DNA from: Candidatus Staskawiczbacteria bacterium | Lineage (GTDB): Bacteria; Patescibacteriota; Minisyncoccia; Minisyncoccales; Staskawiczbacteraceae | Assembly: GCA_903835075.1 (NCBI GenBank) | Contig: CAILLM010000004.1 | Location: 144,532 to 208,531, forward strand | Reading direction: 5' to 3' | DNA: 64,000 nucleotides | Part shown: piece after piece, positions 1-64,000 of the stretch | Layout: every line of letters starts with the position of its first letter | Position numbering within the stretch: the stretch's first letter is position 1 | The notes under the pieces: generated by a model | What the model saw: the letters and a program-made list of their open reading frames with translations, nothing else | Database searches by the model: none | What the model was told of the DNA's origin: nothing | Position numbers and translations under genes: made by a program

Positions 1-750
1 TCCGGTAGCATCCATAAGAGGATAGTTGCAAAAGATACCATTTCGCCTTTTAGCTTCAATATCCTTTTTAAAACGCATAATAACGGAATCTTCATGCAGT
101 AATGTTCCCAATAAAACAACTCGTAAATTTTCTAAGTCTCCAGCGGGTATGGCATCTTCAGTCAGCCATGAGTAAGTTTGATTTCGCCCATCAATAGTTC
201 TGACAGAATCACTATCCTCTATGTCGTCAACAATCAACAAATCAGGACGATATTGTTTATACCTCATACCTCTCAAACTTTGTTCTGCTGAAGCAAATGT
301 TATTTGTGCATCATACTTTGAAAGCACAATTGAAGTACCCCATTGAGAATCTTCGGTTTTTAACGGGCCTAAGTCATTTTTGAGAAGAATGTTACTTTCT
401 AACTCTTTTCTCATATTCATAAAATGTTGCTTGGCCTTTAGTTGAGTTCGACTTGCTATAACAACAAATTTCATTTTAGGTTCGCCAAGAACTGACCATA
501 TGGATAGGGCAGTGTTCATAATGGTGGACTTTGCACTATTACGTGCACCCATTATGACAATAGTTTTATTATTCTCATCCTGAGCCAGATTAAACATTTC
601 GAAATGAAAATCTGCAAAAGGATATTTTATATAGTGACCGAGGTAAGCGCCAAAGAACAGTTTAAAGCTTTGAGTAGCCAAAACTTTTCTCACCTTTTGA
701 TCTTTGACCATAATTTCTATGATCGCTTGAATTTCTTTTTCTGTTTCCAT
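1..750 (-). CDS. phage terminase large subunit, N-terminal part only (gene runs off the left edge)
   Basis: Not in the ORF track. My minus-strand translation from ATG at 750-748 gives METEKEIQAIIEIMVKDQ...VIMGARNSAKSTIM (Walker A-like)...RPDLLIVDDIED (Walker B-like)...LLGTLLHEDS. It lies directly downstream of the small HTH gene. Confidence 0.7.
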   Translation of the reverse strand, partial: METEKEIQAIIEIMVKDQKVRKVLATQSFKLFFGAYLGHYIKYPFADFHFEMFNLAQDENNKTIVIMGARNSAKSTIMNTALSIWSVLGEPKMKFVVIASRTQLKAKQHFMNMRKELESNILLKNDLGPLKTEDSQWGTSIVLSKYDAQITFASAEQSLRGMRYKQYRPDLLIVDDIEDSDSVRTIDGRNQTYSWLTEDAIPAGDLENLRVVLLGTLLHEDSVIMRFKKDIEAKRRNGIFCNYPLMDATG

Positions 751-757
751 GTTTTTA

Positions 758-1174
758 TTATTCATTAATATTATTTTTTGATACTAACTCAAGTGCTCGT
801 CGCACTAACGCTTCCTGCTCCGGAGATAGAACCATCTCCTGTTCAACGTGAGCGGTTATCTGAAGCTTGTTTGTATAATCTTCGTGGTGGTTTTCTAACC
901 AAAATTTTATAGCTGTCAGATTTTTATCCTTTATGGCGGAAATAAGCTGGGCGATGGCGATATCGCTGATGAGGCTGTTGCCTTCATCTAAAGATTTTTC
1001 TACGTTTTGTGAAAACTCTTTATCAGCTTCTTTCCAGCGATAAAATGTTGCTTTGCTTATGCCGGAGTGTTCTATGGCAATTTGAATTACCGGATTCTTC
1101 TGCAAAATTTCAAGGAATTTTTGTTTTTCCTTTTTAATCCGCTTATTAACTGTTTTCCTTTGTTGTTCTTTCAT
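758..1174 (-). CDS. small helix-turn-helix protein, terminase small-subunit-like
   Basis: 138 aa; HTH-like segment IAIEHSGISKATFYRWKE; located immediately upstream of TerL and overlapping the methylase gene end. Confidence 0.45.
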   Translation of the reverse strand: MKEQQRKTVNKRIKKEKQKFLEILQKNPVIQIAIEHSGISKATFYRWKEADKEFSQNVEKSLDEGNSLISDIAIAQLISAIKDKNLTAIKFWLENHHEDYTNKLQITAHVEQEMVLSPEQEALVRRALELVSKNNINE

Positions 1175-2483
1175 TGATTTTTGTGGCCTTACAGCCTGTT
1201 AATTTTTCGAGTCTTCGCAACGCAACGGTTGCATATACGTTCGACTTTTCCATTAAATAGCATCTGCGATGCATTTTTATGGCTGCAGCCCCCGTGGATC
1301 CACTACCACAGAAAGGTTCAACTATTAAATCTCCTCGTTTAGTCATCACCTTTATGTATGGAATTAATATTTCTGTGGGCTTGGTTCCGAAGATTATTCC
1401 CTGACCCGAGCTTTTCTTATCTGCCGCCTTATACTCAATAAAATCAGTTGGGCAATATTTTTTACCCTTGCCATAACTTTCCCAGTGCGGAGAACCAGAA
1501 GTCGCGAATAATGCGGTTTCATATTCGCTTTGTAGTAATTCATCTTTTTCTGGTTCGGTATTTAGCGCAATTTCCCCAGAATTACCCACGATAGCGAAGT
1601 CATGTTTATTAAATAGCTTGTACTTTGCTGAAAATCCCTGAACGCGATTTGGAATGTGCCAAATAATTGTATTTCGGTATTTCCAGTGTGCTTCAAGTGC
1701 GTTCCAAATAGTGCGAAGATTTTTTGGATTTTCAAAAATGATAATTGAAAAGTTTGGTTTTTGCACCTTTGCTATATTAGTCATCCATAAACCAGAGAAG
1801 TTATCGGGTAAGGATTCGGTTCCAAGATAAATGCGGTCACGTTTTAATCCAAACCCTTCAGTGACTTTGCCATTCTTTTTTTTCTTCCCCTTTAAATAAT
1901 CTAATATATATGGCGGATCGGTGAAGCACATGTCCGCTTTCTCATTACCCATTAGGGTTAGAACGTCTTCTTCATTGAGACTACTGCCACACATCAAGCG
2001 ATTGTCTCCAATTTGCCAAACGTCACCTTCTTTAATTTCAATTTTCTTGATGTCCAAACTTTTAAGTTCTTTTTCCAGGTCAAACTTTTCAGGGACATCT
2101 TCAATAGCGAAAATATTATCTAATTCCTCGCTTGAGAAGCCGATTTCAGATAAGAATTCTTCTCCAAAATCTTTTAAGATATCCCAGTTCCATTCTCCGT
2201 TTTGACGATTATCTCGGAGCATTATTTCTTTTTGACGTTCTTCGGAGATATCCATAACACAAACAGGAACTTCTTTCATTCCTATTTGTTTGGCGGCAAG
2301 ATATCTTTGGTTTCCTGCGAATATTATTCCTTGCTTATTGCAGAGGATAGGTCTGGTTTCAAAATAATCCGGGTTATTTTTTACTGATTCACAGAGTATT
2401 TTAAACTCGTGGTCTTTAATAAGCCTCGGGTTGTTAGGATGAACCCGCAAATCCTTTACTGACGTGTATTTTATTTTTTGCAT
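1146..2483 (-). CDS. ParB-like nuclease domain fused to an N6-adenine/N4-cytosine DNA methyltransferase
   Basis: 445 aa. The N-terminus is ParB-like (LRVHPNNPRLI...IIFAGNQRYLAAKQIG). Motif IV is FTDPPY and AdoMet motif I is EPFCGSGSTGAAA near the C-terminus (beta-class order). Confidence 0.85.
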   Translation of the reverse strand: MQKIKYTSVKDLRVHPNNPRLIKDHEFKILCESVKNNPDYFETRPILCNKQGIIFAGNQRYLAAKQIGMKEVPVCVMDISEERQKEIMLRDNRQNGEWNWDILKDFGEEFLSEIGFSSEELDNIFAIEDVPEKFDLEKELKSLDIKKIEIKEGDVWQIGDNRLMCGSSLNEEDVLTLMGNEKADMCFTDPPYILDYLKGKKKKNGKVTEGFGLKRDRIYLGTESLPDNFSGLWMTNIAKVQKPNFSIIIFENPKNLRTIWNALEAHWKYRNTIIWHIPNRVQGFSAKYKLFNKHDFAIVGNSGEIALNTEPEKDELLQSEYETALFATSGSPHWESYGKGKKYCPTDFIEYKAADKKSSGQGIIFGTKPTEILIPYIKVMTKRGDLIVEPFCGSGSTGAAAIKMHRRCYLMEKSNVYATVALRRLEKLTGCKATKINERTTKENS

Positions 2484-2510
2484 GGTATCTAAATTATGTT
2501 AATAAAAAAA

Positions 2511-2731
2511 CCAAGCAGTAGTGATATCAGCAACAAAACCTAAGTGACAAATAGTCACACGTTGTTGCTCATACTTTGTTGCTTGGATAACTTAGGTCCG
2601 GTCAGACCCAGATGAAATCCGGTTCAAACATAGACTGATCGGGTTCAGTTGATTTTTAAACCACTTCCTACCCCGGTTTCTATATTTGCAGAATAGATAT
2701 GATTCTCGTTGGTTTTGCCGTCGAGTTTTTT
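2511..2731. ncRNA. candidate structured RNA or regulatory element in a 460-bp divergent intergenic region
   Basis: Nested complementary segments: CCAAGCA 2511-2517/TGCTTGG 2580-2586; AGCAACAA 2529-2536/TTGTTGCT 2562-2569; GTGAC/GTCAC hairpin 2544-2558. A crossing pair ACCTAAGT 2538-2545/ACTTAGGT 2590-2597 is pseudoknot-like. A hairpin plus T6 lies at 2705-2731. Local GC is higher than in the flanks. Confidence 0.3.
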
Positions 2732-2942
2732 GCATCTAATCACGATTGCCTTTACCTTGGCAAGCGGTTATACGTCGCCCAGGATGTTCTAAAGTACCGC
2801 TTTAGAGTTCACCACAAAAGGGGAGTATTAGCTTGATTATAACGTGCTCCAAAATCCGTGTCAAACACCGATTTCATTTTCTTGTCAATACTTATTAATG
2901 CTTGTAACGATTTAGCTCTATTTCTTTAAATTTTTAATTTTT

Positions 2943-3674
2943 ATGATATATAATTTATATATGAGTTATCCACAGGTAATTAAAACTTTAAATAAGCTAC
3001 TACGCAGCAAAAAACCGGAAAAATTTACCAGTTCCTGGATTTTAGAAAATAGCCCGACGGCATATCGGTTTATTTATAAAAATGTCAGAACTGAAAATAA
3101 CCATATTGATTGGGATAAGGTAGTTTCTTCATTAAACAGGAGTCTTCAGAGTAAATGGGTTCCACCAAGGTATAAGCCAAAAGTAATAAATTTCTATAGA
3201 AATAAAAAAGAGGTTGAGGTAATTATTAAAAAATATCAACCCAAGCTCTATGTTTTTATTACTATTCTTAATAAGGAAGACGATATTTTAAGAAACAACA
3301 TTATTGTATCTTTAGTAAGAATTGCTCAAAGAGGAAACCGACGAGCTGAGGAGAAACTTACTTTTTTCTTAAAACAAATAATACAAGAGTGGCTTGAAAA
3401 GTATTCGCGACTGTCAAGATGGGTTGGACATACTGATCAATTAGATTTAAAAATTAAACATTGTATTTATTGGTATAGATTTACGGGCTCGTTCCTTGGC
3501 TATCTTTATAAAACGTTGGAGTATTCTGCATGGGCACTAAAAGATTACCAAGGATTTTCTTTAGATAGCTATATCCCAGGCACTACGCTAACTATGGCCG
3601 ATACCTTAACCAAAGATCCGCAAAGCGGTAGGGTGGTGCGGGCTAGGGATATCGGATTTTACTATTTCCATTAG
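2943..3674 (+). CDS. hypothetical protein (weak resemblance to sigma-70 region 2)
   Basis: 243-aa ORF. The segment RRAEEKLTFFLKQIIQEWLEKYSR...FTGSFLGYLYKTLEYSAW loosely recalls sigma region 2. No firm family assignment. Confidence 0.5.
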   Translation: MIYNLYMSYPQVIKTLNKLLRSKKPEKFTSSWILENSPTAYRFIYKNVRTENNHIDWDKVVSSLNRSLQSKWVPPRYKPKVINFYRNKKEVEVIIKKYQPKLYVFITILNKEDDILRNNIIVSLVRIAQRGNRRAEEKLTFFLKQIIQEWLEKYSRLSRWVGHTDQLDLKIKHCIYWYRFTGSFLGYLYKTLEYSAWALKDYQGFSLDSYIPGTTLTMADTLTKDPQSGRVVRARDIGFYYFH

Positions 3675-3791
3675 ATTTCTTAATATCATCTCTATTTCTG
3701 ACATGATAAAATAAAATTGATAAATGCTTGATTATTTATGGTTTTTGTGTCATAAATAATAATTATAATAATCATTTAAAATAAACAGTAA

Positions 3792-4775
3792 ATGGCATCA
3801 AATTCACGATTTAATGGTTCCAAAGATGATTTATTGCAAGTTTTTAACCTTTATGGGTTGAAAGTTTCAGGTATTCGATGTTTTAAAGATGGAATAATAA
3901 ATACATCTTATTGCCTTGATATAGAAGATGGATCAAAACTAGTGTTAAGAGTATATCAAAACGGTGACAAGAGTAGTGATGCCATTGGAAAAGAGTTGGA
4001 TTTCATGGAAAAAATGAATAATTCCGGCATTCCGGTTCCTTCAGTTATGAATAATGAAAATAGGGGGAAAATGACCATTTTTAGCGACTCTAATGGGAAA
4101 GAATGGCGAGCCATCATTATGACCTTTGCGGATGGGAGACACCTTAAGCCGGATGATCTTGATATTATTCCCGAATTTGCTACTTATCAGGCGAAAATGC
4201 ATTTATGTTCTGCCAAACTCAATAAAAATTCTGATGTGTCAAACTTTAAGGTTATGGTTGATTGGATGGACAAAGAATTTAAGGAGACAAAATCAAAAGG
4301 AATAAGCGAAGAAACATTTATAAAAATAGAAAATATATATACCGAACTAAAACAGGATATAGAATTAAATTACGAAAGTATACTGGAATTACCATTCGGA
4401 GACGTTCACTTGGATTATGATAGCGATAACATTATTGTGAGCGATGGTAAAATAAAGGCCATCTTAGATTTCGATGATATTTCTATGCAACCATTTATTT
4501 TAGATAGCGCAAATTCAATTTGGTGGTGGCTATTTAATAATAAAAAAGAGAAATATAAAGATATATTACAAAGTTATTTTAGCAGTTATAAAACAATAAG
4601 GGAAATTTCGGAAAAAGAATATAAATTATTAGGTTTATTTATGAGAATGAGAAATTTAACTTTAATATGTCTTCTTTATGTAAATATATCCGAAGAAACT
4701 AATTATATGGGAATTAATGAGGGTTTCAATTTGGATCCTTTATTAAAATCATTATATGGATTTTATTCCTTTTAA
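3792..4775 (+). CDS. aminoglycoside/choline-kinase family phosphotransferase (APH-like)
   Basis: 327 aa; catalytic-loop-like VHLDYDSDNIIV (HxDxxxxN) followed by ILDFDD (DFD). Confidence 0.8.
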   Translation: MASNSRFNGSKDDLLQVFNLYGLKVSGIRCFKDGIINTSYCLDIEDGSKLVLRVYQNGDKSSDAIGKELDFMEKMNNSGIPVPSVMNNENRGKMTIFSDSNGKEWRAIIMTFADGRHLKPDDLDIIPEFATYQAKMHLCSAKLNKNSDVSNFKVMVDWMDKEFKETKSKGISEETFIKIENIYTELKQDIELNYESILELPFGDVHLDYDSDNIIVSDGKIKAILDFDDISMQPFILDSANSIWWWLFNNKKEKYKDILQSYFSSYKTIREISEKEYKLLGLFMRMRNLTLICLLYVNISEETNYMGINEGFNLDPLLKSLYGFYSF

Positions 4776-5892
4776 TAAAACTTATGTACCAAGCGAAGCC
4801 AACGATTTAATCGCTGATGTTTTAATGTCCGGATGGATTACTACGGGGCCAAAAACAAAGGAGTTTGAAAAAGAATTTTTAGAAGTTATTGGAAGTAGTA
4901 ATGAGGCAATCGCTGTATCCTCTGGAACAGCTGCCCTACATCTAGCCTATATTGTATCTGGCATAAGGTCTGGAGACGAGGTTATCGTGCCAAGTTTTAC
5001 ATTTTGCTCTACTATAAATATGCTTGTCCATTTGGGCGCTAAGCCAATCTTTTGTGATATATCAGAAAATTCTTTGTGCATAGATCCAAACGATATAAGT
5101 AAAAAGATAACAAGTAAAACGAAGGCTATAGTAGTAGTTCATTATGCAGGATATCCATGCGAAATGGATAAGATTAATAAAATCGCGGAAGAACATAAAT
5201 TAATCGTTATAGAAGATGCCGCACATGCATTTCTTACAAAATATAATGGGAGTTACATAGGTTCAGGGAATAACATCACTTGTTTTAGTTTTTATGCGAC
5301 AAAGAACCTAACAACAGCCGAGGGTGGCATGGTTGTCTGTGCGGACAAGAAAAAGTCAGAAAGGATTAGAATGTTATCTATGCATGGAATTTCTAAAGAT
5401 GGATGGAATAGATATTCTGAAGTAGGAAAATGGAGATATGATGTAATTGAACCAGGCTACAAATATAATATGACTGATGTTCATGCATGTATCGGCCTTT
5501 CTCAATTAAAATATTACAATAAATCTAATTTAAGGAGAGTTGAAATAGCTGCAAAATATAAAGAAATTTTGTCTAGAAATCCATATATCATACTGCCCCC
5601 TGATCCGGTCGATAAAAACAGCAAACATGCATGGCATTTATTCGCGATTAGGGTTAGTGGTAATTCGCCCATTAGTAGGGACAATTTGATTATAAAACTC
5701 AAGGAATTTAATATTGGCACGAGCGTTCATTTTATCCCGAATCATCAGCAAAGCTTTTATAAAGATTCAACAATAATTTTGCCAGTCACAGAAAAAGTCG
5801 GTGATACTATCCTGTCTTTGCCTATGTATGAACTACTAACAGATAAAGAAATTATTTATATATCTGATACTATAAATCAGATTCTAAAATAA
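4756..5892 (+). CDS. DegT/DnrJ/EryC1/StrS-family PLP-dependent sugar aminotransferase
   Basis: 378 aa; SSGTAALHLAY, DAAHAF, and SFYATKNLTTAEGG carrying the PLP lysine; overlaps the upstream gene. Confidence 0.9.
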   Translation: MDFIPFNKTYVPSEANDLIADVLMSGWITTGPKTKEFEKEFLEVIGSSNEAIAVSSGTAALHLAYIVSGIRSGDEVIVPSFTFCSTINMLVHLGAKPIFCDISENSLCIDPNDISKKITSKTKAIVVVHYAGYPCEMDKINKIAEEHKLIVIEDAAHAFLTKYNGSYIGSGNNITCFSFYATKNLTTAEGGMVVCADKKKSERIRMLSMHGISKDGWNRYSEVGKWRYDVIEPGYKYNMTDVHACIGLSQLKYYNKSNLRRVEIAAKYKEILSRNPYIILPPDPVDKNSKHAWHLFAIRVSGNSPISRDNLIIKLKEFNIGTSVHFIPNHQQSFYKDSTIILPVTEKVGDTILSLPMYELLTDKEIIYISDTINQILK

Positions 5893-6878
5893 TGTTTAAA
5901 AAAAGAAAAGAAAAAATATTGATTACCGGCGGTTCTGGCTTTATCGCAACCCATCTGATTAAATATCTGCAAACTTTCGATAAATATGAAATTACTGTTT
6001 TAGATATCGTTCCTCCGAAAACAGAAAATGTAAAATTCATCCAGGCGAGCATTTCAGACCTGTCAAAGATTGAACCAATTTTAAATGACATCGATTATGT
6101 TTTTAATTTTGCCGCGATGATAGGCGTTGATAACTGCGCTAATAACCCGGATGCAGTTATGCAGGTTAATTACGTAGATACTAAAAACCTTTTCGATTTA
6201 TGTGTAAAAAAATGCATAAAAAAGATTATTTTTACTTCCTCCTCGGAAGTATACGGAAATTCAGAAGATATACCATATAAAGAGAACGCTATACTGCAAC
6301 CGATTTCTACTTATGCAAAATGTAAGATGATGATCGAGGGTTATCTGATGGGGATATCCAAGACTACTAAAATAAAAGTTGGAATAGTAAGATTCTTTAA
6401 TGTATATGGTCTTGGTCAGAAAGATGATTTTGTTTCTAGTATTTTCGTAAAAGCTGCTTTGACTAATGAGCCGTTAGTCATATTTGGCGACGGACAGCAA
6501 TCAAGATGTTTTACTTATGTAGACGATGCCGTAAAAGGAGTTTACAGTTTATTTAAATATAATAAATCTCCATACGAAATAGTTAATATTGGTAGTAAAT
6601 TTGAATCTACGATCGAAAATTTAGCAAAAATTGTTTTGAGCTCCATTCCAGAGTCTAAATCAAAAATAGTTTTTAAAAATTATGGTATTGATAACGTTAG
6701 GGAGTCATACCTAGAGATAAAGAGAAGAATACCATTTACTGATAAGGCTAACAGATTACTAGGTTTTGAAGCTGTTACGAGTATAGAGGATGGAGTTAAA
6801 AATATTGCATTTAGTTATGTAAAAGAAATAAATACCCATGATTATTTCGAAGATGGAAGAATATTATCCTCCAATTAA
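5892..6878 (+). CDS. NAD-dependent sugar epimerase/dehydratase (extended SDR)
   Basis: 328 aa; Rossmann motif ITGGSGFIATHL; catalytic YAKCK (YxxxK); start abuts the stop of the upstream gene. Confidence 0.85.
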   Translation: MFKKRKEKILITGGSGFIATHLIKYLQTFDKYEITVLDIVPPKTENVKFIQASISDLSKIEPILNDIDYVFNFAAMIGVDNCANNPDAVMQVNYVDTKNLFDLCVKKCIKKIIFTSSSEVYGNSEDIPYKENAILQPISTYAKCKMMIEGYLMGISKTTKIKVGIVRFFNVYGLGQKDDFVSSIFVKAALTNEPLVIFGDGQQSRCFTYVDDAVKGVYSLFKYNKSPYEIVNIGSKFESTIENLAKIVLSSIPESKSKIVFKNYGIDNVRESYLEIKRRIPFTDKANRLLGFEAVTSIEDGVKNIAFSYVKEINTHDYFEDGRILSSN

Positions 6879-8094
6879 AAAGTATTCTATTAAACAAATT
6901 TATCCGTGGTTGGATTGCTTGATGGATCATCTTTTTTTTATTTTTTTTATATGTACATCACCTGTTACTAAAGAGTATTTTTATGGCTATAGTCAAAAAA
7001 TAAAGAAATATTTTAGAGGCAAAGAAATATTTTTCTTGAATAGTGGAAGGTCTGCTTTAGTATTAGCGTTATCGTCTCTTGGTATAAAAAGAAAAGACAA
7101 GGTTGCTATCACAGCATTCAATTGTCCTGCAGTAATAGATTCAATATTAAATGTTGGGGCCGAGCCCATATTTGTTGATATTAATGATTGTGGTGGTTTT
7201 GATTTGAGCCATCTCAAAAAAAGTATAAGAAAGGGCGTTAAGGCGATCATCATAACTCATGTTTATGGAATAGTGGATAATATTAAAGAGATAGAGAAAA
7301 TTTGCAGAGCAGATAATGTTTTAATAATCAACGATCTTGCTCAAGTCAATTCTTTTTTCTCAAAAGATATAAATGAATTTGGCAGTGTCCAAATATACAG
7401 TTTTGGGCCCGAAAAGCCTATTTTTAGCTTAAATATAGGCATAATAACAACAAAGGAGGAAAACATAGCAACTAAAATATCTGAAAATTACACCCAGAAG
7501 ACAGTATCGTCAGCGGATTTAGCCAGTATATTTATTAATCGATGGAAATATTATTTCACTTTTTTTGTTAATAAATATTTTTTTTCATTAGCCAATCTAT
7601 TTGCTAAATGTAATTTGATTTATTTGTTTAAGGATAAGAAGGAAGATGCTGATATAAATTTATACGAAAATATAATAGTAAAAAAAGCCAATCCATTCCA
7701 AATATTTTTAGCGGTGATAGGGATCGAGAAATATAGAAAAAGAATTATTAAGACCGAAGCAAACTTCATGTTACTAAAAAATAGGCTCAATGCTAAGGTT
7801 AAACTTATCGTGCCTGAGAGCTATAAAAATATCGTGCCTCATTATGCAACAATCAGGGCTGAAAAAGACAGGTTTCTCCTATCAAAATATCTTGCCGAAA
7901 ATGGCATTGCGACAGTTTGGAATTATTATCCATTGTATAAATATGCGGCATATAGTAATGTTGCTGGAAAAGAAAACTTATCTGAAACCGATAAAATTTG
8001 GAGGCAAGTTTTATCTTTACCATTTCGTTATCCGCTATCAGAGAGAAGTATTATTAGAATTGCTTATTTAGTAAATAATTTTTATGGCTATTAA
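6838..8094 (+). CDS. DegT-like aminotransferase-fold protein (divergent)
   Basis: 418 aa; FNCPAVIDSILNVGAEPIFVDIN resembles the DegT fold; YSFGPEKPIF lacks the usual GEGG; the true start may lie downstream of 6838. Confidence 0.55.
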   Translation: MIISKMEEYYPPIKKYSIKQIYPWLDCLMDHLFFIFFICTSPVTKEYFYGYSQKIKKYFRGKEIFFLNSGRSALVLALSSLGIKRKDKVAITAFNCPAVIDSILNVGAEPIFVDINDCGGFDLSHLKKSIRKGVKAIIITHVYGIVDNIKEIEKICRADNVLIINDLAQVNSFFSKDINEFGSVQIYSFGPEKPIFSLNIGIITTKEENIATKISENYTQKTVSSADLASIFINRWKYYFTFFVNKYFFSLANLFAKCNLIYLFKDKKEDADINLYENIIVKKANPFQIFLAVIGIEKYRKRIIKTEANFMLLKNRLNAKVKLIVPESYKNIVPHYATIRAEKDRFLLSKYLAENGIATVWNYYPLYKYAAYSNVAGKENLSETDKIWRQVLSLPFRYPLSERSIIRIAYLVNNFYGY

Positions 8095-8962
8095 AATAAC
8101 AAAAATCGACAATTTGAATAATGTTGATGAAAAAATCAAATCAAATATTAAGAACAACTTTTTTCTCGATCAGGACTGGTTGGAATTAGTCTCAAAAGTA
8201 TTTGATTTAGAAAATGTTTATTTGGAAATTAAATACAACGGTAGTCTTTATTATTTTTTTGCCCACATACAGAGTAGTATAATTTTATCACCTTTTATGG
8301 GTTACGCCGGTATTATTAATCCTTCAAATTTAAGTTACAATGAGTTGTTAGAAATATTTTCAGAAATAGAAGTTTTCACTGGCTCTAAAATAAAAAGGGT
8401 AAAAATGTTCCCGAATGTGAAATCTAGTAATAAGTTTCCTGAAAAGAATACTCACATTACTGTTATGTTAGAAGTATTGAATGACCAGTTAGACCAAGAA
8501 AAAAAATACAAGAAAGTTATCAGAAATTCTATTAATTATGCTAAAAGAAGTGGAATAGAGGTAAAAAATATCAGTAGTTCACAAATAAAAGATTTTTATT
8601 CAATTTACTCTGACACAATGAAAAGAGTGGGAAGCGAGTATATGACTCCATGTAAATTATTTGAAAAAATGAGCGAAATGACAAATGTTCATTTCCTAGG
8701 TGCATATCTCGACAATAAGTTGCTCGCCGGTAGTATTTTTATGATTAGTGGCGATTTTATGTTTTATTGGTGGAATTCTTCCAACGAGAAGGGAAGAGAT
8801 CTGTGTGCCAATTATCTTCTAATAGATAGTGCAATAAAGTTTGCACGAACAAAAGGAGTTAAGTATATCGACATGGCAAGTTCTAACAATGATAGAATAG
8901 AGCGAGGTAAGTTGTTGTGGGGAAGCAATAAAATTCCCTTTTTTTATTTTGATTTTAATTAA
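8084..8962 (+). CDS. FemAB-like / BioF2-like GNAT-fold acyl or aminoacyl transferase
   Basis: 292 aa; the C-terminal half (FLGAYLDNKLLAGSIFMISGDFMFYWWNSS...ANYLLIDSAIKFARTKGVKYIDM) matches the FemAB-like acetyltransferase pattern as I remember it. Confidence 0.55.
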   Translation: MAIKITKIDNLNNVDEKIKSNIKNNFFLDQDWLELVSKVFDLENVYLEIKYNGSLYYFFAHIQSSIILSPFMGYAGIINPSNLSYNELLEIFSEIEVFTGSKIKRVKMFPNVKSSNKFPEKNTHITVMLEVLNDQLDQEKKYKKVIRNSINYAKRSGIEVKNISSSQIKDFYSIYSDTMKRVGSEYMTPCKLFEKMSEMTNVHFLGAYLDNKLLAGSIFMISGDFMFYWWNSSNEKGRDLCANYLLIDSAIKFARTKGVKYIDMASSNNDRIERGKLLWGSNKIPFFYFDFN

Positions 8963-9831
8963 ATGGTTTTGATCCAATCAAGCGTTTTCTTTAGATTTGT
9001 ACGTTTTGTATAGTCTTTCTCTCCTATTTCTAACGTCATATAGATATCGCTCCAACCGGAGTCGATTTTTTTTATAATTTTCCCTAAAGTCTTTTGGTCA
9101 AAAGCACCATACTGGGGACAGACTCCTTCTTGGCAGACATTATTTATTTTTTTAAATGAGCTAAAATGAAAATGAGCAATCTTATTTTTTAGCGAACTGA
9201 AGTCTTCAAACCTTATTCTATCTGTTTTAACCAACGGAGAGATATCACTAAGCGCTTTTATAAAATAAAAAGTATAAGCCCAATGCCCGATGTCCCAAGT
9301 TATTTTAATATTTTTATATTTAAAATCGGAAAAATCTTGTGGAAAAACAAAAATCGAATCAAAATCAGTTCCGTCATTCCCAATGATCGGCATATTTTCA
9401 ATGCAAACAATAGTTTTTTTATCTTCTAAAAATTTATCTAACTTTTTGAAAAAAGTATTGAATTTTTTTCTTATTGATTCCAGTTTAGTCTTATCATATA
9501 CGTCTTCTTTCTGAATGTAATTTGAATGCAACACAACTTTTTCTATTCCAAAGCTATCGGCAACATTAATAAAATCTATAAGTTTTTGCTGAATTATAGG
9601 AGAATTTAAGTAATTGGCATTTTCTGTTGGAAAATGAAGGGCAATCATTTTCCCTTTATATTTGTCATTTACCGCAGACATATTCCTTAATATTAAATCC
9701 CAATTTTTTTTATTTTCCAGTTGCTTACAATCAAAAATAGTGCCTTCTAGAAAAAGATTATTTTTTTTAAGAAGACCAGCCGGAATTTGAGGCAATTCAG
9801 TTATCAAAAAAGGTACGGAGTATTTAATCAT
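8959..9831 (-). CDS. xylose-isomerase-like TIM-barrel protein (sugar phosphate isomerase/epimerase family)
   Basis: 290 aa; VVLHSNY, CIENM and HFHFSS are typical AP-endonuclease-2/TIM-barrel landmarks. Confidence 0.55.
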   Translation of the reverse strand: MIKYSVPFLITELPQIPAGLLKKNNLFLEGTIFDCKQLENKKNWDLILRNMSAVNDKYKGKMIALHFPTENANYLNSPIIQQKLIDFINVADSFGIEKVVLHSNYIQKEDVYDKTKLESIRKKFNTFFKKLDKFLEDKKTIVCIENMPIIGNDGTDFDSIFVFPQDFSDFKYKNIKITWDIGHWAYTFYFIKALSDISPLVKTDRIRFEDFSSLKNKIAHFHFSSFKKINNVCQEGVCPQYGAFDQKTLGKIIKKIDSGWSDIYMTLEIGEKDYTKRTNLKKTLDWIKTI

Positions 9832-10517
9832 AACTCATTTTTTAAGCTACGGTAAGAATAGAAAGCTTCAGCATAGTTTAGGCAATTTTTTGCCCCCCAT
9901 AGTCGGGCATTTATTTTTATGGCTTCTAGTGATCTGGGGTGAGGGAAGTCTTTTAGTTCAGAGGCATAACAAGACATCGCTTTTATTTTTTGGTCTATTT
10001 CGTTTGTTACATCAACAAATATATTAGGTAGGAAAACATTACCGGGAATATTGTTTCCATTTTCTGTTGAAGAAAGAGTCTCAAACATATATATATCTTT
10101 TACACATTTATTTTCTGTAGGTCTGCATGCAATTATTACTGCTTTAGACGTTAAGTGGTGATCAATATTAATGTCTCCAAAATGATGGGTCAGAACTATC
10201 TCAGGTTTTATTCTGTTAATCACGTCGGATACTTTTTTGACTATTTCTAGGAAACTGACTGTGTCGAATTGGTTATCCGGAAAATCTGCCCATTCGTAAG
10301 AAGTAATACCTAAAAGCTTTACTGATTCTTCTAGTTCGGCTCGAGTTTTTTCTTGTACGTGTTCAATATTCGGTTCATTGCGAGATGACCGTCCTTCACT
10401 CAACACAAGAAGGGATACGTTATCTCCATTATTTGTATGTTTTATAATAATTCCGCCTGGGCCGATCACTTCATCATCGGGGTGGGCTACTATAACTAAG
10501 ATATTTTTTTTATTCAT
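9828..10517 (-). CDS. PIG-L/LmbE-family N-acetylglucosaminyl deacetylase
   Basis: 229 aa; ILVIVAHPDDEVIG and HHFGDINIDHH motifs. Confidence 0.85.
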   Translation of the reverse strand: MNKKNILVIVAHPDDEVIGPGGIIIKHTNNGDNVSLLVLSEGRSSRNEPNIEHVQEKTRAELEESVKLLGITSYEWADFPDNQFDTVSFLEIVKKVSDVINRIKPEIVLTHHFGDINIDHHLTSKAVIIACRPTENKCVKDIYMFETLSSTENGNNIPGNVFLPNIFVDVTNEIDQKIKAMSCYASELKDFPHPRSLEAIKINARLWGAKNCLNYAEAFYSYRSLKNEL

Positions 10518-10555
10518 TTCATTTTTGAGTCATAACCTGGCGAGCTAGCCAGGTA

Positions 10556-10584
10556 TTGACTAATTTTGTATATTATAATATAAT
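10556..10584 (+). promoter_or_regulatory. sigma-70-type promoter (TTGACT-17-TATAAT) for the RNHCP gene
   Basis: TTGACT 10556-10561, 17-nt spacer, TATAAT 10579-10584. Confidence 0.6.
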
Positions 10585-10638
10585 AATACATTCTACTGAA
10601 AAATTCAATACCTAGCAACCAACAGAAAGGAGATCGAG

Positions 10639-11145
10639 ATGAAGCATAGTAGAAAGATTGGTGATGGAGATGATGATGATTTTCCTGTCCGAATTGACGG
10701 AAAACGCCTAGACAGGCAAAAAAGGAAACTCATCAAGCAGTCTCGTGGTATATCTTTTCGGTGCGTCCATTGCTCCGTTGAGATTTCCACCAATGCCACT
10801 GCAACGGCCCATCGGAATCATTGTCCGATGTGTCTGTGGTCAAGGCACGTTGATAACTCTGTAGGGGACAGAAGGTCGACTTGTTTGTCAGCTATGAAGC
10901 CATTGGGGCTTTCAATCAAAGAACCTGGCGAAGAGCTAATGATTGTTCACCAATGTGTAGCTTGCGACAAGATTATCAGAAATCGTATCGCAGGCGATGA
11001 CAACAGTTTCGTAATTATGGATCTTCTAGAGAGCAGTTTGCTGCTCCCCGAAGAGAAAGAATGCGAGATCGCCAAGGCTGGCATACAATTATGTGTCGAT
11101 AGGGAACTTGTTTCCCAATGTCTTTGGGGCAAAGCGACGATATGA
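10639..11145 (+). CDS. RNHCP-domain zinc-finger protein
   Basis: 168 aa with the literal AHRNHCPMCLWSRHVD motif plus further CxxC pairs; clearly more GC-rich than its neighbours. Confidence 0.7.
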   Translation: MKHSRKIGDGDDDDFPVRIDGKRLDRQKRKLIKQSRGISFRCVHCSVEISTNATATAHRNHCPMCLWSRHVDNSVGDRRSTCLSAMKPLGLSIKEPGEELMIVHQCVACDKIIRNRIAGDDNSFVIMDLLESSLLLPEEKECEIAKAGIQLCVDRELVSQCLWGKATI

Positions 11146-11184
11146 TGATCTGTCCCCGACCAAAAATGGTAGAGAAATCTGCCG

Positions 11185-11226
11185 GGGGGAGAGGCATTGT
11201 GTCTTTCCCCTTTTTTATTTCTTGAA
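11185..11226 (+). terminator. intrinsic terminator
   Basis: GGGGAGAGgcattgtgtCTTTCCCC followed by TTTTTT. Confidence 0.7.
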
Positions 11227-11276
11227 TAAATTTATATAATATAACAGGCATTAGTATTCAATAATATTTTAAATAT

Positions 11277-12011
11277 ATGAAAAAAAGGATAAATAAACAT
11301 AGAGTTGGTATCCTAGGTTTTGGAGAAGTGGGCTCAGCAATTGCTAAGCTTTACAAAAATCCTAAGATAAAAGACCTGAAAAGAGATGACGGCCTTATGG
11401 GTGTTGATATTTTGAATGTGTGTATACCATGGAGCAAAGATTTTATAACTATAGTAAGAAAAGAAATTCAAATAATTAACCCTAAATTAACTATTATTCA
11501 TTCAACCGTAGAGCCCGGGACTACAAAAAAGTTGGCCGATATTTTCAATGGGATGGTTGTCCATAGTCCTATCCGTGGAACCCATCCTAATCTTTTTAAA
11601 GGATTGAAAACTTTCACAAAATATATCGGCTCAGACAATAAAAGGACTGGACTTTTAGCTAAAAATCATCTAGAGAATATGGGTATAAAAACAAAAGTCT
11701 TTATATCTTCAAAGACCACAGAGATGGGTAAACTTCTTGACACAACTTATTATGGGGTTTGTATAGCCTGGCATGGTGAAATGAAAAAAGTTTGCGATAA
11801 ATTGGGAATAAATTTTGAGCAAGCTGTAAATGATTTTAACGATACCTATAATGACGGGTATACAAAACTAGGTAAAAAATATGTTGTAAGACCAGTTCTT
11901 TACCCACCAACACACGGAATCGGAGGGCACTGCGTTATTCCAAATGCTAAAATTTTAAAAAAATATCTAAAAAGCAATGCCATTGATCTTGTGCTAGGCT
12001 ACGACCTTTAG
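11277..12011 (+). CDS. Rossmann-fold protein, short nucleotide-sugar dehydrogenase-like
   Basis: 244 aa; VGILGFGEVGSAIA dinucleotide-binding motif; HGIGGHCVIPN recalls the catalytic Cys region of UDP-glucose/GDP-mannose dehydrogenases. Confidence 0.4.
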   Translation: MKKRINKHRVGILGFGEVGSAIAKLYKNPKIKDLKRDDGLMGVDILNVCIPWSKDFITIVRKEIQIINPKLTIIHSTVEPGTTKKLADIFNGMVVHSPIRGTHPNLFKGLKTFTKYIGSDNKRTGLLAKNHLENMGIKTKVFISSKTTEMGKLLDTTYYGVCIAWHGEMKKVCDKLGINFEQAVNDFNDTYNDGYTKLGKKYVVRPVLYPPTHGIGGHCVIPNAKILKKYLKSNAIDLVLGYDL

Positions 12012-12075
12012 GGTGTGAATATTTTTTTGTGCATTGTGGTAAGATAAATACAATAAATACTTAAATATAGAAAAA

Positions 12076-12669
12076 TTGGACTATAAAATATTTTTTGTTA
12101 TTTTTTCTGTCGTTGCCGGGTTGGTAGGTTTTTTGCCTTACTTGGGAGATGTTTTCTATCGGAAAACGAAACCGCATGTGTACACTTGGCTTATTTGGGC
12201 GATAACCCAGGGCACTGCAACGCTTGGGATATATTATGGTGGTGGTGGTTGGGGAGGGCTGGAATTGACGATAGGAACTATTTTTGTCATCGTTATATTT
12301 TTATTTTCCTTGAAAGACGGAACTAAAAATATTACAAAATCCGATACGATTATATTGATAATGGCATTTGTGGCAATTTTATTTTGGTGGCAGTTAAAAC
12401 AGCCAGTATTGTCAGTTGTATTAGTTTCTACAATAGATATCTTCGGATATATTCCAACTTTCAGGAAGACATACAAGGATCCTTGGAGTGAAACACTGAC
12501 AACTTGGATTATATTCGCGTTATCTAATATCTTTGCAATATTGGCACTTAGCGAATATAATTTTTTAACAGTGACTTATTTGGCTTCAATCGCTATAGTA
12601 AACGTATTATTTTTTATATTCTGTGCATCGAGACGATATGTTAGTAAGAAAAATATTTTAGTTCAGTAG
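12076..12669 (+). CDS. integral membrane protein with a 3+3 TM internal repeat
   Basis: 197 aa, about 6 hydrophobic helices; repeated motif GFLPYLGDVFYRKTKPHVYTW / GYIPTFRKTYKDPWSETLTTW. Confidence 0.5.
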   Translation: MDYKIFFVIFSVVAGLVGFLPYLGDVFYRKTKPHVYTWLIWAITQGTATLGIYYGGGGWGGLELTIGTIFVIVIFLFSLKDGTKNITKSDTIILIMAFVAILFWWQLKQPVLSVVLVSTIDIFGYIPTFRKTYKDPWSETLTTWIIFALSNIFAILALSEYNFLTVTYLASIAIVNVLFFIFCASRRYVSKKNILVQ

Positions 12670-12691
12670 TTGTAAATAAACTTTTAAAAAT

Positions 12692-13024
12692 ATGGAAAAA
12701 ATAAAATTTAAACAAGATAAATATAAAAAGAATCGTGGCGGATATTCAAGATTTTTAGAAATAAAATGTGAAAGTTGTAGCGCTTTCATCGCCTTGTATC
12801 AGAAAGATGGGCCGGGTCCGCTGAAAAGGATGTATATAGATAGGATATTTTCTCCACAGAACTTAGTGAACTTACAAAAAGTTTCATTTAAAAAAATAAC
12901 CAACCTCACATGTTCTCATTGTAAACATATAATTGGTGTTCCAATTATCTACAAGAAGGAAAGTAGGCCTGCTTTTAGATTATTTGTCGGGGCTATAACC
13001 AAAAAGGTGGCAAAACTAAAATAG
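12692..13024 (+). CDS. 110-aa zinc-ribbon protein, copy 1
   Basis: CESC...CSHC pairs; paralog of 20775-21107 (7 of 110 residues differ). Confidence 0.7.
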   Translation: MEKIKFKQDKYKKNRGGYSRFLEIKCESCSAFIALYQKDGPGPLKRMYIDRIFSPQNLVNLQKVSFKKITNLTCSHCKHIIGVPIIYKKESRPAFRLFVGAITKKVAKLK

Positions 13025-13268
13025 TAAAAAGGTAATATATCTTATTTTCACCTAAAATTACTGGAAATAAGACACTTCCAAGATTTGTTAAAATCAAAAA
13101 CAAATGAGACACTAAAATGGTACGATATTTTGTCTCATTAGTCTCATTTCCCGAATAAAATTATAAGAAGTGAGACTCGGAGAATCTCGCCAATTTTATA
13201 TAAATTTTCTATAATTAAGCCCTACTAGGACACATCAGTTGGAAAACTCAAAAGGGTCTAATTTCCCC

Positions 13269-15023
13269 TTAGGGGATTGGGTTCGCAACTGACTCATTCA
13301 GCCATCGTGGAGAAAACGGCGTAGAAGCGCCGTTTTTAGCTGTAAAATCGGCTAAAATTCCAGGTTCGAGCGTGGCTAAAAGCGCTTTCTGTTCTTTAAG
13401 CTCGTTTTCTATCAACATATAGGGGTGTAGCTTATCGATAGTTAGGATTCCATCTTTTATGATTAGGTTCGAGCCGATAGTAGAAAATATCTCTCTTTTC
13501 TCTCTTAGGTTTGGCGTATTAAATTGTTTTAGTGCAAATGTGCAGAAATTAAAAACACGCTCGGATGTCTCAAGATCTCTGTCTAATTTTTCTTTGCTGC
13601 CTCCCATTTGTTTTTCTAAATTTGTTCTCTCAGAAATTATTTGTTTTTTCTGGGCCATAAAATCTTCGGGCGTGTAAAGCTCATACTTTGAATTAAGAGG
13701 GGAGGTGAACTCTCTGTTTAAATTTACTAATCTTTTTTGACAGTCATCAAATGCGTCTTGCAGAGAAACGCGAATGACTTTTTCTTCATTGCCGGACTCT
13801 TTTTGTTTTTCTTGTAAATAATCTATAGCTATTTTTAGATAACCGTCATCAATAGTTATATCTCCCAATATTTTATTAAACTGATTTTCCAAATCTTTAA
13901 CCTTAATATATTTTTGAGTGCAGTTAAGATTTCTTTTCTTTGTACATCGATAGTATATGTATTCTAAGATTTTGGGGTTTTCCATTAAGGAAATATCTGT
14001 TGAGCATTTTGGGCAAGCGGTGGTATTCACATGAGAAAATTTATGTTTGCATTTAGTGCAGATTATTTGATGTTTCTCTTCGGCCGTGATTGATGAGCCA
14101 CATTCTCCACATTTCATTGTTCCGGTAAAAGCGAATTCTCTTGTTTTTGGTTGTGGTTTGCCTTTTTTACCTAAAAGAATTTGTGCCCTCCTATATTCAT
14201 TCTCGGTGATCATGGGCTTATGATTGCCCTTAATCATAGCGATTTCTCCAGTCTCTGAATCTTTCCACGGATAAAAACCATAGTAAAAAGGACTATTAAA
14301 TATCTTATAAATAAGACTTATCGTTAGGGGATTACCTCCCTGTTTTCTGTGCATTATTGTTCTTAAACCCCATTCTTTATCGCTGATATTTCTAATTTTA
14401 GAAACCGAATAAGTTCCAGTAAGAAATAAATCCCACATTTTGCGGACAAGTTCAAAACGCTCTGGGTCTGGCGCGATAGTCTTGCTGCCTTTTTCTATTT
14501 CTACGTTTATATATCCAATCGGCCCCCCGGACGGTCGCCAGCCACGCATAGCCTTGCTGTTCAATCCGCGCTTCACATTTTTAGAAAGGCGCATTACATA
14601 ATCAGTAGCCCTGCCACCCTCTATGCTCATTAGGAGCCCGGCATCTTCTGGAAAGTACGAACGGCCAGGAGTTTTAATAACCTTAATAACGCCTTTTTGG
14701 AGCATCCATTGTAGCCTGCCATTATCAATCGGGTTGCGCGACAATCTGTCACAATCGTAACAGATTAAAGCGTTGGCCTCCCCATTCTCAATCCTATTCA
14801 ACATATCGTTGAATACAGGCCTTCCTGGGTCTTTGGCGCTCTTTTCTTCGGTGAATGGTGGTTTTACCAAATCCAACTGCTCGCGTTCAACTAAGCGCCT
14901 TAAAACTTCTTTCTGGTCGCCTATAGAAGCGATTTGTCTTTGGGAGGACTCCTCTGAACTTTTTCGGCAATACCCAAAAAATTTTGTTGTATCTTGTATT
15001 TTTTTATTCATATTTTTAAACAT
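13269..15023 (-). CDS. large serine recombinase (resolvase N-domain, recombinase domain, zinc ribbon)
   Basis: 584 aa; FGYCRKSSEESSQRQIASIGDQ (catalytic Ser region), CYDCDRLSRN, Cys-rich MKCGECGS...CTKCKH...CPKC. Confidence 0.9.
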   Translation of the reverse strand: MFKNMNKKIQDTTKFFGYCRKSSEESSQRQIASIGDQKEVLRRLVEREQLDLVKPPFTEEKSAKDPGRPVFNDMLNRIENGEANALICYDCDRLSRNPIDNGRLQWMLQKGVIKVIKTPGRSYFPEDAGLLMSIEGGRATDYVMRLSKNVKRGLNSKAMRGWRPSGGPIGYINVEIEKGSKTIAPDPERFELVRKMWDLFLTGTYSVSKIRNISDKEWGLRTIMHRKQGGNPLTISLIYKIFNSPFYYGFYPWKDSETGEIAMIKGNHKPMITENEYRRAQILLGKKGKPQPKTREFAFTGTMKCGECGSSITAEEKHQIICTKCKHKFSHVNTTACPKCSTDISLMENPKILEYIYYRCTKKRNLNCTQKYIKVKDLENQFNKILGDITIDDGYLKIAIDYLQEKQKESGNEEKVIRVSLQDAFDDCQKRLVNLNREFTSPLNSKYELYTPEDFMAQKKQIISERTNLEKQMGGSKEKLDRDLETSERVFNFCTFALKQFNTPNLREKREIFSTIGSNLIIKDGILTIDKLHPYMLIENELKEQKALLATLEPGILADFTAKNGASTPFSPRWLNESVANPIP

Positions 15024-15170
15024 ACTAAAAGGGACTGGAAAGCAAAAGGTTATTTGTTAAGGACAACCCAGTTTCCAGCCCCTTGTAGTATTCTATTGAT
15101 ATAAATAAAATACCCTTTGCCATGCTGAATTGTCCTTAACGATTTAATTATATAACATTTCTTGGTTTTA

Positions 15171-15449
15171 TCAACGTTTTGCATGTCCGCCACCCCTCAT
15201 TGGCGTTGGGGGCATCCTCCCAATACTATCAATTTCATCGAAAAATTCGATAATTTCTTTCCCATTTACTTCGGAAAATTTTATTTTTTTACTTATTTTT
15301 TTTAGCCTCCAAACATCCCAGTTATCAAAAGAATGAGGGCAGTAAGCATCTTCTCTCCAGCGTTTTTTACAATCACTACAATAGTTCGAATTTTGAATAA
15401 AAAGTGCGTTTATATGAGCCTCAGTTGTTGGTATAAATTTGTTTTGCAT
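15171..15449 (-). CDS. hypothetical small Cys/His-containing protein
   Basis: 92-aa ORF between the recombinase and primase genes; CSDCKKRW...YCPH. Confidence 0.4.
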   Translation of the reverse strand: MQNKFIPTTEAHINALFIQNSNYCSDCKKRWREDAYCPHSFDNWDVWRLKKISKKIKFSEVNGKEIIEFFDEIDSIGRMPPTPMRGGGHAKR

Positions 15450-15613
15450 ATTTTGATTATTTAATTAAACATGTTCTATTTTGCTAGTTCTGCCTAGCAG
15501 ATGACCAGCAACAGGCAACTGATTTAATGTTTTGTATCCACGCATCCCACCGCGTGGATACATATAAATACTGCTGGTTACTAGTTATTACTATATAGAT
15601 AGATATCCTATAA

Positions 15614-17578
15614 CTAGCACGATTCAATCTGTGATATATCGGGAGGATTCAGTCCGCTATCTTTTTCTATAAAATACAAAAGTTCATTGCTCTTTCCTAC
15701 CGGATTAAAAAGTTTAAGCCCTCTTTTTATAGCCTCTGCTCTGGTTATTTCTTTAACGCCTTCTTTCCCATTTGCTAATAATTTAGTTGCCATTTTGATG
15801 GCGGTATCCCCTCCAATTTTTAAATGCTTAAAATCTTTTCTGCCGAGTAATTCATCCCTCCTCTCAAGCTCATAAATGATCCCAGCCACCGCCTCATTTA
15901 AGGCCTGCTCTTTCGGTTTATGATCTCCCAAATATTCAAAATCAATTCCGCTATCGCTGATTTTAATGCTTATATCAAAATCAGAAAGTTTTTTACCAGC
16001 TTTAGTTTTTAAATGTTTAACTATTAAAAATTTTTCTCCATCTTTTTCAAATTCCTCAAGGGCTATGTGTCCGCTTATCGAAGCGTTTATTGCTGATGAA
16101 CCGCGAGACATTTCAGCGTCGTCGGCCCTCATAAAACCATTTTTCTTTTTATTGTGGTGCGTGAAAATAACCGTTATGCCCTCTCGATTGATTCTCTTAA
16201 ATCTGTCTAAAACTTTCTGCATTTCTTGACTGCTATTTTCTTCTGCATCGTGTATTGCCCTTAAACTGTCAAACATAATAACTCCAATATTTTTCTCCTT
16301 AGCTTCTTTAATAAGATTATCAACAAATTCATCTGTGAGTTTTGAGCCTTGAGCGATGCGATAGAAAATAGAAAGCGAGGGATCCGTAAGATTGAGAAGC
16401 TTTAGTCTATCCTGAATTAAGCATGCAATATCTTCTTCATTTACAATCATTACATTGTTTTTCTCTGTCGCGAATTTTCCAAACAAAGAAGTGCCGGTGA
16501 CAATATGTTTAGCATAAAGAAATAGCCACCACGATTTCCATCCGTTTGGCGGTGCCGATATCATATTCATAGCGCCTTTTTCGCACAGTATGTCAATTAC
16601 ATATCGTACCGGAGGAAATATTGTCGCCATAAGTTCAGCGTGGGTCATGGCCGGCAGATAATTATTTACAACATCATTCTCCGGACTGTTTTGATTTTGG
16701 TTGTTCCAATTCATGGTTTCTAGGTGATAACATTTTTCAAACATTCCTTCTCTGTAATCCTTTCTATCCCATTTTTCACGCATCAAGCCGGAGCTTCTAA
16801 ATATCCTATCTGCGACTACTGTATTATTTTGGCAGAAAAACATTAATGATCCCACAAAAGATAAATCGGCTTCGGATTGCGACTTTTTTTCTTCTTTTCT
16901 AAAATACTTCTCCCAATTTCCTTGATATAAGTCTTTTAGTTTTTCTCCGTGTTTGCTTTTGAACATCACCTCTAATATTTTGTTGTCGTCCGGCAAAAGA
17001 GTGGACTGTTGTGTTTGTGGAATTTGTTTTTCTTTTTTAGGATTATCCTTAATAAATGAATTATGCCATTTTAGGAAAAAATCCTGGTCATATTGCTTTA
17101 ATTCTTTATAATCGCCATAAATGTTTCCAGTAACTGTAAAATATCTGCCCCTACAATATCTCTCAATATCGCCGTCTCCAATATAGGTTTTGGCTCCTTT
17201 AAAATCAGCCTCGCATAAAATAAAGATATGAAGACCAGTTCCAGATGGAGAGATTTCTATATAACTTGGAAATAAATCAACAATATCTTTTGCCCATTGT
17301 TTTAAAGTGAATCCGTCTTCTTCAAAACAGTGGTCTAGATCGATCCCGACTACCCCCTGTGTAAAAACATACCCCAATCCATTAAATTGGTTAGTCTCTA
17401 AAAGTTTTTTACAATTTTCAAAACTCAGCCAGTCATTAGGATTTGTACTAGCTGCTTTTTGAGCAGTATTTTTATATGGCACTTTAGTGGGTTTTTCTTT
17501 TCCGGCAACTTTTTCAAATTTCCAAACTATCCACTGTTTTTGCTCTTTTAATATTTGAGGAAATGCATCATATGACAT
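15614..17578 (-). CDS. bifunctional PrimPol-type primase with a RecA/DnaB-like (RepA-type) ATPase
   Basis: 654 aa. The N-terminus has GVVGIDLDHC and SPSGTGLHIFI (PrimPol motifs). The C-terminal half has a P-loop-like SAPPNGWKSWW and a Walker-B-like GVIMFDSL. Confidence 0.8.
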   Translation of the reverse strand: MSYDAFPQILKEQKQWIVWKFEKVAGKEKPTKVPYKNTAQKAASTNPNDWLSFENCKKLLETNQFNGLGYVFTQGVVGIDLDHCFEEDGFTLKQWAKDIVDLFPSYIEISPSGTGLHIFILCEADFKGAKTYIGDGDIERYCRGRYFTVTGNIYGDYKELKQYDQDFFLKWHNSFIKDNPKKEKQIPQTQQSTLLPDDNKILEVMFKSKHGEKLKDLYQGNWEKYFRKEEKKSQSEADLSFVGSLMFFCQNNTVVADRIFRSSGLMREKWDRKDYREGMFEKCYHLETMNWNNQNQNSPENDVVNNYLPAMTHAELMATIFPPVRYVIDILCEKGAMNMISAPPNGWKSWWLFLYAKHIVTGTSLFGKFATEKNNVMIVNEEDIACLIQDRLKLLNLTDPSLSIFYRIAQGSKLTDEFVDNLIKEAKEKNIGVIMFDSLRAIHDAEENSSQEMQKVLDRFKRINREGITVIFTHHNKKKNGFMRADDAEMSRGSSAINASISGHIALEEFEKDGEKFLIVKHLKTKAGKKLSDFDISIKISDSGIDFEYLGDHKPKEQALNEAVAGIIYELERRDELLGRKDFKHLKIGGDTAIKMATKLLANGKEGVKEITRAEAIKRGLKLFNPVGKSNELLYFIEKDSGLNPPDISQIESC

Positions 17579-17583
17579 ATAAT

Positions 17584-17751
17584 TTACTTTTTAATTTTTA
17601 ATTTAGAAATATCAACATTTTTTGTAATGGCCCCGACTAGGCATATAAGATTTTCAAAGTAATTCAAAGCTTCGTCATCTGATATGGTTTTCTTATTTTT
17701 GAGTTCGTATAACTCCTTAAATTTTTGTATATACTTTTGCTTGTCTAACAT
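17584..17751 (-). CDS. possible 55-aa protein upstream of the primase gene
   Basis: Not in the ORF track (under 60 aa). My translation is MLDKQKYIQKFKELYELKNKKTISDDEALNYFENLICLVGAITKNVDISKLKIKK. Its stop lies just upstream of the primase ATG. Confidence 0.3.
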   Translation of the reverse strand: MLDKQKYIQKFKELYELKNKKTISDDEALNYFENLICLVGAITKNVDISKLKIKK

Positions 17752-17752
17752 A

Positions 17753-17982
17753 AAAAAATCCGCTCATCTGCTGGCAGGTTTTCATCCTTTACATGACACC
17801 TGCCCGCAAATAAACGGACTTTCTAAAAGGATGAAATTTATGTCAGCTATTAAAAATTAAAACGTAAAAAGCCGACAGTTTATTCGCTGCCGGCTTAGAG
17901 TATGACTTGATTTTATAAAACGAAAAAGCCAAAACAATAAACGACAGTTTAAAAAAATAAACTGCAATCTATTGTTTTGGCT
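17753..17982 (-). terminator. three tandem stem-loop/U-tract structures (minus-strand sense)
   Basis: Hairpins at about 17753-17818, 17857-17896 and 17916-17982. Each is followed on the minus strand by a T-rich run (TTTTTTT, TTTTTACGTTTT, TTTTTCGTTTT). Confidence 0.5.
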
Positions 17983-18124
17983 CGTATAGCTCACCTCTGT
18001 GAGTTACCTATAGTAAGGAAACAATATTTTTAATGTGTGCATCCCGCACACAAGATGATTTCTGAACTTTAATGAACTCTTTACTCTATTATATAGCGAT
18101 CCCAATTGGTCAGTCAAGCCCTAC

Positions 18125-18430
18125 CTAAAAATAAATTATGCCGTCAGGGGTAAATTTAAAATAATTCATATGTTTGCAAAAGCGGCATTTCCAGTACTTT
18201 CCAATGCTGAAATCTCTCAATAATTTTTTAATTTTATCGGGCGAAGCAGTCGGGTACTCTTTTCCTAAAAAACTACTGCATTTTTTGCATTTCCATTTGA
18301 ACTTCTCATTCATTGTATAAATAAATATTAAAGTTTCAGTATGGTTTAAAATATCATCCACTTCTTGTCTTAAAACCATCAAATTTTCTTTATCCAGGAT
18401 TCGCTCAATTGCTCTCTTTCGGGAAAGCAC
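18125..18430 (-). CDS. zinc-ribbon protein, distantly similar in pattern to the 110-aa paralogs
   Basis: 101 aa; KCKKCSSF...(spacer)...CRFCKH, compared with KCESCSAF...CSHCKH in the 110-aa proteins. Confidence 0.45.
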   Translation of the reverse strand: MLSRKRAIERILDKENLMVLRQEVDDILNHTETLIFIYTMNEKFKWKCKKCSSFLGKEYPTASPDKIKKLLRDFSIGKYWKCRFCKHMNYFKFTPDGIIYF

Positions 18431-19224
18431 ACGGTTTCGAAATATGGATGACCACTAACGGCACTTTCAGTTGTGCAAAGGTGGCTAAGGATGTCGACCA
18501 AATCATTTTCTCGATTCATGGTCTGGCAGAAACTCATGAGGCGATTACTCAGAAACCAGGTTCATTTTTGCTGGCTCGTAGGCACATCGTAGAGGCTTCT
18601 ACGATGACCAGCGTTTCCATCAATATGGTGCTGATTAAGCGTAACTTTCATGAGCTGAATGATGTTTTCGCCTATTTCAGCCAACGATGTGAATTATCTA
18701 CATTCTATTCGCCAATTCCAATTAAATCTAATTCTGGTTTCGACTATAGTGAAGATTCTTTGGAAGTGACCGAGGAACTTCTCGAAGAATATCGGGCGAA
18801 GTTATCTATGATACCTCCTCCAAAACTTGGCTTAAAGCACGGTTACCAGAACATCTATCTTAACGATCCAACTTGTTATACTTCGGCTACAATACCATTG
18901 GCAAACTGCGCCGCTGGCAAGTACAAAATCGTTATTGACTATGATGCCGATGTTTACGCCTGTAACTTTTTCAGAAGTCCGGAATTCTTGTGTGGCAATA
19001 TCCTTTCCGGAGACGCAAAGGAGATATGGCATACCGGAAAAGGCTTTAATCATTTCAGGAGACTGAGCTTGAACGAGTCATTCCCGGATAAATGCAACAA
19101 TTGCATCAAACGCTTTAAATGTGCAGGCGGTTGCCTGGCATGGACAGAAGGATACAGAAATGAAAATTATGAAAACGTCAACGACTTCAGGTGTGAAATT
19201 GGGCATGCATTTGTTGGAGGTTGA
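18409..19224 (+). pseudogene. radical SAM/SPASM enzyme, 5'-truncated (no CxxxCxxC cluster region)
   Basis: The 271-aa frame begins mid-domain (WMTTNGTF...). The C-terminus is SPASM-like (CAAGKYKIVIDYDADVYACNF...CNNC...CAGGC). Upstream in-frame sequence is AT-rich with a stop at 18322. GC-rich. Confidence 0.65.
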
Positions 19225-20160
19225 GATTACCACCAGGTGTAATCTTGACTGTAAACATTGTTATAATCGTAACCGGGTTATGGCGGACATGCCGATGAGT
19301 GAGATCCTCTCGCTATTGGCATTTTCCCAGCAAAACGGAGTTTCTTCGTTTGTGGTTTCGGGCGGAGAGGCATCTTTCATCCGCAATTTGACTATTTGGC
19401 AAATTATTTGCTGGAAACTAAGCCTGACATCAGGACCGTCCTGCAAACAAACGGAATCGTTCGCAGGAAAAATCTTGATATGCTGAAAGGCTTCAAGGTT
19501 GTCCATATAAGCTATGAGCCTGACGATTCTACGGTTAGAAAAATTGTAGGTGCTGACATTATCCGTCTTGCATTGGACTTAAAGGATCGGGGAATATATC
19601 CTTACCTTTTTGTCACAGTTCACCAGGGAAATATCAACAGGATCGATACCATGGTGGATACCGCAAACAGTTTGGGGTTGGATATCGGTTTTAATCTCTG
19701 CATCTCAACGCATGAGAGTCCTGAATTAGTTCTTTCACCCAAGCAAACGATTGAGACCAGTCAAAAACTGCTCGATCTGTATCTTGCTAAAAGAATTCTC
19801 AGGTTCACCTCGCCGTTAGTTGCCGTCATTCAGGATAAGCAATCCGATGGCTATATCGGCAACAGAGGCGGATGCACAGCCGGAATAGCTACATGTTCTG
19901 TGACGGTTGACGGGGATGTTATTCCTTGCCCATTTTTCAGAACAGTTTCAGCAGGGAATATTCACGTGCAAACATTAGAGGATATCTGGCTTGGATCGCC
20001 AATCTTTGATTCGCTGAGGGCCAGAAATAAGTTCGATGAGCCATGTGGTTCTTGTAAGCATCTTTCGTATTGTGGGGGATGCCGTAAAAGGGCGTTAGAC
20101 TCTTCGGGCAAGCTGACGGGAGCAGACCCGGGTTGCTTTTTGGAGCTTTGTAAAGTATAA
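19160..20160 (+). pseudogene. radical SAM/SPASM enzyme disrupted by a frameshift near 19376
   Basis: The N-terminal frame gives LEVEITTRCNLDCKHCYN...VVSGGEASF. The sequence then continues in another frame as HPQFDYLANYLLETKPDIRTVLQTNGI...CTAGIATCSVTVDGDVIPC...CGSCKHLSYCGGC. This is consistent with one missing base in TCTTTCAT. Confidence 0.7.
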
Positions 20161-20190
20161 CGGACAGTGCAATACTGGCCGTTCTTTTTT
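20160..20190 (+). terminator. intrinsic terminator
   Basis: ACGGACAGtgcaataCTGGCCGT followed by TCTTTTTTT. Confidence 0.65.
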
Positions 20191-20241
20191 TAGCATTTTT
20201 CTGTTAAAAGATGTAAAATATAATAAGTTAAATCTAAACAC

Positions 20242-20775
20242 ATGACATTAAGTAAAAATAATATAATAATTACTGAGCCCACGTTGGAAGATGTTTTGGG
20301 ATTAGTTTTTGTACATAAGAAAACATGGTTAGATACGTATCCAAATAAAAAATATAAGATTTTTAAAAAAGATATTTTATTGAAAGATTTCGATAGTGAG
20401 AAAAAAATAAATAAATGGAAAAGAAGAATAAAAAATAACGGCAAAAAAAAGGAATATATTTGTGTTGCTAAAGATAGAGAAAAGGTTGTTGGATTTTGTT
20501 CTATTTCAAAAGGAGAGAAAATAAACGAATTAAAAACTATATATGTTTTGCCGGAATACCAAAGAATGAAAATAGGAAATAAACTATTTAATAAAGCAAT
20601 TAATTGGCTTGGTGACAAGAAAAACATAAAGACATTAGTAGCAATCTATAACGAAAATGCAATCAAGTTTTACAAAAAACATGGCTTTGCCAAAACGACG
20701 GTTACTAAAAGTTATAAATTTCCGAATGGAAAAATTATGCCGGAAATGCAATTAGTATTTAGCCGTAATAAATAA
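20242..20775 (+). CDS. GNAT-family N-acetyltransferase
   Basis: 177 aa; VVGFCSISKG...IYVLPEYQRMKIGNKLFNKAINWL (acetyl-CoA binding region); its stop overlaps the next ATG (TAATG). Confidence 0.8.
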   Translation: MTLSKNNIIITEPTLEDVLGLVFVHKKTWLDTYPNKKYKIFKKDILLKDFDSEKKINKWKRRIKNNGKKKEYICVAKDREKVVGFCSISKGEKINELKTIYVLPEYQRMKIGNKLFNKAINWLGDKKNIKTLVAIYNENAIKFYKKHGFAKTTVTKSYKFPNGKIMPEMQLVFSRNK

Positions 20776-21107
20776 TGGAAAAAATACAATTTAAACAAGA
20801 TAAATACAAAAAGAATCGTGGAGGTTATTCAAGATTTTTAGAAATAAAATGTGAAAGTTGTAGTGCTTTCATCGCTCTGTATCAAAAGGATGGCCCTGGT
20901 CCACTGAAGAGGATGTATATAGATAGAATATTTTCTCCGCAGAACTTAGCAAACTTACAAAAAGTTTCATTTAAAAAAATAGCCAATCTCACGTGTTCTC
21001 ATTGTAAACATATAATTGGTGTTCCAATCATCTACAAAAAAGAAAGTAGGCCTGCTTTTAGGTTATTTGTCGGGGCTGTAATTAAGAAGGTATCAAAAAT
21101 AAAATAA
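20775..21107 (+). CDS. 110-aa zinc-ribbon protein, copy 2
   Basis: By my hand count, about 32 of 333 nt differ from copy 1 and most are third-position changes; 7 aa differ. Confidence 0.7.
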   Translation: MEKIQFKQDKYKKNRGGYSRFLEIKCESCSAFIALYQKDGPGPLKRMYIDRIFSPQNLANLQKVSFKKIANLTCSHCKHIIGVPIIYKKESRPAFRLFVGAVIKKVSKIK

Positions 21108-21132
21108 AAAAAGTTAATGAATAATTTTAATA

Positions 21133-22131
21133 TTGATATATAATATGGAAAAAATATATCCAACTAAATTAAAGAAAGGGGACGAGGTAAGAGTCATTGC
21201 TCCATCTCAATCAATGGCTTTAATTTCAAAAGAAACCAGAGATATTGCAAACGAGAGATTTGCCGAGTTGGGATTGGTTTTAAGTTTTGGTAAACATATT
21301 GAAATTAACGACGAGTTTAATTCTTCTGACATCGAGTCAAGAGTTGAAGATTTGCATGATGCATTTTCTGATAAAAACGTTAAGGCAATTTTGACTGTTA
21401 TAGGGGGATTCAACAGTAACCAACTTTTAAGAGATTTAGATTGGGATTTAATTAAGAACAATCCTAAAATATTTTGCGGTTATTCTGATATCACAGCTTT
21501 AAGTAATTCTATATTTTCTAAGACCGGGTTGGTCACTTACTACGGGCCTCATTATTCGACTTTTGGTCAAGAGTTATATTTTGATTACACTTTAGATTAT
21601 TTCAAAAATTGTTTATTATCAGACGATTCGTTTACTATTAATCCTAGCGACAATTGGAGCGATGACGTTTGGTATAAAAACCAAAAGAAAAGAAATCTTA
21701 TTAAAAATAGTGGCCATTTAGTTATTAACGAAGGTAGCGCCTCTGGCACAATACTTGGAGGCAATCTTTGCACATTTAACCTATTGCAGGGTACAGAATA
21801 TTCCCCAAACTTAAAAGATTCTTTTCTTTTTATTGAGGACGACGATATGTCTCTGCCGATTACTTTTGACAGAGATTTGCAATCACTTATTCACCAACCT
21901 GGTTTTGAAAATGTTAAGGGTATTGTTTTCGGTAGATTCCAAAAGAAGAGCGAGATGTCGGATGATATATTAATTAAAATTATCAAAACCAAAAAAGAAT
22001 TAAATAATTTGCCTATAATTGCAAATGTAGATTTTGGACATACATCTCCAATAATCACTTTTCCGATAGGCGGTGAAGCTAGTTTGGAAATTGCCAATGG
22101 AACGGTGAAGCTGGAAATAGCAAAACACTAA
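21133..22131 (+). CDS. S66-family LD-carboxypeptidase / MccF-like serine peptidase
   Basis: 332 aa; GDEVRVIAPS, ILTVIGGFNSNQLL, FCGYSDITAL (nucleophile Ser), DFGHTSP. Confidence 0.8.
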   Translation: MIYNMEKIYPTKLKKGDEVRVIAPSQSMALISKETRDIANERFAELGLVLSFGKHIEINDEFNSSDIESRVEDLHDAFSDKNVKAILTVIGGFNSNQLLRDLDWDLIKNNPKIFCGYSDITALSNSIFSKTGLVTYYGPHYSTFGQELYFDYTLDYFKNCLLSDDSFTINPSDNWSDDVWYKNQKKRNLIKNSGHLVINEGSASGTILGGNLCTFNLLQGTEYSPNLKDSFLFIEDDDMSLPITFDRDLQSLIHQPGFENVKGIVFGRFQKKSEMSDDILIKIIKTKKELNNLPIIANVDFGHTSPIITFPIGGEASLEIANGTVKLEIAKH

Positions 22132-22244
22132 ATGTTCGAAATTAAAGAGTTTAAATTTGCATCTAAATTTTTGATGAATACGTATTACTTTATGTTGGAG
22201 GGATGGGTCGGTTTCTTCAACATTTTATAAGTAATTAATTAAGC

Positions 22245-22281
22245 GTTCTTCGCGAAGTTTTTTAAAAACTTCGCGAAGAAC
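22245..22281. promoter_or_regulatory. perfect 18-bp-arm inverted repeat holding two CTTCGCGAAG palindromes 21 bp apart; candidate operator or hairpin
   Basis: GTTCTTCGCGAAGTTTTT t AAAAACTTCGCGAAGAAC, ending 8 nt before the ATG at 22290. Confidence 0.5.
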
Positions 22282-22289
22282 AATAACAC

Positions 22290-23027
22290 ATGAATAAACA
22301 AAAATATAGTTTTTTATTAGTAACAGGCTTAATAGCTTTAAGTTTTTTGGTTACAACTTCAGCATTTGCACAAACAAATAGCAATGGAGTAGGCCGTGGA
22401 ATGATGAATAGGGGTGGGCAAGGTCCAGTAATTTCCGGAACGGTTTTAACTGTAAGTGGCAATACCATAACAGTTTCCGCTAAAAGAGGGTTGGGTGATA
22501 AAAATAATTCAACAGTTACAACTTATACGGTTGACGCTACAAATGCCAAAGTAACTAAAAATGGTACAGCTTCAACAGTTTCTGCAATCGTAGTTGGAGA
22601 CAAATTATCAGTCCAAGGAACAATTACAGGGACAAATATTGTAGCAAAAAACATTCGTGATGGTGTGGTTCAGCCACCAATCCGAGGCAATGGTCAGCCA
22701 ATAGTTGCTGGAAAAATCACAGCAATTAGTGGCAACAGTATAACCATTACAAATAGTAGCAATGTAGTTTATACAGTTGATGTGGCAACTGCTAAGTTGG
22801 TTGTAAGAGGGGTGACTAGCCCAACAATTTCAAGTCTTGCAGTTGGTGATAATGTAGTAGTGCAGGGAACAGTTAACGGAAACAACATTACTGCTTCATC
22901 GGTGATTGATCAAAAAGTAAAACAAGCAGTAAGCGATGATAATTCAGGAAATCAAAAGTCAGAAACAGGAATGGGTGGAATGATGAGAGGAATTGGAAAT
23001 TTCTTTAAGCACATGTTTGGTTTTTAG
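22290..23027 (+). CDS. secreted protein with two internal beta-rich repeats
   Basis: The signal-peptide-like N-terminus ends in SAFAQ. Repeated module: ISGTVLTVSGNTITVS...YTVDATNAKV...VGDKLSVQGT versus KITAISGNSITITN...YTVDVATAKL...VGDNVVVQGT. Confidence 0.65.
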   Translation: MNKQKYSFLLVTGLIALSFLVTTSAFAQTNSNGVGRGMMNRGGQGPVISGTVLTVSGNTITVSAKRGLGDKNNSTVTTYTVDATNAKVTKNGTASTVSAIVVGDKLSVQGTITGTNIVAKNIRDGVVQPPIRGNGQPIVAGKITAISGNSITITNSSNVVYTVDVATAKLVVRGVTSPTISSLAVGDNVVVQGTVNGNNITASSVIDQKVKQAVSDDNSGNQKSETGMGGMMRGIGNFFKHMFGF

Positions 23028-23040
23028 AAATTAATAAAAG

Positions 23041-23066
23041 AACCGCCAAGAGGCGGTTTTTTATTT
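23041..23066 (+). terminator. intrinsic terminator
   Basis: AACCGCCaagaGGCGGTT followed by TTTTATTTT. Confidence 0.75.
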
Positions 23067-23197
23067 TAAAAAGTTATACACATGTTAATTGATATTTTAA
23101 TATATGATATAATAAAATAAGTAATTACAATATTGAGTTTATTCAGAAAGGAATATTAGTTAAAGGTCGCAATATTAATCAAAAAAATATCAAAAAC

Positions 23198-23263
23198 ATG
23201 GCAGCAAAAAAGAAAGCAAAGAAAGTAGTAAAGAAAGTAGTAAAGAAAGGAAAAAAGAAATAA
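23198..23263 (+). CDS. possible 21-aa lysine-rich micropeptide
   Basis: Encodes MAAKKKAKKVVKKVVKKGKKK, followed 10 nt later by a strong terminator; not in the ORF track. Confidence 0.3.
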   Translation: MAAKKKAKKVVKKVVKKGKKK

Positions 23264-23274
23264 ATTTTCTTATA

Positions 23275-23301
23275 AAAAACCGCCCATTTGGGCGGTTTTT
23301 G
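23275..23301 (+). terminator. intrinsic terminator
   Basis: AAAAACCGCCCatttGGGCGGTTTTTG. Confidence 0.75.
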
Positions 23302-23363
23302 TTTGCACTGGGCTTGTAAAAGTATTTTGACAAAATTATATTTTTTAGGTAAGGTAATTTATC

Positions 23364-24956
23364 GTGTGCACCTTTAAAATTAAATATGAAAAAATGAGTG
23401 CACATACAATCACAACCACAGCAACCATGAAAAACATACCACGCGCTTGCGACGCTTTTTTTGCTGTAATGGATGCCCAATTTCTGGGTTTGAGTTACGA
23501 TGATGTTTTATTGATTCCGAGATATTCGGACGTTTTGCCATCAGAGATTGATTTGCGCGCCAGAATTTCTCGAAATATTATGATGAACATTCCGGTGGTG
23601 AGTTCACCGATGGACAACGTCACTGAAGAGGATATGGCGATTGTTCTGGCTGAGGAAGGCGGGATGGGAATCATCCATAAGAATCTTTCTCCTGAAGCCC
23701 AAGCTAAGGCGGTTAGGAAGGTAAAGCACCGCATCGCTGCTTTTGTGTCTTCGCCAATTTGTGTGAGAATTAATCAGACAGTGGCAGAAGTTATGGAAGT
23801 TGCAGCGAGGAAAAAATATCCGTTCAGGAGTTATCCCGTAAAAGATGAAGATGGCAAGGTTGTTGGAATTCTTTCAAATAGGGAGGTCGAGTATTGCTCT
23901 GACCATTCTAGAAAGGTCTCCGAAATAATGGTGACAAATATCATCTCTGCACAAGAGTTGGACGACGTGCAAATGGCTTATAATGTCATGAAGGACAAGC
24001 ACATCGGTATTTTACCCAAATTCAATAATTGTGGAGATTTTCTGGGTATCTATACTTGGACCGATGCGAAAAGAATCGTTGAAAAGGGTTCAGCCAATTA
24101 TAATTTGGCGCCTGACGGCACATTGCGTGTTGGAGCTGCTGTGGGGGTTTTGAACAAGAACAACGATGTGACTCAGCGAAGAGTACAACTTCTATCGGAA
24201 GCAGGCGTGGACCTTTTAGTTATTGATACTTCAAAGGGCGATTCCGCCAATGTTGTTGCGATGGTTAAATTCTGCAAAGAGAACTATCCTCACATTGATG
24301 TTGTGGCGGGCAATATTGCAACAGCTGATGCGTCGAGACTCCTTAGAGACGCCGGAGTGAGTGCCGTTAGAGTCGGAGTTGGTCCGGGCTCAATTTGCAC
24401 TACGCGAGTTATTTCTGGCGTTGGCTACCCTCAACTTAGTGCAGTTTATGAGTGTGCCAGAGCCCTGAGAGGATCAGGTGTGGCAGTTTGGGCCGATGGC
24501 GGAATCAGATTTTCTGGTGACATCACTAAAGCCTTGGGAGCTGGAGCTGACGTTGTTATGCTCGGAAGTATTTTGGCCGCAACAACTGAGTCTCCCGGAG
24601 ATGTTATTGAACTCCCAGGAGGTAAAAAATGGAAACTTTATCGTGGAATGGGATCTCTTGGGGCAATGAAGGCTCATCAAGAATCTCGAGATCGTTACAA
24701 ACAAACAGGAACTGCTGGAGACAAACTGGTCCCCGAAGGAGTGGAAGGGAACGTTTTGTATAAAGGCGATGCTGCCGGCGTGCTTTACCAAATGTTGGGA
24801 GGGCTGAGAAGCGGAATGGGCAACTGTGGCGCAGGAACTATTTCTGAATTACAAGAATTAGCAGAATTTGTCAGAATTACGCCGGCTGGTAAAACAGAAT
24901 CGCATCCTGGATCAGGATTGGTGCAATTTGATGGAACAACAAATTATCAAGGATAA
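23364..24956 (+). CDS. guaB: IMP dehydrogenase
   Basis: [13 protein letters not shown], central CBS-pair region, catalytic loop [20 protein letters not shown]. The true start is probably downstream of the GTG at 23364 (for example ATG 23394). Confidence 0.9.
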
Positions 24957-24998
24957 TTACATAGACTGAAAAACAAAACGAAAAAAGAAAACACCGTT

Positions 24999-26519
24999 AT
25001 GAAAACGAATATAAGCATGCATTCGCAATTGATGGACTTGCTTCGCGCCTATTGGAACATCGCCATAAATTGTCTCCAATGGGGAGATACTGGCAAAGGA
25101 AAATTTGTTGATTTAATAACTTATTGGGCAGACGTTATTGTGCGGGGCAGGGGTGGAGCAAATGCCGGTCACTCGGTTTTGTTGGGTGATGAGGAATATG
25201 TATTCCACCTAATCCCGTCCAGTATTTTACATGACATTGATGGCAAAGTTAGCATTATTGGAAACGGAGTTGCCGTTGACCCAAGAATTCTTTGCGACGA
25301 ACTGGCACTTTTGAAAGCCAAGAATCAGTCATATAATAATTTCATGTTGGCACTTAATGCCAAACTCACTTTGCCCACACAAATTGTTCGCGATCGAATT
25401 GTGGACAAAGCGGGTGGCAAGGTGGTAATTGGCACAACTGGCAGAGGGATTGGCCCAACATACAGCGACCACGCTTTACGCATTGGCTTGGAAATTAACG
25501 ACTTGTTAAACCCGGACATACTGGCCAAAAACGTTCGCAATAATGTTACGTATAGTCTGAAGGTTTTGCAGGGTTATGATCCCGAAATTATCAAGGATGT
25601 TATGCATCACGAGCACTTGAGCCGTGGGCTTTACTACCATCCAAAAAAAATATTCGATGTTGATTCCATTATTACTCGGTATTTGCAGTTTGGCGAAGAG
25701 TTGGCTGAATTTATCCAAGACACCGATAGCTTTGTTCAAGCGGCTGTTGGAAGAAGGAAAATCCTGCTTGAGGGCTCGCAAGGCGCATTGCTTGACGTTG
25801 ATAACGGAACTCGTCCCTATGTTACAGGAACAAGTACAATCGTTGACGGCTTGGCAATTGGTGCGGGGTTCAATCTCCATAAGCATCACGTTGACTTGGC
25901 ACTTGGCGTAGTGAAATTCCCCTACATGACGCGAGTTGGTAGCGGGCCATTTCCAACCGAGTTTGGTGATAGAATGTCAGAAGAATGGTGCCGTGACGCC
26001 ACCCAAGAAAAAGATTTGGAACAGTTTGCTACAGCTTCAACTAACGACATCAACGAATTTTCGCAAGGTGGAGCAATTAGACGGCTTGGTCGTGAATTCG
26101 GTGCAACTACTAGAAGGCCTCGTCGTACGGGATGGCTTGATTTACCGCTTTTACGCTATGCAATGCGTTGGGGCAGTGAAAATGTTATCCTAACAAAGCC
26201 CGATGTACTAGACACTTGTGAACAAATAAAGATTTGCACTAGCTATATATACGATGGGCCAGACTATCGTGTTGGGACTCGTGTTTTAACCAAGGGCACG
26301 TCTTTGCGTGAAGCGACCCCCATGGCTTGCGTTTTAGAGCACTGCAAGCCGGTGTACGAAATCCTTCCAGGATGGCAACGGTCAATTCGGGGCATAAGGC
26401 ATTTTCAAGACTTGCCTCCTCAGCTAATTAGCGTTCTAAATTTTGTGGGCGCAGAAGCAGGCATTAAACCGAAAATGATTTCTGTTGGCCCCGCCGCAGA
26501 GGAGACCATCATCGTTTAG
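24999..26519 (+). CDS. purA: adenylosuccinate synthetase
   Basis: QWGDTGKGKFVDL, GGANAGH, GTTGRGIGPTY; at 506 aa it is longer than I remember typical PurA being (~430 aa). Confidence 0.9.
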   Translation: MKTNISMHSQLMDLLRAYWNIAINCLQWGDTGKGKFVDLITYWADVIVRGRGGANAGHSVLLGDEEYVFHLIPSSILHDIDGKVSIIGNGVAVDPRILCDELALLKAKNQSYNNFMLALNAKLTLPTQIVRDRIVDKAGGKVVIGTTGRGIGPTYSDHALRIGLEINDLLNPDILAKNVRNNVTYSLKVLQGYDPEIIKDVMHHEHLSRGLYYHPKKIFDVDSIITRYLQFGEELAEFIQDTDSFVQAAVGRRKILLEGSQGALLDVDNGTRPYVTGTSTIVDGLAIGAGFNLHKHHVDLALGVVKFPYMTRVGSGPFPTEFGDRMSEEWCRDATQEKDLEQFATASTNDINEFSQGGAIRRLGREFGATTRRPRRTGWLDLPLLRYAMRWGSENVILTKPDVLDTCEQIKICTSYIYDGPDYRVGTRVLTKGTSLREATPMACVLEHCKPVYEILPGWQRSIRGIRHFQDLPPQLISVLNFVGAEAGIKPKMISVGPAAEETIIV

Positions 26520-26538
26520 ACGATTTTTTCATTAAATA

Positions 26539-26573
26539 GGCGCGATTTCCTTTGGAAATCGCGCATTTTTTTT
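26539..26573 (+). terminator. intrinsic terminator
   Basis: GCGCGATTTCCtttGGAAATCGCGC followed by ATTTTTTTT. Confidence 0.8.
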
Positions 26574-26628
26574 GCATAGAGTTTATTTTTCTAGTAGAAT
26601 TAAAATATACAAACAAATAATTAAATTT

Positions 26629-27543
26629 ATGTTTTATTGGTTAGTAACAGCAATATTTGCTTATTTATTTTTTGGGTTTGCCTCATTGGCTGATAAGCTT
26701 GTTTTAAATGGAACGCCCGAGGGGATGTCACGCCCAAAAGCATATACTTTTTATGTTGGGATTTTTGGTTTGTTTGCAATTGCATTAATACCATTTATAA
26801 AATTTGTTTTTCCTAGCTCAATGGGGTGGACTTGGATTTTGTTAGATGCTTTGGTTCGCGTGTTTGGTTTGTATGCAATGTATTTAGCTATTTCAAAATT
26901 TGATGTTTCTAAAGTTATTGCAACAATTGGTGCAACCCAGCCAATTTTTATTTTTATTTTAACGTGGATTTTTTGGGGAGCTCAAACTATGCAAGCAACA
27001 GAGATTTTAGCTTTTGCCTTTTTATTTTTAGGAAGTGTTATTATTTCTTTTGAAAAGAACATAAAATTTACAGCTGATTATTTGAAAATTACTATTTTTT
27101 CTTCCCTAATGTTTTCGTTTGATTATATTTTTGCTAAAGAGACCTATTCAAGCATGCCTTTTTTGTCGGGTGTTATTCTTATTCAGTTGGCAATAGCCCT
27201 GTTTGTTTTATTTTTCTTGTTTAGCAGGAAATCTAGACAAGAAATTTTTTCTAAACAAATAGTTTTAGAGAAAAGAAAGCAATGGATTTTTATGTTTGCA
27301 CAAACAATTGGCGGCGCAGGTAATCTTTTGCAAGCTTTTGCTATATCCTTAGCGCCAGTAGTATTTTTAGCAACAATAAATTCATTAAGAGGGGTTCAGT
27401 ACGCGTTTATTTTTATAGTGACTTTATTTACCTCTTATTTTTATCCAAAATTTTTGAAAGAAGATATATCTAAAAAAATAATTTTCCAAAAAGTTTTCTC
27501 TATTATATTAATTATTGCTGGCCTGGCGCTGCTAGCAGTTTAA
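26629..27543 (+). CDS. EamA/DMT-type multi-pass membrane transporter
   Basis: About 10 hydrophobic helices in two halves. The ORF-track start at 26572 overlaps the purA terminator, so ATG 26629 (MFYWLVTAIF) is preferred. Confidence 0.6.
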   Translation: MFYWLVTAIFAYLFFGFASLADKLVLNGTPEGMSRPKAYTFYVGIFGLFAIALIPFIKFVFPSSMGWTWILLDALVRVFGLYAMYLAISKFDVSKVIATIGATQPIFIFILTWIFWGAQTMQATEILAFAFLFLGSVIISFEKNIKFTADYLKITIFSSLMFSFDYIFAKETYSSMPFLSGVILIQLAIALFVLFFLFSRKSRQEIFSKQIVLEKRKQWIFMFAQTIGGAGNLLQAFAISLAPVVFLATINSLRGVQYAFIFIVTLFTSYFYPKFLKEDISKKIIFQKVFSIILIIAGLALLAV

Positions 27544-27551
27544 TTTTGTTT

Positions 27552-27586
27552 AAAAAAATCCCCCCGTTTTGCGGAGGGATTTTTAT
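27552..27586. terminator. bidirectional terminator between convergent genes
   Basis: AAAAAAATCCCCCCGttttGCGGAGGGATTTTTAT. Confidence 0.7.
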
Positions 27587-27598
27587 TTGAATGCGATA

Positions 27599-27853
27599 TT
27601 ATGACAAGTGTTTTGAAACTAACTTTGTCATTTCAAACATATTTACTTCTGCTTTGCCAAAAACTGGTTTTAGTTTGTCGTCAGCAAAAATGTTTCTTTT
27701 GTTTTTTGGGTTTTGAAGATCATTCTTCTTAATGTAGGCCCAAAGTTTTTTTACAACTTCACTCCTTGGCATAGGACCTTTTCCTACGACTGCTTCTAAT
27801 TCAGCAGTAAGTTTTAACGGCTTCATGAAAGCCGAATTTGCTTTTCCTGGCAT
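27599..27853 (-). CDS. SWIB/MDM2-domain protein
   Basis: 84 aa; LTAELEAVVGKGPMPRSEVVKKLWAYIKKNDLQNPKNKRNIFADDKLKPVFG matches the SWIB pattern. Confidence 0.8.
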   Translation of the reverse strand: MPGKANSAFMKPLKLTAELEAVVGKGPMPRSEVVKKLWAYIKKNDLQNPKNKRNIFADDKLKPVFGKAEVNMFEMTKLVSKHLS

Positions 27854-28046
27854 TTGATTTAAGAAACATTAAACATGAAATATGAAACTAATGTGTCAGA
27901 TTTCAAGTTGTATGTTTCAATTAATTATCCTGATAGTTCAAGATAAATGTTTAATTATTAAGTGCCTATACTATAATGATTGCACATCTTCCCTTGTAAA
28001 GCAAGCGTGTCAATGATTTTTTGCGCATACTGAGCTTGCAAAAGCA

Positions 28047-28095
28047 AAAAAACTGCCCCGGAGAGAAGATTAGATGCAAGCATCTTTTCTTCTTC
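28047..28095 (-). terminator. intrinsic terminator of the small membrane-protein cassette
   Basis: Minus strand: CCCCGGAAGAAGAAAAGA...TCTTCTCTCCGGGG followed by cagTTTTTTTGCTTTT. Confidence 0.65.
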
Positions 28096-28118
28096 CGGGG
28101 CCTGGCGGCGGTTTCGGC

Positions 28119-28262
28119 TTATTGGCCGAAGAGCATTGCCACCCAAATTGGTCCTCCGCCAAAAACAGCAGAGATACCCACGACTAGTATGGCCATCACG
28201 AAGACGGCCTTCCAGTCGGTTTTTTTCCATTCGGGTTTGACGGCGGTGTGTGTGTTTTTCAT
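28119..28262 (-). CDS. 47-aa single-TM membrane protein (GC-rich cassette)
   Basis: MKNTHTAVKPEWKKTDWKAVFVMAILVVGISAVFGGGPIWVAMLFGQ; has its own consensus promoter, CA-rich leader and terminator. Confidence 0.5.
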   Translation of the reverse strand: MKNTHTAVKPEWKKTDWKAVFVMAILVVGISAVFGGGPIWVAMLFGQ

Positions 28263-28315
28263 GGTGGTTTGGTTGGTGGTTGGGGTGAGAACAGATGTCA
28301 ATGTTCTACATATTA

Positions 28316-28344
28316 ATTATAGCATAATAATAAACCGTTGTCAA
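28316..28344 (-). promoter_or_regulatory. perfect TTGACA-17-TATAAT promoter (minus strand)
   Basis: Reverse complement reads TTGACAacggtttattattatgcTATAAT. Confidence 0.65.
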
Positions 28345-28416
28345 TAGCAGGGCATCTTGAGCTGATATTTTAGGTCTTGCACCCGCCTTTAAAAAGTAGT
28401 AAAATAAGGTAATAAT

Positions 28417-29562
28417 ATGAATAAGAATATTGTAATAAATGACCCTAATGAGGGCGTTTTAATTAAGGCGTTAGAAGAAAGAACTGACATTAAGGCTGAA
28501 AGAATAAAAAGGCTTTTGACTTTGCCTGATTTAACTAAAAAGGATAATTCTCCTGTGAAGATTTTGGTTGACCGCATTTTAGAACTGCCAAGGTTTGCTG
28601 ATTTTGATTTAATTGAAATTCCCAAAATAGCAACCGTAGAAAAAGAATTTGATATTCTTAATTCTCCTAAAGACCACCCAACCAGAAGAGAAACCGACAC
28701 ATTTTTTATAGACAATACCAACCACTTACGTACACAAATGACAGTAATGTGGTCTTATTATTTGAAAAATCCTGAAATTTTAGAAAAACTGGAAAAAGAA
28801 GGAGAAGTAAAAGCATTGTCTACGGGAATAGTTTTTAGAAAAGATGAAATTGATAGAAAACATTTTCCTGCTTTTCACCAAATTGACGGATTGTTAATTT
28901 GTAAAAAAGAAAAGAAAATTATAACGCTAGATGACTTGAAGGAGGTTGAGAAAGACATGACAGAAAGCATTTTTGGAAAAGATATAGAGTACAGATTTTT
29001 GGTTGATTCATTCCCTTTTACAGACCCTTCGGTGCAAATTGAAATTATGTCTAATGGGGATTGGATGGAAGTTGTTGGTTCAGGTTTGGTGCATCCGCAA
29101 GTTTTAATAAATTTGGGCTTAGACCCAGAAGTTTATAATGGTTGGGCATTTGGTTTTGGAATTGAACGTTTGGCTATGGTAAAAATGGGGATTCCTGATA
29201 TTAGAATTTTATGGTCTGGCGACGAAAGAATCACAAGTCAATTTAAAGACATAAATAGTAAATTTGCCCCAGTAAGTAAATTTCCATCAACTTCACGTGA
29301 CATATCTTTTATAATTGATAAAAACATAAACTTAAATAATTATTACGAGATTGTGCGCGACTTCGCTGAAAACTTAATTGAAGAAGTAAAATTAGTTGAT
29401 GAATTTGAAGATGACGCAAAATTTGGAGCAGATAAGAAGAGCTATACTTTTAGAATTGTTTACTGCTCGCCAGAAAAAACTTTAACCAATGAAGAAGTAA
29501 ATAAAATTCAAGACGAAATTCGCGCAGAAACAGTTAAGGAATTAAATGCAGTATTAAGATAA
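28417..29562 (+). CDS. pheS: phenylalanine-tRNA ligase, single-chain form (alpha catalytic core plus C-terminal FDX-ACB-like domain)
   Basis: DHPTRRETDTFF, motif 2 GIVFRKDEIDRKHFPAFHQIDG, motif 3 GWAFGFGIERLAM. A ~95-aa tail follows (SKFPSTSRDISFII...KKSYTFRIVYCSPEKTLTNEEVN), like the ferredoxin-fold anticodon-binding domain. Confidence 0.8.
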   Translation: MNKNIVINDPNEGVLIKALEERTDIKAERIKRLLTLPDLTKKDNSPVKILVDRILELPRFADFDLIEIPKIATVEKEFDILNSPKDHPTRRETDTFFIDNTNHLRTQMTVMWSYYLKNPEILEKLEKEGEVKALSTGIVFRKDEIDRKHFPAFHQIDGLLICKKEKKIITLDDLKEVEKDMTESIFGKDIEYRFLVDSFPFTDPSVQIEIMSNGDWMEVVGSGLVHPQVLINLGLDPEVYNGWAFGFGIERLAMVKMGIPDIRILWSGDERITSQFKDINSKFAPVSKFPSTSRDISFIIDKNINLNNYYEIVRDFAENLIEEVKLVDEFEDDAKFGADKKSYTFRIVYCSPEKTLTNEEVNKIQDEIRAETVKELNAVLR

Positions 29563-29565
29563 AAT

Positions 29566-30084
29566 ATGCCTTACAAAGAAGATATATTAGAAAAAGAGGG
29601 CGAAGCAGTTGAAGGAACTGTTGAAATTTGGAAACACGAATTGCCCGAAACGATTAGGGATGTTTCAGGAAAAATGATTTTAAAAGAAGAAAAATTTAAA
29701 CAGTATGATGGAGAAATAATAAGACTGGCCGAAATTGATGGTTGGGAAGAGGAAGTTATTAAGGGGCTAAAAGACAAAAAAGAATCTAATAATTTTTGGG
29801 TAATGTTTTCGTCAACCGAAGCTGAGGCGGCCTTTAACGGTGGCGATGGAATGGTTATGACTTCGGGTTTTAAACCATTCTATATTAATGCACGATATGA
29901 TAATGCTTGGAGTCGCATGTGCGAACAGTTTCCCGAAGATATCAAAAGATCTGTAGAGCTTACTGATGGTCAATTTGATAGGGAAGACCGCCAAATGTCA
30001 GAAGAAGAAAAAGAATCATTCAGCAGGTTGGCACTTTATTTGAATGAACAAGAAAAAATTTCAGCAGCGTTTCTTTGGCAATAA
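29566..30084 (+). CDS. hypothetical acidic protein
   Basis: 172-aa ORF starting 4 nt after pheS; no motif recognised. Confidence 0.5.
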   Translation: MPYKEDILEKEGEAVEGTVEIWKHELPETIRDVSGKMILKEEKFKQYDGEIIRLAEIDGWEEEVIKGLKDKKESNNFWVMFSSTEAEAAFNGGDGMVMTSGFKPFYINARYDNAWSRMCEQFPEDIKRSVELTDGQFDREDRQMSEEEKESFSRLALYLNEQEKISAAFLWQ

Positions 30085-30113
30085 TTTAAATTTAAAAAAT
30101 AGTAAAAGATAAT

Positions 30114-32261
30114 ATGAAACTAAACATAAAATCCCACGAGGACGAGGTGGAGAAAAAAACAATAGCAAAGTCGGAAAAAAATCTGGCGACAAAAAAAGTA
30201 GAAACAAAAAAAGCAGAAAAACCTGCTAAGGTTTTAGCCGAAAAGAAAGAAAAAGCAGAAGCAAAAAAGGATGAGCGAAAAACAGAAGTCGAAGACAAAA
30301 AAGTTTCATCGGTTTTGTCTAAAGAAGAACCTAAAATTGAAGCTAAGAAAGTTAGGAAAGAAGGGGAATATACTGCCAAAGATATTTATGTCTTAAAGGG
30401 TTTAGAGCCTGTTAGATTGCGTCCTGGAATGTATATTGGTTCAACTGGTGTTGATGGTTTGCATCACTTAATTTGGGAGGTTGTAGACAACTGTTTAGAT
30501 GAAGCAATGGCTGGATATGCAAAAAATATTGAAGTAACTTTATTGCCAGAAAATAGAGTAAGTATTTCAGATGATGGTAGGGGAATTCCAGTTGAAAAAC
30601 ACCCAGACACAGGCAAATCTACATTAGAAACAGTTTTAACAACCTTGCATGCGGGCGGAAAATTTGGAGGAGAAGCTTATAAGGTTTCAGGAGGTTTGCA
30701 TGGAGTTGGTATTTCAGTTGTTTGTGCGTTGTCTAATTATATGCAAGCTGAAGTTCGTAGAGATGGCGGAGTTTACCAACAAGAATATTATAGGGGAGTA
30801 CCAAAAGGCCCAGTAAAAAAAGTTGGTGAATCAAAAACATCGGGAACAACTCAAACTTTTGAAGCAGATGATACAATTTTTTCAAAAATAGAATACAATC
30901 CAAAAACAATTTTAAACCACTTAAGGCAACAAGCTTATTTAACAAAAGGAGTTAGAATCACCTTTAACGACAAAAGGAAAAAGGACGAAGAATCAAGTTA
31001 CACTTTTTATTTTGAGGGAGGTGTTGGTTCTTATGTAAAATATTTGCTTGGTGGGAATACTGCAAGGCACTCAAACATATTTTCAGTGGCGGGAGAAAAA
31101 GACGGCATTGCTGTTGAAGTAGCCTTTCAATACACGCAAGAAATGGAATGCACAGAAGAATCTTTTGCAAATAATATTTATACAGTAGAAGGAGGAACGC
31201 ACGTTTCTGGTTTTAGAACTGCGCTAACAAGGTCTTTAAACGATTATGCTAGACGTGAAGGCTTCTTAAAAGAAAAAGATGAAAACTTTTCTGGAGATGA
31301 TGTGCGTGAAGGTTTAACCGCCGTTGTATCTGTAAAAATACGTACGCCTCAATTTGAAGGACAAACAAAAGCTAAATTAGGAAACCCAGAAGCAAAAGCC
31401 GCAGTTGAAGCTGCAACATCAGAAGGACTGTCTGACTATTTGGAAAGAAATCCCTCAGACGCCAAGGCAATTATAGAAAATTGTTTGTTGGCAACGAAGG
31501 CAAGATTGGCCGCAAAAGCTGCCAGACAAACAGTGCTAAGAAAGGGAGCTTTGGAGGGATTGGCATTGCCAGGAAAATTGGCAGATTGCTTATCCCGCAA
31601 ACCAGAAGAATCAGAAATTTATATTGTTGAGGGAGATTCTGCTGGAGGCAGTTCAAAACAGGCTAGAGATAGAAGATTTCAAGCAATTTTACCTTTGCGT
31701 GGAAAGATTTTGAATGTAGAAAGGGCAAGATTAGATAAAATGTTAGCCTCAAAAGAAATTAAGGCCTTAATTATTGCCATGGGAACTGGAATTGGTGAAG
31801 ACTTTGATATTGAAAAATTAAGATATCACCGCATTGTTATTATGACTGATGCTGACGTTGACGGCGCTCACATTAGAACTTTGCTTTTAACATTCTTTTA
31901 TAGACACTTTAAGCCAGTTGTTGAAGCAGGCCACATTTATATTGCTCAACCACCGCTATATAAAGTTTCATTTGGAAAAAATTCTCAGTATGCCTATACC
32001 GATGAACAGCGTGATAAAATTTTAAAAGACATGGGAAAAACAACAGCTACAATTCAACGATACAAGGGTTTAGGAGAAATGAATCCCGAACAACTTTGGG
32101 AAACAACAATGAATCCCGAAAACAGAACTTTATTGCAAGTTGCAGTTGAAGAACCACGTGACGCAGATAAAACTTTGGATATATTAATGGGTGAGGAAGT
32201 TGAACCAAGAAAGAAATTTATTCAAACCCACGCTAAGGCAGCTAAAAACATAGACACTTAG
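30114..32261 (+). CDS. gyrB: DNA gyrase subunit B with a ~85-aa Lys/Glu-rich N-terminal extension
   Basis: LEPVRLRPGMYIGS, HHLIWEVVDNCLDEA, GGLHGVG, EGDSAGG, PLRGKILNVE, IMTDADVDGAHI. Confidence 0.95.
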   Translation: MKLNIKSHEDEVEKKTIAKSEKNLATKKVETKKAEKPAKVLAEKKEKAEAKKDERKTEVEDKKVSSVLSKEEPKIEAKKVRKEGEYTAKDIYVLKGLEPVRLRPGMYIGSTGVDGLHHLIWEVVDNCLDEAMAGYAKNIEVTLLPENRVSISDDGRGIPVEKHPDTGKSTLETVLTTLHAGGKFGGEAYKVSGGLHGVGISVVCALSNYMQAEVRRDGGVYQQEYYRGVPKGPVKKVGESKTSGTTQTFEADDTIFSKIEYNPKTILNHLRQQAYLTKGVRITFNDKRKKDEESSYTFYFEGGVGSYVKYLLGGNTARHSNIFSVAGEKDGIAVEVAFQYTQEMECTEESFANNIYTVEGGTHVSGFRTALTRSLNDYARREGFLKEKDENFSGDDVREGLTAVVSVKIRTPQFEGQTKAKLGNPEAKAAVEAATSEGLSDYLERNPSDAKAIIENCLLATKARLAAKAARQTVLRKGALEGLALPGKLADCLSRKPEESEIYIVEGDSAGGSSKQARDRRFQAILPLRGKILNVERARLDKMLASKEIKALIIAMGTGIGEDFDIEKLRYHRIVIMTDADVDGAHIRTLLLTFFYRHFKPVVEAGHIYIAQPPLYKVSFGKNSQYAYTDEQRDKILKDMGKTTATIQRYKGLGEMNPEQLWETTMNPENRTLLQVAVEEPRDADKTLDILMGEEVEPRKKFIQTHAKAAKNIDT

Positions 32262-32280
32262 AAATTAAAAATTATTACTT

Positions 32281-32538
32281 ATGGTATTTGATCAATTTAA
32301 AAAAATGGCGGAGTTAAAAAAACTCCAAGACAGTTTTAAAAAAGAAAAAGAAGTTGTTGAACGAGATGGAATTTCTGTTGAGATCAATGGGGGTTTTGAA
32401 ATAGAAAATATAAAGTTAAATCCCGAATTAAGCACGGAAAAACAGCAGGAAATTTTGAAAAGGTGCTTGAATGAAGCTAGGGAAACTATACAAAAGCGTT
32501 TGGCTAAAATGATGATGGCCTCGGGGATAGGTTTCTAA
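32281..32538 (+). CDS. YbaB/EbfC-family nucleoid-associated protein
   Basis: 85 aa; the size and the MAELKKLQ...VEINGGFEIENIKLNPEL pattern fit this family. Confidence 0.6.
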   Translation: MVFDQFKKMAELKKLQDSFKKEKEVVERDGISVEINGGFEIENIKLNPELSTEKQQEILKRCLNEARETIQKRLAKMMMASGIGF

Positions 32539-32541
32539 TTC

Positions 32542-32570
32542 TTGACAACAAAAGTAAAATCGGCTATTAT
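32542..32570 (+). promoter_or_regulatory. TTGACA-17-TATTAT promoter-like site upstream of secE
   Basis: TTGACA 32542-32547; TATTAT 32565-32570. Confidence 0.45.
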
Positions 32571-32615
32571 TACCATGTAAACATAAATAGCCGCCTTGGG
32601 GCGGTTTTAAAAACC

Positions 32616-32810
32616 ATGACAATTACGCAAAAAATAAATGTATTTTTTAAAGAAGTATGGGTTGAAATGAAAAGGGTCAGTTGGCTTTCTAATAAAGATG
32701 TTTTAAAGTATACAGGAATTGTATTCGCAGTAGTAATAATTTCAGCTGCCTTTTTGGGCGGTTTAGATTATATTTTTACAGAAATTATTAAGATTTTAAT
32801 TTTAAGGTAA
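32616..32810 (+). CDS. secE: preprotein translocase subunit SecE
   Basis: 64 aa, single C-terminal TM, EVWVEMKRVSW motif, directly upstream of nusG. Confidence 0.8.
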   Translation: MTITQKINVFFKEVWVEMKRVSWLSNKDVLKYTGIVFAVVIISAAFLGGLDYIFTEIIKILILR

Positions 32811-32811
32811 T

Positions 32812-33360
32812 ATGCCAAAACAAGTCATAGAACAAGAGAAAAATTGGTACGTTATTCATACCTATTCAGGATATGAAGATGCTGTTGCAAAAAATCTTAA
32901 ACAAAGAATTGAGAGTTTGGGCATGGAAGATCAAATTTTCAATGTTATAGTTCCAAAAGAAAAAAAGATTAAAATAAAAAACGGAAAAAGAAAAACCATT
33001 GAAGAAAAAATTTATCCAGGATATGTTTTGGTTCAAATGGTAGTTAATGATGAATCTTGGTATGTTGTTAGAAACACTCCAAGAGTCACAGGATTTTTGG
33101 GAGCAGGAACAACCCCAATTCCAGTTTCAAAAGTTGAAATGGATGATTTAATGAAAAGAATGGAAGTTGGCGAACCAGAATTTACAATTGACTTTGAAGT
33201 TGGAGGAATGGTTAAAATTGTTGATGGACCATTTAAAGGTTTTGAAGCAAAAGTTTCAGAAGTTGATAGAGAAAGAGGCAAAATCAAAGTATTGGTAAAT
33301 ATGTTTGGAAGAGACACATCGGTAGAGTTAGATTCATTACAAATAAAAAAATCAGAATAA
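32812..33360 (+). CDS. nusG: transcription termination/antitermination factor NusG
   Basis: NWYVIHTYSGYE (NGN domain) and KOW motif GMVKIVDGPFKGFEAKV. Confidence 0.95.
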   Translation: MPKQVIEQEKNWYVIHTYSGYEDAVAKNLKQRIESLGMEDQIFNVIVPKEKKIKIKNGKRKTIEEKIYPGYVLVQMVVNDESWYVVRNTPRVTGFLGAGTTPIPVSKVEMDDLMKRMEVGEPEFTIDFEVGGMVKIVDGPFKGFEAKVSEVDRERGKIKVLVNMFGRDTSVELDSLQIKKSE

Positions 33361-33441
33361 TCGATAGCTAATTAACACATTGCCTTGGCTTATCCAATAT
33401 TTATTGTATCTGTCACTACATAGTGTGTAATTAAAAAAAAT

Positions 33442-33867
33442 ATGGCAAAAGAAATTAAAGCCGTAGTAAAGGTACAAATTCAAGCCGGCAAAGCAACACC
33501 AGCACCTCCAATTGGACCAGCATTGGCTCCTCATGGATTAAACATTGCAGAGTTCTGTCAAAAGTTTAATGCAGCAACTCAAGAAATGTCTGGTTACACA
33601 ATTCCAGCTGAAGTGACAATTTTTAAAGATAGAAGTTTTTCTTTCATATTAAAAACACCTTTGGCCGCAGAATTAATTAGAAAAGCAATTGGAATTGAAA
33701 AGGGTTCAGGAACTCCAAATAAAACAAAAGTTGGAAAAATTACCAAAGCTCAATTAGCAGAAATAGCAAAGAAAAAAATGCCTGATTTAAACACTACAGA
33801 CATAGAACAAGCAATTAAAATAATTGCCGGCACAGCTAAAAATATGGGAGTTGAAGTAAAAGACTAG
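33442..33867 (+). CDS. rplK: 50S ribosomal protein L11
   Basis: [23 protein letters not shown]... Confidence 0.95.
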
Positions 33868-33884
33868 CGCAAGCTAGTTTTTTA

Positions 33885-35237
33885 TTGATTAGTAAAATAA
33901 TTTTTAAAACAATGGATAATGAGCCAAAATTAGACAATAGGCCCGATGACGAATTAAAGAAATTTACTAAGGATTATTCTTCTTGGGGTAGAGATGAACT
34001 TACTGAAAAAATTAGATTTTATAGGGAAAAAGGCGAGCAATTAAGTCCTGAACAGAAAAAATCTAAAATTGATGAAGAAAGAAGAAAGTTTTTTGGGGAA
34101 CAGCAGGAACTTTACAATGAATTTAAGTCTGATTTAGAAAATGGCGCCCGATCAGTTAAGGGGCTGTCAGAAAAATATCATGCTTTTTTTGTGCATGCTA
34201 TGCCTGTGGTTGAGCATCTTAAGGCAAATACAGGCATGAATAATAATGTTTCTCCAGAACAAATGACAGTAGAGGAAAAAATCGATGCTCTTATAAATAT
34301 ATCTCCAACGGTTTCTGCTTCAGCTATTAAGCCAGAGGAAGGAAAAATAGCAACCATGTATCCTTTTGGACTATTGATCAGGGAAGGAGTTATTTTGAGT
34401 GCTTATAGGAATGATGCAGGAACTTTTGCGGAAGATGTTACTAAAAGAAAATCTAAGCATGACCCAGAAGCTCAAGTTACCTCTGTACAAAGAAACATAG
34501 AAAGAAAGATAGACATAGCCATTGGAGATGCTAACCCAGAGCATGATGAGTATGTTGGATTCGGTGCTAAAGATGGAATAAATGAATTTGTAGTTGAGCA
34601 ACCAGTTTTTGATGCTTTTTACATAAATCTTGATTCTGCACAGATTGGAAACGACGAGAGGGAAGAAGTAAAAAAAATTATTTTTGAAAAATATCCGAAT
34701 ATTCCAGTGGTATTGGTTGGAGGGGGCGGAAAAATTATCTCATTTGAAGCAGAAAAAAGAAATGGAGTTTTTGAACAACATAAAAAAAATGAATATGAAT
34801 TACCTAAAAAAGAAAATTCTATGGCTGTGGACAAGGCAGTTGGAACGTCGTATTTTTTATGTGATTTGGAAAAAATTGCCTCTGTTTTTCCCACAATAGA
34901 GGGCATTCTTAAAAAAAGAGATGCACTCAGTTTCTCTTTTTTGGGTAAAGAAGGTTTCCAGACTATTAAAGATGGATTAACTAATAATGAGGCCGGGAAA
35001 CATGAGTTTATTGCATTTATTGAAAAATATGCCGAAGATGCTAAGGGCCAGTATAAATCTCGTCGTGTTAAAACCGCAAGGAGCGACGACTTTGCCACGT
35101 TTTCCATTCTAAAAAAAGACTATGAAGAATGGAGAAATAATTTTAAAGATGGAATTCGTGGTCTTTCCAGCGCTGCCATTGAGGCGGGTGATTTAAATTT
35201 TGCGGCAAATTTATTGGAAGTGGTAGACGAGTTATAA
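33885..35237 (+). CDS. hypothetical protein occupying the position where rplA usually follows rplK
   Basis: 450-aa ORF (likely start ATG 33912, MDNEPK); no motif recognised. Confidence 0.5.
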   Translation: MISKIIFKTMDNEPKLDNRPDDELKKFTKDYSSWGRDELTEKIRFYREKGEQLSPEQKKSKIDEERRKFFGEQQELYNEFKSDLENGARSVKGLSEKYHAFFVHAMPVVEHLKANTGMNNNVSPEQMTVEEKIDALINISPTVSASAIKPEEGKIATMYPFGLLIREGVILSAYRNDAGTFAEDVTKRKSKHDPEAQVTSVQRNIERKIDIAIGDANPEHDEYVGFGAKDGINEFVVEQPVFDAFYINLDSAQIGNDEREEVKKIIFEKYPNIPVVLVGGGGKIISFEAEKRNGVFEQHKKNEYELPKKENSMAVDKAVGTSYFLCDLEKIASVFPTIEGILKKRDALSFSFLGKEGFQTIKDGLTNNEAGKHEFIAFIEKYAEDAKGQYKSRRVKTARSDDFATFSILKKDYEEWRNNFKDGIRGLSSAAIEAGDLNFAANLLEVVDEL

Positions 35238-35248
35238 TTTTAGACATT

Positions 35249-35278
35249 CAACAATCTCATAAGTGAGATTGTTTTTTT
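35249..35278. terminator. terminator between convergent genes
   Basis: CAACAATCTCAtaagTGAGATTGTTTTTTT. Confidence 0.7.
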
Positions 35279-35316
35279 GTAAAAAAAGATTCCCAGTGCA
35301 GGGCAAAGGGAATTGC

Positions 35317-36651
35317 TTAAGATGTAAAATCTTTGTAGATTGCGCGGACTGCCTCCTCGTAATCTTTTTCATTCACTCCAATGATGATGCTAATAGCGCT
35401 GGCGCCTTGATTAATCATCCGGATATTAATTTTTGCATTTGATAGCGATTGGCACAGGCGGGCTGCAACTCCGGGAGTTTCAACCATATCATGGATTGCT
35501 ACGCAAATTAGCGCCATGACCTCAACGGTTATTAGGTCGGGTTTGCATGCGAGGCCAATCTTTTCGATGACGGACTTTCGGGATGCTTCGAAATCTTTGT
35601 TCGCAACAATCACGCTAAGAGTGTCGATACCACCAGGAACGTGCTCCACATTGATGCCATGATTTTCCATAATTTGGCAGGTCGACCTTAGAAAGCCAAC
35701 CTCGTTATTCATGCCGGCTTTTTCAAGCCTAATGACCGAGAAGCCTTTCTTCCCGGCGATTCCGATTAAAGATCCCGGCACTCTCGTGTCGTTATCAATC
35801 TTGCAAGAGATGAGAGTCCCTTTGTCGTCGGGCTCGTTTGTATTCCGCACATTGATTGGAATATTGCCCATGCGAGCCGGCAAGATAGCTTCGTCGTGAA
35901 GCACTTTGGCACCCATATAAGCAAGCTCTCGCAATTCTGGAAAGGTTAGTGCATCAATTTTGCGTGGATTCTCTACAATCCTTGGATCTGCCATCATTAC
36001 TCCTGATACGTCCTTCCAATTTTCGTAGATATCAGCGTCAATGCAGAAAGCTACTGCTGCTCCGCTAATATCAGATCCATCGCGCGGGAAGGTTATAACC
36101 CCTCCGTATCGTATGCTTGTTCCATAGAATCCGGGCACAACAATACCTTCTGCTTCGGCAAGTTTCCTTTTAAGACTAGTAGCACGCGCCCATTTTTTTG
36201 ATTCGTTTAAGTCGAATATGCCATTTCCGTCAAAGACAACAAAACTGGTAGCATCGACAAAGCGGTATCCAAGGGCCTCGGCCAAAATCTGTGCCATCCA
36301 GTATTCTCCACGGCTTGCAAGGAAGTCTTTTCTGCGATCAGCTTTTATATGCTTGAGAGACTCTATTGCTTCATTAAACCAAAGACGAAAAGCTATTTTT
36401 AAACCAAGTCCGTTTATTATGGCCTGGTACCTGGAGATTATTGTGGCTGCCGCTTCTCTTCGTGTAGTTTCACACGGAGGATTAACCAAGGTGTAAAGTA
36501 AATCTGTTATCTTTTGATCGGTAGGGCTGGCTATGCCAGGCGCAGAAACTACTATACAGCGGCGTTCTTTGTCTGCCCTAATTATTTCAAGAACTTTTGC
36601 AATTTGCGCAGCGTTGGCGAGGGGACCCCCTCCAAATTTGCATGTTTTCAT
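35317..36651 (-). CDS. aspartate kinase with C-terminal ACT domains
   Basis: CKFGGGPLANAAQI, IVVSAPG, ACT-like tail ...PGVAARLCQSLSNAKINIRMINQGAS; GC-richer than the flanks. Confidence 0.85.
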   Translation of the reverse strand: MKTCKFGGGPLANAAQIAKVLEIIRADKERRCIVVSAPGIASPTDQKITDLLYTLVNPPCETTRREAAATIISRYQAIINGLGLKIAFRLWFNEAIESLKHIKADRRKDFLASRGEYWMAQILAEALGYRFVDATSFVVFDGNGIFDLNESKKWARATSLKRKLAEAEGIVVPGFYGTSIRYGGVITFPRDGSDISGAAVAFCIDADIYENWKDVSGVMMADPRIVENPRKIDALTFPELRELAYMGAKVLHDEAILPARMGNIPINVRNTNEPDDKGTLISCKIDNDTRVPGSLIGIAGKKGFSVIRLEKAGMNNEVGFLRSTCQIMENHGINVEHVPGGIDTLSVIVANKDFEASRKSVIEKIGLACKPDLITVEVMALICVAIHDMVETPGVAARLCQSLSNAKINIRMINQGASAISIIIGVNEKDYEEAVRAIYKDFTS

Positions 36652-36886
36652 TGGTGTATTTTTATCTGGTTGTGAAGGTTCATTTAATTAACTAGTATAA
36701 AAATTTTACAACATAGACTTGTTTTTGTAAAGGATTGCCCCCCATAATTAATTTTGGTAGAATTATAAAACATTAATCAATTAAACTGCAAGCGAATAAT
36801 GTGTTCAGCGTAAATGAGGCCTAAATGTATAAGATATACCATAGCCTCATTTCCGAAGCAACCTTGTTCGCCTCGCTCACAAGGCC

Positions 36887-37426
36887 GTGGAAGAAGTAAA
36901 ACAAACGCCACAAGATGTAAAAAATACTGATACTAAAGAAGAAAAACGTGTCCGGCCTTCTTGGGATGAGTATTTTTTGGGTTTACTGGAGCCATTAAGT
37001 AAAAGGGGTAGCTGTGATAGGGGCAGTCAGTCTGCAATGATAGTAAGCCCTGGACATACAATCATTGCCACTGGTTATGCGGGCTCACCTCCAGGAATGC
37101 CTCATTGCGATGAAGTAGGTCACATGATGAATACGGTAATTCATGAAGACGGCACTCAATCTCAACACTGCGTCAGGACAATCCACGGTGAGGAAAATGC
37201 AATTTTGCAATGCGCTAAAGATGGAGTGAAAATTGAGGGCGGTACTATGTATATGCGTATGTCGCCTTGTTATAATTGTGCAATGAGAATTATTAGGGTG
37301 GGCATAAAAAGAGTGGTGTCTCAAAAAAAATATCATGCAGGTCAAAAATCAATTGATATGTTAGAGAAATGTGGCGTAAAAGTTGATATTATGGAGAATG
37401 AGGTAATGCAATATAAAAATCAATAG
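36887..37426 (+). CDS. dCMP deaminase (CMP/dCMP-type zinc deaminase)
   Basis: GTG start; HGEENAI and PCYNCAMRI zinc motifs. Confidence 0.8.
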   Translation: MEEVKQTPQDVKNTDTKEEKRVRPSWDEYFLGLLEPLSKRGSCDRGSQSAMIVSPGHTIIATGYAGSPPGMPHCDEVGHMMNTVIHEDGTQSQHCVRTIHGEENAILQCAKDGVKIEGGTMYMRMSPCYNCAMRIIRVGIKRVVSQKKYHAGQKSIDMLEKCGVKVDIMENEVMQYKNQ

Positions 37427-37427
37427 C

Positions 37428-38060
37428 ATGAATAAAGATGACGAGCAAATTTTAGTGGTAAAAGCTGATATTATATTTGCGAAAGGTAAATGGCAAGGAT
37501 TACGGGTTGATAATTTGGATTATTATGTTGATTTGATAAAAAATAATTGTGAATTTAAGAGAAGGGGAGATATGGAAAATGATTCTTCTTGGCAACAAAT
37601 AATTCCTTATATTATTTTTTCCGCCGAAGGTAAATTTTTTCTTTATAATTATTTAAAACAAGCCGGTGAGCAAAGATTAAGAAATGATTATATTATTGGA
37701 GTGGGTGGTCATATAAATGAAGATGATGTGGGGGATGGAGCCGCCTTCGCCGAAGGCTCCGGCGAGCCGAAGAAAGATGTGTTGGAAGCCGGGCGCGACA
37801 GAGAGTGGGATGAAGAGGTTAGTTTTAATGGAAATTTAGATAAAAAATTAGTTGGCATTTTAAATGATGACAGGCGGCCCGTTGAAGCAGTACATTTAGG
37901 ATTAGTTTATTTATTTAAAGGCGACAGCCCAGACATTTCAGTAAAAGAAACTGACAAAATGAAAGGTGAAATGTTTACCTTAAAAGAATTAGGAGAAAAA
38001 GTTGTCGGCACCGAAGGTTGGGCTCCAATAATTTACGAAGAATATTTAAGCAAATTATAA
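37428..38060 (+). CDS. hypothetical protein (possibly Nudix-fold-like) with an internal GC-rich insertion
   Basis: 210 aa; WQQIIPYIIF...EQRLRNDYIIGVGGHI; GC-rich block 37729-37772 encodes GDGAAFAEGSGEPK. Confidence 0.5.
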   Translation: MNKDDEQILVVKADIIFAKGKWQGLRVDNLDYYVDLIKNNCEFKRRGDMENDSSWQQIIPYIIFSAEGKFFLYNYLKQAGEQRLRNDYIIGVGGHINEDDVGDGAAFAEGSGEPKKDVLEAGRDREWDEEVSFNGNLDKKLVGILNDDRRPVEAVHLGLVYLFKGDSPDISVKETDKMKGEMFTLKELGEKVVGTEGWAPIIYEEYLSKL

Positions 38061-38063
38061 GAT

Positions 38064-38771
38064 ATGGCAAAAAAAGGAAAATTTTTTGTATTTGAGGGAA
38101 TAGACGGGTGTGGAAAATCAACGCAAACAAAGTTGCTTGCAGATTTTTTTATAAAAAAAGGATATAAAGTAGAAAAAATTGATTTTCCTCAGCACGGCGA
38201 AAAAGCTTCGGGCTTGGTAGACGAATATTTAACCGGAAAATATGGGGAGGCAAAAGATGTTGGGCCATATGTAGCCTCAATTTTCTATGCTTGCGACAGG
38301 TATGATGCTAGTTTTAAAATTAGAAAATGGTTAGACGAAGGCAAAATTGTAATTTCAGATAGATATTTGGTTTCTAACATTGGCCACCAAGGCGGAAAAA
38401 TAAACAACAAATTAGCTTGGAAAAAATATATTAATTGGTTGTATGATTTAGAATATAAATTGTTTAAAATTCCAAAACCAGATTACACTTTTATTTTAAA
38501 AACATCACCTGAATTTTCTTTGAAAATGGCAAACAAAATAACAGACAAAACAAAGCAAGCCAGAAGAAAAGCATATTTGGGAAGTTCTAAAAAACAAGAC
38601 ATCCACGAGAAAGATAAAAATCATTTAAAAAATGCTTTAAATTCATATTTAATGGCTGCAAAAGAGTTTCCAAGAGATTTTAAAGTAATAGAATGTTTGG
38701 ATAAAAATGAATTGCTACCACCCGAAACAATAAATCAAAAAATAATTAAAGAGGTTTCTAAAAAGATATGA
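38064..38771 (+). CDS. tmk: thymidylate kinase
   Basis: P-loop FEGIDGCGKSTQ; DRY motif SDRYLVSN. Confidence 0.9.
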   Translation: MAKKGKFFVFEGIDGCGKSTQTKLLADFFIKKGYKVEKIDFPQHGEKASGLVDEYLTGKYGEAKDVGPYVASIFYACDRYDASFKIRKWLDEGKIVISDRYLVSNIGHQGGKINNKLAWKKYINWLYDLEYKLFKIPKPDYTFILKTSPEFSLKMANKITDKTKQARRKAYLGSSKKQDIHEKDKNHLKNALNSYLMAAKEFPRDFKVIECLDKNELLPPETINQKIIKEVSKKI

Positions 38772-39592
38772 AACAGTATTTAGATTTATTAAAAAAAATA
38801 ATGGATGAGGGCACGGACAGACCCGACAGAACAGGTGTTGGTTCGCGTGCAATCTTTGGGCAACAAATGAGGTTTGATATGAAAGATGGGTTTCCCGCAA
38901 TGACAACAAAAAAGTTGGCTTTTGAAACAATGAAAGCAGAGTTATTGTGGTTTTTATCGGGTAGTTCAGACAATAAAATTTTACAACAAATGGGTTGCCA
39001 CATTTGGGATGGCAATGCTGAGGCCGATTATTGGAAGCCAAAAGCAAAATTTGAGGGGGATTTGGGCAGAGTTTATGGTGTACAATGGAGAAGCTGGAAA
39101 TCGCCATACACCGACGTGCCAATAGACCAGATTACAAACGCCATAGAACAATTAAAGAAAAACCCACAAGACCGCAGAATTATTGTAACAGCTTGGAATC
39201 CGGCAGAATTAGATATGATGGCCTTGCCACCATGTCATATGTTTTTTCACTTTTTTTCAGTAAACGGAAAACTATCTTTGTTGATGTATCAGCGTAGTTG
39301 TGATACATTTTTGGGCGTGCCATTTAACATTGCTTCTTATTCTTTACTTTTACATATGGTGGCTCAAGTTACGGGATTGGAGCCTTGGGAATTTGTGCAC
39401 ATTTTGGGTGACACTCACATTTATTTAAATCATTTTGAACAAGTAAAAGAGCAAATTGCCCGTGAACCATATTCCTTGCCAAAAATTTGGTTAAACCCAG
39501 AGATTAAAAACATTTTTGATTTTAAAATGGAAGACATTAAATTAATAGATTATAAATATCATCCAACAATTAAAGCCCCAATGGCTGTGTAA
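38768..39592 (+). CDS. thyA: thymidylate synthase (ThyA type)
   Basis: DRTGVGSRAIFG, WNPAELDMMALPPCH, DTHIYLNH. Confidence 0.95.
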   Translation: MKQYLDLLKKIMDEGTDRPDRTGVGSRAIFGQQMRFDMKDGFPAMTTKKLAFETMKAELLWFLSGSSDNKILQQMGCHIWDGNAEADYWKPKAKFEGDLGRVYGVQWRSWKSPYTDVPIDQITNAIEQLKKNPQDRRIIVTAWNPAELDMMALPPCHMFFHFFSVNGKLSLLMYQRSCDTFLGVPFNIASYSLLLHMVAQVTGLEPWEFVHILGDTHIYLNHFEQVKEQIAREPYSLPKIWLNPEIKNIFDFKMEDIKLIDYKYHPTIKAPMAV

Positions 39593-39595
39593 AAT

Positions 39596-40144
39596 ATGAT
39601 AATTTCAATGATAGCGGCCGTGGCCGAAAACCGCGTAATAGGAAATAAAAATACAATACCGTGGAATTTTCCGCCATACAAAATGGCTGCTGATTTTAAA
39701 TATTTTAAAGAAACAACTTTTGGCAAAACAATTGTAATGGGTTTAAATACTTTTAATTCAATTGGGGGCAAGCCCTTGCCTGGTAGAAAACACATAATTC
39801 TAAATAACGATTTAAATTATGTTGCGCCAGAAGATTGTGTTATAGCTCATTCAATTGAAGAAGTTTTAGAATTAGGAAAAGACCTGACTGCGCAGGCAGG
39901 CGTGGACGAGTTAATGATTTGTGGAGGGGCTTCGGTTTATAAACAATTTTTACCATTATCGCGAAAGCTTTATTTGACTTATGTGCATGTAAGTCCCGAG
40001 GGTGACACTTATTTCCCGGAAGTTAATTTGGCCGAATGGAAAGAGATGAGTAGGGAAGACTTTAAAGCCGACGACCCTTCGACAGACTCAGGGCAGGTAA
40101 ATAATTCATTTGATTATTCATTTGTAATATTAGAAAGAATATGA
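39596..40144 (+). CDS. folA: dihydrofolate reductase carrying two short GC-rich insertions
   Basis: MIISMIAAVAENRVIGNKNTIPW, PLPGRKHIIL, C-terminal YSFVILERI. Confidence 0.9.
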   Translation: MIISMIAAVAENRVIGNKNTIPWNFPPYKMAADFKYFKETTFGKTIVMGLNTFNSIGGKPLPGRKHIILNNDLNYVAPEDCVIAHSIEEVLELGKDLTAQAGVDELMICGGASVYKQFLPLSRKLYLTYVHVSPEGDTYFPEVNLAEWKEMSREDFKADDPSTDSGQVNNSFDYSFVILERI

Positions 40145-40383
40145 TTACGCTAGATCAAATTTCGCAAATAGGAATTGCTATCTTGGGATTGTCAGCTACA
40201 TTTTTAGTTGCAAGAAAAAACAAATGGGGCTTTGTTTTGGGCTTGGCTTCTGAACCATTTTGGATTCTAACTGCTTATTATAACCATCAGTGGGGCATTC
40301 AACTGTTGAATGTTGTTTATGTGTGCACTTGGTCTTATGGTATTTATGTATGGTTTTTTAAAGACAAAAAATATGATAAATAA
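40141..40383 (+). CDS. 80-aa three-TM protein with PnuC-like motifs
   Basis: LVARKNKWGFVLGL...YNHQWG...TWSYGIYVWF; its start overlaps the folA stop (ATGA). Confidence 0.45.
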   Translation: MITLDQISQIGIAILGLSATFLVARKNKWGFVLGLASEPFWILTAYYNHQWGIQLLNVVYVCTWSYGIYVWFFKDKKYDK

Positions 40384-41152
40384 AGAATACGAAGATATAA
40401 TAAAAGCAGCGGTGGCAGGGGGCGAAGTTTTGGAAAAATACTTTGGGGAAATTTTAGATATAACTGTAAAATCTAGGCCCTCCGATGTGCGAACCCAGGC
40501 TGATTTGGGTTCTGAAAAAGCTATTTTGGAAATTTTGTCTGAGAAATTTCCTACTTATAATATTTTTGCAGAAGAATCTGGCGAGAATAATAAAAATTCA
40601 GAATATACTTTTGTTATAGACCCCTTAGACGGAACAAATAATTTTGTTTTGGGAATTCCTTATTTTTCAGTTGGGATTGGACTGATAAAAGAAGACAAAA
40701 TTATTTTTGGCGTTGTTTATAATCCTATATTGAAAAATTTATATGTTGCACAAGAGGGTAGAGGCGCGTTCCTAAATGACAAAAAAATATGCGTTAATAC
40801 AGAAGCGTCTATGGAAAATTCTAGTGTTTCTTTGGTGGTGGAATATGGAGACTTAATTAAATTACAAGAAAGATTGACAGAGACATTAAATCGAATGGGA
40901 GTTAAAAGGTGTTTAACTAATTGGTCTTGCTTGTTGGATTTTTGTCTTTTAGCTTCGGGGAAAATAGAGGCAATAGTTTTCCACGACTGCCCTTTGCATG
41001 ATTTTGTTCCAGGAAAATTAATTGCCAAAGAAGCCGGGGCGATGATTACTGACTTTAATGGTAATATGGAAAAAGATGAAAAGAGTAATACTTTTCTGAC
41101 AACAAACGGAACAAAAATTCATAAAGAATTATTGGAAATTTTGAAGAAATAG
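40373..41152 (+). CDS. inositol monophosphatase-family phosphatase (SuhB/CysQ-like)
   Basis: FVIDPLDGTNNF motif. I prefer ATG 40373 (MINKEYEDII) over the ORF-track start at 40310, which lies inside the preceding gene. Confidence 0.8.
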   Translation: MINKEYEDIIKAAVAGGEVLEKYFGEILDITVKSRPSDVRTQADLGSEKAILEILSEKFPTYNIFAEESGENNKNSEYTFVIDPLDGTNNFVLGIPYFSVGIGLIKEDKIIFGVVYNPILKNLYVAQEGRGAFLNDKKICVNTEASMENSSVSLVVEYGDLIKLQERLTETLNRMGVKRCLTNWSCLLDFCLLASGKIEAIVFHDCPLHDFVPGKLIAKEAGAMITDFNGNMEKDEKSNTFLTTNGTKIHKELLEILKK

Positions 41153-41168
41153 ATTAATATAAAATATT

Positions 41169-42644
41169 ATGGCATATAAACCAACAATAGGGCTCGAGAT
41201 TCATGTCGAGCTAAAAACTAATTCTAAGATGTTTTGCGGGTGTAAAAATGACCCCGATGAAAAAAGGCCAAATTATAATATTTGTCCTGTTTGCACAGCA
41301 CAACCAGGAACCTTGCCCGTTGCTAACGAAGAAGCAATTAAAAAGGTTATAAAAACTGGGCTGGCTTTAAATTGTAAAATTGCTGAAGATTCTAAATTTG
41401 ATAGAAAAAATTATTTTTATCCAGATTTGCCAAAAGGTTACCAGATTTCACAGTATGATCAACCTTTGTGCGAGGGTGGCCACTTAAATATTGGCGGAAG
41501 CCCTTCGACAGGCTCAGGACGCAGAAAAATTAGAATAACTAGGATTCACTTAGAGGAAGATACCGGAAGCTTAGTACATCCAGAAGGCGCGGATTACTCT
41601 TTAGTTAACTTAAATAGAGCAGGGGTGCCATTAATGGAGCTTGTAACCGAGCCCGACATAACTTCGGGTAGAGAAGCGCGCGAATTTGCGGAAGAGTTGC
41701 AGAGGATTTTTAGATATTTAGGCGTTTCTGATGCTGATATGGAAAAGGGGCAAATGAGAGTTGAGCTTAACATAAGCATAAGTAAAGGGAAAACATTTGG
41801 TACAAAAGTTGAAATTAAAAATTTGAATTCTTTTAAGGTGGTTGAGAAAGCTGCAGATTTTGAAATTAAAAGACAGGAAGAAGTTTTAGAGTCTGGCGAA
41901 AAAGTTGTTCAGGAAACACGAGGCTGGCACGACAAAAAAGAAATTACATTCTCACAAAGAGAAAAAGAAGAGGCTCATGACTATAGATATTTTCCAGAAC
42001 CAGACTTGCCACCAATGCATTTTGATAAGGATTATGTAAGAGGGGTGCAATCAACAATGCCCGAATTGCCACAAGAAAAAAGAGAAAGATTTAAAAAAGA
42101 ATTTAAGATAGATGAAAGTTCAATAGAATTTTTTGTTACTAATAAAGAGCTAAGTGAATATTACGAAAAAGTAATTTCGGAATTTAAAGAATGGCTAAGC
42201 GTAGACAAAATTAAAGATAGCGATAAGTTGTATAAGTTAGTAGCTAATTATTTAATTTCTGATGTGCAGGGATTATTGGGTGGTAAAATTTTTGTAGAGA
42301 GTGAGTTTAAGATTACTGCTGAAAACTTTGCAGAGTTTGTAAAGATGATTTATAAAGACGAAATATCTAGCAAGGTTGCAAAAATGGTTGTATTGGAAAT
42401 GTTTAATACTGGCGGAGACCCTTCAGACATTGTAGATCAAAATAATTGGCGACAAATGTCTGATGATGATGGTTTAGAAAAAATTATTAAAGATATTATA
42501 GATAAAAATCCAAAGGCGGTAGGAGACTATAAGGCGGGCAAACAAAATTCTCTACAGTTTATGGCAGGTCAAGTAATGAAAGAGACTAGGGGCACAGCTA
42601 AGCCAGAGAAAGTATTGGAGATATTAAAAAAACTACTGAGTTAA
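41169..42644 (+). CDS. gatB: Asp/Glu-tRNA amidotransferase subunit B
   Basis: YKPTIGLEIHVELKT, CPVCTAQPGTLP, IHLEEDTG, C-terminal YqeY-like tail. Confidence 0.9.
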   Translation: MAYKPTIGLEIHVELKTNSKMFCGCKNDPDEKRPNYNICPVCTAQPGTLPVANEEAIKKVIKTGLALNCKIAEDSKFDRKNYFYPDLPKGYQISQYDQPLCEGGHLNIGGSPSTGSGRRKIRITRIHLEEDTGSLVHPEGADYSLVNLNRAGVPLMELVTEPDITSGREAREFAEELQRIFRYLGVSDADMEKGQMRVELNISISKGKTFGTKVEIKNLNSFKVVEKAADFEIKRQEEVLESGEKVVQETRGWHDKKEITFSQREKEEAHDYRYFPEPDLPPMHFDKDYVRGVQSTMPELPQEKRERFKKEFKIDESSIEFFVTNKELSEYYEKVISEFKEWLSVDKIKDSDKLYKLVANYLISDVQGLLGGKIFVESEFKITAENFAEFVKMIYKDEISSKVAKMVVLEMFNTGGDPSDIVDQNNWRQMSDDDGLEKIIKDIIDKNPKAVGDYKAGKQNSLQFMAGQVMKETRGTAKPEKVLEILKKLLS

Positions 42645-43553
42645 TCAGTAGTTTTTTATTAATTTTTCTGCTTCTTTATAATTTTTAATCCAGTTAATTT
42701 TTTTATCTCTTTTGAACCAAGTTATTTGACGTTTGGCATAATGTTCAGATTCGATTTGTATTTTTTCTATCATTTCTTGTTTGGTAATTTTGTCCTGTAG
42801 ATATTGTGCGACAAAGCGATACTCTAATCCAAATTCTTCAAGTCGTTTCCAAGAAACGCCATTTTTACCGTGCCTGCCGGCAGGCAGGTGAAGTTTTTTT
42901 ACTTCATTAATCATGGCATTATTTTTTAGCCTTTTTATGAGGCGTTTATGAATTAGGTTTTTTAGCTCTTCGGGGGACTTGGTGACACCAATCTGTAGGG
43001 TAATAAAACTCGATTCTTTTGAACCAAGTGTTGGCACGGGCTTGCCCAGCTTAAGGATAACCTCTAGTGCCCTTACAACGCGTCGGGGGTTATTTGGGTC
43101 TATATTACCGGCCCGTACAGGATCAAGCTTTTTGAGCTGTTTTACGAGCTCTGGGAGGGACTTTTTGCTCAATTTCTCTCTAAGGGCCCAGTCGGGCTTA
43201 ACTTCGGGGATAACAATTCCATTAACTATAGATTGAATATAAAAGCCAGTGCCTCCAACTAGGATCGGCAATTTATTGCGTTTTTGAATATCTTTTATGG
43301 CTTTTAGTGCCAGTCTTTGATATTGTACTACCGAAAATCTATTTTTAGGATTTGCAACATCTAGTAAATGGTGAGGAATGCCAGCCATTTCTTTTTTTGT
43401 AACTTTGCCAGAGCCAATGTCCATTCCTTTGTAAATTTGTCTTGAATCAGCTGAAACAATTTCGCCATTGAATTTTTTGGCCAATTTAATAGACAAATCG
43501 GTTTTTCCCGAAGCCGTTGGCCCTAAAATTACTAAAAGTTTATTTTGTATCAT
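42645..43553 (-). CDS. miaA: tRNA dimethylallyltransferase
   Basis: LVILGPTASGKTDLS, SADSRQIYKGMDIGS. Confidence 0.9.
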   Translation of the reverse strand: MIQNKLLVILGPTASGKTDLSIKLAKKFNGEIVSADSRQIYKGMDIGSGKVTKKEMAGIPHHLLDVANPKNRFSVVQYQRLALKAIKDIQKRNKLPILVGGTGFYIQSIVNGIVIPEVKPDWALREKLSKKSLPELVKQLKKLDPVRAGNIDPNNPRRVVRALEVILKLGKPVPTLGSKESSFITLQIGVTKSPEELKNLIHKRLIKRLKNNAMINEVKKLHLPAGRHGKNGVSWKRLEEFGLEYRFVAQYLQDKITKQEMIEKIQIESEHYAKRQITWFKRDKKINWIKNYKEAEKLIKNY

Positions 43554-43700
43554 AACTTTCGCTCGGCAGTGAATTCTCCGCTAGCGTTCGTTGCGCCAGC
43601 GCGCAACTCACTCAGGCTTCGGCAATTTTTCGCCTTCGGCGAATCTTGCAAAATTGCCTGCAGGGTACGCTACGAATTCACTGCCTCGCTACATTTCTTC
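43554..43700. repeat. ~145-bp GC-rich element bounded by an imperfect inverted repeat, between miaB and miaA
   Basis: CGCTCGGCAGTGAATTC ... GAATTCACTGCCTCGCT arms. Internal hairpins: GTTGCGCcagcGCGCAAC, GGCAATTTT...AAAATTGCC, and the CCTGCAGG palindrome. Confidence 0.6.
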
Positions 43701-44999
43701 AGCACTAAGTGTAAATGGAGTAACTGCAATTATTTTGGATTTTATAAATTGTCCAATTTTTATTTTGCTTGATGGGCTTTTTGGGTAAACTTTTATTGTT
43801 CTGTAATGCTGGTCTTTTCCTAGCCAAAAATCATTTTTAGGCTCATTTATTAATACAGTAGTTTCAGTGTCTATTAATTTTTTGTTTTTTTCTAGGGCGG
43901 TTTGTTTTAAAACATCTGTTAAAACTTTTTCTCGTCTCTTTTTTTCTTCTGTAGATATATTGTCTTTTAATTTTGCTGCTGTGGTTCCTGCTCGTGGAGA
44001 GTATTTGCTTATATAGCCCAAATCATATTTTATGTCACGAAAAAGTTTAACAGTGTTGTTGAATTGAGTTTTTGTTTCTCCGGGAAAGCCAACAATTATA
44101 TCAGTTGATAAAGCAATATCAGGTATTTTTTTTCTTAGTTTTTTGATTTTATTTTTGTAAGATTCTACGGTGTAGTGCCTGTTCATTGCTTTTATAACCT
44201 TGTCGTCACCAGATTGTATTGGCAAATTGAGGTAGGGCTTAACTTTCTCGCAGATTGCCATGGCTTCAATTAATTCTTCTGAAAAGTCTTTTGGGTGGCT
44301 TGAAGTAAACCTAATCCAAAAGTTTCCAGGAATATTATTAACCATTTTTAAAAGTTTTGGAAAAGTGTTGGCTTGCTCTGAGCCCGTCGAAGTATCTTTA
44401 TAGCTGTTAACGTTTTGCCCCAAAAGCCAAATTTCTTTGTAGCCACCTTTTACAAGTTTTTTTATTTCTAAAATAATATCTTTTGCAGGTCTTGAAATTT
44501 CTCTTTCCCTAACATATGGCACAACGCAATATGAGCAAAAATTATTACAACCGGTCATTATAGGAACATTCGCAGAAAATTTGTTTTCGTATTTTGGGGT
44601 AATATCTAAATAATCAGTTTGATTTTTTCCCTGCCCTGAGCGTAGCCGAAGGGTTTTTTTGACGCCTAAAAGTTCTGGAATTCTTTTTATATCTTTTATG
44701 TCTAAAACATAATCAAATCCTTCTACAAATATTTTTTTGTCTCTTTTTAAAACACAACCAGTTAAAATTGTTTTTAGCTTTGGCTTGGACTTTTTAATGA
44801 CGTCAAATTTATCAACAAGTCCATGGATTCTATCAACAGCTGATTGGCGTATAGAGCACATTGTAACCAAAATTAAATCAGCTTCATTTATGTTAAGGGT
44901 GCGCTTGTAATTTAACTGCTCTAAAACAGCGGCTGCTCTTTCAGCATCTGATATATTCATTTGGCAACCATATATTCCTAAATAGTATTTCATGCCCAT
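43689..44999 (-). CDS. miaB: MiaB-family radical SAM methylthiotransferase
   Basis: IYGCQMNISDAE, GCNNFCSYCVVPYVRE, C-terminal TRAM-like segment. Confidence 0.85.
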   Translation of the reverse strand: MGMKYYLGIYGCQMNISDAERAAAVLEQLNYKRTLNINEADLILVTMCSIRQSAVDRIHGLVDKFDVIKKSKPKLKTILTGCVLKRDKKIFVEGFDYVLDIKDIKRIPELLGVKKTLRLRSGQGKNQTDYLDITPKYENKFSANVPIMTGCNNFCSYCVVPYVREREISRPAKDIILEIKKLVKGGYKEIWLLGQNVNSYKDTSTGSEQANTFPKLLKMVNNIPGNFWIRFTSSHPKDFSEELIEAMAICEKVKPYLNLPIQSGDDKVIKAMNRHYTVESYKNKIKKLRKKIPDIALSTDIIVGFPGETKTQFNNTVKLFRDIKYDLGYISKYSPRAGTTAAKLKDNISTEEKKRREKVLTDVLKQTALEKNKKLIDTETTVLINEPKNDFWLGKDQHYRTIKVYPKSPSSKIKIGQFIKSKIIAVTPFTLSAEEM

Positions 45000-45092
45000 T
45001 ATTTTACAACATTTTCTTAATTTTGGAAAGCATTGTATATTTATTATAGCGGGTTTAAAATAGCCATATATACTTAAAAAAATATAAATATT

Positions 45093-46913
45093 ATGTGTGG
45101 AATAATAGCTTATTTTGGTAATACCCCTCGGGGCACAGGTAAAAATGTGGCGCCTATCTTAATAGACGGGTTAAAAAAACTTGAATATAGAGGATATGAC
45201 TCGGCAGGGATTTGTTTGCTTAATAATGGTGAACTCTATTCGGCAAAAGTTAAAGGCAGGGTATCTGAGCTAGAAAAACTTGCATTAGATTTAAAGCAGT
45301 CAAATATTGGGATTGCTCATACAAGATGGGCAACTCATGGCGAACCAAATGAAATTAATGCTCATCCGCATTTTGATTGTAAAAATGAAATTGCAGTGGT
45401 CCATAACGGAATTATTGAAAATTACACAACTTTAAAAGAAATTCTTGAAAAAGAGGGCCATAAGTTTGTTTCTAAAACAGACACTGAAGTTTTAAGCCAT
45501 TTAATAGAAAAATTTTACAACGGCAACCTAGAAGAAGCTGTTATGAAAACATTAGAATTAGTAGTTGGAACTTTTGGGATAGCGGTTTTGCACAAGAATG
45601 AAAATAAAATTGTTGTAGCCAGAAGAGGTTCTCCAATTATTTTAGGGGTTGGTGAAAACGAAAATATTATTGCCTCAGACGCCGTTGCTGTTTTGCCTTA
45701 TACAAAGAAAGTTGTTTATTTAAATGACAATGAAATGGTTATATTAACAGACGGGAAATATGAAATTAGGAATTTTGATGGCCAAGTTTTAGAAAAAGAA
45801 ATTGATGAAATAAAATGGACAGCCAGCCAAATTGAAAAAAAGGGTTATGAACATTTTATGCTAAAAGAAATTTTTGAACAACCAGAAGCAATTGAAAATA
45901 CTTTACGAGGTAGGATAGACGAAGATTTAAATGTAAGGCTAAGTATAGATAAAATAGATTTTAATTTAGTTGAAAGAATTTTAATTGTTGCTTGTGGTAC
46001 AGCTTGGCATTCTGGCTTAGTAGCTAAATATTTGATTGAGAAAATTGCAAAGATTCCTGTTGAGGTTGATTATGGATCAGAATTTAGATATAGAGATCCA
46101 ATTGTTAGTAAAAAAGACTTGCTAGTAGTTATTTCTCAGTCTGGAGAGACAGCTGATTCATTAGCTGCGCTTAGAGAGGCGAAAAATAAAGGGGCTCAAA
46201 CTTTGGGGATAATAAATGTAGTTGGCTCTACTGTTTCTAGAGAAGTCGATGCAGGCATATATTTGCATGCGGGACCTGAAATTGGGGTTGCCTCAACAAA
46301 AGCTTTCACCTGTATGTTAACTGCTGTTACATTGTTGTCTTTGTTTTTAGCACAGCATAAAAAAATTATAATTGAAAAAGAATTTTTTAATGATATAAAA
46401 TTATTGCCAGGTAAAGTTGATGAAGTTTTGAAACAGTCGGAAAAAATATTAGAAATTGCTGAAAAATTTAAAGACACGAAAAACTTTTTCTTCTTGGGTA
46501 GGGGTTTGAGTTTTCCAATTGCTCTAGAAGGGGCTTTAAAGGTCAAAGAAACTTCTTACATCCACGCAGAAGGATATCCAGCAGGTGAGATGAAGCACGG
46601 ACATATTGCTTTAATAGATGATGAATTAATCTCAGTTTTTATTGCAACAAAAGATCATACCTATACTAAAATATTGAGTAATATGGAGGAGGTTCATGCT
46701 AGGGGCGGAAAAGTAATAGCTGTAGTAAATGGGGATGACAACGCAGTACTCAATTTAACAAAAGACATCATAAGAGTGCCCGAATGTAGAGAAGAATTGA
46801 TGCCAATTATAAATACTGTGGCACTCCAATTATTGGCTTATTACATTGCTAACTTTAAAGGAATTGACGTTGATAAACCAAAAAATCTTGCTAAATCAGT
46901 AACTGTAGAATAA
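45093..46913 (+). CDS. glmS: glutamine-fructose-6-phosphate aminotransferase
   Basis: N-terminal MCGII, two SIS domains, C-terminal KSVTVE. Confidence 0.95.
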   Translation: MCGIIAYFGNTPRGTGKNVAPILIDGLKKLEYRGYDSAGICLLNNGELYSAKVKGRVSELEKLALDLKQSNIGIAHTRWATHGEPNEINAHPHFDCKNEIAVVHNGIIENYTTLKEILEKEGHKFVSKTDTEVLSHLIEKFYNGNLEEAVMKTLELVVGTFGIAVLHKNENKIVVARRGSPIILGVGENENIIASDAVAVLPYTKKVVYLNDNEMVILTDGKYEIRNFDGQVLEKEIDEIKWTASQIEKKGYEHFMLKEIFEQPEAIENTLRGRIDEDLNVRLSIDKIDFNLVERILIVACGTAWHSGLVAKYLIEKIAKIPVEVDYGSEFRYRDPIVSKKDLLVVISQSGETADSLAALREAKNKGAQTLGIINVVGSTVSREVDAGIYLHAGPEIGVASTKAFTCMLTAVTLLSLFLAQHKKIIIEKEFFNDIKLLPGKVDEVLKQSEKILEIAEKFKDTKNFFFLGRGLSFPIALEGALKVKETSYIHAEGYPAGEMKHGHIALIDDELISVFIATKDHTYTKILSNMEEVHARGGKVIAVVNGDDNAVLNLTKDIIRVPECREELMPIINTVALQLLAYYIANFKGIDVDKPKNLAKSVTVE

Positions 46914-46923
46914 ATAGTAATTT

Positions 46924-46947
46924 AAAAGCCCCTTCCGGGGCTTTTTG
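46924..46947 (+). terminator. intrinsic terminator
   Basis: AAAAGCCCCttccGGGGCTTTTTG. Confidence 0.8.
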
Positions 46948-47055
46948 TTTTATCTGATATCTTCTTTACGCTCCTTTACACCCTTCTATATATTTTTAAA
47001 TGAGGGGTGCGAGATGTGGGTTTTATTAGAATGTGTTATTTTCGGACACTGTCAA

Positions 47056-48690
47056 CTATCTTATGTCCTCCTTACGTTCCTTTATAAAATAGCGCCATTT
47101 TTCTATAAATTCTACAAAAGCTGAAAATGGCATGTCTATTAAAGCGTTGAAAAAAGAGGTAATAAAATTATATCTTTTCCATTTGTTGGAAAGCCATCTG
47201 CCCAAGCCCTGTATGGGTAAAAAGAAGATGTCGGAAATAAAGCTAAAAAAGCTTTCTTTGTCTTCTTCCATGGTAAGTTCTTGCGCTCTTTTGGCTACAG
47301 CTGTGCCGGCAAAAAGAATTAAGGCAATAAATATTATATCTATGGCAATAGAAGGTATGGGGAATCCAAAATAATGTAAAATCCATGATATTGCTCCAAA
47401 AGTTACAAAAGCTGATAAAACATATACCATAGATAAAACAACCTTTATTGTGAGCCCCTTTTTTCTACTCATTTTTATTTCATAAATATCAGGGACTTCT
47501 TTTTTGTAGGCTATTTTCATGACCTCCATTGTGACAATGTTTAAATTTTTCTTAGAAGGTTTTTTAACATTTGCCACAATTAAAAACATTAGAAGAGTAG
47601 GAATCAGCACATCAGCTCCCAGCACAGCCATATCAACCTTACTTCCAATGGCCTTTTCAATTAAAACCTCTAACAAAACTAAAGACAAAACCTTTGTTAT
47701 AAAAATTGAAATTGTAGAATAAACAGCTGCCCTAGAAATTCTTGATTTTAGGGTGGATAATCTTTTTAAGTAAGCTTTTTTTATAAAATTTTCTAAAATA
47801 GAAGGTTCAGCAATTTCTTTTTCAATACTTGCAGTGTTAAGAGATTCTTCCATTTCTGATAAAATATCTCCCATTAATAAATATGGTGTGTCATATTTTT
47901 CGCATATTGCATGAAATTTGTTTGCCATGGGGTTTGTTAGATTTCTTTCTGTTTCACGCCAAATTTTAAATGCATTTTGGGATATTTTTGATATCAATTG
48001 CTCGTCGGCTCTTTGCCAACCAGGGTATTTGTATCTTAATAAGTTGTATACAATCATTGGTTTGTCTAACTTAAAAAGTGTTAAACAAACAGCAACGTAA
48101 ATTTGAGTGCCTACGTCTTCTTTCTGCAATAAACCAGACTCAAAGACCTTTTCAGAGACTTTGATTTTTTCTTTCATGTAGGCAAACATATAATCAATCA
48201 AGGCCATTTCTTTTATTGATGGCGATAAAGTCTCTTCTATTTCGCAAGCAGTTATTTCAATCAACCAGTTGTAAAAATTAATCCCTGTTTTCCCTTCTTT
48301 GTTTTCGGGATTATTTTTTAATATAAAAACATATTTATCAATAATTCTTTGAACATCATTGATTTTTGTTTCTTCAATTTTGTCATTTGAAAACAAGCCA
48401 CCCCTGATCAGCTCTAAAACCAAAGACTCTGCAGCATCTTGTGTTTCTGAAAAATTATTTAATTCTAAATCAAAAAATTTTCTTTTTAGTTTTCTGATAA
48501 TTGCCGCCCTGCGCATTAAATGCTCTTCTTTCCAATCAACAATTGTTCTTATGTGCTCATAAAATTCAGCTACTTTTTTAGCAACCTCGTCAACGTGGAT
48601 TGTTGCCACGCCATCTTTTGATAGGCCCTGTTTTTTTGCTAGACTATATTGGAAAATTAATTTCTTTGTTTTATCAGAAAGTTCATTCAT
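47056..48690 (-). CDS. large membrane protein of unknown function (soluble N-terminal ~320 aa plus C-terminal TM bundle)
   Basis: 544-aa ORF with several hydrophobic helices in the C-terminal 220 aa; no catalytic motif recognised. Confidence 0.55.
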   Translation of the reverse strand: MNELSDKTKKLIFQYSLAKKQGLSKDGVATIHVDEVAKKVAEFYEHIRTIVDWKEEHLMRRAAIIRKLKRKFFDLELNNFSETQDAAESLVLELIRGGLFSNDKIEETKINDVQRIIDKYVFILKNNPENKEGKTGINFYNWLIEITACEIEETLSPSIKEMALIDYMFAYMKEKIKVSEKVFESGLLQKEDVGTQIYVAVCLTLFKLDKPMIVYNLLRYKYPGWQRADEQLISKISQNAFKIWRETERNLTNPMANKFHAICEKYDTPYLLMGDILSEMEESLNTASIEKEIAEPSILENFIKKAYLKRLSTLKSRISRAAVYSTISIFITKVLSLVLLEVLIEKAIGSKVDMAVLGADVLIPTLLMFLIVANVKKPSKKNLNIVTMEVMKIAYKKEVPDIYEIKMSRKKGLTIKVVLSMVYVLSAFVTFGAISWILHYFGFPIPSIAIDIIFIALILFAGTAVAKRAQELTMEEDKESFFSFISDIFFLPIQGLGRWLSNKWKRYNFITSFFNALIDMPFSAFVEFIEKWRYFIKERKEDIR

Positions 48691-48701
48691 AATTTTAAAA
48701 A

Positions 48702-50429
48702 TTATTTTTTATTAATAATTTTTTCTTTAACTTCATCAATTAATTTCGCTAAATTAATTTGTCCTTTGTCACCTTGTCCACGCTCTCTGACGCTAACAGT
48801 CAAGGCTTCAATTTCTTTGTCTCCAATAACCAACAAGTATGGAATTTTTTGCATTTCAGCACTTCTGATTTTTTTGCCCAAAGTTTCGTTTTCATCTCTT
48901 AATTCAGCGCGAATATTATTTTCTTTAAGTTGGTGCACGATTTTTTTTGCATATTCAAATTGTTTTTCTCCAATTGGTATCACCGAAACCTGAATTGGTG
49001 ACAACCAAACAGGGAACGCTCCGGCATAGTGTTCTATCATCACGCCAATAAATCTTTCCAAAGAACCTGATACCGCGCGATGAATTACGACCGGTCTTTC
49101 ATTTTCTCCTTTTTCGTTTACAAACGACAAGTCAAATCTTTCCGGTAGATTAAAATCACATTGTATTGTTGCTAATTGCCATTCTCTTCCAATTGCGTCT
49201 TTAAACATAAAGTCTAATTTGGGCCCATAAAATGCAGCCTCGCCCTCAACTCTTTTGTAATTTAAATGGTTTTCTTTTGCTGCATTGTCTAAAGCTAGCT
49301 CTGCTTTTTTCCAGACTTCATCTTTGCCAAGATACAAGCTTTTATCTTTGCCTCTTACGGAAAGTCTTACCCAATATCCGTCCATCATGCCCATGGTTGT
49401 GTAAAATTCTTTGATAATACCCACAATTGTGCTTACTTCTTGACCGATTTGCGAAACTCTGCAAAACAAGTGTCCGTCATCTTGAGTAATTGCCCTAACT
49501 CTTGTCAGTCCAGATAACTGCCCGGCTTTTTCATATCGGTAAACCGTAGCTGGCTCAAAATATCGAACAGGCATGTCTCTGTATGAAAACTGGTTATCAC
49601 AGAAAAGTTGCATGTGGTGAGGGCAATTCATTGGTTTCATAAAAAAATCTTCTGTCCCACCTTTTACTTTAAAAATTTCTTCGCCAAATTTTGTTGCGTG
49701 ACCGGAAGTTTCATATAAGCCCTTTTTAGTAATATGAGGAGTCCAAACTCGGTCATATCCTTTATCTTTGTGTAATTGCCACAAATAATCTTCTATTTCT
49801 TTTCGAAGAACCATCCCTTTTGGCTGTAGCATTGGAAGGCCAGCGCCAACTAAATCTGAAATGGTAAACAATTTTAATTCTTTTCCAAGTTTTCTGTGGT
49901 CTCTTTTTTCAGCTTCTGCTAACATTGCTAAATAATCTTGTAATCCTTTTTCAGTTTCAAAAGCCAAGCCATAAATTCTGGTTAGCATTTTATTTTTTTC
50001 ATCGCCCTTCCAATATGCTCCAGCAATTTTAGCTAATTTAAAAGAATTTGGAGTAATTTCTTTAGTAGATTTTATGTGAGGCCCCCTGCATAAATCAACA
50101 AACTCGCCACTTGTGTATGTGGACACTGTGTCTCCAGGCAGTTCTTTTATGAGTTCTAATTTGTACGGCTGAATTGCGAACAGTTTCTTAGCTGTTCTTT
50201 TATTTATATTCTTTTTTTCAAATTTTATTTTTTGAGCAATTAATTCCTTCATTCGTTTTTCAATTTTTTCTAAATCAGTTTCTTCTAAAGGTTTTTGTAG
50301 TTGAAAATCATAATAAAAGCCGTTTTCAATTGCAGGCCCCATGCCCAGTTTTGTTTTTGGCCACAACTCCAAAACAACTGAAGCCATTATATGTGCCAAT
50401 GAATGTCTAATTTTGTCTACGTTTTCCAT
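48702..50429 (-). CDS. thrS: threonine-tRNA ligase lacking the N-terminal TGS domain
   Basis: Starts at the second additional domain (IRHSLAHIMA); class II core ...FMKPMNCPHH..., HRAVSGSLERF; anticodon-binding tail. Confidence 0.9.
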   Translation of the reverse strand: MENVDKIRHSLAHIMASVVLELWPKTKLGMGPAIENGFYYDFQLQKPLEETDLEKIEKRMKELIAQKIKFEKKNINKRTAKKLFAIQPYKLELIKELPGDTVSTYTSGEFVDLCRGPHIKSTKEITPNSFKLAKIAGAYWKGDEKNKMLTRIYGLAFETEKGLQDYLAMLAEAEKRDHRKLGKELKLFTISDLVGAGLPMLQPKGMVLRKEIEDYLWQLHKDKGYDRVWTPHITKKGLYETSGHATKFGEEIFKVKGGTEDFFMKPMNCPHHMQLFCDNQFSYRDMPVRYFEPATVYRYEKAGQLSGLTRVRAITQDDGHLFCRVSQIGQEVSTIVGIIKEFYTTMGMMDGYWVRLSVRGKDKSLYLGKDEVWKKAELALDNAAKENHLNYKRVEGEAAFYGPKLDFMFKDAIGREWQLATIQCDFNLPERFDLSFVNEKGENERPVVIHRAVSGSLERFIGVMIEHYAGAFPVWLSPIQVSVIPIGEKQFEYAKKIVHQLKENNIRAELRDENETLGKKIRSAEMQKIPYLLVIGDKEIEALTVSVRERGQGDKGQINLAKLIDEVKEKIINKK

Positions 50430-50459
50430 AATAATATTTTTTACTTTTTATAATTTAAT

Positions 50460-53400
50460 TTAAGATTCGCGGTTAACTAAAATTTCTTGGACGTCGTCGG
50501 CAACTATTTTTATTTCGCCGTTTCGGTCATCAACTCGGCCGGCCACAAAAACAATTTTATTTTCTTGCAAGGCGTTGGGGTTTCTTTCAAGTAAATTTGG
50601 AAAAATAACAACCTCTGTTTTTCCTGTTAAATCTTCAAGTTTCATAAACAACATTGGTTGGCCTTTTTTTGTAATAATTTTTTTCACGTTAGAAATTAAT
50701 CCGCCAACAACTAATTTTTTGTCCACAAAAGTTTCGTCAATTTTTGCAATGGGAGTTGTGCGCGTAGCAAAAAGTTTTTTGAATTCATTTAAAGGGTGCG
50801 AGCTAACATAAAGTCCAAGCAGTTCTTTTTCCCAGCCAAGTTTTTCAAAATTGCTGGCTGGCTTAGCAGGTTCAAGCTTTATTTCATTATTACTTATTTT
50901 CACGCTGGCGAAAAGACCCATTTGGTTACTATTGCCATTTTTATTATTTTCACGAGCAATTTCAAGCATTCTTTCAAGGTTGCTTAAAAGTTGATTTCTT
51001 TCTGCAAACTCATCAAAAGACCCAGACTTAATTAAAGCCTCCATAGACTTTTTATTTAAATCTTTTGATTTTACACGGTAAATAAAGTCACCAATTGAGG
51101 AAAACTTTCCATTATTTTTTCTTTCTTCAACAATTGCATCAATAATGTTTATGCCAACGTTTTTTATTGCCAACATGCCAAATCGAATTTGGCTCTTTCC
51201 ATCAACAACTGTAAAGTTTTTCAAACTTTCATTTATATTTGGAGCTAAAACTTCCACTTCCATTTTTTTGCATTCGTCAATCAAAAAAGAAATTCTATCA
51301 ACATCATTTCTTTCAGAAGTTAAAACTGAAGCCATAAACTCAACAGGATAGTGAGCTTTTAAGTATGCTGTTTGATAAGCAATTGTGGCGTAGGCTGCTG
51401 AGTGAGACTTGTTGAAACCATAAGAAGCAAAAGGCAAAACCCATTGCCATAATTGTTTGGCAATTTTATTTGAAACTCCATTTTTTATAGCTCCACTAAT
51501 AAACTTTGCTTCTTGAGCATCAAGCAAATCTTTAATTTTTTTACCAACAGCTTTTCTTAAAACATCGGCCTCGCCCAAAGTAAAGCCAGAAATTTCTTGA
51601 GCAATTTTCATTAACTGCTCTTGGTAAATACAAATGCCATATGTGTCTTTAAGAATTGGTTCTAGCTTTGGGTGCAAATATTCAATTTTTTGTTTTCCAA
51701 ATTTTCTTTCAATGTAGTCTGGGATAAATTGCATAGGGCCCGGACGGTACAAAGCAACCATAGCGGTGATATCATTAAATGTGTTTGGTTTTAATTCTTT
51801 TAGATATCTTTTCATTCCATCAGATTCTAATTGGAAAACAGAAGTTGTCAGGGCATCACGTAAAAGTTGAAAAGTTTTGTCGTCGTCATATGGAATTTTA
51901 TCTAAATCAATGGAAAGTTTATCGTGTATAACATAAATACGGGCTAAAGTATCTTCTATTATAGTGAGGTTTTTTAAGCCCAAAAAGTCCATTTTCAAAA
52001 GTCCTAAATCTTCAATGCTGTGGCCTTCAAATTGGGTAATAACTCCAACATCGCTATCTTTTGGCCTTTGCAATGGCACAGAGTCAGTTAAAGGATCAGC
52101 TGAAATCACAACCCCGCAAGCGTGAGTTGAAGCGTGGCGTGCAACGCCTTCAAGTTTTTTACCCAAATTAATAAGTCTGGTGGCCAGTGGGTCAGTTTCA
52201 TATTTTTCTCTAAATTCATCAACTTTTTCCAATGTTTCATTTAAGTCCATTCCCATAGGAACCATTTTTGCCATTTGGTCGCAGTACGAATAGGTATATT
52301 GCAAAGACCGTCCCACATCACGAATAACAGCCCTGGCGGCCATTGTTCCAAAAGTTATAATTTGGGCAACGTGGTCAGCTCCATATTTTTCAGCAACATA
52401 TTTTATAACTTCATCTCTTCTTCTGTCGGCAAAATCCATATCAATATCGGGCATAGAAATTCTTTCGGGGTTTAGGAATCTTTCAAATAGTAAATCGTGT
52501 TTTATTGGGTCAACGTTTGTAATTCCGGTTAAATAAGCAATAATAGACCCACCTGCAGAGCCCCTGCCTGGGCCCACAACAATTCTGTTTTGTTTTGCCC
52601 AATTCACAAAATCTTGAACAATTAAAAAATATCCTGCAAAACCAGTTTTTGCTACAACCGAAATTTCATATTTTAGTCTTTCGGCAACCTTTTCATCTGG
52701 GGCTTCTCCGTAACGGGTTGGTATCCCTTGCCAACAAAGTTCTTCTAAAAATTGTTCAGCTGTTTTGCCTTCTGGTAATGGAAAAGTAGGAAGTTTGGTT
52801 TTTCCAAGTTCAATTTCTAAATTGCACATTTGTGCAATTTTCTGAGTGTTTGTAATTGCCTCGGGGACATCTTTAAAGTATTCTGCCATTTCTTCTGGGG
52901 GAATCATTGAAAAATTATCTTTAGTCATAGATAATCTTTCTGGGTCGTTTATGTCGGCTCCCGTATTTATCAACATTAAAATGTCTTGAGCTTCGGCGTC
53001 ATCTTTTCTTAAATAGTGAATGTCATTTGTTGCTACCAACGGTATGCCAGTTTTTTTTGAAAGTTCAATTAACCTTTTGTTTGCGGTAATTTGTTCGGGA
53101 ATATTAGCATGATGTTGAAGTTCTAAATAAAAGTTTCCTTTGCCAAAAAACTTTTCATACTTTAATGCAGTTTCTTCAGCTTCGTCTAATTTATTTGCTA
53201 AAAGCAATCTTGGAATTTTTCCTTGTATGCAAGCTGAGAGCCCAATTAAGCCTTCTGCGTATTTCTCTAAAACCTCTTCGTCTATTCTTGGTTTGTAATA
53301 ATACCCCTCAAGATTGGCAATTGTAACAAGTTTTAGTAAGTTTTTATAACCTTCTGCATTTTTAGCTAACAAAATTAAGTGATTTCTTTTAGCGTCAATT

Positions 53401-53642
53401 CCAGATCTTTTATCTGTAAGTTTTTCAAAGGCAGTATAAACTTCGCAACCAATAATTGGCTTTATACCCTTGGATTTTGCTTTTTTGTAAAACTCAATTG
53501 CACCGTACATGACTCCGTGATCTGTAAGAGCAACAGAATCCATGCCCAGTTCTTTAACGCAATCTAAAAGCTCATCTATTTTTGGCAGACCGTCTAAAAG
53601 AGAGTAGTGGGAGTGAACGTGTAAGTGTGTAAATTTTGTCAT
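50460..53642 (-). CDS. dnaE: DNA polymerase III alpha subunit
   Basis: PHP N-terminus FTHLHVHSHYSLLDG, ...PDIDMDF..., FNKSHSAAYA. Confidence 0.95.
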   Translation of the reverse strand: MTKFTHLHVHSHYSLLDGLPKIDELLDCVKELGMDSVALTDHGVMYGAIEFYKKAKSKGIKPIIGCEVYTAFEKLTDKRSGIDAKRNHLILLAKNAEGYKNLLKLVTIANLEGYYYKPRIDEEVLEKYAEGLIGLSACIQGKIPRLLLANKLDEAEETALKYEKFFGKGNFYLELQHHANIPEQITANKRLIELSKKTGIPLVATNDIHYLRKDDAEAQDILMLINTGADINDPERLSMTKDNFSMIPPEEMAEYFKDVPEAITNTQKIAQMCNLEIELGKTKLPTFPLPEGKTAEQFLEELCWQGIPTRYGEAPDEKVAERLKYEISVVAKTGFAGYFLIVQDFVNWAKQNRIVVGPGRGSAGGSIIAYLTGITNVDPIKHDLLFERFLNPERISMPDIDMDFADRRRDEVIKYVAEKYGADHVAQIITFGTMAARAVIRDVGRSLQYTYSYCDQMAKMVPMGMDLNETLEKVDEFREKYETDPLATRLINLGKKLEGVARHASTHACGVVISADPLTDSVPLQRPKDSDVGVITQFEGHSIEDLGLLKMDFLGLKNLTIIEDTLARIYVIHDKLSIDLDKIPYDDDKTFQLLRDALTTSVFQLESDGMKRYLKELKPNTFNDITAMVALYRPGPMQFIPDYIERKFGKQKIEYLHPKLEPILKDTYGICIYQEQLMKIAQEISGFTLGEADVLRKAVGKKIKDLLDAQEAKFISGAIKNGVSNKIAKQLWQWVLPFASYGFNKSHSAAYATIAYQTAYLKAHYPVEFMASVLTSERNDVDRISFLIDECKKMEVEVLAPNINESLKNFTVVDGKSQIRFGMLAIKNVGINIIDAIVEERKNNGKFSSIGDFIYRVKSKDLNKKSMEALIKSGSFDEFAERNQLLSNLERMLEIARENNKNGNSNQMGLFASVKISNNEIKLEPAKPASNFEKLGWEKELLGLYVSSHPLNEFKKLFATRTTPIAKIDETFVDKKLVVGGLISNVKKIITKKGQPMLFMKLEDLTGKTEVVIFPNLLERNPNALQENKIVFVAGRVDDRNGEIKIVADDVQEILVNRES

Positions 53643-53778
53643 AATTAACGTAATATACCATTTTACCTTTTGTGGGTTATTTTACAACTATTGCAAATAT
53701 TTTTATTCGTGGTATATTTCAAATGCTATTTGGGTTGCTTAAAAATGCAAATTGAAAACCAAACGAAAGGACATCTTT

Positions 53779-54003
53779 ATGAGCGTGATTTTGAATGAAA
53801 ATACCGTTAAATCGATTGAAGAGGGAGAAGTCAGTATTTTAATTCCGGTGAATGTCGGCAGATTCAAGGGTATATTTGCTCACAAAACAGACGGCATAAA
53901 AGTCGGTGATGTTATCCTCTATGAGCGTTTCGACGAAGGCGGGAAAAATTTTTCTCCATATGCAATATTCGTTGGCTTTCTCGAGAGAGCAGAATGCGAA
54001 TAA
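53779..54003 (+). CDS. hypothetical 74-aa protein
   Basis: MSVILNENTVKSIEEGEVSIL...; preceded by AAACGAAAGGAcatcttt, a leader of the same style as other cassette genes. Confidence 0.4.
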   Translation: MSVILNENTVKSIEEGEVSILIPVNVGRFKGIFAHKTDGIKVGDVILYERFDEGGKNFSPYAIFVGFLERAECE

Positions 54004-54074
54004 GCTGGCCTTGAATGAAAATTTTGCAGAAGTTTTTTTGCAGTTCTTCACTCAGGGTTCTTTTTTTATACCAG

Positions 54075-54108
54075 CATCATATTTTACGCTACCGCTGAAA
54101 ATATGATG
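54075..54108. repeat. 34-nt hairpin repeat, copy A
   Basis: CATCATATTTTacgctaccgctgAAAATATGATG (11-bp perfect stem). Confidence 0.8.
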
Positions 54109-54177
54109 TAAGTATTTTGTAGCGTATTTGCAATGGAGTGGTATAATTAAATAATAAATAAAATTAAGTTTATTTCT

Positions 54178-54717
54178 ATGAATAAATTTAAAGAAAATGT
54201 ATTATTGCTGATAATGGGTGGGTTAGCTTTTGGATATAGCTATACTCCAACAATGCAGAGTAGGGTGCTGAAAGCGTTTGCCAAAGAATGGAAGAAAATA
54301 AATGGTAAAGATCTTAAAAGGGCGGTAGATTATTTATATAGGTTAAAATATATTGATAAACAAGGTGCGGGGTACGATATTGGTCAGTTGACTATAACCG
54401 AAAGGGGTAGGTTAAAGTCGCTAGATTGCCGTCTTGATAATTTAAAAAGTAAAAAAGATAAGTGGGATGGTAAGTGGCGAATGGTCAGTTTTGATATTCC
54501 AGAAAAATACAAACAAGGAAGGGACGCCCTGCGCAATAAATTGAAAAGTATTGGGTTTAGGGAATTACAGAAAAGCATCTTTATTACACCATATAATTGC
54601 AAAGAAGAGGTGGCACTTTTAGTGGGATTATTTAAATTGGAAAAGTTTGTTCGTTTTGGAATTTTAGAATATATTGATAACGAGGATTATTTTAAAAAAA
54701 TATATAAAATAAGCTAA
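54178..54717 (+). CDS. PaaX-like / Cas2-fold-containing putative transcriptional regulator
   Basis: 179 aa; WDGKWRMVSFDIPEKYKQGRDALRNKLKSIGFRELQKSIFITPYN resembles the PaaX C-terminal pattern. Confidence 0.55.
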   Translation: MNKFKENVLLLIMGGLAFGYSYTPTMQSRVLKAFAKEWKKINGKDLKRAVDYLYRLKYIDKQGAGYDIGQLTITERGRLKSLDCRLDNLKSKKDKWDGKWRMVSFDIPEKYKQGRDALRNKLKSIGFRELQKSIFITPYNCKEEVALLVGLFKLEKFVRFGILEYIDNEDYFKKIYKIS

Positions 54718-54726
54718 AAATACTTG

Positions 54727-54760
54727 CATCATAATTTACGCTATCGCTGAAAATATGATG
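54727..54760. repeat. 34-nt hairpin repeat, copy B
   Basis: CATCATAATTTacgctatcgctgAAAATATGATG; 2 mismatches to copy A; 12 nt upstream of rnhB. Confidence 0.8.
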
Positions 54761-54771
54761 CTGGGGGAATT

Positions 54772-55413
54772 ATGCAAAGTCCGAATTTTAGTGAAGAAAA
54801 AAAGTTATGGAAAAAAGGTTTTAAATGTATTGCAGGGCTAGATGAAGTGGGGCGCGGACCTTTGGCGGGACCAGTGGTGGCTTGTGCTGTTTTTGTGAAG
54901 CCATATGCAAAAATATTAGTAACAGGAATTAATGATTCAAAAAAACTTTCTGAAAAACAGAGAGAAGTTTTATATAAGAACTTAATTAATCACAAAGATA
55001 TAAAGTGGGAAATTGGAATTGTTTCAGAAAAAGTCATTGATAAAATAAATATATTAGAAGCAACAAAACTGGCAATGAAAAAAGCCGTTAAAAACATGAA
55101 CCCCGATTATTTATTGATTGACGGCAATTTCGGGTTAAATATGAATATTTCTGAAAAATATATTGTTAAAGGCGATCAGAAAGTTTTATCAATTTCTATT
55201 GCCAGCATAATTGCTAAGGTGACACGGGATAGAATTATGGAAAAATTTCATAAAAAATATCCTCAGTATGGGTTTAACAAGCATAAAGGTTATGGGACTG
55301 CATTTCATATGGCAATGATTAAGAAGTTTGGGCCGTGTAAAATTCATAGGGCATCTTTTTACCCGGTTTCTCAATTTAGTGGCTTTAGAGGGGCAACTAT
55401 TGCAAGTTTTTAA
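54772..55413 (+). CDS. rnhB: ribonuclease HII
   Basis: AGLDEVGRGPLAGPVV, LIDGN, KGYGT. Confidence 0.9.
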   Translation: MQSPNFSEEKKLWKKGFKCIAGLDEVGRGPLAGPVVACAVFVKPYAKILVTGINDSKKLSEKQREVLYKNLINHKDIKWEIGIVSEKVIDKINILEATKLAMKKAVKNMNPDYLLIDGNFGLNMNISEKYIVKGDQKVLSISIASIIAKVTRDRIMEKFHKKYPQYGFNKHKGYGTAFHMAMIKKFGPCKIHRASFYPVSQFSGFRGATIASF

Positions 55414-55461
55414 TATTTGTTATACAATAAGAAATAATTAAAAATAATTTATTGAAATCAA

Positions 55462-55710
55462 ATGGCAGTACCAAGACATAGTCATACGAGAGGAAAAGTG
55501 GGCAGAAGCAGAATGCACAAATATATAAAGAATGTGCAATTAAATGTTTGCCCAAAATGCAAAAAACCAATTTTGTCCCATACGGTTTGTTTAAATTGTG
55601 GACATTATAAAGGGACAGAAGTTATAAATGTTTTAGGCAAGCTTACAAAGAAAGACAAGAAAGCAAGAGAAAAAGAAATCAAGGACGTTGAGAAATCCGA
55701 TACAAAATAA
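55462..55710 (+). CDS. rpmF: 50S ribosomal protein L32 with a Lys-rich C-terminal tail
   Basis: MAVPRHSHTRGKVGRSR, CPKC...CLNCG. Confidence 0.9.
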   Translation: MAVPRHSHTRGKVGRSRMHKYIKNVQLNVCPKCKKPILSHTVCLNCGHYKGTEVINVLGKLTKKDKKAREKEIKDVEKSDTK

Positions 55711-55723
55711 ATAAATTTAAATT

Positions 55724-56167
55724 ATGGCAAGTCGTCATTTATCGCGTTCAATTGTTTTGCAATCACTTTATGAGTGGGATTTTTATGACAAAAAGCCTAA
55801 TTTGAAAGAAATTACTGAAAGAAATATTAAGGATTTTGGGCCTGGGCTAGAAGAACTGGATTTTATTTGGAATTTAATTGATGGCGTTGAAAAACATTTA
55901 GTTGAGCTTGATAAAATAATTGAAAAAGCAGCGCCAGAGTGGCCAATTGCTCAAATTGCAATGATTGATAGAAATGTCTTAAGAATTGGTTTGTTGGAAT
56001 TGCTGTATTCAAATAAAGAAGAAGTACCACCAAAAGTTGCCATAAATGAAGCAATAGAATTGGCAAAAACATTTTCAGGGACAACTTCTGGAAAATTTAT
56101 TAATGGAGTTTTGGGAACAGTTTACAAACAATTAGACCCGCCTGCACAGGCAGGAGAAAAAGTATAG
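55724..56167 (+). CDS. nusB: transcription antitermination factor NusB
   Basis: [14 protein letters not shown]..., [22 protein letters not shown]. Confidence 0.85.
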
Positions 56168-56860
56168 ATGATGGATTTCGAAATTTTAGAAAAAAAATTA
56201 GGAGTAGAATTCAAGGATAAGAATCTTTTAAAACATGCTTTCACGCACAGGTCTTATTTAAATGAAAACCCAGAATTAAAATTAGAGCATAATGAAAGAT
56301 TAGAATTTTTAGGAGATGCGGTTATGGAATTAATTGTGACAGAACATCTTTATAAAGAATATCCAGAAAAAGCAGAAGGAGACTTAACTAATTGGAGAGC
56401 TGCCCTAGTTAACGCAAAAATGTTAACCAGCGTTGCAAAAGAATTAGAGTTTAATGATTTTCTTTTGCTTTCTAAGGGTGAGTCGAAGGAAATGGGCAAA
56501 GCAAGAGATTATATTTTAGCTAATTCCTTTGAAGCATTTTTAGGGGCATATTACTTAGATTCTGGTTTTGATGCATGTGATGAATTTATAAAAAAGAATT
56601 TATTAAAAAATTTAGCAGAAATAATAAGAGACGGTTCGTATAAAGATGCAAAGTCAAAATTTCAGGAAGAGGCGCAAGAAAGAGTTTCTATTACGCCAAA
56701 TTATAAAGTAATCAGTGAGTCAGGTCCAGACCACGAAAAAAGTTTTGTGGTGGGAGTATACTTAAATGATGAGCTTGTTGCCGAAGGTAAGGGTTTGTCA
56801 AAACGTGAAGCAGAATCAGCAGCAGCCGAGCTGGCACTTGGTGTTAAAAAATGGAATTAA
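56168..56860 (+). CDS. rnc: ribonuclease III
   Basis: NERLEFLGDAV signature; C-terminal dsRBD ...GKGLSKREAESAAA. Confidence 0.95.
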   Translation: MMDFEILEKKLGVEFKDKNLLKHAFTHRSYLNENPELKLEHNERLEFLGDAVMELIVTEHLYKEYPEKAEGDLTNWRAALVNAKMLTSVAKELEFNDFLLLSKGESKEMGKARDYILANSFEAFLGAYYLDSGFDACDEFIKKNLLKNLAEIIRDGSYKDAKSKFQEEAQERVSITPNYKVISESGPDHEKSFVVGVYLNDELVAEGKGLSKREAESAAAELALGVKKWN

Positions 56861-56890
56861 TAAAAATTTAAAAAATAATTTTAAACAAAA

Positions 56891-57334
56891 ATGTTAACTA
56901 TTAGACTAACAAGAAAAGGAAAAAAGAATCAGCCATTTTTTAGAGTGGTTGTAATTGATAAAAGAAGTTCAACAAGAGGTGGAAGATCTGTTGAAGATTT
57001 GGGTTATGTTGACCCATTGAAAAAAAGAAAGAGCCTTAATGCAGAAAGAATAAAATATTGGCTTTCAAAAGGAGCACAAGCTTCAGATACAATGCACAAC
57101 CTTTTAGTTGCAGAAAAAATTATTGAAGCAGATAAAGTTCACGTTTCTAAATTGAGCAAAAAAGCAAAAGAAAAAATGAAAGCAACAGCTGAAGCAAAAG
57201 TTGCAGCAGAAGAGACAGCAAAAGCTAAGGCACCCGCCTCCGCCGAAGGCTCCGTCGAGGCAAAGGAAAAAGAAGAAGTTATACCAGAAGAGGCAGCACC
57301 AGAAGCTACCGAAGAGCCACCCGCCTCCGCATAA
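56891..57334 (+). CDS. rpsP: 30S ribosomal protein S16 with an Ala/Lys/Glu-rich C-terminal tail
   Basis: MLTIRLTRKGKKNQPFFRVVV. Confidence 0.95.
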   Translation: MLTIRLTRKGKKNQPFFRVVVIDKRSSTRGGRSVEDLGYVDPLKKRKSLNAERIKYWLSKGAQASDTMHNLLVAEKIIEADKVHVSKLSKKAKEKMKATAEAKVAAEETAKAKAPASAEGSVEAKEKEEVIPEEAAPEATEEPPASA

Positions 57335-57375
57335 ATCTACCGCGAGGCAACGACGGAATAAGATTTTATAAAAAC

Positions 57376-57401
57376 AAAAATCCGTTGAAAGGCGGATTTT
57401 T
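57376..57401 (+). terminator. terminator-like hairpin after rpsP
   Basis: AAAAATCCGttgaaaggCGGATTTTT. Confidence 0.55.
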
Positions 57402-57429
57402 AGATATATAGGGAAGAATGGAATGTCTA

Positions 57430-57458
57430 TTGACAAGGTTCTTTAAAAGTGCTATAAT
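57430..57458 (+). promoter_or_regulatory. perfect TTGACA-17-TATAAT promoter
   Basis: TTGACA 57430-57435; TATAAT 57453-57458. Confidence 0.7.
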
Positions 57459-57464
57459 TAGAAT

Positions 57465-57608
57465 ATAGAGGGCGTTTAGGAGATTTCTCTTTGTTGACCG
57501 ATTTTGTGGCTCCGGCTGCGAAACTCGAGATATAAAGTTCGGCAATGGAAAATTTTTATAATTTTTCGCAAGTATCGGACAGGAGAGATCTCCCAAGCGC
57601 CCTTTTCT
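57465..57608 (+). ncRNA. candidate ~145-nt rod-like RNA (sRNA or terminating leader)
   Basis: GGGCGTTTAGGAGATTTCTCT (57470-) pairs with AGGAGAGATCTCCCAAGCGCCC (-57602): about 20 bp with 1 mismatch, several G-U pairs valid only for the plus strand. The stem extends through TTGACCGAT/ATCGGACAG and GCGAAA/TTTCGC. A TTTTCT tract follows. Confidence 0.45.
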
Positions 57609-57661
57609 ATTCCAATATTCCGCGGAATAACGGAATAGCAGATGGTAGCACTTTAAAAGAG

Positions 57662-57714
57662 GTGGTTGCAGACATAAGTTACTAAAATCATTAGTATTTT
57701 CTGTCTGTGACTAC
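57662..57714 (+). promoter_or_regulatory. conserved 5'-UTR stem-loop, copy 1
   Basis: GTGGTTGCAGACA...TGTCTGTGACTAC, a 13-bp stem including G-U pairs. Confidence 0.6.
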
Positions 57715-57750
57715 TAAACAACAATAACAACGAACCGAAAGGAAAAAGAC

Positions 57751-58131
57751 ATGACACTGAAAAGAGCACAGGAAATCCTAACAAAAATCAACTGTTGGGA
57801 ATTGGATGGCAAGGGGGACTTTGCTGAAATCCAAACCGACCAAGAAGGTTGGCAGGCGTTCGCCGATGAAATTGGGATTACCCTAGATGAGCTTGACGAA
57901 TTCGTCACTCTCCATCTGATGGGTTGTCTTGATTCCGATGATGATTGGCCTGGTGACGACGAGGATGACTTCGAGCCGGCGATGCCTGAATTCGATGCGG
58001 AGGCATGGGAAGAGGAGAGCGGCACAAGTTGCCAAGTTTCCGATTCCAGGTCGTACAGCCCGCTGTCCACGGGCGATTGGTTTTCCGATGCCAACCAAGC
58101 CGCTTGTGACAGGGGTGGCGACGATGACTAG
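57751..58131 (+). CDS. very acidic 126-aa protein, paralog 1
   Basis: MTLKRAQEILTKINCWELDG... with long D/E runs; AAAGGAAAAAGAC precedes the ATG; GC-rich. Confidence 0.65.
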   Translation: MTLKRAQEILTKINCWELDGKGDFAEIQTDQEGWQAFADEIGITLDELDEFVTLHLMGCLDSDDDWPGDDEDDFEPAMPEFDAEAWEEESGTSCQVSDSRSYSPLSTGDWFSDANQAACDRGGDDD

Positions 58132-58152
58132 GACTCCCGCTAATCGTGGCTC

Positions 58153-58203
58153 GCAAGTGCCTATAAACTTGCAATGGACCTGCGGTTTTACCAAGGGTCC
58201 TTT
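58153..58203 (+). terminator. 3'-UTR hairpin (loop GCCTATAA) plus an intrinsic terminator
   Basis: GCAAGTgcctataaACTTGC, then GGACCtgcggttttaccaaGGGTCC followed by TTT. Confidence 0.6.
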
Positions 58204-58216
58204 AAATTGTTTAATA

Positions 58217-58245
58217 TTGACATTAATATTTTAAAGTGATATAAT
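58217..58245 (+). promoter_or_regulatory. perfect TTGACA-17-TATAAT promoter
   Basis: TTGACA 58217-58222; TATAAT 58240-58245. Confidence 0.7.
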
Positions 58246-58282
58246 CAAAACGAAAATTACAGAGGTTAGTTCTTTCAAAAAA

Positions 58283-58335
58283 GTGGTTGCAGGCAAAAGA
58301 TACAGATATTCTCGGTATTTTCTGTCTGCAACTAC
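58283..58335 (+). promoter_or_regulatory. conserved 5'-UTR stem-loop, copy 2
   Basis: GTGGTTGCAGGCA...TGTCTGCAACTAC. Differences from copy 1 keep pairing (T-G/G-T become T-A/G-C; A-T becomes G-T). Confidence 0.6.
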
Positions 58336-58365
58336 AAACAAAAAACTGAATTGAAAGGAAAAGAC

Positions 58366-58743
58366 ATGACACTTAAGAGAGCAAGAGAAATAGCCGATAA
58401 GGTCTTCGACTGGGAACAGAAAGCTGATGAAGGCACTTTTGGAGATGTTGTCGCCGGTGACAACTATCGGAACCTGTCAGTATTCACTGATATTCCAGAG
58501 CAGGAACTCAGGGAGTTTGAGGAGTACTGGGGATCCAACCGTTACTGTCGGGATGTCGAAGAGGATGCCGCTTGCGACCATAACCCGCAACGCTCGGTAA
58601 ACGAGGACCTTCTAACGGAGCTCGCCGACGGCGACGACGACGATGAAGCCGATTATGAGGCACTTCGCTATGCTGAGATGGAGCGCATCCTCGAAGAGGA
58701 CGGACTCCCCCTTCTCAACTCCTGGGACTATCGCTGGGCTTGA
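58366..58743 (+). CDS. very acidic 125-aa protein, paralog 2
   Basis: MTLKRAREIADKVFDWEQK...; shares the N-terminal ~55-aa pattern with paralog 1. ATG 58366 is preferred over the TTG at 58351. Confidence 0.65.
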   Translation: MTLKRAREIADKVFDWEQKADEGTFGDVVAGDNYRNLSVFTDIPEQELREFEEYWGSNRYCRDVEEDAACDHNPQRSVNEDLLTELADGDDDDEADYEALRYAEMERILEEDGLPLLNSWDYRWA

Positions 58744-58753
58744 ATTCGTGGCT

Positions 58754-58808
58754 ACAACGTGCCAATAAACGTTGTAAATGGACCCCTGGTAACTCTTGGG
58801 TCCTTTTT
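58754..58808 (+). terminator. 3'-UTR hairpin (loop TGCCAATAAA) plus an intrinsic terminator
   Basis: ACAACGtgccaataaaCGTTGT, then GGACCCctggtaactcttGGGTCC followed by TTTTT. Confidence 0.65.
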
Positions 58809-58850
58809 ATTGCATAATATTGACTCCTCACCATTTAATATGGTGAAGAG

Positions 58851-58879
58851 TTGACACCTTTTGCCAAAAGGAGTAAAAT
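58851..58879 (+). promoter_or_regulatory. TTGACA-17-TAAAAT promoter for the KH-trmD genes
   Basis: TTGACA 58851-58856; TAAAAT 58874-58879. Confidence 0.6.
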
Positions 58880-58901
58880 TAAATAAATTAAAGGTCGCAG
58901 G

Positions 58902-59249
58902 ATGAATATTAGTTTAAATGAAAGTACCATGACACAAGAAAACGATAAAGAGTTTCTTGAGTACATTGTTAAGGAATTAGTTGATAATCCTAAAGACGTC
59001 AAAGTAGAAAGAAAAGTTGACGAAATGGGAGTATTGCTTTCATTGAAAGTAAACCCAGCAGATATGGGTCAAATCATTGGAAGAGAAGGATCAACAGCCA
59101 AAGCAATCAGAAACTTGGTCCGAATTGTCGGATTAAAGAATCACGCCAGAGTGAACCTCAAAATTGAGGAACCAGAAGGCGGACGTGCTCCAAGACCAGA
59201 AGCAAAACAAGAAGTCACAGCAGACGACTTAGATAATATTTCTTTGTAA
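58902..59249 (+). CDS. KH-domain RNA-binding protein (YlqC-like) with a C-terminal extension
   Basis: ADMGQIIGREGSTAKAIRNLV (GxxG KH motif); usual position between rpsP and trmD. Confidence 0.85.
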   Translation: MNISLNESTMTQENDKEFLEYIVKELVDNPKDVKVERKVDEMGVLLSLKVNPADMGQIIGREGSTAKAIRNLVRIVGLKNHARVNLKIEEPEGGRAPRPEAKQEVTADDLDNISL

Positions 59250-59263
59250 TTTAAAGAAAAACA

Positions 59264-59288
59264 AAAAACGCATTCGTGCGTTTTTTGT
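59264..59288 (+). terminator. terminator-like hairpin
   Basis: AAAAAACGCAttcgTGCGTTTTTTG. Confidence 0.65.
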
Positions 59289-59310
59289 TTTTCTGTGTTA
59301 TAATCGTTAC

Positions 59311-60009
59311 ATGATTAAATTTGATGTAATTACAATTTTTCCAGAAATGTTTAGTTCTTATTTAAAAGAGAGCTTGATTTCGCGTGCACAGCAAAAAAAG
59401 TTTATAAAAATAAATTTACATAATTTAAGAAAGTGGACAACTGATAATCATAAAACAGTTGATGGTAGGCCATTTGGAGGTGGATTGGGAATGGTTTTAA
59501 AAGTGGAACCAATTTATAAAGCTGTGAAGTTTATAAAGTCAAAAGTTAAAGGTAAAAAGTCTAAGGTTATACTTTTCACGCCACGTGGACAAAAATTTAA
59601 TCAAAAGTTAGCCAACAAATTATCTAAGCTAAATCAAATTATTTTTATTTGTGGGCGGTATGAAGGCGTTGATGAAAGAGTTGGAGAAAAAATTGCTGAC
59701 ATGGAAATTTCAATTGGTGAGTATGACTTAATGGGTGGGGAATTGCCAGCAATGGTTGCCATTGAAACTATTTCAAGATTAGTGCCGGGAGTTATTGGCA
59801 AGGAACAATTGTTAAAAGAAAGGGTTTCAAAAACAGGAGGATTTTTAGAATATGCACAATACACCCGCCCTGAAATATTCAGGGCGAGGCTCGCCAAAGG
59901 CGGCAAGGCCAAGGTTGAAAGTTGGCGTGTGCCCGAGGTATTATTGTCGGGGAATCATAAAAAAATAGACGAGTGGAAAAAATTACACGGCAAGGTTATT
60001 GAAGAATAA
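59311..60009 (+). CDS. trmD: tRNA (guanine37-N1)-methyltransferase
   Basis: FDVITIFPEMF, DGRPFGGG, CGRYEGVDERV, VLLSGNH. Confidence 0.95.
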   Translation: MIKFDVITIFPEMFSSYLKESLISRAQQKKFIKINLHNLRKWTTDNHKTVDGRPFGGGLGMVLKVEPIYKAVKFIKSKVKGKKSKVILFTPRGQKFNQKLANKLSKLNQIIFICGRYEGVDERVGEKIADMEISIGEYDLMGGELPAMVAIETISRLVPGVIGKEQLLKERVSKTGGFLEYAQYTRPEIFRARLAKGGKAKVESWRVPEVLLSGNHKKIDEWKKLHGKVIEE

Positions 60010-60037
60010 TAATTTTTGTGATATAAGTATTTATATT

Positions 60038-60120
60038 GGGCGTGTGGCTGAGCAGCAAAGGCAACAGACTGTAAATCTGTCGGGTTCTACCCTTCGCAGG
60101 TGCAAGTCCTGCCGCGCCCA
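60038..60120 (+). tRNA. tRNA-Tyr (GTA), class II with a long variable arm, no encoded CCA
   Basis: Hand-folded. Acceptor GGGCGTG/CGCGCCC, anticodon arm ACAGA-CTGTAAA-TCTGT, T arm GCAGG-TGCAAGT-CCTGC. Confidence 0.85.
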
Positions 60121-60135
60121 CTTTGCAAAGCAAGG

Positions 60136-60158
60136 TGTCCCGAGCTTGTCGAAGGGCA
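60136..60158 (-). repeat. intergenic copy of the GC-rich CCCTTCGAC..CTC.GG repeat
   Basis: Reverse complement reads CCCTTCGACAAGCTCGGGACAC. Confidence 0.6.
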
Positions 60159-60165
60159 CAAACCC

Positions 60166-60238
60166 GCCGATGTAGCTCAGTTAGCAGAGCATTTCCATGG
60201 TAAGGAAAAGGTCCGCAGTGCAAATCTGCGCATCGGCT
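60166..60238 (+). tRNA. tRNA-Thr (GGT), no encoded CCA
   Basis: Hand-folded. GCCGATG-TA-GCTC-AGTTAGCA-GAGC-A-TTTCC-ATGGTAA-GGAAA-AGGTC-CGCAG-TGCAAAT-CTGCG-CATCGGC-T. Confidence 0.85.
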
Positions 60239-60343
60239 CAGAAATATAGAAATTTCTAAAGAAATTTATATAATTACGTCGCTCGGTCGTAATGAAAATA
60301 AATCTTCATTCCTCCCTCGCTAGTAATTATTAAAAACAAACTT

Positions 60344-60505
60344 ATGGCAGTTAAAAAACCGTTTTTAAAAATTCAATGTACTGTTTGCAAAACTACAAAC
60401 TATTTTGCAAAAAAAACAAAAGCAATGGCCGAGAAAAAACTCGAGCTTAAAAAATATTGCTCAAAATGCAGAAAAACTACACCTCATAAAGAAACTAAGA
60501 AATAG
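60344..60505 (+). CDS. rpmG: 50S ribosomal protein L33
   Basis: Not in the ORF track (53 aa). MAVKKPFLKIQCTVCKTTNYFAKKTKAMAEKKLELKKYCSKCRKTTPHKETKK, with two CxxC pairs. Confidence 0.85.
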   Translation: MAVKKPFLKIQCTVCKTTNYFAKKTKAMAEKKLELKKYCSKCRKTTPHKETKK

Positions 60506-60511
60506 AATTAA

Positions 60512-60536
60512 GAGCCCCGCAATGCGGGGTTTTTTG
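60512..60536 (+). terminator. intrinsic terminator
   Basis: GAGCCCCGCaatGCGGGGTTTTTTG. Confidence 0.8.
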
Positions 60537-60625
60537 TTAGAAAAAATTTTGACAAAAGAAAAAGATTATTTTAAGGTTAGTTATTCAATAAGACCTTTTA
60601 CAACTAAATATGGAAAGACAAAATT

Positions 60626-62233
60626 ATGATACACACATTGGGAAATGTTGATAAGCAAGTTCTTTTGGAAATTGCCAGTGAGAAACAGATTCGTAAAACA
60701 AGCGAACTTTTTTTGTTATTTTCTTTGGGTAGTCAATTTGACCATTTAATTAAGCAGGCCGTAGATAGGCTGGGGGTGTTTTGTTTGGTGGCAGATCCAA
60801 ACAAAATTACAGCAGAAGACGTGAGGAAAATTAAACCTAAGGGAATAATTGTTTCTGGCGGACCAGCCTCTGTTTATGAAGGCACCTTGTCATTTGACTG
60901 TAAAATCTTTGACTTGGGAATACCTGTGATGGGTATTTGTTTGGGCTTTCAACTGTGGGCTCAGCACATTGGGTGTAGTGTTGAGAAATCTCCAAAAAGA
61001 GAATTTGGTACACACCATCTTAGCATATTTGAAAATACAATTCTTTTTAGTGGGTGTCACAGTGGTTGCAATGTTTTAATGAGTCACGGTGATAATGTTT
61101 TGAAAACCACTAACTCTAAAATTAGGGTTTTAGCATATACTGATAATTGTCCAATAGCTGCTGGTAATTACAAGCATCTTTGGGGCGTGCAATTCCACCC
61201 AGAAGTTACAGAAACAACAATTGGCCCCCAAATTTTCTGGAGTTTTTGTTTTTTGATTTGTAAAGCAAAAAACAAATATCCGGCCAAAGATGTGGCAAGG
61301 GAGAAAATATTGTCCCTGCGAGAAACAATTGGTAACAAGAATGTTTTGCTAGCACTTTCAGGTGGCTCGGACTCCTCAACAGTTGCTTATTTGTTGCGTG
61401 ATGCTTTAATTCACGGGCAATATGAAACTACGGACCAGTTGAGGGGAGTATATATTCGCGGAATTGACAGACCCGATGACGAAGATCATGTTCGCAAATA
61501 TTTTGACTGGATTGATTTAAAAATTGTTGATGCTACGGATCGCTTTTTGAAAGCCTTGCGTGGCAAAAAAACAATGCCTGAAAAACGGTTGGCAATGAGG
61601 GGAGTCTATAAGGCTGTGCTTGAAAAAGAGGCCATAGAATTTGGTGCTAATTTTATTGCGCAAGGAACGCTTTTTACTGATATTTCAGAAAGTGGTGGGG
61701 GGTATGAGGGTGAAAAAAAGGCTCAAATAAAACTTCACCATAATGTGGAGTTGGGATTTTCATTCCCAGAGCTTACTCCGCTTGACGACTGTGTGAAAGA
61801 CACTGGGCGTAGCATTGGTAGAGAAATTGGTGTTCCCGAAGATTTACTTGTTCGGCAACCTTTTCCTGGCCCTGGTTTGATTGTTAGGATTGAAGGAGAA
61901 ATTACTGGTGACAAGTTGAAAATTGCTCGTCAAGTGGACGACATTTATATTCATGAATTGCGAAACGCGGGTCTTTATGAAGGCGTTTGGCAAGCAGGCG
62001 CGGTAATTACGCAATCTGTTACAACTTGCACCAAAGGCGACGGCGCTGCTAGTGGAATTGTTGTTGCTTTGTGGGCAGTTTGGAGTGTAAATGGTTTTAC
62101 TGCTCAAGCTGCAGAATTGCCTTGGGATTTCATAAAACTTGTTTCACAAAGAATTACCAATAATGTGCCCGAAGTTGGTGCTGTGGTTTACAGAACTTCT
62201 GACAAACCACCTGCCACCATAGAGTGGGGTTAA
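60626..62233 (+). CDS. guaA: GMP synthase (glutamine-hydrolysing)
   Basis: GATase GICLGFQ...VQFHPE; ATP-PPase LALSGGSDSS; C-terminal ...KPPATIEWG. Confidence 0.9.
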   Translation: MIHTLGNVDKQVLLEIASEKQIRKTSELFLLFSLGSQFDHLIKQAVDRLGVFCLVADPNKITAEDVRKIKPKGIIVSGGPASVYEGTLSFDCKIFDLGIPVMGICLGFQLWAQHIGCSVEKSPKREFGTHHLSIFENTILFSGCHSGCNVLMSHGDNVLKTTNSKIRVLAYTDNCPIAAGNYKHLWGVQFHPEVTETTIGPQIFWSFCFLICKAKNKYPAKDVAREKILSLRETIGNKNVLLALSGGSDSSTVAYLLRDALIHGQYETTDQLRGVYIRGIDRPDDEDHVRKYFDWIDLKIVDATDRFLKALRGKKTMPEKRLAMRGVYKAVLEKEAIEFGANFIAQGTLFTDISESGGGYEGEKKAQIKLHHNVELGFSFPELTPLDDCVKDTGRSIGREIGVPEDLLVRQPFPGPGLIVRIEGEITGDKLKIARQVDDIYIHELRNAGLYEGVWQAGAVITQSVTTCTKGDGAASGIVVALWAVWSVNGFTAQAAELPWDFIKLVSQRITNNVPEVGAVVYRTSDKPPATIEWG

Positions 62234-62254
62234 CTCACAAAACAATTTGTATTG

Positions 62255-62286
62255 CTCTGCGACCAATAGGACGCGGAGTTTTTTTT
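62255..62286 (+). terminator. intrinsic terminator (loop ACCAATAGGA)
   Basis: CTCTGCGaccaataggaCGCGGAG followed by TTTTTTTT. Confidence 0.75.
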
Positions 62287-62299
62287 GGTTATTTAACGG

Positions 62300-62327
62300 T
62301 TGACAAAATGGCAAAAATGAGTAGAAT
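62300..62327 (+). promoter_or_regulatory. TTGACA-16-TAGAAT promoter
   Basis: TTGACA 62300-62305; TAGAAT 62322-62327. Confidence 0.55.
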
Positions 62328-62433
62328 ATATTTATTCGTCCTTTCACATTTTCAAATTGATTTATCTTGGTGGATAGAACCAACGACTGTGCAAGTGCGA
62401 CCAACCAACAACCACAACAACCATAATAACCGT

Positions 62434-63588
62434 ATGAAAGCAAAACGATTGATGTTCAACGTAGGCCCAGTCACTCAGCGTTCAATGCCGTACTGGCCGC
62501 TTCAAAACCCCGGCGCCGACCCGTTTGGTGGACCCATTTATGGCCCGACAGGGTCAATGGCAACTACTGACATCCTCTGCTGGGCCGCCGGCGAGGGACT
62601 GATTGAGCGTACGACAGCCCATGACGATGACCTCGTCCCATGGGATCCCGATAACCTCGAAGACGACATCGATCAGGATGGTCCGGTGTACAAACACATT
62701 ATGGAAATCAAGGCAAAACTCGATGCCGCCGGCCTCGAATTCCATGCCATTACGTGTAACCTCCATTCGCACCCGATGTTCCGTCGCGGTGGCTTGACCA
62801 ACCCCACTCCGGAAATCCGCGAATTGGCCAGGCAGAAGGTTTGGCGGGCGTTGCGCATTGGCGCTTTGCTTGGTGCGACGGCCTTCATTTATTGGATTGC
62901 AAGGGACGGATCCGAAGTCCCCATTGTTGTGCCGCCGCAAGCGATGCAATGGATCGAAGACGGCCTCAACGATGTGACCGATTACATCGAAGAAATGGGG
63001 TTCACCAACTACAAAATGGCGAGCATCGAGGACAAGCCCAACGAACCACGTGGGCATATGTTTTTGCCAACTGCCGGTCACGCCGCGGCATTCACTTACA
63101 AACTCAAGCGGCCTGACTTTTGGAAGGTCAATCCCGAGCTGTTGCAACACGAAGCGATGATTTGCCTCGATGCCGATACATGCGTTCGCTTCTTGGTTCA
63201 TCTCGGGAAGCTGGGCTTCTTGCACTTCGGATGCCAAATCAAGGGGCAATTCGACAGCGACTTCCCGCCGCTTGTTGGACCGGAAGGGTTGAAGGAAACC
63301 GTCAATATGTTCCGCGTGCTCGCACAGCTCGGATGGAGTGGCATCGTTGAATACGATTGCCATCCGTTGCCAACGGAAATGTTTGGTGTCGATCCCACCG
63401 ACTGCCGTAAGCAATTTATCCGTAATTGCAGCGACGGTCTCGGTATCGCGTTGGCCCTGGCCGCACACCTTGAGAAATACAAGGTCGGAGACTTGGGTGA
63501 CAGCGGGGAAGATTTATTGTCCATCCGCGTGATGTGCAGGCTTGGTGACGACGAACTCCTCGGCTTTGTGTCGCGGGATGTCAACTAA
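62434..63588 (+). CDS. divergent class-I (actinobacterial-type) xylose-isomerase-like protein, strongly GC-rich
   Basis: TTAHDDDLVPW (compare FHDDDLIPF), TCNLHSHPMF, IEDKPNEPRGHMFLPT (compare EPKPNEPRG), NPELLQHEAM, FDSDF. Start ATG 62434 (MKAKRLMF). The upstream part of the ORF-track frame is promoter and leader. Confidence 0.7.
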   Translation: MKAKRLMFNVGPVTQRSMPYWPLQNPGADPFGGPIYGPTGSMATTDILCWAAGEGLIERTTAHDDDLVPWDPDNLEDDIDQDGPVYKHIMEIKAKLDAAGLEFHAITCNLHSHPMFRRGGLTNPTPEIRELARQKVWRALRIGALLGATAFIYWIARDGSEVPIVVPPQAMQWIEDGLNDVTDYIEEMGFTNYKMASIEDKPNEPRGHMFLPTAGHAAAFTYKLKRPDFWKVNPELLQHEAMICLDADTCVRFLVHLGKLGFLHFGCQIKGQFDSDFPPLVGPEGLKETVNMFRVLAQLGWSGIVEYDCHPLPTEMFGVDPTDCRKQFIRNCSDGLGIALALAAHLEKYKVGDLGDSGEDLLSIRVMCRLGDDELLGFVSRDVN

Positions 63589-63617
63589 CCGGTAACACGT
63601 CGAATAAACCCAACAAT

Positions 63618-63664
63618 GCCTTTGCGCGAAACTTTCTAAGTTTTGTGCAAAGGCTTCTTTTTTT
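63618..63664 (+). terminator. intrinsic terminator
   Basis: GCCTTTGCgcgaaactttctaagttttgtGCAAAGGC followed by TTCTTTTTTT. Confidence 0.7.
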
Positions 63665-63730
63665 GTGTAAAATAATTTTAGGATTGAAAAAATAATTTTT
63701 TATGGTATATTTATATTAAGTTTGAAAACT

Positions 63731-63804
63731 AGGGGCGTAGTGAAATGGTATCATATCGGTCTCCAAAACCGCTGGTCTGGGTTCGATTCCCAGCGCCCCT
63801 GCCA
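63731..63804 (+). tRNA. tRNA-Trp (CCA) with encoded CCA end
   Basis: Hand-folded. Acceptor AGGGGCG/CGCCCCT, anticodon loop CTCCAAA, canonical T arm CTGGG-TTCGATT-CCCAG, 3' GCCA. Confidence 0.85.
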
Positions 63805-64000
63805 GTTCGGTGTTAATATAATTTTTCCTTCTATTTCAAGATTTTTTACCAATTTTGTAGGCTCAGTTCGGACAATTTTTCGGTCTTTTATCCAAAACCC
63901 ATCCCAGAATAGGGACAAGTAAAGCCTCTTTATATGATAGGGGGCTTTTTTGTATGCTTCATAAACATTCCTTGCCATCATTAAAACCTCTCTTAACAAA
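63751..64000 (-). CDS. 3' end of a second serine-recombinase-like gene (gene starts beyond the right edge); its last ~18 codons overlap tRNA-Trp antisense
   Basis: IKRLYLSLFWDGFWIKDRKIVRT parallels KREIFSTIGSNLIIKDGILTI in the 13269-15023 recombinase. The tails RWESNP and RWLNESVANP are also similar. Confidence 0.5.
   Translation of the reverse strand, partial: LLREVLMMARNVYEAYKKAPYHIKRLYLSLFWDGFWIKDRKIVRTEPTKLVKNLEIEGKIILTPNWQGRWESNPDQRFWRPI

Follow-up and report, generated by a model that had tools for sequence, protein, structure and literature searches.

A zinc-protein gene duplicated on either side of a Patescibacteria island: possible entry of an excised circle by single crossover

Campbell-type insertion is known from specialised transducing genomes of the lambda-dgal type and from insertion-duplication by suicide plasmids. 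Mobile elements of Patescibacteria are poorly described, and literature searches returned nothing directly relevant. We analysed a 64-kb stretch of a Patescibacteria genome (the window, to which all coordinates refer) in which two copies of a zinc-binding protein gene enclose a 7.7-kb island. The locus shows direct repeats with unrelated flanks and an insert whose ends are contiguous in a parental-type sequence, as in Campbell-type insertion. The two copies may well be the duplicated homology left by single-crossover insertion of a circle that carried its own allele of the gene, a reading to which we give about an even chance.

The left copy (Zn1, 12692..13024, plus strand; family HMM E=3e-59) and the right copy (Zn2, 20775..21107, plus strand) are open reading frames of 110 aa in direct orientation, and a family HMM scan of the 64-kb window matched these two genes only. 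An ungapped alignment confirmed the 32 differences in 333 nt and the seven changed residues in 110 that the earlier note had counted. One difference lies in the stop codon, the 330 coding nucleotides hold 24 transitions and 7 transversions, and the protein changes are K5Q, V59A, T70A, I102V, T103I, A107S and L109I. Similarity ran from the ATG to about 12 nt past the stop, giving repeat units of about 345 nt (12692-13036 and 20775-21119) that are about 90% identical and share a longest identical run of 38 nt. Tested against shuffles, the 300-nt flanks showed no excess similarity (p = 0.12 upstream and p = 0.53 downstream); the extension of similarity into the flanks that the earlier note had named as contrary evidence was absent. 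By the Nei-Gojobori method dN was 0.027, dS 0.51 and dN/dS 0.053. This dS is 5-10 times that of the island's radical SAM (rSAM) and GNAT genes against their counterparts in a related contig, L061 (0.04-0.10), which argues that Zn1 and Zn2 split long before the island took its present form. On the sequence comparison they are best read as alleles of separate lineages, not made by the event that built the island. Because the divergence predates their meeting, the low dN/dS would be mostly inherited from the two separate lineages, and the earlier suggestion that it marks both copies as now maintained is unsupported; contrary to a common inference, low dN/dS between nearby copies need not have that meaning, since the signal can predate their meeting. 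The same rates already contradict a segmental or tandem duplication in situ, followed by divergence, with the element arriving between the two genes by chance. Zn1 and Zn2 form direct repeats and are mutually the closest known relatives (32 differences, versus 37 and 43 to L061), but their similarity ends at the ORF ends and duplication in place does not predict that the island ends are contiguous in L061; we regard it as highly improbable.

Comparison with L061 revealed two overlapping matches: L061 1-2137 corresponds to window 18984-21118 (95.7% identity) and L061 1788-2384 to window 12688-13305 (83%). The rSAM genes, GNAT, Zn gene and spacer are continuous in L061 and are followed by an empty recombinase site. 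The spacer, D1 (13025..13268, plus strand), is the conserved non-coding DNA after Zn1; it is about 85% identical to L061 2126-2347, a 22-nt indel aside, and carries hairpins and a promoter-like TCGCCA-17-TATAAT at 13187-13215 that is also conserved in L061. The order GNAT-Zn-D1 is uninterrupted in both L061 and a second related locus, L062. From its contiguity in L061 it follows that the right island end (GNAT-Zn) and the left one (Zn-spacer-recombinase) formerly shared one Zn gene, and the L061 matches make the island a circular permutation of a segment built around that gene. The left recombinase junction (attL region, 13269..13345) was placed by alignment to the L061 empty site, attB/attL comparison and fold. 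Homology to L061 enters the 3' end of the recombinase ORF by 37 nt and ends at about 13305, past which L061 has a terminator and then host DNA; these features indicate an unoccupied recombinase site, about 250 nt downstream of the only Zn gene there. In the window an element-side hairpin and T-run at about 13312-13338 takes the place of the L061 terminator. The earlier note had proposed to look in related genomes for an empty site with a single copy, and L061 has one; no genome showed both copies without the island.

The rSAM/GNAT block matches L061 at 98-99% identity as far as about 20680, past which the figure drops to 81-92%; the host flanks are about 73% identical. Relative to L061, GNAT thus contains a recombination breakpoint near 20683 (dS 0.04 versus 0.56), which shows that such diverged lineages do undergo homologous exchange. 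The Zn gene and D1 of L061 are 11-15% diverged from both window copies. L061 itself was rejected as the donor on this divergence, despite the near-identity of the rSAM/GNAT block, so an extra recombination event must be assumed.

Gene content agreed with the first description of the island as holding a serine recombinase, a PrimPol-helicase, broken radical SAM genes and a GNAT. The large serine recombinase (13269..15023, minus strand; 584 aa) is intact, with the resolvase catalytic, recombinase and zinc beta-ribbon domains of its class (Pfam Resolvase, PF00239, E=2e-17; Recombinase, PF07508; Zn_ribbon_recom, PF13408; PHROG integrase, E=1e-56), and has hundreds of homologues in Patescibacteria. 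A fusion of a PrimPol-type primase with an AAA_25 helicase-like ATPase (15614..17578, minus strand; 654 aa; Pfam NrS1-1_pol-like_HBD and AAA_25; PHROG DNA primase, E=8e-75) is the replication protein of the element. Between these two genes lies a 92-aa ORF (15171..15449, minus strand) that matches no family and occupies the position of an HTH_17 excisionase-like gene in the relative L063. A 55-aa ORF (17584..17751, minus strand) upstream of the replication and recombinase genes is conserved in related elements, with tblastn matches of 45-83% identity in L012, L013, L014, L016, L017, L025, L063 and L064. These four genes form a 5.1-kb core element. To its right are a 5'-truncated radical SAM/SPASM pseudogene (rSAM1', 18409..19224, plus strand; Pfam SPASM only, identified with an NCBIfam alignment), a second radical SAM/SPASM gene in which a 1-nt deletion near 19377 shifts the reading frame (rSAM2, 19121..20160, plus strand), and an intact GNAT acetyltransferase gene (20242..20775, plus strand; Pfam) whose stop overlaps the Zn2 start (TAATG). 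In L061 rSAM2 is intact, its gene call carrying both Radical_SAM and SPASM. Defence-system models matched none of the island genes.

The core element belongs to a family of Patescibacteria integrative elements whose recombinase gene extends at its 3' end into the integration site; for this element the site is at the end of D1. In three of six relatives (L012, L015, L016) the recombinase overlaps a tRNA-Asn or tRNA-Gln gene, and the 3' part of the tRNA is supplied from the element side. No tRNA gene was found at 12-22 kb of the window, which includes the element junction, the likeness of the integration site to tRNA-Asn was not significant (p about 0.08), and no known RNA families were detected in the island or L061. 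Viral contigs yielded neither close relatives of the recombinase nor a match to the site. The recombinases of the six relatives (60-80% identity) have no Zn gene within 10 kb, and none of these elements has gene-length flanking repeats; the duplication is therefore not a feature of the element family, and the alternative raised earlier, that the zinc-ribbon protein belongs to the element's biology, finds no support.

At junction J3 (18385..18409) element DNA meets rSAM1' lacking its first ~80 codons: the alignment of rSAM1' to a maturase model of 339 positions covers 81-315, the reading frame upstream of it is the antisense of a CxxC-containing ORF, and the missing N-terminal fragment is absent elsewhere in the window. 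In a search of the 64 kb with up to 6 mismatches in 24, neither the site core nor its right arm recurred, which indicates that attR is missing. Comparison of 13000-13330 with 17700-18500, 18300-20300 and 20100-20800 likewise gave no att-like or direct repeats above shuffles. Of the attL and attR of an intact mobile element, only attL, placed from the L061 empty site, is present, and the element appears stranded by the loss of the other.

These data bear on the main reading of the earlier note, in which the recombinase integrated a whole 7.8-kb element by attP x attB recombination. Zn1, D1 and the site would then be native, rSAM1'-rSAM2-GNAT-Zn2 would be cargo, and attR would lie directly after Zn2. 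Variable cargo beyond the 55-aa ORF is indeed found in related elements (e.g. restriction-modification and toxin genes), and the 9 nt after Zn2 (AATAATTTT) resemble L061 to the right of the homology end (AATAATTAT). However, a 9-nt match of this kind is within chance for DNA of 26% G+C, the right arm of the site was not found after Zn2, and the candidate attL and attR junctions differ in their dinucleotides. Moreover, rSAM-GNAT-Zn lies to the left of the site in L061, the wrong side for cargo; its capture from there would have to include D1 and attL and would give a circle without attP. We consider integration of the whole element very unlikely. The earlier idea that the island brings along the gene next to its integration site thus stands in modified form: the island does carry a Zn copy of its own, and the recombinase site does lie beside a Zn gene, as L061 shows, but recombinase-mediated entry with Zn2 as cargo is disfavoured.

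Entry of a circle by homologous recombination would account for this arrangement in the following way. The donor would have carried the serine-recombinase/PrimPol element integrated beside a Zn gene, in the L061-like order rSAM1-rSAM2-GNAT-Zn-D1-site. The element would have excised aberrantly as a circle with neighbouring host DNA, by illegitimate joining of the interior of rSAM1 to the far end of the element near 18385-18409, and J3 is proposed to be this joint. Such a circle would contain rSAM1'-rSAM2-GNAT-Zn-D1-attL followed by the recombinase through to the ORF at the far end; attR would be lost and, with no attP, its own recombinase would be unusable. In a recipient with the order membrane protein-Zn-LD-carboxypeptidase, a crossover between the two Zn alleles (about 90% identical) would produce host-Zn1-D1-attL-element-rSAM1'-rSAM2-GNAT-Zn2-host, the order observed. 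The role of the Zn gene would be limited to providing homology for the crossover. In favour of this sequence of events, the island ends are contiguous around one Zn copy in L061 and L062, attR is missing with rSAM1 cut at codon ~80 exactly at the element end, and host-side synteny fits through the two flanking genes. The host membrane-protein gene (12076-12669) ends such that Zn1 starts 22 nt after it, and L005 has a 75%-identical membrane-protein gene near a Zn gene; the host LD-carboxypeptidase gene (21145-22131) lies 37 nt past Zn2, and L061 runs on into the gene that follows it in the window, which encodes a secreted protein. Neighbourhoods differed when synteny was followed through the closest LD-carboxypeptidase homologues (80% identity). 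Against a crossover of this kind, a stretch of about 345 nt at 90% identity is a poor substrate for homologous recombination, and two rare events are needed, aberrant excision and then homologous entry. Neither the predicted recipient (membrane protein-Zn-LD-carboxypeptidase without the island) nor the predicted donor (GNAT-Zn-D1-attL-recombinase) nor the circle was seen in any contig. In a chimera test of the Zn copies, made with L061 and afterwards with L001 and L002 as outgroups, four-taxon informative sites numbered 6, 4 and 2 for the three groupings, too few for the expected chimeric pattern.

A different history starts from two native paralogues in the order membrane protein-Zn1-D1-site-rSAM1-rSAM2-GNAT-Zn2-LD-carboxypeptidase. 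The element would have integrated after D1, and a later deletion would have taken attR and the first ~250 nt of rSAM1; deletions beside mobile elements are frequent. The position of the element is exactly as the L061 empty site predicts, and Zn paralogues often lie close together in pairs (at 5 of 23 genome loci, and also in L002). In other genomes, however, the second paralogue is far more diverged (41-52% identity to the query) and sits within a GTP cyclohydrolase II operon. D1 follows the GNAT-linked Zn gene in L061 but the other copy here, so extra rearrangements are needed, as is the additional deletion for the missing attR and truncated rSAM1. The contrast in identity to L061 between the rSAM/GNAT block and the host flanks argues that the block was recently imported. 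We consider descent from native paralogues unlikely, though still credible.

Independent assemblies reproduce the arrangement Zn1-island-Zn2, among them megahit contigs at k=141 that span each junction, and the order GNAT-Zn2-LD-carboxypeptidase is repeated in independent contigs. Misassembly through the repeat was ruled out, k=141 contigs being set against a longest identical run of 38 nt. All contigs with exact matches to the flank proteins either are occupied by the island or end within the repeat, and those with the exact recombinase, membrane protein, LD-carboxypeptidase or Zn2 all have this arrangement, with no empty site and no other junctions among them.

The Zn family is a widespread conserved chromosomal gene family of Patescibacteria encoding proteins of about 110 aa. 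Among 15 billion proteins only three sequences were at least 90% identical, and the best relative in species-representative genomes reached 67%. C26, C29, C74 and C77 are invariant across 45 family sequences, giving two CxxC knuckles about 48 residues apart; in beta-tent proteins one such zinc knuckle sits at the apex of each beta-sheet. Zn1 gave an AF2 model with pLDDT 90.9. The family has weak profile matches to five beta-tent Pfam families; the Zn1 and Zn2 proteins scored 20.3 bits against RIG-I_C-RD (cut-off 25.6), and the homologue P0006 exceeded two Pfam cut-offs (28.5 versus 27; 28.3 versus 25.6). Every top Foldseek match was a beta-tent protein, but at E 0.08-1 and a TM of about 0.4. 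The protein probably adopts the beta-tent zinc fold of Mss4, MsrB, Yippee/Mis18, cereblon CULT and the RIG-I C-terminal domain. Unlike those members, the family is Patescibacteria-specific, has its own invariant motifs (YQKDGxG and RPAFRL) and has nucleotide-metabolism partner genes (GTP cyclohydrolase II and guanylate-kinase-like genes), and the scores of the window proteins are marginal. It is an ordinary conserved host protein with a putative role linked to nucleotide metabolism, and its fusions suggest that it may bind nucleotides such as GTP or GMP. The earlier note had also listed a third zinc-ribbon ORF, inverted at 18125-18430. This CxxC ORF (minus strand, 84-101 aa) does have two CxxC motifs in the pattern CxxCSxF...CxxCKH, but was rejected as a family homologue: hmmsearch with the Zn family HMM gave E=1.3 (4.5 bits), and pairwise BLASTP with the Zn proteins aligned only 27 residues around one CxxC. 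It had no matches in related elements.

If a circle did enter through the Zn gene, a broader interpretation would make the host-gene copy a second, recombinase-independent entry route, with the Zn gene as a homology landing pad. Hosts without a recombinase site could be entered by the PrimPol-replicated circle, exit could follow from Zn1/Zn2 recombination, and the selection-preserved gene-length repeats would be functional ends of a composite mobile unit and not a one-off accident. We regard this interpretation, taken as a whole, as quite unlikely. The Zn-flanked island is a neat but fairly ordinary genome rearrangement, and would be a case in which a small integrative element of Patescibacteria takes up adjacent host genes and moves them between lineages by homologous recombination. 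Three side results may prove of greater value than the duplication: a widespread, uncharacterised zinc protein of 110 aa, serine-recombinase elements that overlap tRNA genes, and a conserved non-coding integration locus.

Among known systems, tRNA-gene islands, classically with tyrosine integrases, resemble the relatives integrated at tRNA-Asn or tRNA-Gln genes (L012, L015, L016), but the recombinase here is a serine recombinase and no tRNA lies at the window junction. Elements such as phiC31, Bxb1, A118 and SCCmec Ccr share the Resolvase, Recombinase and zinc-ribbon domains, a recombinase at the element end and the lack of long identical att repeats. They differ in that here the recombinase ORF runs at its 3' end into the site and supplies a replacement 3' end for the target (tRNA genes in relatives), and in that attR is missing from the window element. 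Compared with lambda-dgal and suicide plasmids, the homology at the island is about 345 nt and about 90% identical, and the parents and the circle are reconstructed; compared with lambda-dgal, the host is one of the Patescibacteria and the recombinase of the element is serine, not tyrosine. As in Campbell-type insertion, the island is flanked by direct repeats of a shared homologous segment, in the parental arrangement its ends meet at a single copy, and the captured host DNA adjoins the original integration site.

Recounting of the two copies of the zinc-binding protein gene, Zn1 (12692-13024) and Zn2 (20775-21107), confirmed the direct-oriented pair of 110-codon, forward-strand ORFs described in the earlier note, with 32 of 333 nucleotides differing and 7 residue changes. 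Of these differences, 31 were coding (24 transitions and 7 transversions) and the remaining one affected the stop codon, giving dN 0.027, dS 0.51 and dN/dS 0.053 by the Nei-Gojobori method. Alignment of the flanks, a check proposed in that note, confined the similarity to the gene and a short tail; it began at the ATG and faded ~12 nt past the stop codon, and the 300-nt flanks on each side were no more similar than shuffled sequence. A scan of the 64 kb with a family profile built on 120 members identified Zn1 and Zn2 only. The ORF at 18125-18430, previously put forward as a third zinc-ribbon gene, was rejected by this profile (E = 1.3), and its pairwise likeness to the Zn copies did not reach beyond a single CxxC knuckle. 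An RNHCP-domain protein gene (10639-11145), lying two genes upstream of Zn1, displayed a G+C content of 41-45% compared with ~30-35% in its neighbours.

The closest Zn homologue, P0001, is encoded on L061, a 2.7-kb contig with a shorter twin (L062) and the gene order radical SAM (rSAM), acetyltransferase (GNAT), Zn; Zn1, Zn2 and P0001 made up the entire set at ≥90% identity among 15 billion proteins. Positions 1-2137 of L061 matched window 18984-21118 at 95.7% (3' end of rSAM1, rSAM2, GNAT at 20242-20775, and Zn2), positions 1788-2384 matched 12688-13305 at 83% (Zn1, the 244-nt non-coding spacer D1 at 13025-13268, and the first 37 nt of the recombinase 3' end), and positions 2412-2734 matched 22150-22479 at 72.8% (the beginning of the secreted-protein gene located after an LD-carboxypeptidase gene). 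These matches place a single Zn gene in L061, with the neighbour of the island's right end upstream and that of its left end downstream. At the point where the window's recombinase gene goes on, L061 instead reads into a terminator of its own followed by host DNA, which marks an unoccupied integration site. The window counterpart of this terminator is a different hairpin with a T-run, within the recombinase ORF. The proposal of an island bearing its own copy of the gene beside its integration site was essentially right. A perfect 18-nt inverted repeat (GTTCTTCGCGAAGTTTTT / AAAAACTTCGCGAAGAAC) occupies 22245-22281, immediately 5' of the secreted-protein gene; L061 retains a hairpin at the equivalent position despite several base changes.

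Identity between the window and L061 was strongly mosaic, at 98-99% from 18984 to ~20680 and 81-92% across the final 90 nt of GNAT and the whole of Zn2. The sharp drop at ~20683 (GNAT codon ~147) marks a homologous-recombination breakpoint between lineages. Two contigs from independent assemblies, L073 and L080, also begin near 20605 and may represent co-existing strains. The dS between the window and L061 was 0.10 for rSAM2, 0.04 for GNAT codons 1-147, 0.56 for GNAT codons 148-177, 0.54 for Zn2 and 0.73 for Zn1, compared with 0.51 between Zn1 and Zn2. The divergence of Zn1 from Zn2 is 5-10 times as old as the separation of the island's cargo from that of L061, a difference that excludes duplication at island formation and contradicts an in-situ duplication of the Zn gene. 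The low dN/dS, once taken as a sign of selection on both copies, loses that meaning, since it built up mostly when the alleles still belonged to separate lineages. The cargo is decaying; rSAM1 lacks ~80 N-terminal residues, and rSAM2 has lost 1 nt near 19377, a deletion that L061 does not share.

The window reads host, Zn1, D1, attL (the left integration junction), element, truncated rSAM1, rSAM2, GNAT, Zn2, host; this is the L061-type order, with the element at its site, circularly permuted. The simplest path to this order would begin with integration of the element next to Zn-D1 in a donor. The interior of rSAM1 would then be joined to the element's far end (junction near 18385-18409), giving an aberrant circle and losing the right junction, attR; finally, a single homologous crossover would take place between the circle's Zn allele and a recipient Zn gene that had lain between the membrane-protein and LD-carboxypeptidase genes. 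This path accounts for all five junctions, the truncated rSAM1 and the missing attR, as neither the site core nor its right arm recurs in the 64 kb. Host-side synteny was compatible with it: in contig L005 the Zn gene and a membrane-protein gene of 75% identity are 2.5 kb apart, and in L061 the secreted-protein gene lies downstream of Zn. Because L061 is donor-like only in rSAM and GNAT, a further exchange with its breakpoint at 20683 must be assumed; a chimerism test in the Zn gene had too few informative sites to reveal a pattern. No donor, recipient or circle was seen among the sequences searched. Native Zn paralogues, combined with ordinary insertion by the recombinase and a deletion next to it, offer a possible alternative, because paralogue pairs are common in the Zn family, but this requires more steps and leaves D1 behind the GNAT-linked Zn gene of L061 unexplained. 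Misassembly was excluded, as independent assemblies, including k=141 megahit contigs, crossed both junctions (membrane protein-Zn1-recombinase and GNAT-Zn2-LD-carboxypeptidase).

Between the Zn copies lie a large serine recombinase gene (13269-15023), a PrimPol/AAA_25 replication protein gene (15614-17578) and ORFs of 92 and 55 aa. The 370 nt of non-coding DNA upstream of the 55-aa ORF contain an inverted repeat (17927-17982; 25-nt arms, 84% complementary, 6-nt spacer) that could serve as a terminator or in replication or regulation. Hundreds of Patescibacteria proteins are homologous to the recombinase, and in relatives with 60-80% identical recombinases the 55-aa ORF is likewise followed by the replication gene and then the recombinase gene, the cargo outside this block being variable. 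No Zn gene was found within 10 kb of these recombinases and no gene-length flanking repeats in the related elements; a part for the Zn protein in the element's biology, the earlier note's other suggestion, was not borne out. Integration of a 7.8-kb cargo-bearing element by its recombinase would be mechanically awkward: in the donor the cargo flanks the site on its attL side and could be captured only jointly with attL.

The Zn protein has >1,150 homologues of ~108-112 aa, the named sources being Patescibacteria (Minisyncoccia, Paceibacterota, Woesebacteria, Uhrbacteria, Doudnabacteria and others), and a profile search of 1.8 billion representatives gave 570 clusters. Across 45 sequences 27 positions were invariant, among them four cysteines as two CxxC pairs and the motifs YQKDGxG and RPAFRL. 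Pfam matches to five beta-tent families (At4g08330, RIG-I C-terminal domain, Yippee/Mis18, STEEP1 and SelR) were weak, under the cut-off for the window proteins and slightly over it for homologue P0006. The AlphaFold model was confident (pLDDT 90.9), and its top PDB matches, although marginal (E ≥ 0.08), were all beta-tent (DRH-3/RIG-I C-terminal domain, cereblon CULT, YPEL5, MsrB1 and Mis18). At five genome loci (L034 10379-12925, L043, L044, L045 and L056), a more distant second paralogue is the first gene of a conserved operon that also contains a GTP cyclohydrolase II-like and an OMP-decarboxylase/guanylate-kinase gene, and Zn-domain fusion partners include guanylate kinase (three cases), GTP cyclohydrolase II, NTPase_1 and cytidylyltransferase. 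We infer that this is a host protein that acts in nucleotide metabolism or binds nucleotides; the operon and fusions point to an uncharacterised nucleotide pathway in Patescibacteria. On contig L002 (10001-11715), a close Zn homologue (86% identity) is followed by an opposite-strand 342-aa HTH_38-containing gene and, beyond it at the contig end, a partial 60%-identical Zn copy, another Zn pair bracketing a gene that may be foreign.

The spacer after Zn1 (window 13025-13345; L061 2126-2416) displayed ~86% identity at aligned positions, against 37-47% differences at synonymous sites of the adjacent gene. A promoter-like TCGCCA-17-TATAAT was kept in both, with the L061 terminator ~115 nt downstream, and a 120-nt stretch folded more stably than shuffled sequence (z = -2.9 for L061 and -2.1 for the window). 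The spacer had no Rfam match; it may be a small RNA gene serving as the recombinase target.

The Zn-flanked island would be a new example of a known event, capture of flanking DNA and insertion by homology, in mobile elements that to our knowledge are little documented in Patescibacteria. More promising leads than the duplication are the uncharacterised zinc protein family, conserved spacer D1 and the tRNA-overlapping recombinase family. In the closest relatives of the island's recombinase (68-73% identity), the stop codon lies within an opposite-strand tRNA-Asn or tRNA-Gln gene (L012 11711-11785, L016 11681-11755 and L015 11680-11751; overlaps of 42, 42 and 13 nt), and the variable part is the last ~28 codons. 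The tRNA 3' half seems to be supplied from within the element's own recombinase ORF; the overlap and variable codons indicate that in this family the recombinase gene enters the integration site and gives its target a replacement 3' end, a design paralleled by the hairpin inside the window's recombinase ORF. Restoration of a tRNA 3' half by an element is usually tied to tyrosine integrases, whereas here the same restoration would be achieved by a serine recombinase.

Follow-up and report, generated by a model that had tools for sequence, protein, structure and literature searches.

A large serine recombinase gene, a primase–polymerase gene and a radical SAM gene lacking its 5′ end lie close together in the DNA of Candidatus Staskawiczbacteria bacterium, which raises the question of what kind of element was integrated here, where it begins and ends, and by which route it reached its present site. 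We addressed this question in a stretch of 64,000 nucleotides, referred to below as the window. The element is a genuine integrated member of a family of small integrative replicons that is widespread in Patescibacteria (CPR). The window copy is reduced and rearranged, and on its far side it is joined to an internal position of the radical SAM gene.

The first-pass annotation had listed a recombinase, a 92-aa ORF (p92), a PrimPol-ATPase, a 55-aa ORF (p55) and a hairpin-rich block, and all five are present on the minus strand (Table 1), in the order p55, PrimPol–helicase, large serine recombinase (LSR) with the 92-aa insertion added. The LSR contains the domains Resolvase (PF00239, 2.3e-17, residues 16–161), Recombinase (PF07508, 5.4e-6) and Zn_ribbon_recom (PF13408, 2.2e-6), the latter two above their gathering scores, and its residues 7–530 match the PHROG 95 integrase family (1e-56). 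It is 74% identical to its nearest relatives and has all columns that are invariant in an alignment of 22 relatives, including Y14, R16, K17, S18, S19 and E20. Residues 10–273 of the 654-aa replication protein match the solved NrS-1 structures 6k9a, 6a9w and 7rr3 (E ~1e-33 to 6e-34) and align with NrS-1 through the DLDH and SPSGTGLH segments (SPSGxGxH; acidic metal-binding and sxH motifs). The same protein contains the NrS-1 helix-bundle domain (PF22763, 1.1e-14), followed by AAA_25 (PF13481, 2.9e-22, residues 316–480) and a match of residues 315–500 to RSF1010 RepA (1g8y, E 1.2e-7); judged from its sequence, this C-terminal part is a RepA/DnaB-like ATPase of RecA fold and a predicted helicase. 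The domain assignments of the first-pass annotation are thus confirmed by profile searches for both proteins. Among annotated plasmids and phages, none covers at least 80% of the 654-aa protein, and scans of viral contigs returned only distant LSRs (22–24% identity) and nothing for the PrimPol.

Table 1 Features of the integrated element and its surroundings (window coordinates)
Feature	Position	Strand	Basis or remark
110-L, 110-aa zinc-ribbon gene, left direct repeat	12692–13024	+	90.4% nt identity to 20775–21107
Host spacer X	13025–13218	+	Conserved in element-free sister contigs L117, L118
Degenerate tRNA-Asn-like relic, host DNA, attB side of attL	13219–13304	+	Present in L117 empty site
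Large serine recombinase (LSR), 584 aa	13269–15023	-	Pfam, PHROG and relatives' alignment; frame crosses attL into host DNA
Left junction interval (attL crossover)	13283–13305	.	L117 comparison
Hairpin and T-run in LSR coding sequence, terminator-like, just after relic 3′ end	13312–13337	+	z = −3.8
92-aa Cys/His ORF	15171–15449	-	Insertion relative to related element L010; flanking intergenic DNA contiguous in L010
Replication protein, NrS-1-type primase–polymerase fused to RepA/AAA_25 helicase, 654 aa	15614–17578	-	
p55, 55-aa two-helix protein, conserved core gene upstream of replication gene	17584–17751	-	
Hairpin-rich non-coding block	17752–18124	-	Inverted repeat, promoter and fold scans
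Candidate attR, weak	18099–18120	+	Imperfect direct copy of relic 3′ segment; overlaps right-hand motifs of the first-pass annotation
101-aa zinc-ribbon ORF	18125–18430	-	ORF list, homologue search in related elements
Illegitimate joint, element side to rSAM1 interior	18395–18409	.	Homology begins about there
rSAM1′, radical SAM/SPASM gene without N-terminal [4Fe-4S] motif region	18409–19224	+	
rSAM2′, radical SAM/SPASM gene, frameshift near 19380–19400	19121–20160	+	97.7% identical to L117, intact there
GNAT acetyltransferase, translationally coupled to 110-R	20242–20775	+	GNAT-110 arrangement also in L117, L118
110-R, 110-aa gene, right direct repeat	20775–21107	+	Repeat and pairwise alignment

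Family and PHROG profile searches gave no match for the 92-aa and 55-aa ORFs; a structure model predicts p55 to be a helical hairpin. Serine integrases catalyse integration between attP and attB, and excision needs a directionality factor, a role that p55 or p92 could fill. As DNA, the non-coding block has a fold of z = −6.2, with 0 of 100 shuffles equally stable, and it contains (i) a near-consensus promoter (18117–18088), (ii) a hairpin with 25-bp arms (17927–17982), (iii) an intrinsic terminator (17896–17869) and (iv), just before p55, a large hairpin with a T7 run. An Rfam scan of the block yielded nothing at gathering score and no convincing match; the block may be an origin or a control region, or else a small RNA gene. 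Among the ORFs with a family assignment, no virion or morphogenesis genes were detected in the element; the small ORFs that match no family may hide packaging or capsid genes. For the ORFs that could be assigned, classification as a phage satellite (PICI or P4-like) or as a prophage was rejected, the PHROG matches being confined to integrase and primase/helicase families. Elsewhere in the window, a second recombinase locus had been placed at tRNA-Trp; the ORFs at 60626–63588 encode a GMP synthase and an AP_endonuc_2 protein, neither of them a recombinase. An ORF running off the window end reads through the 3′ end of tRNA-Trp.

The reading of the locus as a mobile serine integrase and PrimPol–helicase module is supported. 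In many related Patescibacteria loci, too, an LSR accompanies a replication protein. The family core consists of the 55-aa protein, a replication initiator and the LSR. Homologues of the PrimPol–helicase (45–49% identity) adjoin LSR genes in L010 and L012–L016, p55 homologues (44–63% identity) lie just upstream of the replication gene in every one of the more than 15 related loci that have them, and the order p55-like gene, replication gene, LSR is found also in L016, L052, L054, L059, L062–L066, L068–L072 and L083. Among the 28 loci whose LSR is at least 35% identical to that of the window (most at least 52%), 19 have an LSR gene and a convergent, intact tRNA gene (Asn, Gln, Ser, Trp or Tyr) that overlap at their 3′ ends. 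At the tRNA-Asn loci, the LSR tail (WLR...) corresponds to the reverse complement of the tRNA CCA and acceptor stem. In 12 of 15 relatives, a terminator-like hairpin with a T-run stands directly after the tRNA, on the tRNA's own strand and within the LSR coding sequence. In this arrangement the recombinase frame runs across the junction, its last residues being read from the antisense of the tRNA, and the hairpin could serve as a replacement terminator for the target tRNA. One relative (L073, an AAA_25 protein with an LSR) is an 11.4-kb contig with a 63-bp terminal overlap, the signature of a circular contig, and is apparently circular. Relatives of estimable extent measure from ~9.5 to >10 kb, the window copy only ~5 kb.

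The left end of the element was located by comparison with the element-free sister contig L117. Homology between the window and L117 stops at 13303–13305, with divergence beyond, and the left junction therefore lies 36 nt inside the LSR frame, so that the LSR tail reads into the tRNA-Asn-like relic in host DNA: its final 11 residues and the stop codon are encoded by the antisense strand of the relic's 3′ half (13269–13304). This moves the left end from 13025, where the first-pass annotation had set it, to 13303–13305, or to ~13283 if the crossover took place in the T-loop. A T-loop crossover at ~13283–13289 is favoured by a 17-nt tRNA-end repeat in the relative L060 and a tRNA-3′-end mimic in L073; the comparison of the window with L117 would place the crossover at the CCA end. 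The 3′ half of the relic resembles the tRNA-Asn of relatives (p 0.004–0.015 for three of five tRNAs), no resemblance to these tRNAs was detectable in the 5′ half, and ARAGORN, Rfam and an nhmmer tRNA-Asn profile detected no tRNA at 13219–13304. Spacer X contains four conserved GAGAC/GTCTC repeats and a promoter-like TCGCCA-17-TATAAT (13187–13215) that faces the relic. At the place of the window hairpin behind the relic, L117 carries its own terminator, and a search of the whole window found no sequence similar to the downstream arm of L117.

On the right side, the match of rSAM1′ to family models begins only at about position 81, with the SPASM domain present and CxxxCxxC absent, and the gene is truncated exactly at the joint. 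The 5′ truncation that had been noted at 18400–18430 is thus real, and it is a novel, illegitimate joint, not attR; its attribution to a gene split by clean integration fails, since the downstream block lies to the left of the att site in the sister genome. Elements of serine integrases are expected to lie between attL and attR sites that have just a short crossover core in common. Comparison of the candidate attR TCCCAATTG-GTCAGTCA with TCGCAACTGAGTCAGTCA of L117 gave p = 0.063, which is not significant. If this candidate were real, the element would still be bounded by both att sites. The recombinase is probably unable to release the window copy by precise excision, since no clear attR remains. 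The 101-aa ORF has no homologue among related elements, and it is probably truncated or outside the element, because its first ~10 codons run antisense to the rSAM1 remnant.

A further feature, missed in the first-pass annotation, is a duplicated 110-aa gene that brackets the whole region. The two copies, which belong to a gene family widespread in Patescibacteria, form 333-bp direct repeats (90% identical) spaced 8,083 bp apart, and their similarity extends from ~8 nt before the ATG to ~16–20 nt after the stop codon. In the sister contigs L117 and L118, which have no LSR, rSAM2-GNAT-110-X′ precedes a terminator of their own, behind which lies Y′. Positions 1–2137 of L117 correspond to window positions 18984–21118 (95.7%), 1788–2384 to 12688–13305 (83%) and 2412–2734 to 22150–22479 (73%), and a recombination breakpoint lies at about nt 394 of GNAT. 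Since GNAT-110-X is contiguous in L117, with the rSAM2-GNAT-110 block left of the attachment site, the window unit is a circular permutation of this order. Each copy of the 110-aa gene keeps one ancestral linkage, 110-L to X downstream and 110-R to GNAT upstream, which is the expected product of a crossover inside the gene. The crossover itself is not visible, because the L, R and L117 alleles are roughly equidistant (90.4, 87.1 and 88.9%) and their mismatch pattern contains no clean switch point inside the gene.

The reading that we favour, and consider fairly probable, is that of a trapped copy: the element originally integrated at the relic in the manner of its family and was later re-inserted, together with adjacent host genes, by a Campbell-type event. 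In a first step, an aberrant circle of the element and the adjacent donor chromosome would have formed, possibly maintained by the PrimPol–helicase; in a second step, this circle would have entered a recipient memb197-110-S66 chromosome by a single homologous crossover in the 110-aa gene. The element and the host genes left of the att site (rSAM1′-rSAM2-GNAT-110-X) would then make up the 8,083-bp unit between the two 110 copies. Such a history would also account for the local gene duplication and the two radical SAM pseudogenes, and the window copy would show a route by which neighbouring host genes are carried into a new chromosomal context. Independently assembled contigs from several samples all show the window arrangement unchanged, every contig of this population being alike. 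A search for empty-site alleles, as the first-pass annotation had suggested, yielded the sister contigs L117 and L118 without LSR; neither an empty memb197-110-S66 allele nor a junction of the 8-kb circle was found among the contigs of this population.

The strongest competing account starts from integration in place, at the relic in X, with later deletion of the far end, attR and the 5′ part of rSAM1; the two 110 genes would then be pre-existing paralogues in the order memb197-110-X-...-rSAM1-rSAM2-GNAT-110-S66. Deletions adjoining mobile elements are common, the left junction resembles a normal attL of the family type, and 110-family paralogues are paired within 0.1–3 kb in 5 of 23 other Patescibacteria loci. 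The second copies in those pairs, however, share only 41–52% protein identity with the query, whereas the two window copies share 94%. Moreover, the sister genome has a single 110 gene with GNAT upstream and X downstream, and a duplication confined to the gene would be expected to leave both linkages on one of the copies, whereas each window copy has one. As this account also needs more steps than a single crossover, we regard it as unlikely, although it deserves more weight than the remaining ones. Far less probable is that the recombinase and primase–helicase are no longer mobile and represent domesticated host genes or a dead remnant. The missing attR, the small size of the copy and the failure to see presence/absence polymorphism across samples would fit this view, but both large ORFs are intact, the LSR keeps every invariant family column and the PrimPol its NrS-1-like segments, the module is missing from the sister site, and its homologues sit in many different genomic contexts. 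Similarly improbable is the clean integration of 13025–18430 into the radical SAM gene with 9–11-nt motifs as ends. In its favour, the genes exist as described, the rSAM gene is indeed truncated, and the right-hand motifs overlap the weak match to the relic 3′ segment. Its left boundary and the idea of a split gene, however, are refuted by the comparison with L117: 13025–13303 is host DNA present in element-free sister contigs. The rSAM 5′ half is absent at the other end, and the motif pairs occur at chance frequency, one motif lying in the host relic and the other between the elements of a promoter.

Both motif pairs do exist at the exact coordinates given for them, at a level expected by chance: two exact direct 9-mers were observed between the end regions where 2.0 are expected, and a shuffle contains on average 3.9 inverted 11-mers with no more than one mismatch, so that at least one such pair is expected. 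As element ends, we rejected ATTGGGTTCGC (13276–13286), which belongs to the host tRNA-like relic also found in the empty sister site, and GCGATCCCAAT (18096–18106), which lies in the spacer of the near-consensus minus-strand promoter.

Beyond the trapped copy itself, a broader proposition is conceivable, which we put forward tentatively and regard as doubtful in its entirety. In Patescibacteria, a large and undescribed family of elements would carry an integrase gene that straddles the att site at a tRNA 3′ end, would swap the C-terminal tail of the integrase on integration and would provide, within the LSR coding sequence, a replacement tRNA terminator; the window copy would represent a second, integrase-free entry, by way of an aberrant circle with host genes and homologous recombination into another chromosome. 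If true, this route would give bacteria in which few transfer mechanisms are known a means of exchanging genes. Descriptions of mobile elements are scarce for the ultra-small Patescibacteria, most of which are uncultured, and the family would offer many natural pairs of integrase and attachment site for recombinase engineering. For annotation, the family provides a concrete signature by which similar islands can be delimited, namely a serine recombinase ORF with a tail that extends through a convergent tRNA.

The LSR shares its three-domain architecture (resolvase, recombinase, zinc ribbon) and the position of its gene at the element edge beside the att site with the serine integrases phiC31, Bxb1 and TndX of Tn4451. 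The Patescibacteria family differs from these in sitting at tRNA 3′ ends and in an integrase ORF that crosses the junction. According to a review (PMC5704250), it is typically tyrosine integrases that target tRNA 3′ ends; the serine-recombinase elements that have been described usually integrate within protein-coding genes and disrupt them. Serine integrases at tRNA 3′ ends run counter to this usual division between the two classes. The filamentous phage phiRSM of Ralstonia uses a serine recombinase and an attP comprising 13 bases of tRNA-Ser (PMC4471427). It resembles the window element in that a serine recombinase integrates a small replicon at the end of a tRNA gene, but phiRSM is an inovirus with a small enzyme of the resolvase/invertase type, in contrast to the 584-aa LSR and PrimPol–helicase described here.

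Further systems share parts of this design. AICEs and integrative plasmids of the pSAM2 type alternate between a tRNA-integrated and a circular state, and aberrant excision is familiar from lambda gal/bio. The window element would share with them a small replicon that picks up host genes by imprecise excision, here through a putative aberrant circle, and re-enters by homologous recombination; it differs from the pSAM2 type in that its integrase is a serine and not a tyrosine enzyme and in that no transfer or packaging genes are present. Staphylococcal SCC combines the recombinases CcrAB/CcrC with the helicase Cch and the primase–polymerase CcPol and inserts at the 3′ end of rlmH without destroying the gene; it is likewise an LSR-driven island that carries a helicase and a primase–polymerase and inserts at the 3′ end of a housekeeping gene. 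The window element differs in its target, a tRNA or tRNA relic in place of rlmH, and in its helicase, which is RepA/AAA_25-like and fused to the PrimPol. The LSR matches the Ccr models weakly and in part, with scores far below their cut-offs (CcrB 39.6 bits, cut-off 900; CcrA 25.8 bits, cut-off 700), and membership in SCC was rejected on these scores and the tRNA-like target. The replication protein, finally, resembles the PrimPol of phage NrS-1 in its N-terminal 270 residues and RSF1010 RepA in its C-terminal ATPase; the two are fused here into a single protein of 654 aa that a chromosomal element encodes.

Family-profile searches (Pfam, PHROG), with structure alignment for the PrimPol part, upheld both the recombinase and the primase/helicase frames of the minus-strand element, and an ORF check of the window recovered every reading frame that the first-pass annotation had listed. 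The large serine recombinase (LSR) matches the PHROG 95 integrase family over nearly its full length (1e-56). Residues 10-273 of the PrimPol-helicase align with the solved structures 6k9a, 6a9w, and 7rr3 of the NrS-1 primase-polymerase (E ~1e-33 to 6e-34), an alignment that covers the DLDH and SPSGTGLH segments, and residues 315-500 match AAA_25 (2.9e-22) and the RSF1010 RepA protein (1g8y, 1e-7). The proteins of the element thus clearly belong to the large serine recombinase, AEP/NrS-1 PrimPol, and RepA/AAA_25 families. Profile searches returned no convincing family for the 92-aa and 55-aa ORFs of the element (p92 and p55) or for the adjoining 101-aa ORF (p101). The structure model of p55 predicts only a two-helix hairpin, too simple for a fold search. 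Relative to the related locus L010, in which the flanking intergenic DNA runs uninterrupted, p92 is an insertion.

Features of the element and its surroundings (window coordinates)
Feature	Position	Strand	Remarks
110-aa gene, left copy (110-L)	12692-13024		90.4% nucleotide identity to right copy; copies 8,083 bp apart
Host DNA, spacer X with relic	13025-13303		four conserved GAGAC repeats, promoter-like site, tRNA-like relic
LSR, 584-aa ORF	13269-15023	minus	Resolvase, Recombinase, and Zn_ribbon_recom domains, each above Pfam gathering score
PrimPol-helicase, 654-aa ORF	15614-17578	minus	residues 10-273, NrS-1 PrimPol part; 315-500, AAA_25/RepA part
Large hairpin and T7 run	just before p55		on coding strand of element
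Intrinsic terminator, strong	17896-17869	minus	~190 nt after promoter, three hairpins between
Hairpin with 25-nt arms	17927-17982		in non-coding block, among several hairpins
Near-consensus promoter TTGACT-18-TATAAT	18117-18088	minus	11/12 positions
110-aa gene, right copy (110-R)	20775-21107		see left copy
tRNA-Trp	63731-63804		3' end read in antisense by ORF at window end

The LSR clade is very large in Patescibacteria, with 2,391 proteins at E <=1e-20 and more than 100 clusters at >=54% identity. Homologues of the PrimPol-helicase (45-49% identity) lie directly upstream of LSR genes in L010, L012-L015, and L016. Relatives invariably encode a replication protein immediately before the LSR, but its type varies (Prim-Pol with AAA_25, D5_N/DUF5906, or AAA_25 alone). 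The p55 gene is a conserved core gene of the family, with homologues (44-63% identity) immediately before the replication gene at more than 15 loci. None of the relatives carries a homologue of p92, p101, the radical SAM genes, the GNAT gene, or the 110-aa gene. One related contig (L073, 11,434 bp) repeats the same 63 bp exactly at its two ends, as circular contigs usually do, and is probably a circular episomal member of the family. It encodes an AAA_25 protein, a 121-aa ORF, the LSR, and a Trypsin_2 peptidase, has ~1 kb after the LSR without ORFs of at least 70 aa, and carries a tRNA-Ser-like 3'-end mimic directly after the SIPAL motif of the LSR. Because L073 looks circular, members of the family probably occur in circular as well as in integrated form. 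Relatives whose extent can be estimated span ~9.5 to >10 kb and hold extra modules, such as the Trypsin_2 peptidases of L052 and L073; the window copy, at ~5 kb, is a reduced derivative. Closely related element pairs in different hosts, from which the ends could be mapped, were not found. Among viral contigs the LSR had matches of only 22-24% identity, and the PrimPol had none.

At 19 of 28 related loci the LSR ORF and a convergent tRNA gene overlap at their 3' ends; the tRNA is mostly tRNA-Asn and otherwise Gln, Ser, Trp, or Tyr. Where it is tRNA-Asn, the CCA and acceptor stem, read as reverse complement, encode the conserved WL(R) near the C-terminus of the recombinase, and the tails beyond this motif are of variable length and simply read through the tRNA; in L054 the LSR stop codon lies within the anticodon loop. 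A strong hairpin with a T-run after it lies directly 3' of the tRNA, on the tRNA strand and within the LSR coding sequence, in 12 of 15 relatives; the hairpin inside the window LSR is at 13312-13337. Judged from this structure, the element appears to supply a replacement terminator for the tRNA that it abuts. Direct repeats of the tRNA 3' end at the far end were found within the 10-kb flanks of relatives only in L060 (17 nt); since relatives appear to exceed 10 kb, these flanks are probably too short to reach the far ends. L060 has two LSR elements in tandem at one tRNA-Asn (535-2189 and 10001-11767; recombinases 27% identical). The 17-nt tRNA-end copy marks the point where the two elements meet, which suggests that at least one of these recombinases crosses over in the T-loop. 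Downstream of the intact, LSR-abutting tRNA-Asn of L052, at 11777-11980 of that locus, lie two more copies of the tRNA 5' end (~20 nt each) in tandem, each with ~73 nt of upstream sequence; they may be the scar of repeated integration. tRNA 3' ends are usual targets for tyrosine integrases, and intragenic, disruptive sites for serine recombinases (PMC5704250). Phage phiRSM, with its small resolvase-type integrase, is an earlier example of a serine enzyme that uses a tRNA end (PMC4471427). In the literature searched we found no description of the serine-recombinase/tRNA-end arrangement in Patescibacteria.

Beside the window LSR, neither ARAGORN, nor Rfam (E up to 10), nor an nhmmer tRNA-Asn profile detected a tRNA. 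The LSR tail WLNESVANPIP-stop matches the tRNA-Asn-encoded tail WLREQDSNLRPIA-stop of L054 codon for codon when one in-frame gap of 6 nt is allowed. The 3' half of the degenerate tRNA-Asn-like relic (13219-13304) beats shuffled sequences in pairwise alignment to three of five tRNA-Asn sequences, at modest significance (p 0.004-0.015), and its 5' half is undetectable in alignment to tRNA-Asn. The decisive evidence for the left junction comes from L117, a sister contig reached through the closest homologue of the 110-aa protein; a second contig reached in the same way, L118, agrees over a shorter span. L117 carries, in order, rSAM2, GNAT, the 110-aa gene, a spacer X', its own terminator, and Y', without a recombinase. 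Its homology to 110-L and spacer X stops at window 13303-13305, 36 nt inside the LSR ORF. The segment 13025-13303 is host DNA, because it is shared with the element-free L117, and the left boundary at 13025 in the first-pass annotation is thus misplaced. Upstream of the relic, at 13100-13185, four GAGAC/GTCTC motifs (two direct, two inverted) are nearly invariant between the window and L117/L118 while the spacer around them varies; the set may be a protein-binding array.

If the crossover took place at the extreme 3' end of the relic, the left junction would lie at 13303-13305. Alternatively, the crossover may have been in the T-loop remnant (~13283-13289), in which case the element would carry its own copy of the last ~17 nt; the 17-nt repeat at the tandem boundary of L060 and the tRNA-3'-end mimic of the circular L073 both speak for it. 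Two pairs of end motifs had been proposed earlier, and both are present at precisely the positions given but at chance level by shuffling: two exact direct 9-mers are shared between the end regions where 2.0 are expected, and a shuffled sequence contains on average 3.9 inverted 11-mers with no more than one mismatch. One of these motifs, ATTGGGTTCGC, is the T-loop remnant of the host relic, and another, GCGATCCCAAT, sits in the spacer of the promoter on the right side.

On the right, the conserved element sequence stops with p55, at ~17767, and a structured non-coding block follows that, at 17752-18124, folds far better than shuffles (z = -6.2). The block may serve as the replication origin or control region of the element or, from promoter to terminator (17860-18117), may encode a small RNA of ~200 nt; Rfam gave no match at gathering score. 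The 3' segment of the relic has a weak match in direct orientation at 18099-18116, a possible attR remnant that falls short of significance (p = 0.063). The zinc-ribbon ORF p101 has no counterpart in relatives, and its first ~10 codons are antisense to the rSAM1 remnant; its homology to the 110-aa protein is marginal (E 0.005 over 27 residues) and was not accepted. Radical SAM homology starts at ~18395-18409, with ~55-80 N-terminal codons missing, the CxxxCxxC motif among them, so that the ORF noted earlier as truncated (18409-19224) indeed lacks the N-terminal cluster-binding region. The 5' half of this gene is not found at the other end of the element, and the sequence that follows the relic in L117, the downstream arm of the empty site, is nowhere in the window. 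For these two reasons we regard the joint between element and rSAM1 as illegitimate rather than as attR.

From the 3' end of rSAM1 to about nucleotide 393 of the GNAT gene (window ~20635), window and L117 are 98-99% identical (window 18984-20635 against L117 1-1650), and identity falls to 84-89% across the GNAT 3' end, the 110-aa gene, and X. Because of this drop, the radical SAM segment, of 42-47% GC against ~32% around it, is read as recently shared DNA with a recombination breakpoint inside GNAT. The pattern points to recent horizontal exchange of the radical SAM/SPASM pair together with the first three quarters of GNAT. The second gene is intact in L117 and frameshifted in the window, and both window copies, rSAM1' and rSAM2', are pseudogenes.

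The two 110-aa genes differ at 7/110 residues (codons differing: 23 synonymous, 7 non-synonymous), and their similarity is limited to the gene and a few flanking bases. The protein is a CxxC...CxxC zinc ribbon of a family with >1,100 members in Patescibacteria, often as two nearby paralogues, with a weak, sub-threshold match to the RIG-I C-terminal domain; synteny around family genes was not conserved among 23 genomes of a GTDB-based collection. The interval between the copies holds X, the element, rSAM1', rSAM2' with its frameshift, and GNAT; outside them lie memb197 and the S66 LD-carboxypeptidase. In L117/L118 the 110-aa gene is single: GNAT directly precedes it, joined through an identical overlapping TAATG, and X' directly follows it, with Y', which is homologous to window 22150-22479, beyond X'. 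In the window, 110-L keeps only X and 110-R keeps only GNAT. The 8,083-bp unit is the structure expected from one homologous crossover between a memb197-110-S66 chromosome and a circle. An L117-like chromosome with the element at X would be the source of the circle 110-X-element-rSAM1'-rSAM2-GNAT, closed by the illegitimate joint of the far side of the element to rSAM1; the gene order of the proposed circle matches such a chromosome. Persistence of the circle would be plausible given a replication-competent element, and it would then enter the memb197-110-S66 chromosome by a single crossover in 110 (Campbell model). This history is inferred from the formation of the circle on. All three 110 alleles lie at roughly equal distances from one another (90.4, 87.1, and 88.9%), and allele patterns give no clean switch that would mark the crossover point inside the gene. 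The strongest competing history, though less likely, has the element integrate normally at X, between 110 paralogues that already existed, with a deletion afterwards; it requires more steps and leaves unexplained why each copy retains one ancestral linkage.

An assembly artefact is dismissed because assemblies made independently from several samples show the arrangement with 100% identity, some of their contigs spanning the element/rSAM joint, and no alternative junction was recovered. The window itself is chromosomal, since it carries the housekeeping genes gyrB, pheS, IMPDH, and adenylosuccinate synthase. The nearest relatives of the LSR, the PrimPol-helicase, and the 110-aa protein are in Patescibacteria (CPR) bins (Pacebacteria, Kaiserbacteria, Ryanbacteria, Minisyncoccia). 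Empty-site alleles, which the first-pass annotation had suggested seeking in the metagenome, were not recovered: exact-protein look-ups with memb197, S66, and the two 110 copies gave no arrangement other than the occupied one, apart from contigs that break at the repeat, and neither the empty recipient allele nor the circle junction was found among contigs of this population.

Near tRNA-Trp, where a second recombinase locus was earlier placed, the ORFs at 60626-63588 encode GMP synthase and an AP_endonuc_2 protein. A minus-strand ORF at 63790-64000 that runs off the window end terminates in ...NWQGRWESNPDQRFWRPI-stop, antisense through the tRNA-Trp 3' end. It shares the read-through geometry of the LSR family and is a candidate recombinase only; its visible 82-aa C-terminal fragment matched no family. 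Precomputed Pfam annotation of a matching public contig assigns tRNA-synt_2d and FDX-ACB domains to a 381-aa PheRS (28417-29562), an architecture that we take to be the single-chain mitochondrial type, and a SWIB domain to an 84-aa protein encoded near 27600-27850; both are unusual for bacteria. An RNHCP-domain gene at 10639-11145 (45-47% GC against ~32% around it) adjoins a sugar-modification gene cluster and is possibly a further piece of foreign DNA.

As a system, the element would work like an integrative plasmid. The first-pass annotation was right in kind in calling it an integrative replicon, and incomplete in missing the flanking 110 duplication. SCC elements carry LSRs together with a helicase and a primase-polymerase, and their insertion point is the 3' end of a gene; membership is rejected, as Ccr models score far below cut-offs on the LSR. 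Membership among phiRSM- or inovirus-like prophages is likewise rejected, with no morphogenesis, virion, or packaging genes detected by PHROG profiles or in viral contigs. No annotated plasmid or phage covers >=80% of the fused PrimPol-helicase. At family level, the association of a serine integrase with tRNA ends, the extension of the integrase ORF across the junction, and the putative terminator within the coding sequence look undescribed; the window copy is a reduced and probably immobilised example. For the element as a system, SCC elements are the nearest analogy in logic and phage phiRSM is the nearest in choice of target, a tRNA end.

Follow-up and report, generated by a model that had tools for sequence, protein, structure and literature searches.

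A probable REP/REPIN-like hairpin repeat as in-frame insertion in folA, gatB and miaB of a Candidatus Staskawiczbacteria genome

How does a short GC-rich DNA word come to lie inside several protein-coding genes of an AT-rich bacterial genome? The stretch analysed here (64 kb, called the window in the following) belongs to Candidatus Staskawiczbacteria, a CPR organism, and has a GC content of about 35%. It contains five copies of a word near CCCTTCGACARGCTCAGGGCAGG, one each in folA, in gatB and in the spacer between tRNA-Tyr and tRNA-Thr, and two in miaB. Four of the five are located inside open reading frames, all are single units, and four are clustered within 4.6 kb, the copy number referring to these 64 kb only. 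An earlier note on this DNA had listed four copies, all of which are present at or within 2 nt of the coordinates given there. A fifth, decayed copy in miaB (44370-44393) had been missed, and the position of the intergenic copy, which does exist, has to be corrected from 60136-60158 to 60134-60156. The peptides quoted in the note agree with the translations of the ORFs, and the genes for tRNA-Tyr (60038-60121) and tRNA-Thr (60166-60239), which flank the intergenic copy, are confirmed as well.

The folA gene (39596-40144, plus strand; 182 aa) codes for a dihydrofolate reductase, as judged from its ORF, its orthologs and a match to a DHFR structure in the PDB (E 5e-37), and carries the unit CCCTTCGACAGACTCAGGGCAGGT at 40075-40098 on the plus strand, which reads D-PSTDSGQV. 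In gatB (41169-42644, plus strand; 491 aa; orthologs named GatB in Candidatus Staskawiczbacteria, PDB match to 3AL0_B with E 2e-142), the codon-aligned insert occupies 41499-41522 and the motif 41501-41524, giving a span of 41499-41524 on the plus strand with the sequence CCCTTCGACAGGCTCAGGACGCAG and the reading SPSTGSGR. The miaB gene, identified by its ORF and by orthologs named MiaB (43689-44999, minus strand; 436 aa), harbors both of its units on the minus strand: at site a a variant with a 12-nt loop (44630-44653; CCCTTCGGCTACGCTCAGGGCAGG, reading TLRLRSGQG), and at site b the decayed copy (44370-44393; ACTTCGACGGGCTCAGAGCAAGCC, reading TSTGSEQA in the context DTSTGSEQAN). The intergenic unit, CCCTTCGACAAGCTCGGGACACC, is likewise on the minus strand (60134-60156). 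These copies had been called near-identical, which is too strong, as only the folA copy comes within three mismatches of the 23-mer originally proposed; the folA and gatB copies have 18 of 24 bases in common, and the loop of the copy at miaB site a is one base longer. With no two copies sharing more than 18 of 24 bases, nothing in the window points to recent transposition.

The occurrence of the word exceeds chance by every measure applied to the window. The 23-mer with up to three mismatches has no match in 100 shuffles of the sequence, and the pattern CCCTTCG-N4-6-CTCAGG occurs three times in the window versus never in 100 first-order Markov simulations; in a relaxed form, it occurs five times versus 0.17 times on average and at most once in the simulations. 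A covariance model built exclusively from units of other phyla and viral contigs, with no CPR sequence in it (model R1), returned four hits in the 64 kb (both strands, E <= 10), all of which coincide with copies already listed: gatB (30 bits, E 8e-5), folA (19.1 bits, E 0.03), the intergenic copy (18.9 bits, E 0.035) and miaB site b (12.7 bits, E 1). The copies of the window, whose stems have only 3-4 bp, do not differ in folding from shuffled sequence (z about 0), and a hairpin is supported at the level of the family only.

That each genic copy adds residues lacking in orthologs, as the earlier note had supposed, is borne out by codon alignments with syntenic relatives, in which the inserts appear as clean gaps of 8 (folA), 8 (gatB), 7 (miaB site a) and, net, 6 codons (miaB site b). 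The inserts are missing from most of the 120 orthologs compared per gene, close and distant ones alike, and from the solved structures of DHFR and GatB. In folA, the 8-codon gap is seen in the related loci L201 and L203, with the empty site GACGAAAAAAAT, and the insert lies in the loop joining the last two beta strands of DHFR. An AF2 model predicts coil for residues 157-173, with a mean pLDDT of 68 for residues 161-170, so the insert is modelled in a coil or loop segment of lower confidence. In gatB, the 8-codon gap is present in L203 (empty site GGCGGAAAAAAAATT), while L201, L202 and L324 carry the insert; it is missing from about 100 of the 120 orthologs and corresponds to a gap in the alignment with GatB of T. 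maritima (3AL0_B). Site a of miaB is empty in L331 (81% nucleotide and 86% amino acid identity; site AAAAAAAGGCTAAAAAAT), L203 and L202, and P0121, a protein with 100% identity to that of the window, is the sole one of the 120 orthologs in which it is filled. From these alignments, site a appears to be a lineage-specific gain, filled only in the window organism. Site b has a wider distribution, with the peptide PS(T/A)(G/S)SGQ(A/V) in 13 full-length orthologs of 120 in addition to expanded or truncated forms, and a derived CAA-G variant of its DNA is common to five lineages; the copy of the window genome is decaying. Insert-bearing proteins identical to those of the window are also encoded in other assemblies (P0121; P0241, which is identical to FolA, on seven contigs). 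A junction-spanning stretch of an insert-bearing product would read, for example, KADDPSTDSGQVNNSF.

In the three cleanest cases, 24 nt have been placed within an oligo-A run. The corresponding empty sites are runs of A7-A8, most filled sites retain A-runs at their 3' side, and no target-site duplication is seen at these three junctions. Runs of six or more A make up 5.2% of junction positions, with a ratio of 28:1 in favor of the sense strand; note that the association with A-runs is confounded, since Lys-rich surface loops are both A-rich and tolerant to insertions. The same loops also hold several unrelated GC-rich mini-inserts in relatives.

Among related CPR loci, model R1 gives 13 hits per 1.09 Mb, including an intergenic inverted doublet located after gatB in L159. 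The orientation and frame of the copies relative to genes, which had been suggested as a check, turn out to be highly uniform: all ten genic sites are in sense orientation with TCA GGG CAG in frame (PSTGSGQ), and the single exception is an antisense copy in miaA of L123. The ten sites comprise two each in folA, gatB and miaB and one each in miaA, tmk, lepA (of a Saccharibacterium) and a NUDIX gene. The characterization of the hosts as essential genes reflects the choice of genes examined; in relatives, a NUDIX hydrolase, tmk, miaA and lepA are also affected. A K-mer enrichment analysis of the CPR loci was dominated by GC heterogeneity and shared genes.

Third codon positions occupied by G or C are kept in 77-80% of cases inside the inserts versus 31-33% elsewhere in the same genes, and these positions of the inserts thus change slowly, which is not predicted by a purely neutral model of tolerated junk. 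The insert-bearing GatB orthologs do not form a clade (within-group identity 0.799 versus a null of 0.826), as assessed by nearest-neighbour identities, which were used instead of a neighbour-joining tree because the latter is star-like and does not polarise gains versus losses. Nevertheless, they have the site-specific variant GGAC in common, and this combination fits better with descent accompanied by losses, or with exchange of alleles, than with repeated hits. The sequence right beside the gatB insert is as diverged as the remainder of the gene, giving no sign of recently imported patches.

A view beyond the CPR bacteria shows that the word belongs to a family distributed over many phyla. 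The exact pattern CCCTTCGACANNCTCAGGRC occurs at no fewer than 120 loci in species genomes of many phyla and again at no fewer than 120 in viral contigs, and the word is also present in a cultured isolate with a complete genome, Sphingomonas sp. 7/4-4; it is not peculiar to CPR organisms of groundwater. The peptides PFDKLRA(N)G, LRQAQG and PSTSSGQ, which the earlier note had mentioned for hypothetical proteins, are indeed the three sense-frame translations of the word in other genomes. Its proposal of a DNA-level repeat also stands: the intergenic copy of the window and the occurrence of the word in all frames elsewhere argue for a DNA repeat rather than a protein motif. The unit has a conserved loop of 11 nt, which reads TCGACARGCTC on one strand and its complement on the opposite one, a closing T-A pair and a covarying stem of 3 bp, followed by a 3' tail of CAGG/AGGC or CGAACGG, an architecture like that of REP/REPIN hairpin repeats. 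The stem variants of partner units are perfectly complementary (GGCT/AGCC, TGGT/ACCA, CCCT/AGGG, TGCT/AGCA, TCCT/AGGA), and stem covariation reaches 0.389 versus 0.177 for shuffles, of which 0 out of 500 attain this value, and 0.08-0.18 for slid controls. Among the matches listed from other phyla, inverted doublets ('-+') account for 56 of the 105 pairs of neighbouring units, with spacings that are nearly all 18-66 nt; these doublets measure 60-100 nt with inverted arms, and the matches on plasmids are intergenic.

Rfam 15 contains no gathering-score match to the window or to ten motif-rich loci apart from tRNAs, and nothing meaningful for L018 at E <= 1, and the translated repeats match no Pfam family. 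Literature searches with the peptides and several forms of the DNA word yielded unrelated papers only, while searches by topic led to papers on REPs and Rickettsia palindromic elements (RPEs) but not to this family, and both the family and its mobilising mechanism appear to be undescribed. An origin from a universal molecule such as rRNA or tRNA was considered and rejected, since a composite doublet query is absent from 5,426 E. coli genomes and the word is accordingly not part of a universal gene.

REPs are mobilised by RAYT tyrosine transposases, and a tblastn search with E. coli RayT over 3.06 Mb of sampled loci gave one significant hit, in L092. The distance between this RAYT-like gene and the motif is 3.3 kb, and the REP at its flanks is a GTAG-type one of its own rather than the repeat considered here. 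No significant RAYT hit was obtained in the window or in the CPR loci (about 1.15 Mb of CPR DNA), and no protein family recurs beside the motif in the sampled loci. A full-length insertion sequence as source was also rejected, as the candidate, a 2.3-kb inverted pair in L042, encloses an ordinary membrane protein gene.

We consider it fairly likely that the five copies are hairpin repeats of the REP/REPIN type, which have been inserted singly in genes of CPR bacteria and kept where they are tolerated. In GC-rich genomes, the family would reside mostly between genes as inverted doublets, whereas in the AT-rich Staskawiczbacteria lineage single units would have been copied into oligo-A runs within protein-coding genes. 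The insertions that persist would be those that are multiples of three bases, contain no stop codon and fall into tolerant loops, nearly all of them in sense orientation and in the frame Pro-Ser-Thr-Gly-Ser-Gly-Gln; they would be translated with the protein and inherited, with later loss, decay or exchange between relatives. The unit presumably is or was mobile, its copying being attributable either to a hairpin-specific single-strand DNA transposase, as for REPs, or to a transposase-free copy-in via oligo-A microhomology. The inserts are probably retained in mRNA and protein, and the frame may have been set by selection on the peptide.

The second of these routes may be developed into an explanation of its own, in which the copies represent a repair or recombination footprint rather than a transposon: hairpin-forming single strands, originating either from further copies in the genome or from foreign bacterial DNA acquired by uptake, would anneal at oligo-A microhomologies at the replication fork and be built in. 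The empty sites of A7-A8, the 3' A-runs of most filled sites, the absence of target duplications at the three clean junctions and of a transposase in the loci sampled, the unrelated GC-rich mini-inserts in the same loops of relatives and the abundance of the word in viral contigs and GC-rich bacteria of similar habitats all agree with such patch insertion. A described precedent is offered by SPDIR, in which ectopic single strands anneal at microhomologies and are integrated in replication (bioRxiv 10.1101/2023.11.22.568220). However, SPDIR is rare and variable in size and sequence, whereas here one word with the same boundaries is found at about ten sites; the covariation and regular doublets of the family suggest, for other phyla at least, a dedicated process that recognises structure, and a donor was not identified, which makes this explanation rather unlikely. 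We would give a similarly small chance to a broader speculation, according to which nuclease-resistant hairpin single strands from genomic copies, neighbouring or host bacteria or phages integrate at oligo-A microhomologies during replication without any transposase. The word would then be one of several such repeats, the proteins of CPR bacteria would represent a readable record of cross-phylum patches, and the retention of G and C would reflect ongoing drive or a function of the hairpin. This retention (77-80% versus 31-33%) is also an argument for the copies being a nucleic acid signal kept by the host, such as a protein-binding site, a hairpin for mRNA stability or pausing, or a processing signal. 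In the loop inserts of orthologs, P-S..S-G-Q are the conserved residues and match the repeat flanks CCTTCG and TCAGGGCA, and the variable residues match the loop centre, which varies across phyla too; moreover, loop conservation and stem covariation hold across phyla, and one copy is placed between two tRNA genes. Yet at each of the sites the insert is dispensable for most close relatives, the hairpins of the window are weak (z about 0), an Rfam match is absent, the copy at miaB site b is decaying in the window genome, and the inserts are scattered over protein loops whose positions relative to the start and end of the gene follow no common rule. We therefore regard a host-kept signal as improbable.

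Still less probable is a DNA uptake or recombination signal, comparable to the DUS/USS of Neisseria and Haemophilus or to Chi, whose spread among relatives would be due to molecular drive through biased uptake together with homologous recombination. The uptake sequences of known systems have a density of roughly one per kb, with both orientations present throughout the genome; they also lie within genes where the reading frame permits, and behind genes as inverted pairs. The patchy, non-clonal presence of the same insert at the same codon among relatives, the high conservation at the nucleotide level and the frequent inverted doublets of the family would suit such a signal, but with 5 copies in the window (64 kb) and 13 hits of model R1 among the relatives (1.09 Mb) the word is much too sparse, the flanks of the gatB insert are as diverged as the remainder of that gene, and the same word is found in many phyla with unrelated uptake machineries. 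In addition, orientation follows the gene rather than the replichore, and plus- and minus-strand copies occur within one stretch of constant positive GC skew, which excludes a polarity like that of Chi or KOPS. The copy at miaB site a contains GGGCAGGG, a resemblance to KOPS that was dismissed for the same reason, namely that orientation follows genes. Convergent evolution of the proteins, with a flexible PSTGSGQ loop linker being selected and the DNA similarity a by-product, could account for the small, polar, loop-friendly peptide and for the use of one frame by the genic copies. It is already contradicted by the intergenic copy of the window and the intergenic doublet of L159, and also by the word being found in every frame, and outside coding DNA too, across phyla, by the use and retention of the rare G/C-ending codons TCG, GGC and GGG at 35% GC, and by the 12-nt-loop variant, which gives a different peptide (LRLRSGQ) from the same word; it can hardly be correct. 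An artefact of assembly or sequencing (e.g., chimeric reads or remnants of adapters) is suggested only by how odd a GC-rich word looks in an AT-rich genome derived from a metagenome, and its probability is close to nil: insert-bearing proteins are identical in independent assemblies (P0121; P0241), orthologous inserts elsewhere bear their own substitutions, the word is present in cultured complete genomes, e.g., Sphingomonas sp. 7/4-4, and the reading frames are intact.

If the copies are indeed inserted REP/REPIN-type repeats, the peptides PFDKLRA(N)G, LRQAQG, PSTSSGQ and SLSKG of many hypothetical proteins would represent one translated hairpin repeat, and streamlined CPR genomes would tolerate repeat insertions in DHFR, GatB, MiaB, MiaA and LepA. 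The sites would then provide natural presence/absence alleles for studying how the unit is inserted, how far enzyme loops tolerate it and what is exchanged between CPR populations. Marker genes for CPR phylogeny that contain such inserts would also differ in length and be misaligned locally. Three features are unexpected for ordinary REPs, namely the identity of the loop across phyla, the oligo-A empty sites and the slowly changing synonymous G/C positions.

Several known systems may be compared with the repeat. It shares with DUS/USS the nature of a short conserved word with particular reading frames in genes, inverted pairs after genes and conservation at the nucleotide level without a protein reason, but its density is lower by one to two orders of magnitude, and it is a word of 23-26 nt with a structured core that occurs in phyla with unrelated uptake systems. 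It differs from MITEs, which have terminal inverted repeats flanked by a target-site duplication, by the lack of target duplications at the three clean junctions and by its size of 24 nt versus 50-500 bp. The GC clusters of yeast mitochondrial DNA and related mini-elements are short GC-rich palindromic mobile units in an AT-rich genome, some of them located in coding sequences; since they belong to a different genetic system and sequence family, they may serve as an analogy only. Classical RPE-1 elements are about 100-150 bp long and confined to Rickettsia, whereas the present unit has 24 nt and a family in many phyla. The likeness to RPEs lies in the palindromic nature, the in-frame position in ORFs of a reduced AT-rich genome and the translation as surface additions, and the comparison with gene-colonising palindromic elements drawn at the outset was apt, as the insertions are in frame within ORFs and absent from orthologs.

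The closest likeness is to REPs and REPINs, which are short (20-40 nt), GC-rich, imperfect and dispersed palindromes, the hairpin being evident here at the family level. Inverted doublets and a strong orientation preference are found in other phyla, with one CPR doublet in L159 and none in the window, and stem covariation indicates that structure matters. The repeat is also commonly intergenic in most carriers, in contrast to the window, where four of five copies are genic and all are single. Per genome, REPs usually number tens to hundreds; the 64 kb of the window contain five copies. The differences are that no GTAG or CGTC end tag is present, the unit consensus and flanks showing CCGTTCG/CGAACGG or CAGG tails instead, and that no RAYT could be linked to this repeat in the loci sampled, the sole RAYT hit (L092) having a different REP. 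Moreover, REPIN-RAYT systems are described as being mostly inherited vertically within individual lineages (bioRxiv 10.1101/2022.05.22.493013), whereas the loop of 11 nt and the tail seen here are common to many phyla and to viral contigs. The kind of insertion seen here has precedents: single GTAG/CGTC REP units within ORFs that encode 8-9 residues have already been catalogued, although for other families (Di Nocera et al., 2013; PMC3733652). Their hosts include subunits of pyruvate dehydrogenase, e.g., with VAPAQAGA in E1 and E2, and a location in loops or linkers was inferred; CGTC-1 units encode, e.g., VAPAQAGA or VVPAKAGM, and RPE-4 and RPE-6 were equated with CGTC repeats in the same study, which does not cover CPR bacteria. 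None of the peptides of the present word is contained in its supplementary tables, and the REPs described there belong to different sequence families, but they represent the same phenomenon, with inserts of the same size as those of the window. Gene-resident in-frame REPs and RPEs are thus already known, and the repeat in folA, gatB and miaB appears to be a further example of such gene-colonising repeats.

GC content across the AT-rich window runs from about 31 to 48% (2-kb bins), and the best matches to its GatB, MiaB and FolA are assigned to the Patescibacteria/CPR lineage Candidatus Staskawiczbacteria. As judged from the sequence, it contains copies of the repeat in folA (40075-40098, + strand), gatB (41501-41524, +), miaB site a (44630-44653, -) and the spacer between tRNA-Tyr and tRNA-Thr (60134-60156, -), all four of which had been claimed in an earlier note together with correct translations and tRNA assignments, and, at miaB site b (44370-44393, -), a fifth one that has partly decayed and reads DTSTGSEQAN. 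The description of the copies as near-identical did not stand: only the folA copy lies within three mismatches of the 23-mer quoted there, and the loop of the miaB-a copy is one base longer, so the five copies are related, not near-identical. Chance does not explain them, since a strict core pattern occurs three times in the window versus none in 100 Markov simulations, and a relaxed one five times versus a mean of 0.17. Four of the five copies lie inside 4.6 kb (40075-44653; p about 0.006 under uniform placement, calculated post hoc). A segment at 1398-1413 (-), AAGCTCGGGTCAGGGA, located in a 450-aa ORF (KKSSGQG), is similar to the repeat's 3' half and could be a remnant of it or a chance match. 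The local GC content reaches 0.48 at 62001-64000 and 0.46 at 24001-26000, compared to about 0.35 elsewhere, and numerous GC-rich islands occur at 62.5-63.5 kb. Further short GC-rich palindromic islands at 37722-37813, 57221-57266, 56133-56158 and 43576-43623, including CCGCCTTCGCCGAAGGCTCCG (in two places) and CCTGCACAGGCAGG, may represent further mini-repeat families.

Codon alignments with the syntenic relatives L201, L202 and L203, plus the closest MiaB relative L331 (81% nucleotide identity), bear out that the genic copies add residues missing in orthologs, with gains in folA, gatB and both miaB sites. In folA, GAC GA[C CCT TCG ACA GAC TCA GGG CAG GT]A AAT stands against the empty GAC GAA AAA AAT, corresponding to an insert of exactly 24 nt. 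Another 24 nt are inserted into GGC GGA AAA AAA ATT of gatB, a site which is filled in L201, L202 and the further locus L324 and empty in L203, while the miaB copies amount to net gains of seven codons at site a (relative to AAA AAA AGG CTA AAA AAT) and six at site b. No target duplication is seen at the insert junctions in these alignments. Structure mapping, as proposed in the earlier note, agrees: the inserts are absent from solved DHFR and GatB chains, and the AlphaFold2 model of FolA (mean pLDDT 85.9) places its insert in coil (residues 157-173) linking the final two strands, with mean pLDDT dropping to 68 at residues 161-170; by comparison with the E. coli DHFR sequence, this is the G-H loop.

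These genes contain other small additions as well. A second mini-insert in folA (39884-39901, +; CTGACTGCGCAGGCAGGC, 18 nt, LTAQAG) is present in L201 and missing in L203, extends a helix at residues 87-101 of the FolA model, and occupies the exact site at which other FolA orthologs bear a PSTSSGQ repeat instead. Five residues are added after the conserved PW motif (39674-39688, +; residues 27-31; PWNFPPYKMAADF vs PWHLPADF), an addition common to a minority of orthologs, with a low mean pLDDT of 64 at residues 21-30. The miaA gene on the minus strand carries a 21-nt palindromic insert (42867-42887; CCTGCCGGCAGG..., LPAGRHG), apparently from a second family of GC-rich repeats; L202 and L203 are without it and have their own mini-inserts elsewhere in miaA (RSGRNDFGIKG, PPSPSGSGEPS, SAYGRSPEGR). 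The gatB loop (41499-41522) is an insertion hot spot among orthologs, with unrelated inserts such as QSPSPKATADRR, PARNASHSDAGGEGK, SLGEGGEMR, RNPKSEIRK (its type likewise scattered over the tree) and HQDKSQNPNP, and two tandem PPS(Q/L)KA(S/T)ARQ units in locus L131. In addition, a 738-residue protein with MiaA and MiaB domains (P0181) is apparently a MiaA/MiaB fusion, and the gyrB annotation of relative L328 (20127-20214) includes an intein-splicing domain (1299 residues).

A view on the orthologs shows a scattered distribution. Inserts of the (N/S)PS(T/A)GSGRR type are found in the GatB loop of 7 of 120 orthologs at 76-86% identity, about 100 being empty and the remainder holding unrelated inserts. 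The carriers are not a clade: they are no more alike than random sets (identity 0.799 vs 0.826), and the mutual near-neighbours P0001, P0002, P0008 and the window protein represent three different insert states among four. The GatB tree is star-like and does not polarise gains versus losses at shared sites. Site a of miaB is filled in this organism alone among 120 orthologs, indicating a lineage-specific gain, and 13 full-length orthologs, spread over the 120, have PS(T/A)(G/S)SGQ(A/V) at site b, with expanded or truncated forms in further ones. Among the matches listed, seven have the repeat at the C-terminal FolA site, the window protein and the identical P0241 being two of them; at least seven further orthologs carry it at the second FolA site, where the window has the different LTAQAG, and P0275 carries it at both. 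Variants specific to a site are common to several lineages (GGAC in gatB, CAA-G in miaB site b); the copies within a site should therefore be descendants of one event or exchanged, and are presumably not independent hits. Expanded or nested copies with additional residues midway in the PST...SGQ unit (PSAGSASSLQASSGQV, PSTSFGAAQDKGSGQA, PSTRASTELSRMSSGQ) occur at miaB site b of L324 and in P0234, P0280 and P0144, and the central part of the unit is apparently prone to further insertion or duplication.

The tabulation of orientation and frame suggested in the earlier note revealed a strong bias. Counting sites and not sequences, the unit lies in sense with TCA GGG CAG in frame at ten CPR genic sites, namely folA C-terminal and middle (the latter seen in protein sequences only), gatB loop 1 and site 2 (L325), miaB a and b, the miaA N-terminus (L140, L169, L199, L202), tmk (L202), lepA of a Saccharibacterium (L034) and a NUDIX gene (L095); the single antisense case is miaA of L123. 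Sense orientation at 10 of 11 sites corresponds to a one-sided binomial p of about 0.006, and the shared frame in 10 of 10, out of three open sense frames, to about 5e-5, both subject to sampling bias because most sites come from one syntenic gene block. All three clean empty sites are A7-A8 runs, compared to 5.2% of junction positions in A6+ runs in these genes, whose sense strand contains A6+ runs 28 times more often than T6+; AAAA follows within 10 nt downstream at 6 of 9 filled sites vs a background of 17%. Since Lys-rich loops are both A-rich and insertion-tolerant, this preference may partly be a product of selection.

The repeat is part of a family extending far beyond the CPR. An exact scan for CCCTTCGACANNCTCAGGRC gave at least 120 loci in genomes of many groups, the first 80 matches listed including Sphingomonadales, Burkholderiales, Methylococcales, Coxiellaceae, Moraxella, Chloroflexota, Acidobacteriota, Actinomycetota, cyanobacteria, Planctomycetota, Bacteroidota, Verrucomicrobiota, Saccharibacteria and Peribacteria, and the word occurs at no fewer than 120 loci in viral contigs. 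Plasmid matches are intergenic, and a composite doublet query gave no match in 5,426 E. coli genomes. In extended form the word most often reads ...CTCAGGGCGAACGG or ...CTCAGGGCAGGC, the window having the latter. Inverted '-+' doublets make up 56 of 105 adjacent unit pairs, nearly all spaced 18-66 nt; tandem half-units are seen in other phyla (L022, L027, L028). For the stem analysis, units were chosen by the exact 11-nt core only, leaving the flanks free of the search pattern, and the invariant loop is thus a selection criterion, not a finding. The loop TCGACARGCTC is flanked by differing yet perfectly complementary stems (GGCT/AGCC, TGGT/ACCA, CCCT/AGGG, TGCT/AGCA, TCCT/AGGA), and the covariation score of the 108-unit alignment is 0.389, compared to 0.177 in shuffles (0 of 500 reaching 0.389) and 0.08-0.18 in slid-partner controls. 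A covariance model from this alignment, which contains no CPR sequence, hits only the gatB, folA, intergenic and miaB-b copies in the window, and it yields 13 hits in 1.09 Mb of related CPR loci. The hairpin is supported for the family, not for the window copies themselves. An intergenic '-+' doublet among the 13 model hits, directly past the gatB stop of a CPR genome and between convergent genes (L159, 6834-6937), shows that the classical doublet form exists in CPR genomes too.

We regard it as fairly probable that single 24-nt units of a REP/REPIN-like hairpin repeat, which either was mobile or still is, were copied into genic oligo-A runs, a copying step which we infer. Selection would then retain insertions only if they are stop-free, a multiple of three and placed in tolerant loops, most of them in the frame giving the small polar peptide PSTGSGQ; inheritance, loss or exchange would follow. 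REPs as a precedent point to a hairpin-specific HUH tyrosine transposase as copier; no such gene linked to the motif was found in the loci examined, and GTAG/CGTC tags are absent from the family. The main rival, a transposase-free route via oligo-A microhomology, by template switching or an integration of single strands as in SPDIR (bioRxiv 10.1101/2023.11.22.568220), agrees equally well with targets in A-runs and with the lack of a duplication and of an enzyme; we consider it unlikely. All these readings draw on 64 kb of this genome and, for its relatives, on one syntenic block.

The inserts are also conserved at the nucleotide level. G/C third positions are kept in 77% (miaB-b, five lineages) and 80% (gatB, four lineages) of comparisons, vs 31% and 33% at comparable positions in the remainder of these genes (Fisher p 5e-11 and 3e-7, the pairs not being independent), and the codons flanking the inserts are as diverged as the remainder. 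The conserved residues P-S..S-G-Q correspond to the flanking segments CCTTCG and TCAGGGCA of the repeat, the variable ones to its centre, which likewise varies between phyla. A purely neutral passenger would not show this pattern; it is the single result that suggests a DNA or RNA signal selected by the host, which we rate as distinctly improbable. The density and orientation of the copies contradict an uptake or polar signal, which is highly improbable, and convergence at the protein level, also contradicted by the data, even more remote. Insert-bearing proteins recur identically in other assemblies (P0121; P0241 on seven contigs), the inserts therefore not being assembly errors, and an artefact, against which the data speak, has a practically negligible probability.

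Palindromic repeats inserted in frame within genes are established from the RPEs of Rickettsia. Single units of GTAG- or CGTC-tagged REPs within genes add 8-9 residues, e.g., in pyruvate dehydrogenase (PMC3733652), and the tables of that study contain none of the peptides of the present repeat. A string search of papers and preprints found no description of the family, which is absence of evidence only. Locus L092 (7600-8000) contains a RAYT-like gene, cut at the locus end, that shares 47% identity with E. coli RayT across 51 residues; it adjoins a GTAG-type palindrome, GTAGGTCGGGTTAGCGTAGCGTAACCCGAC, which belongs to a different REP family from the motif 3.3 kb away in the same genome. With RPEs and tagged in-ORF REPs on record, the phenomenon as such is known. 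The present family is distinct in its sequence and lacks a tag; a limited test gave no RAYT link, and its members recur across many phyla and viral contigs.
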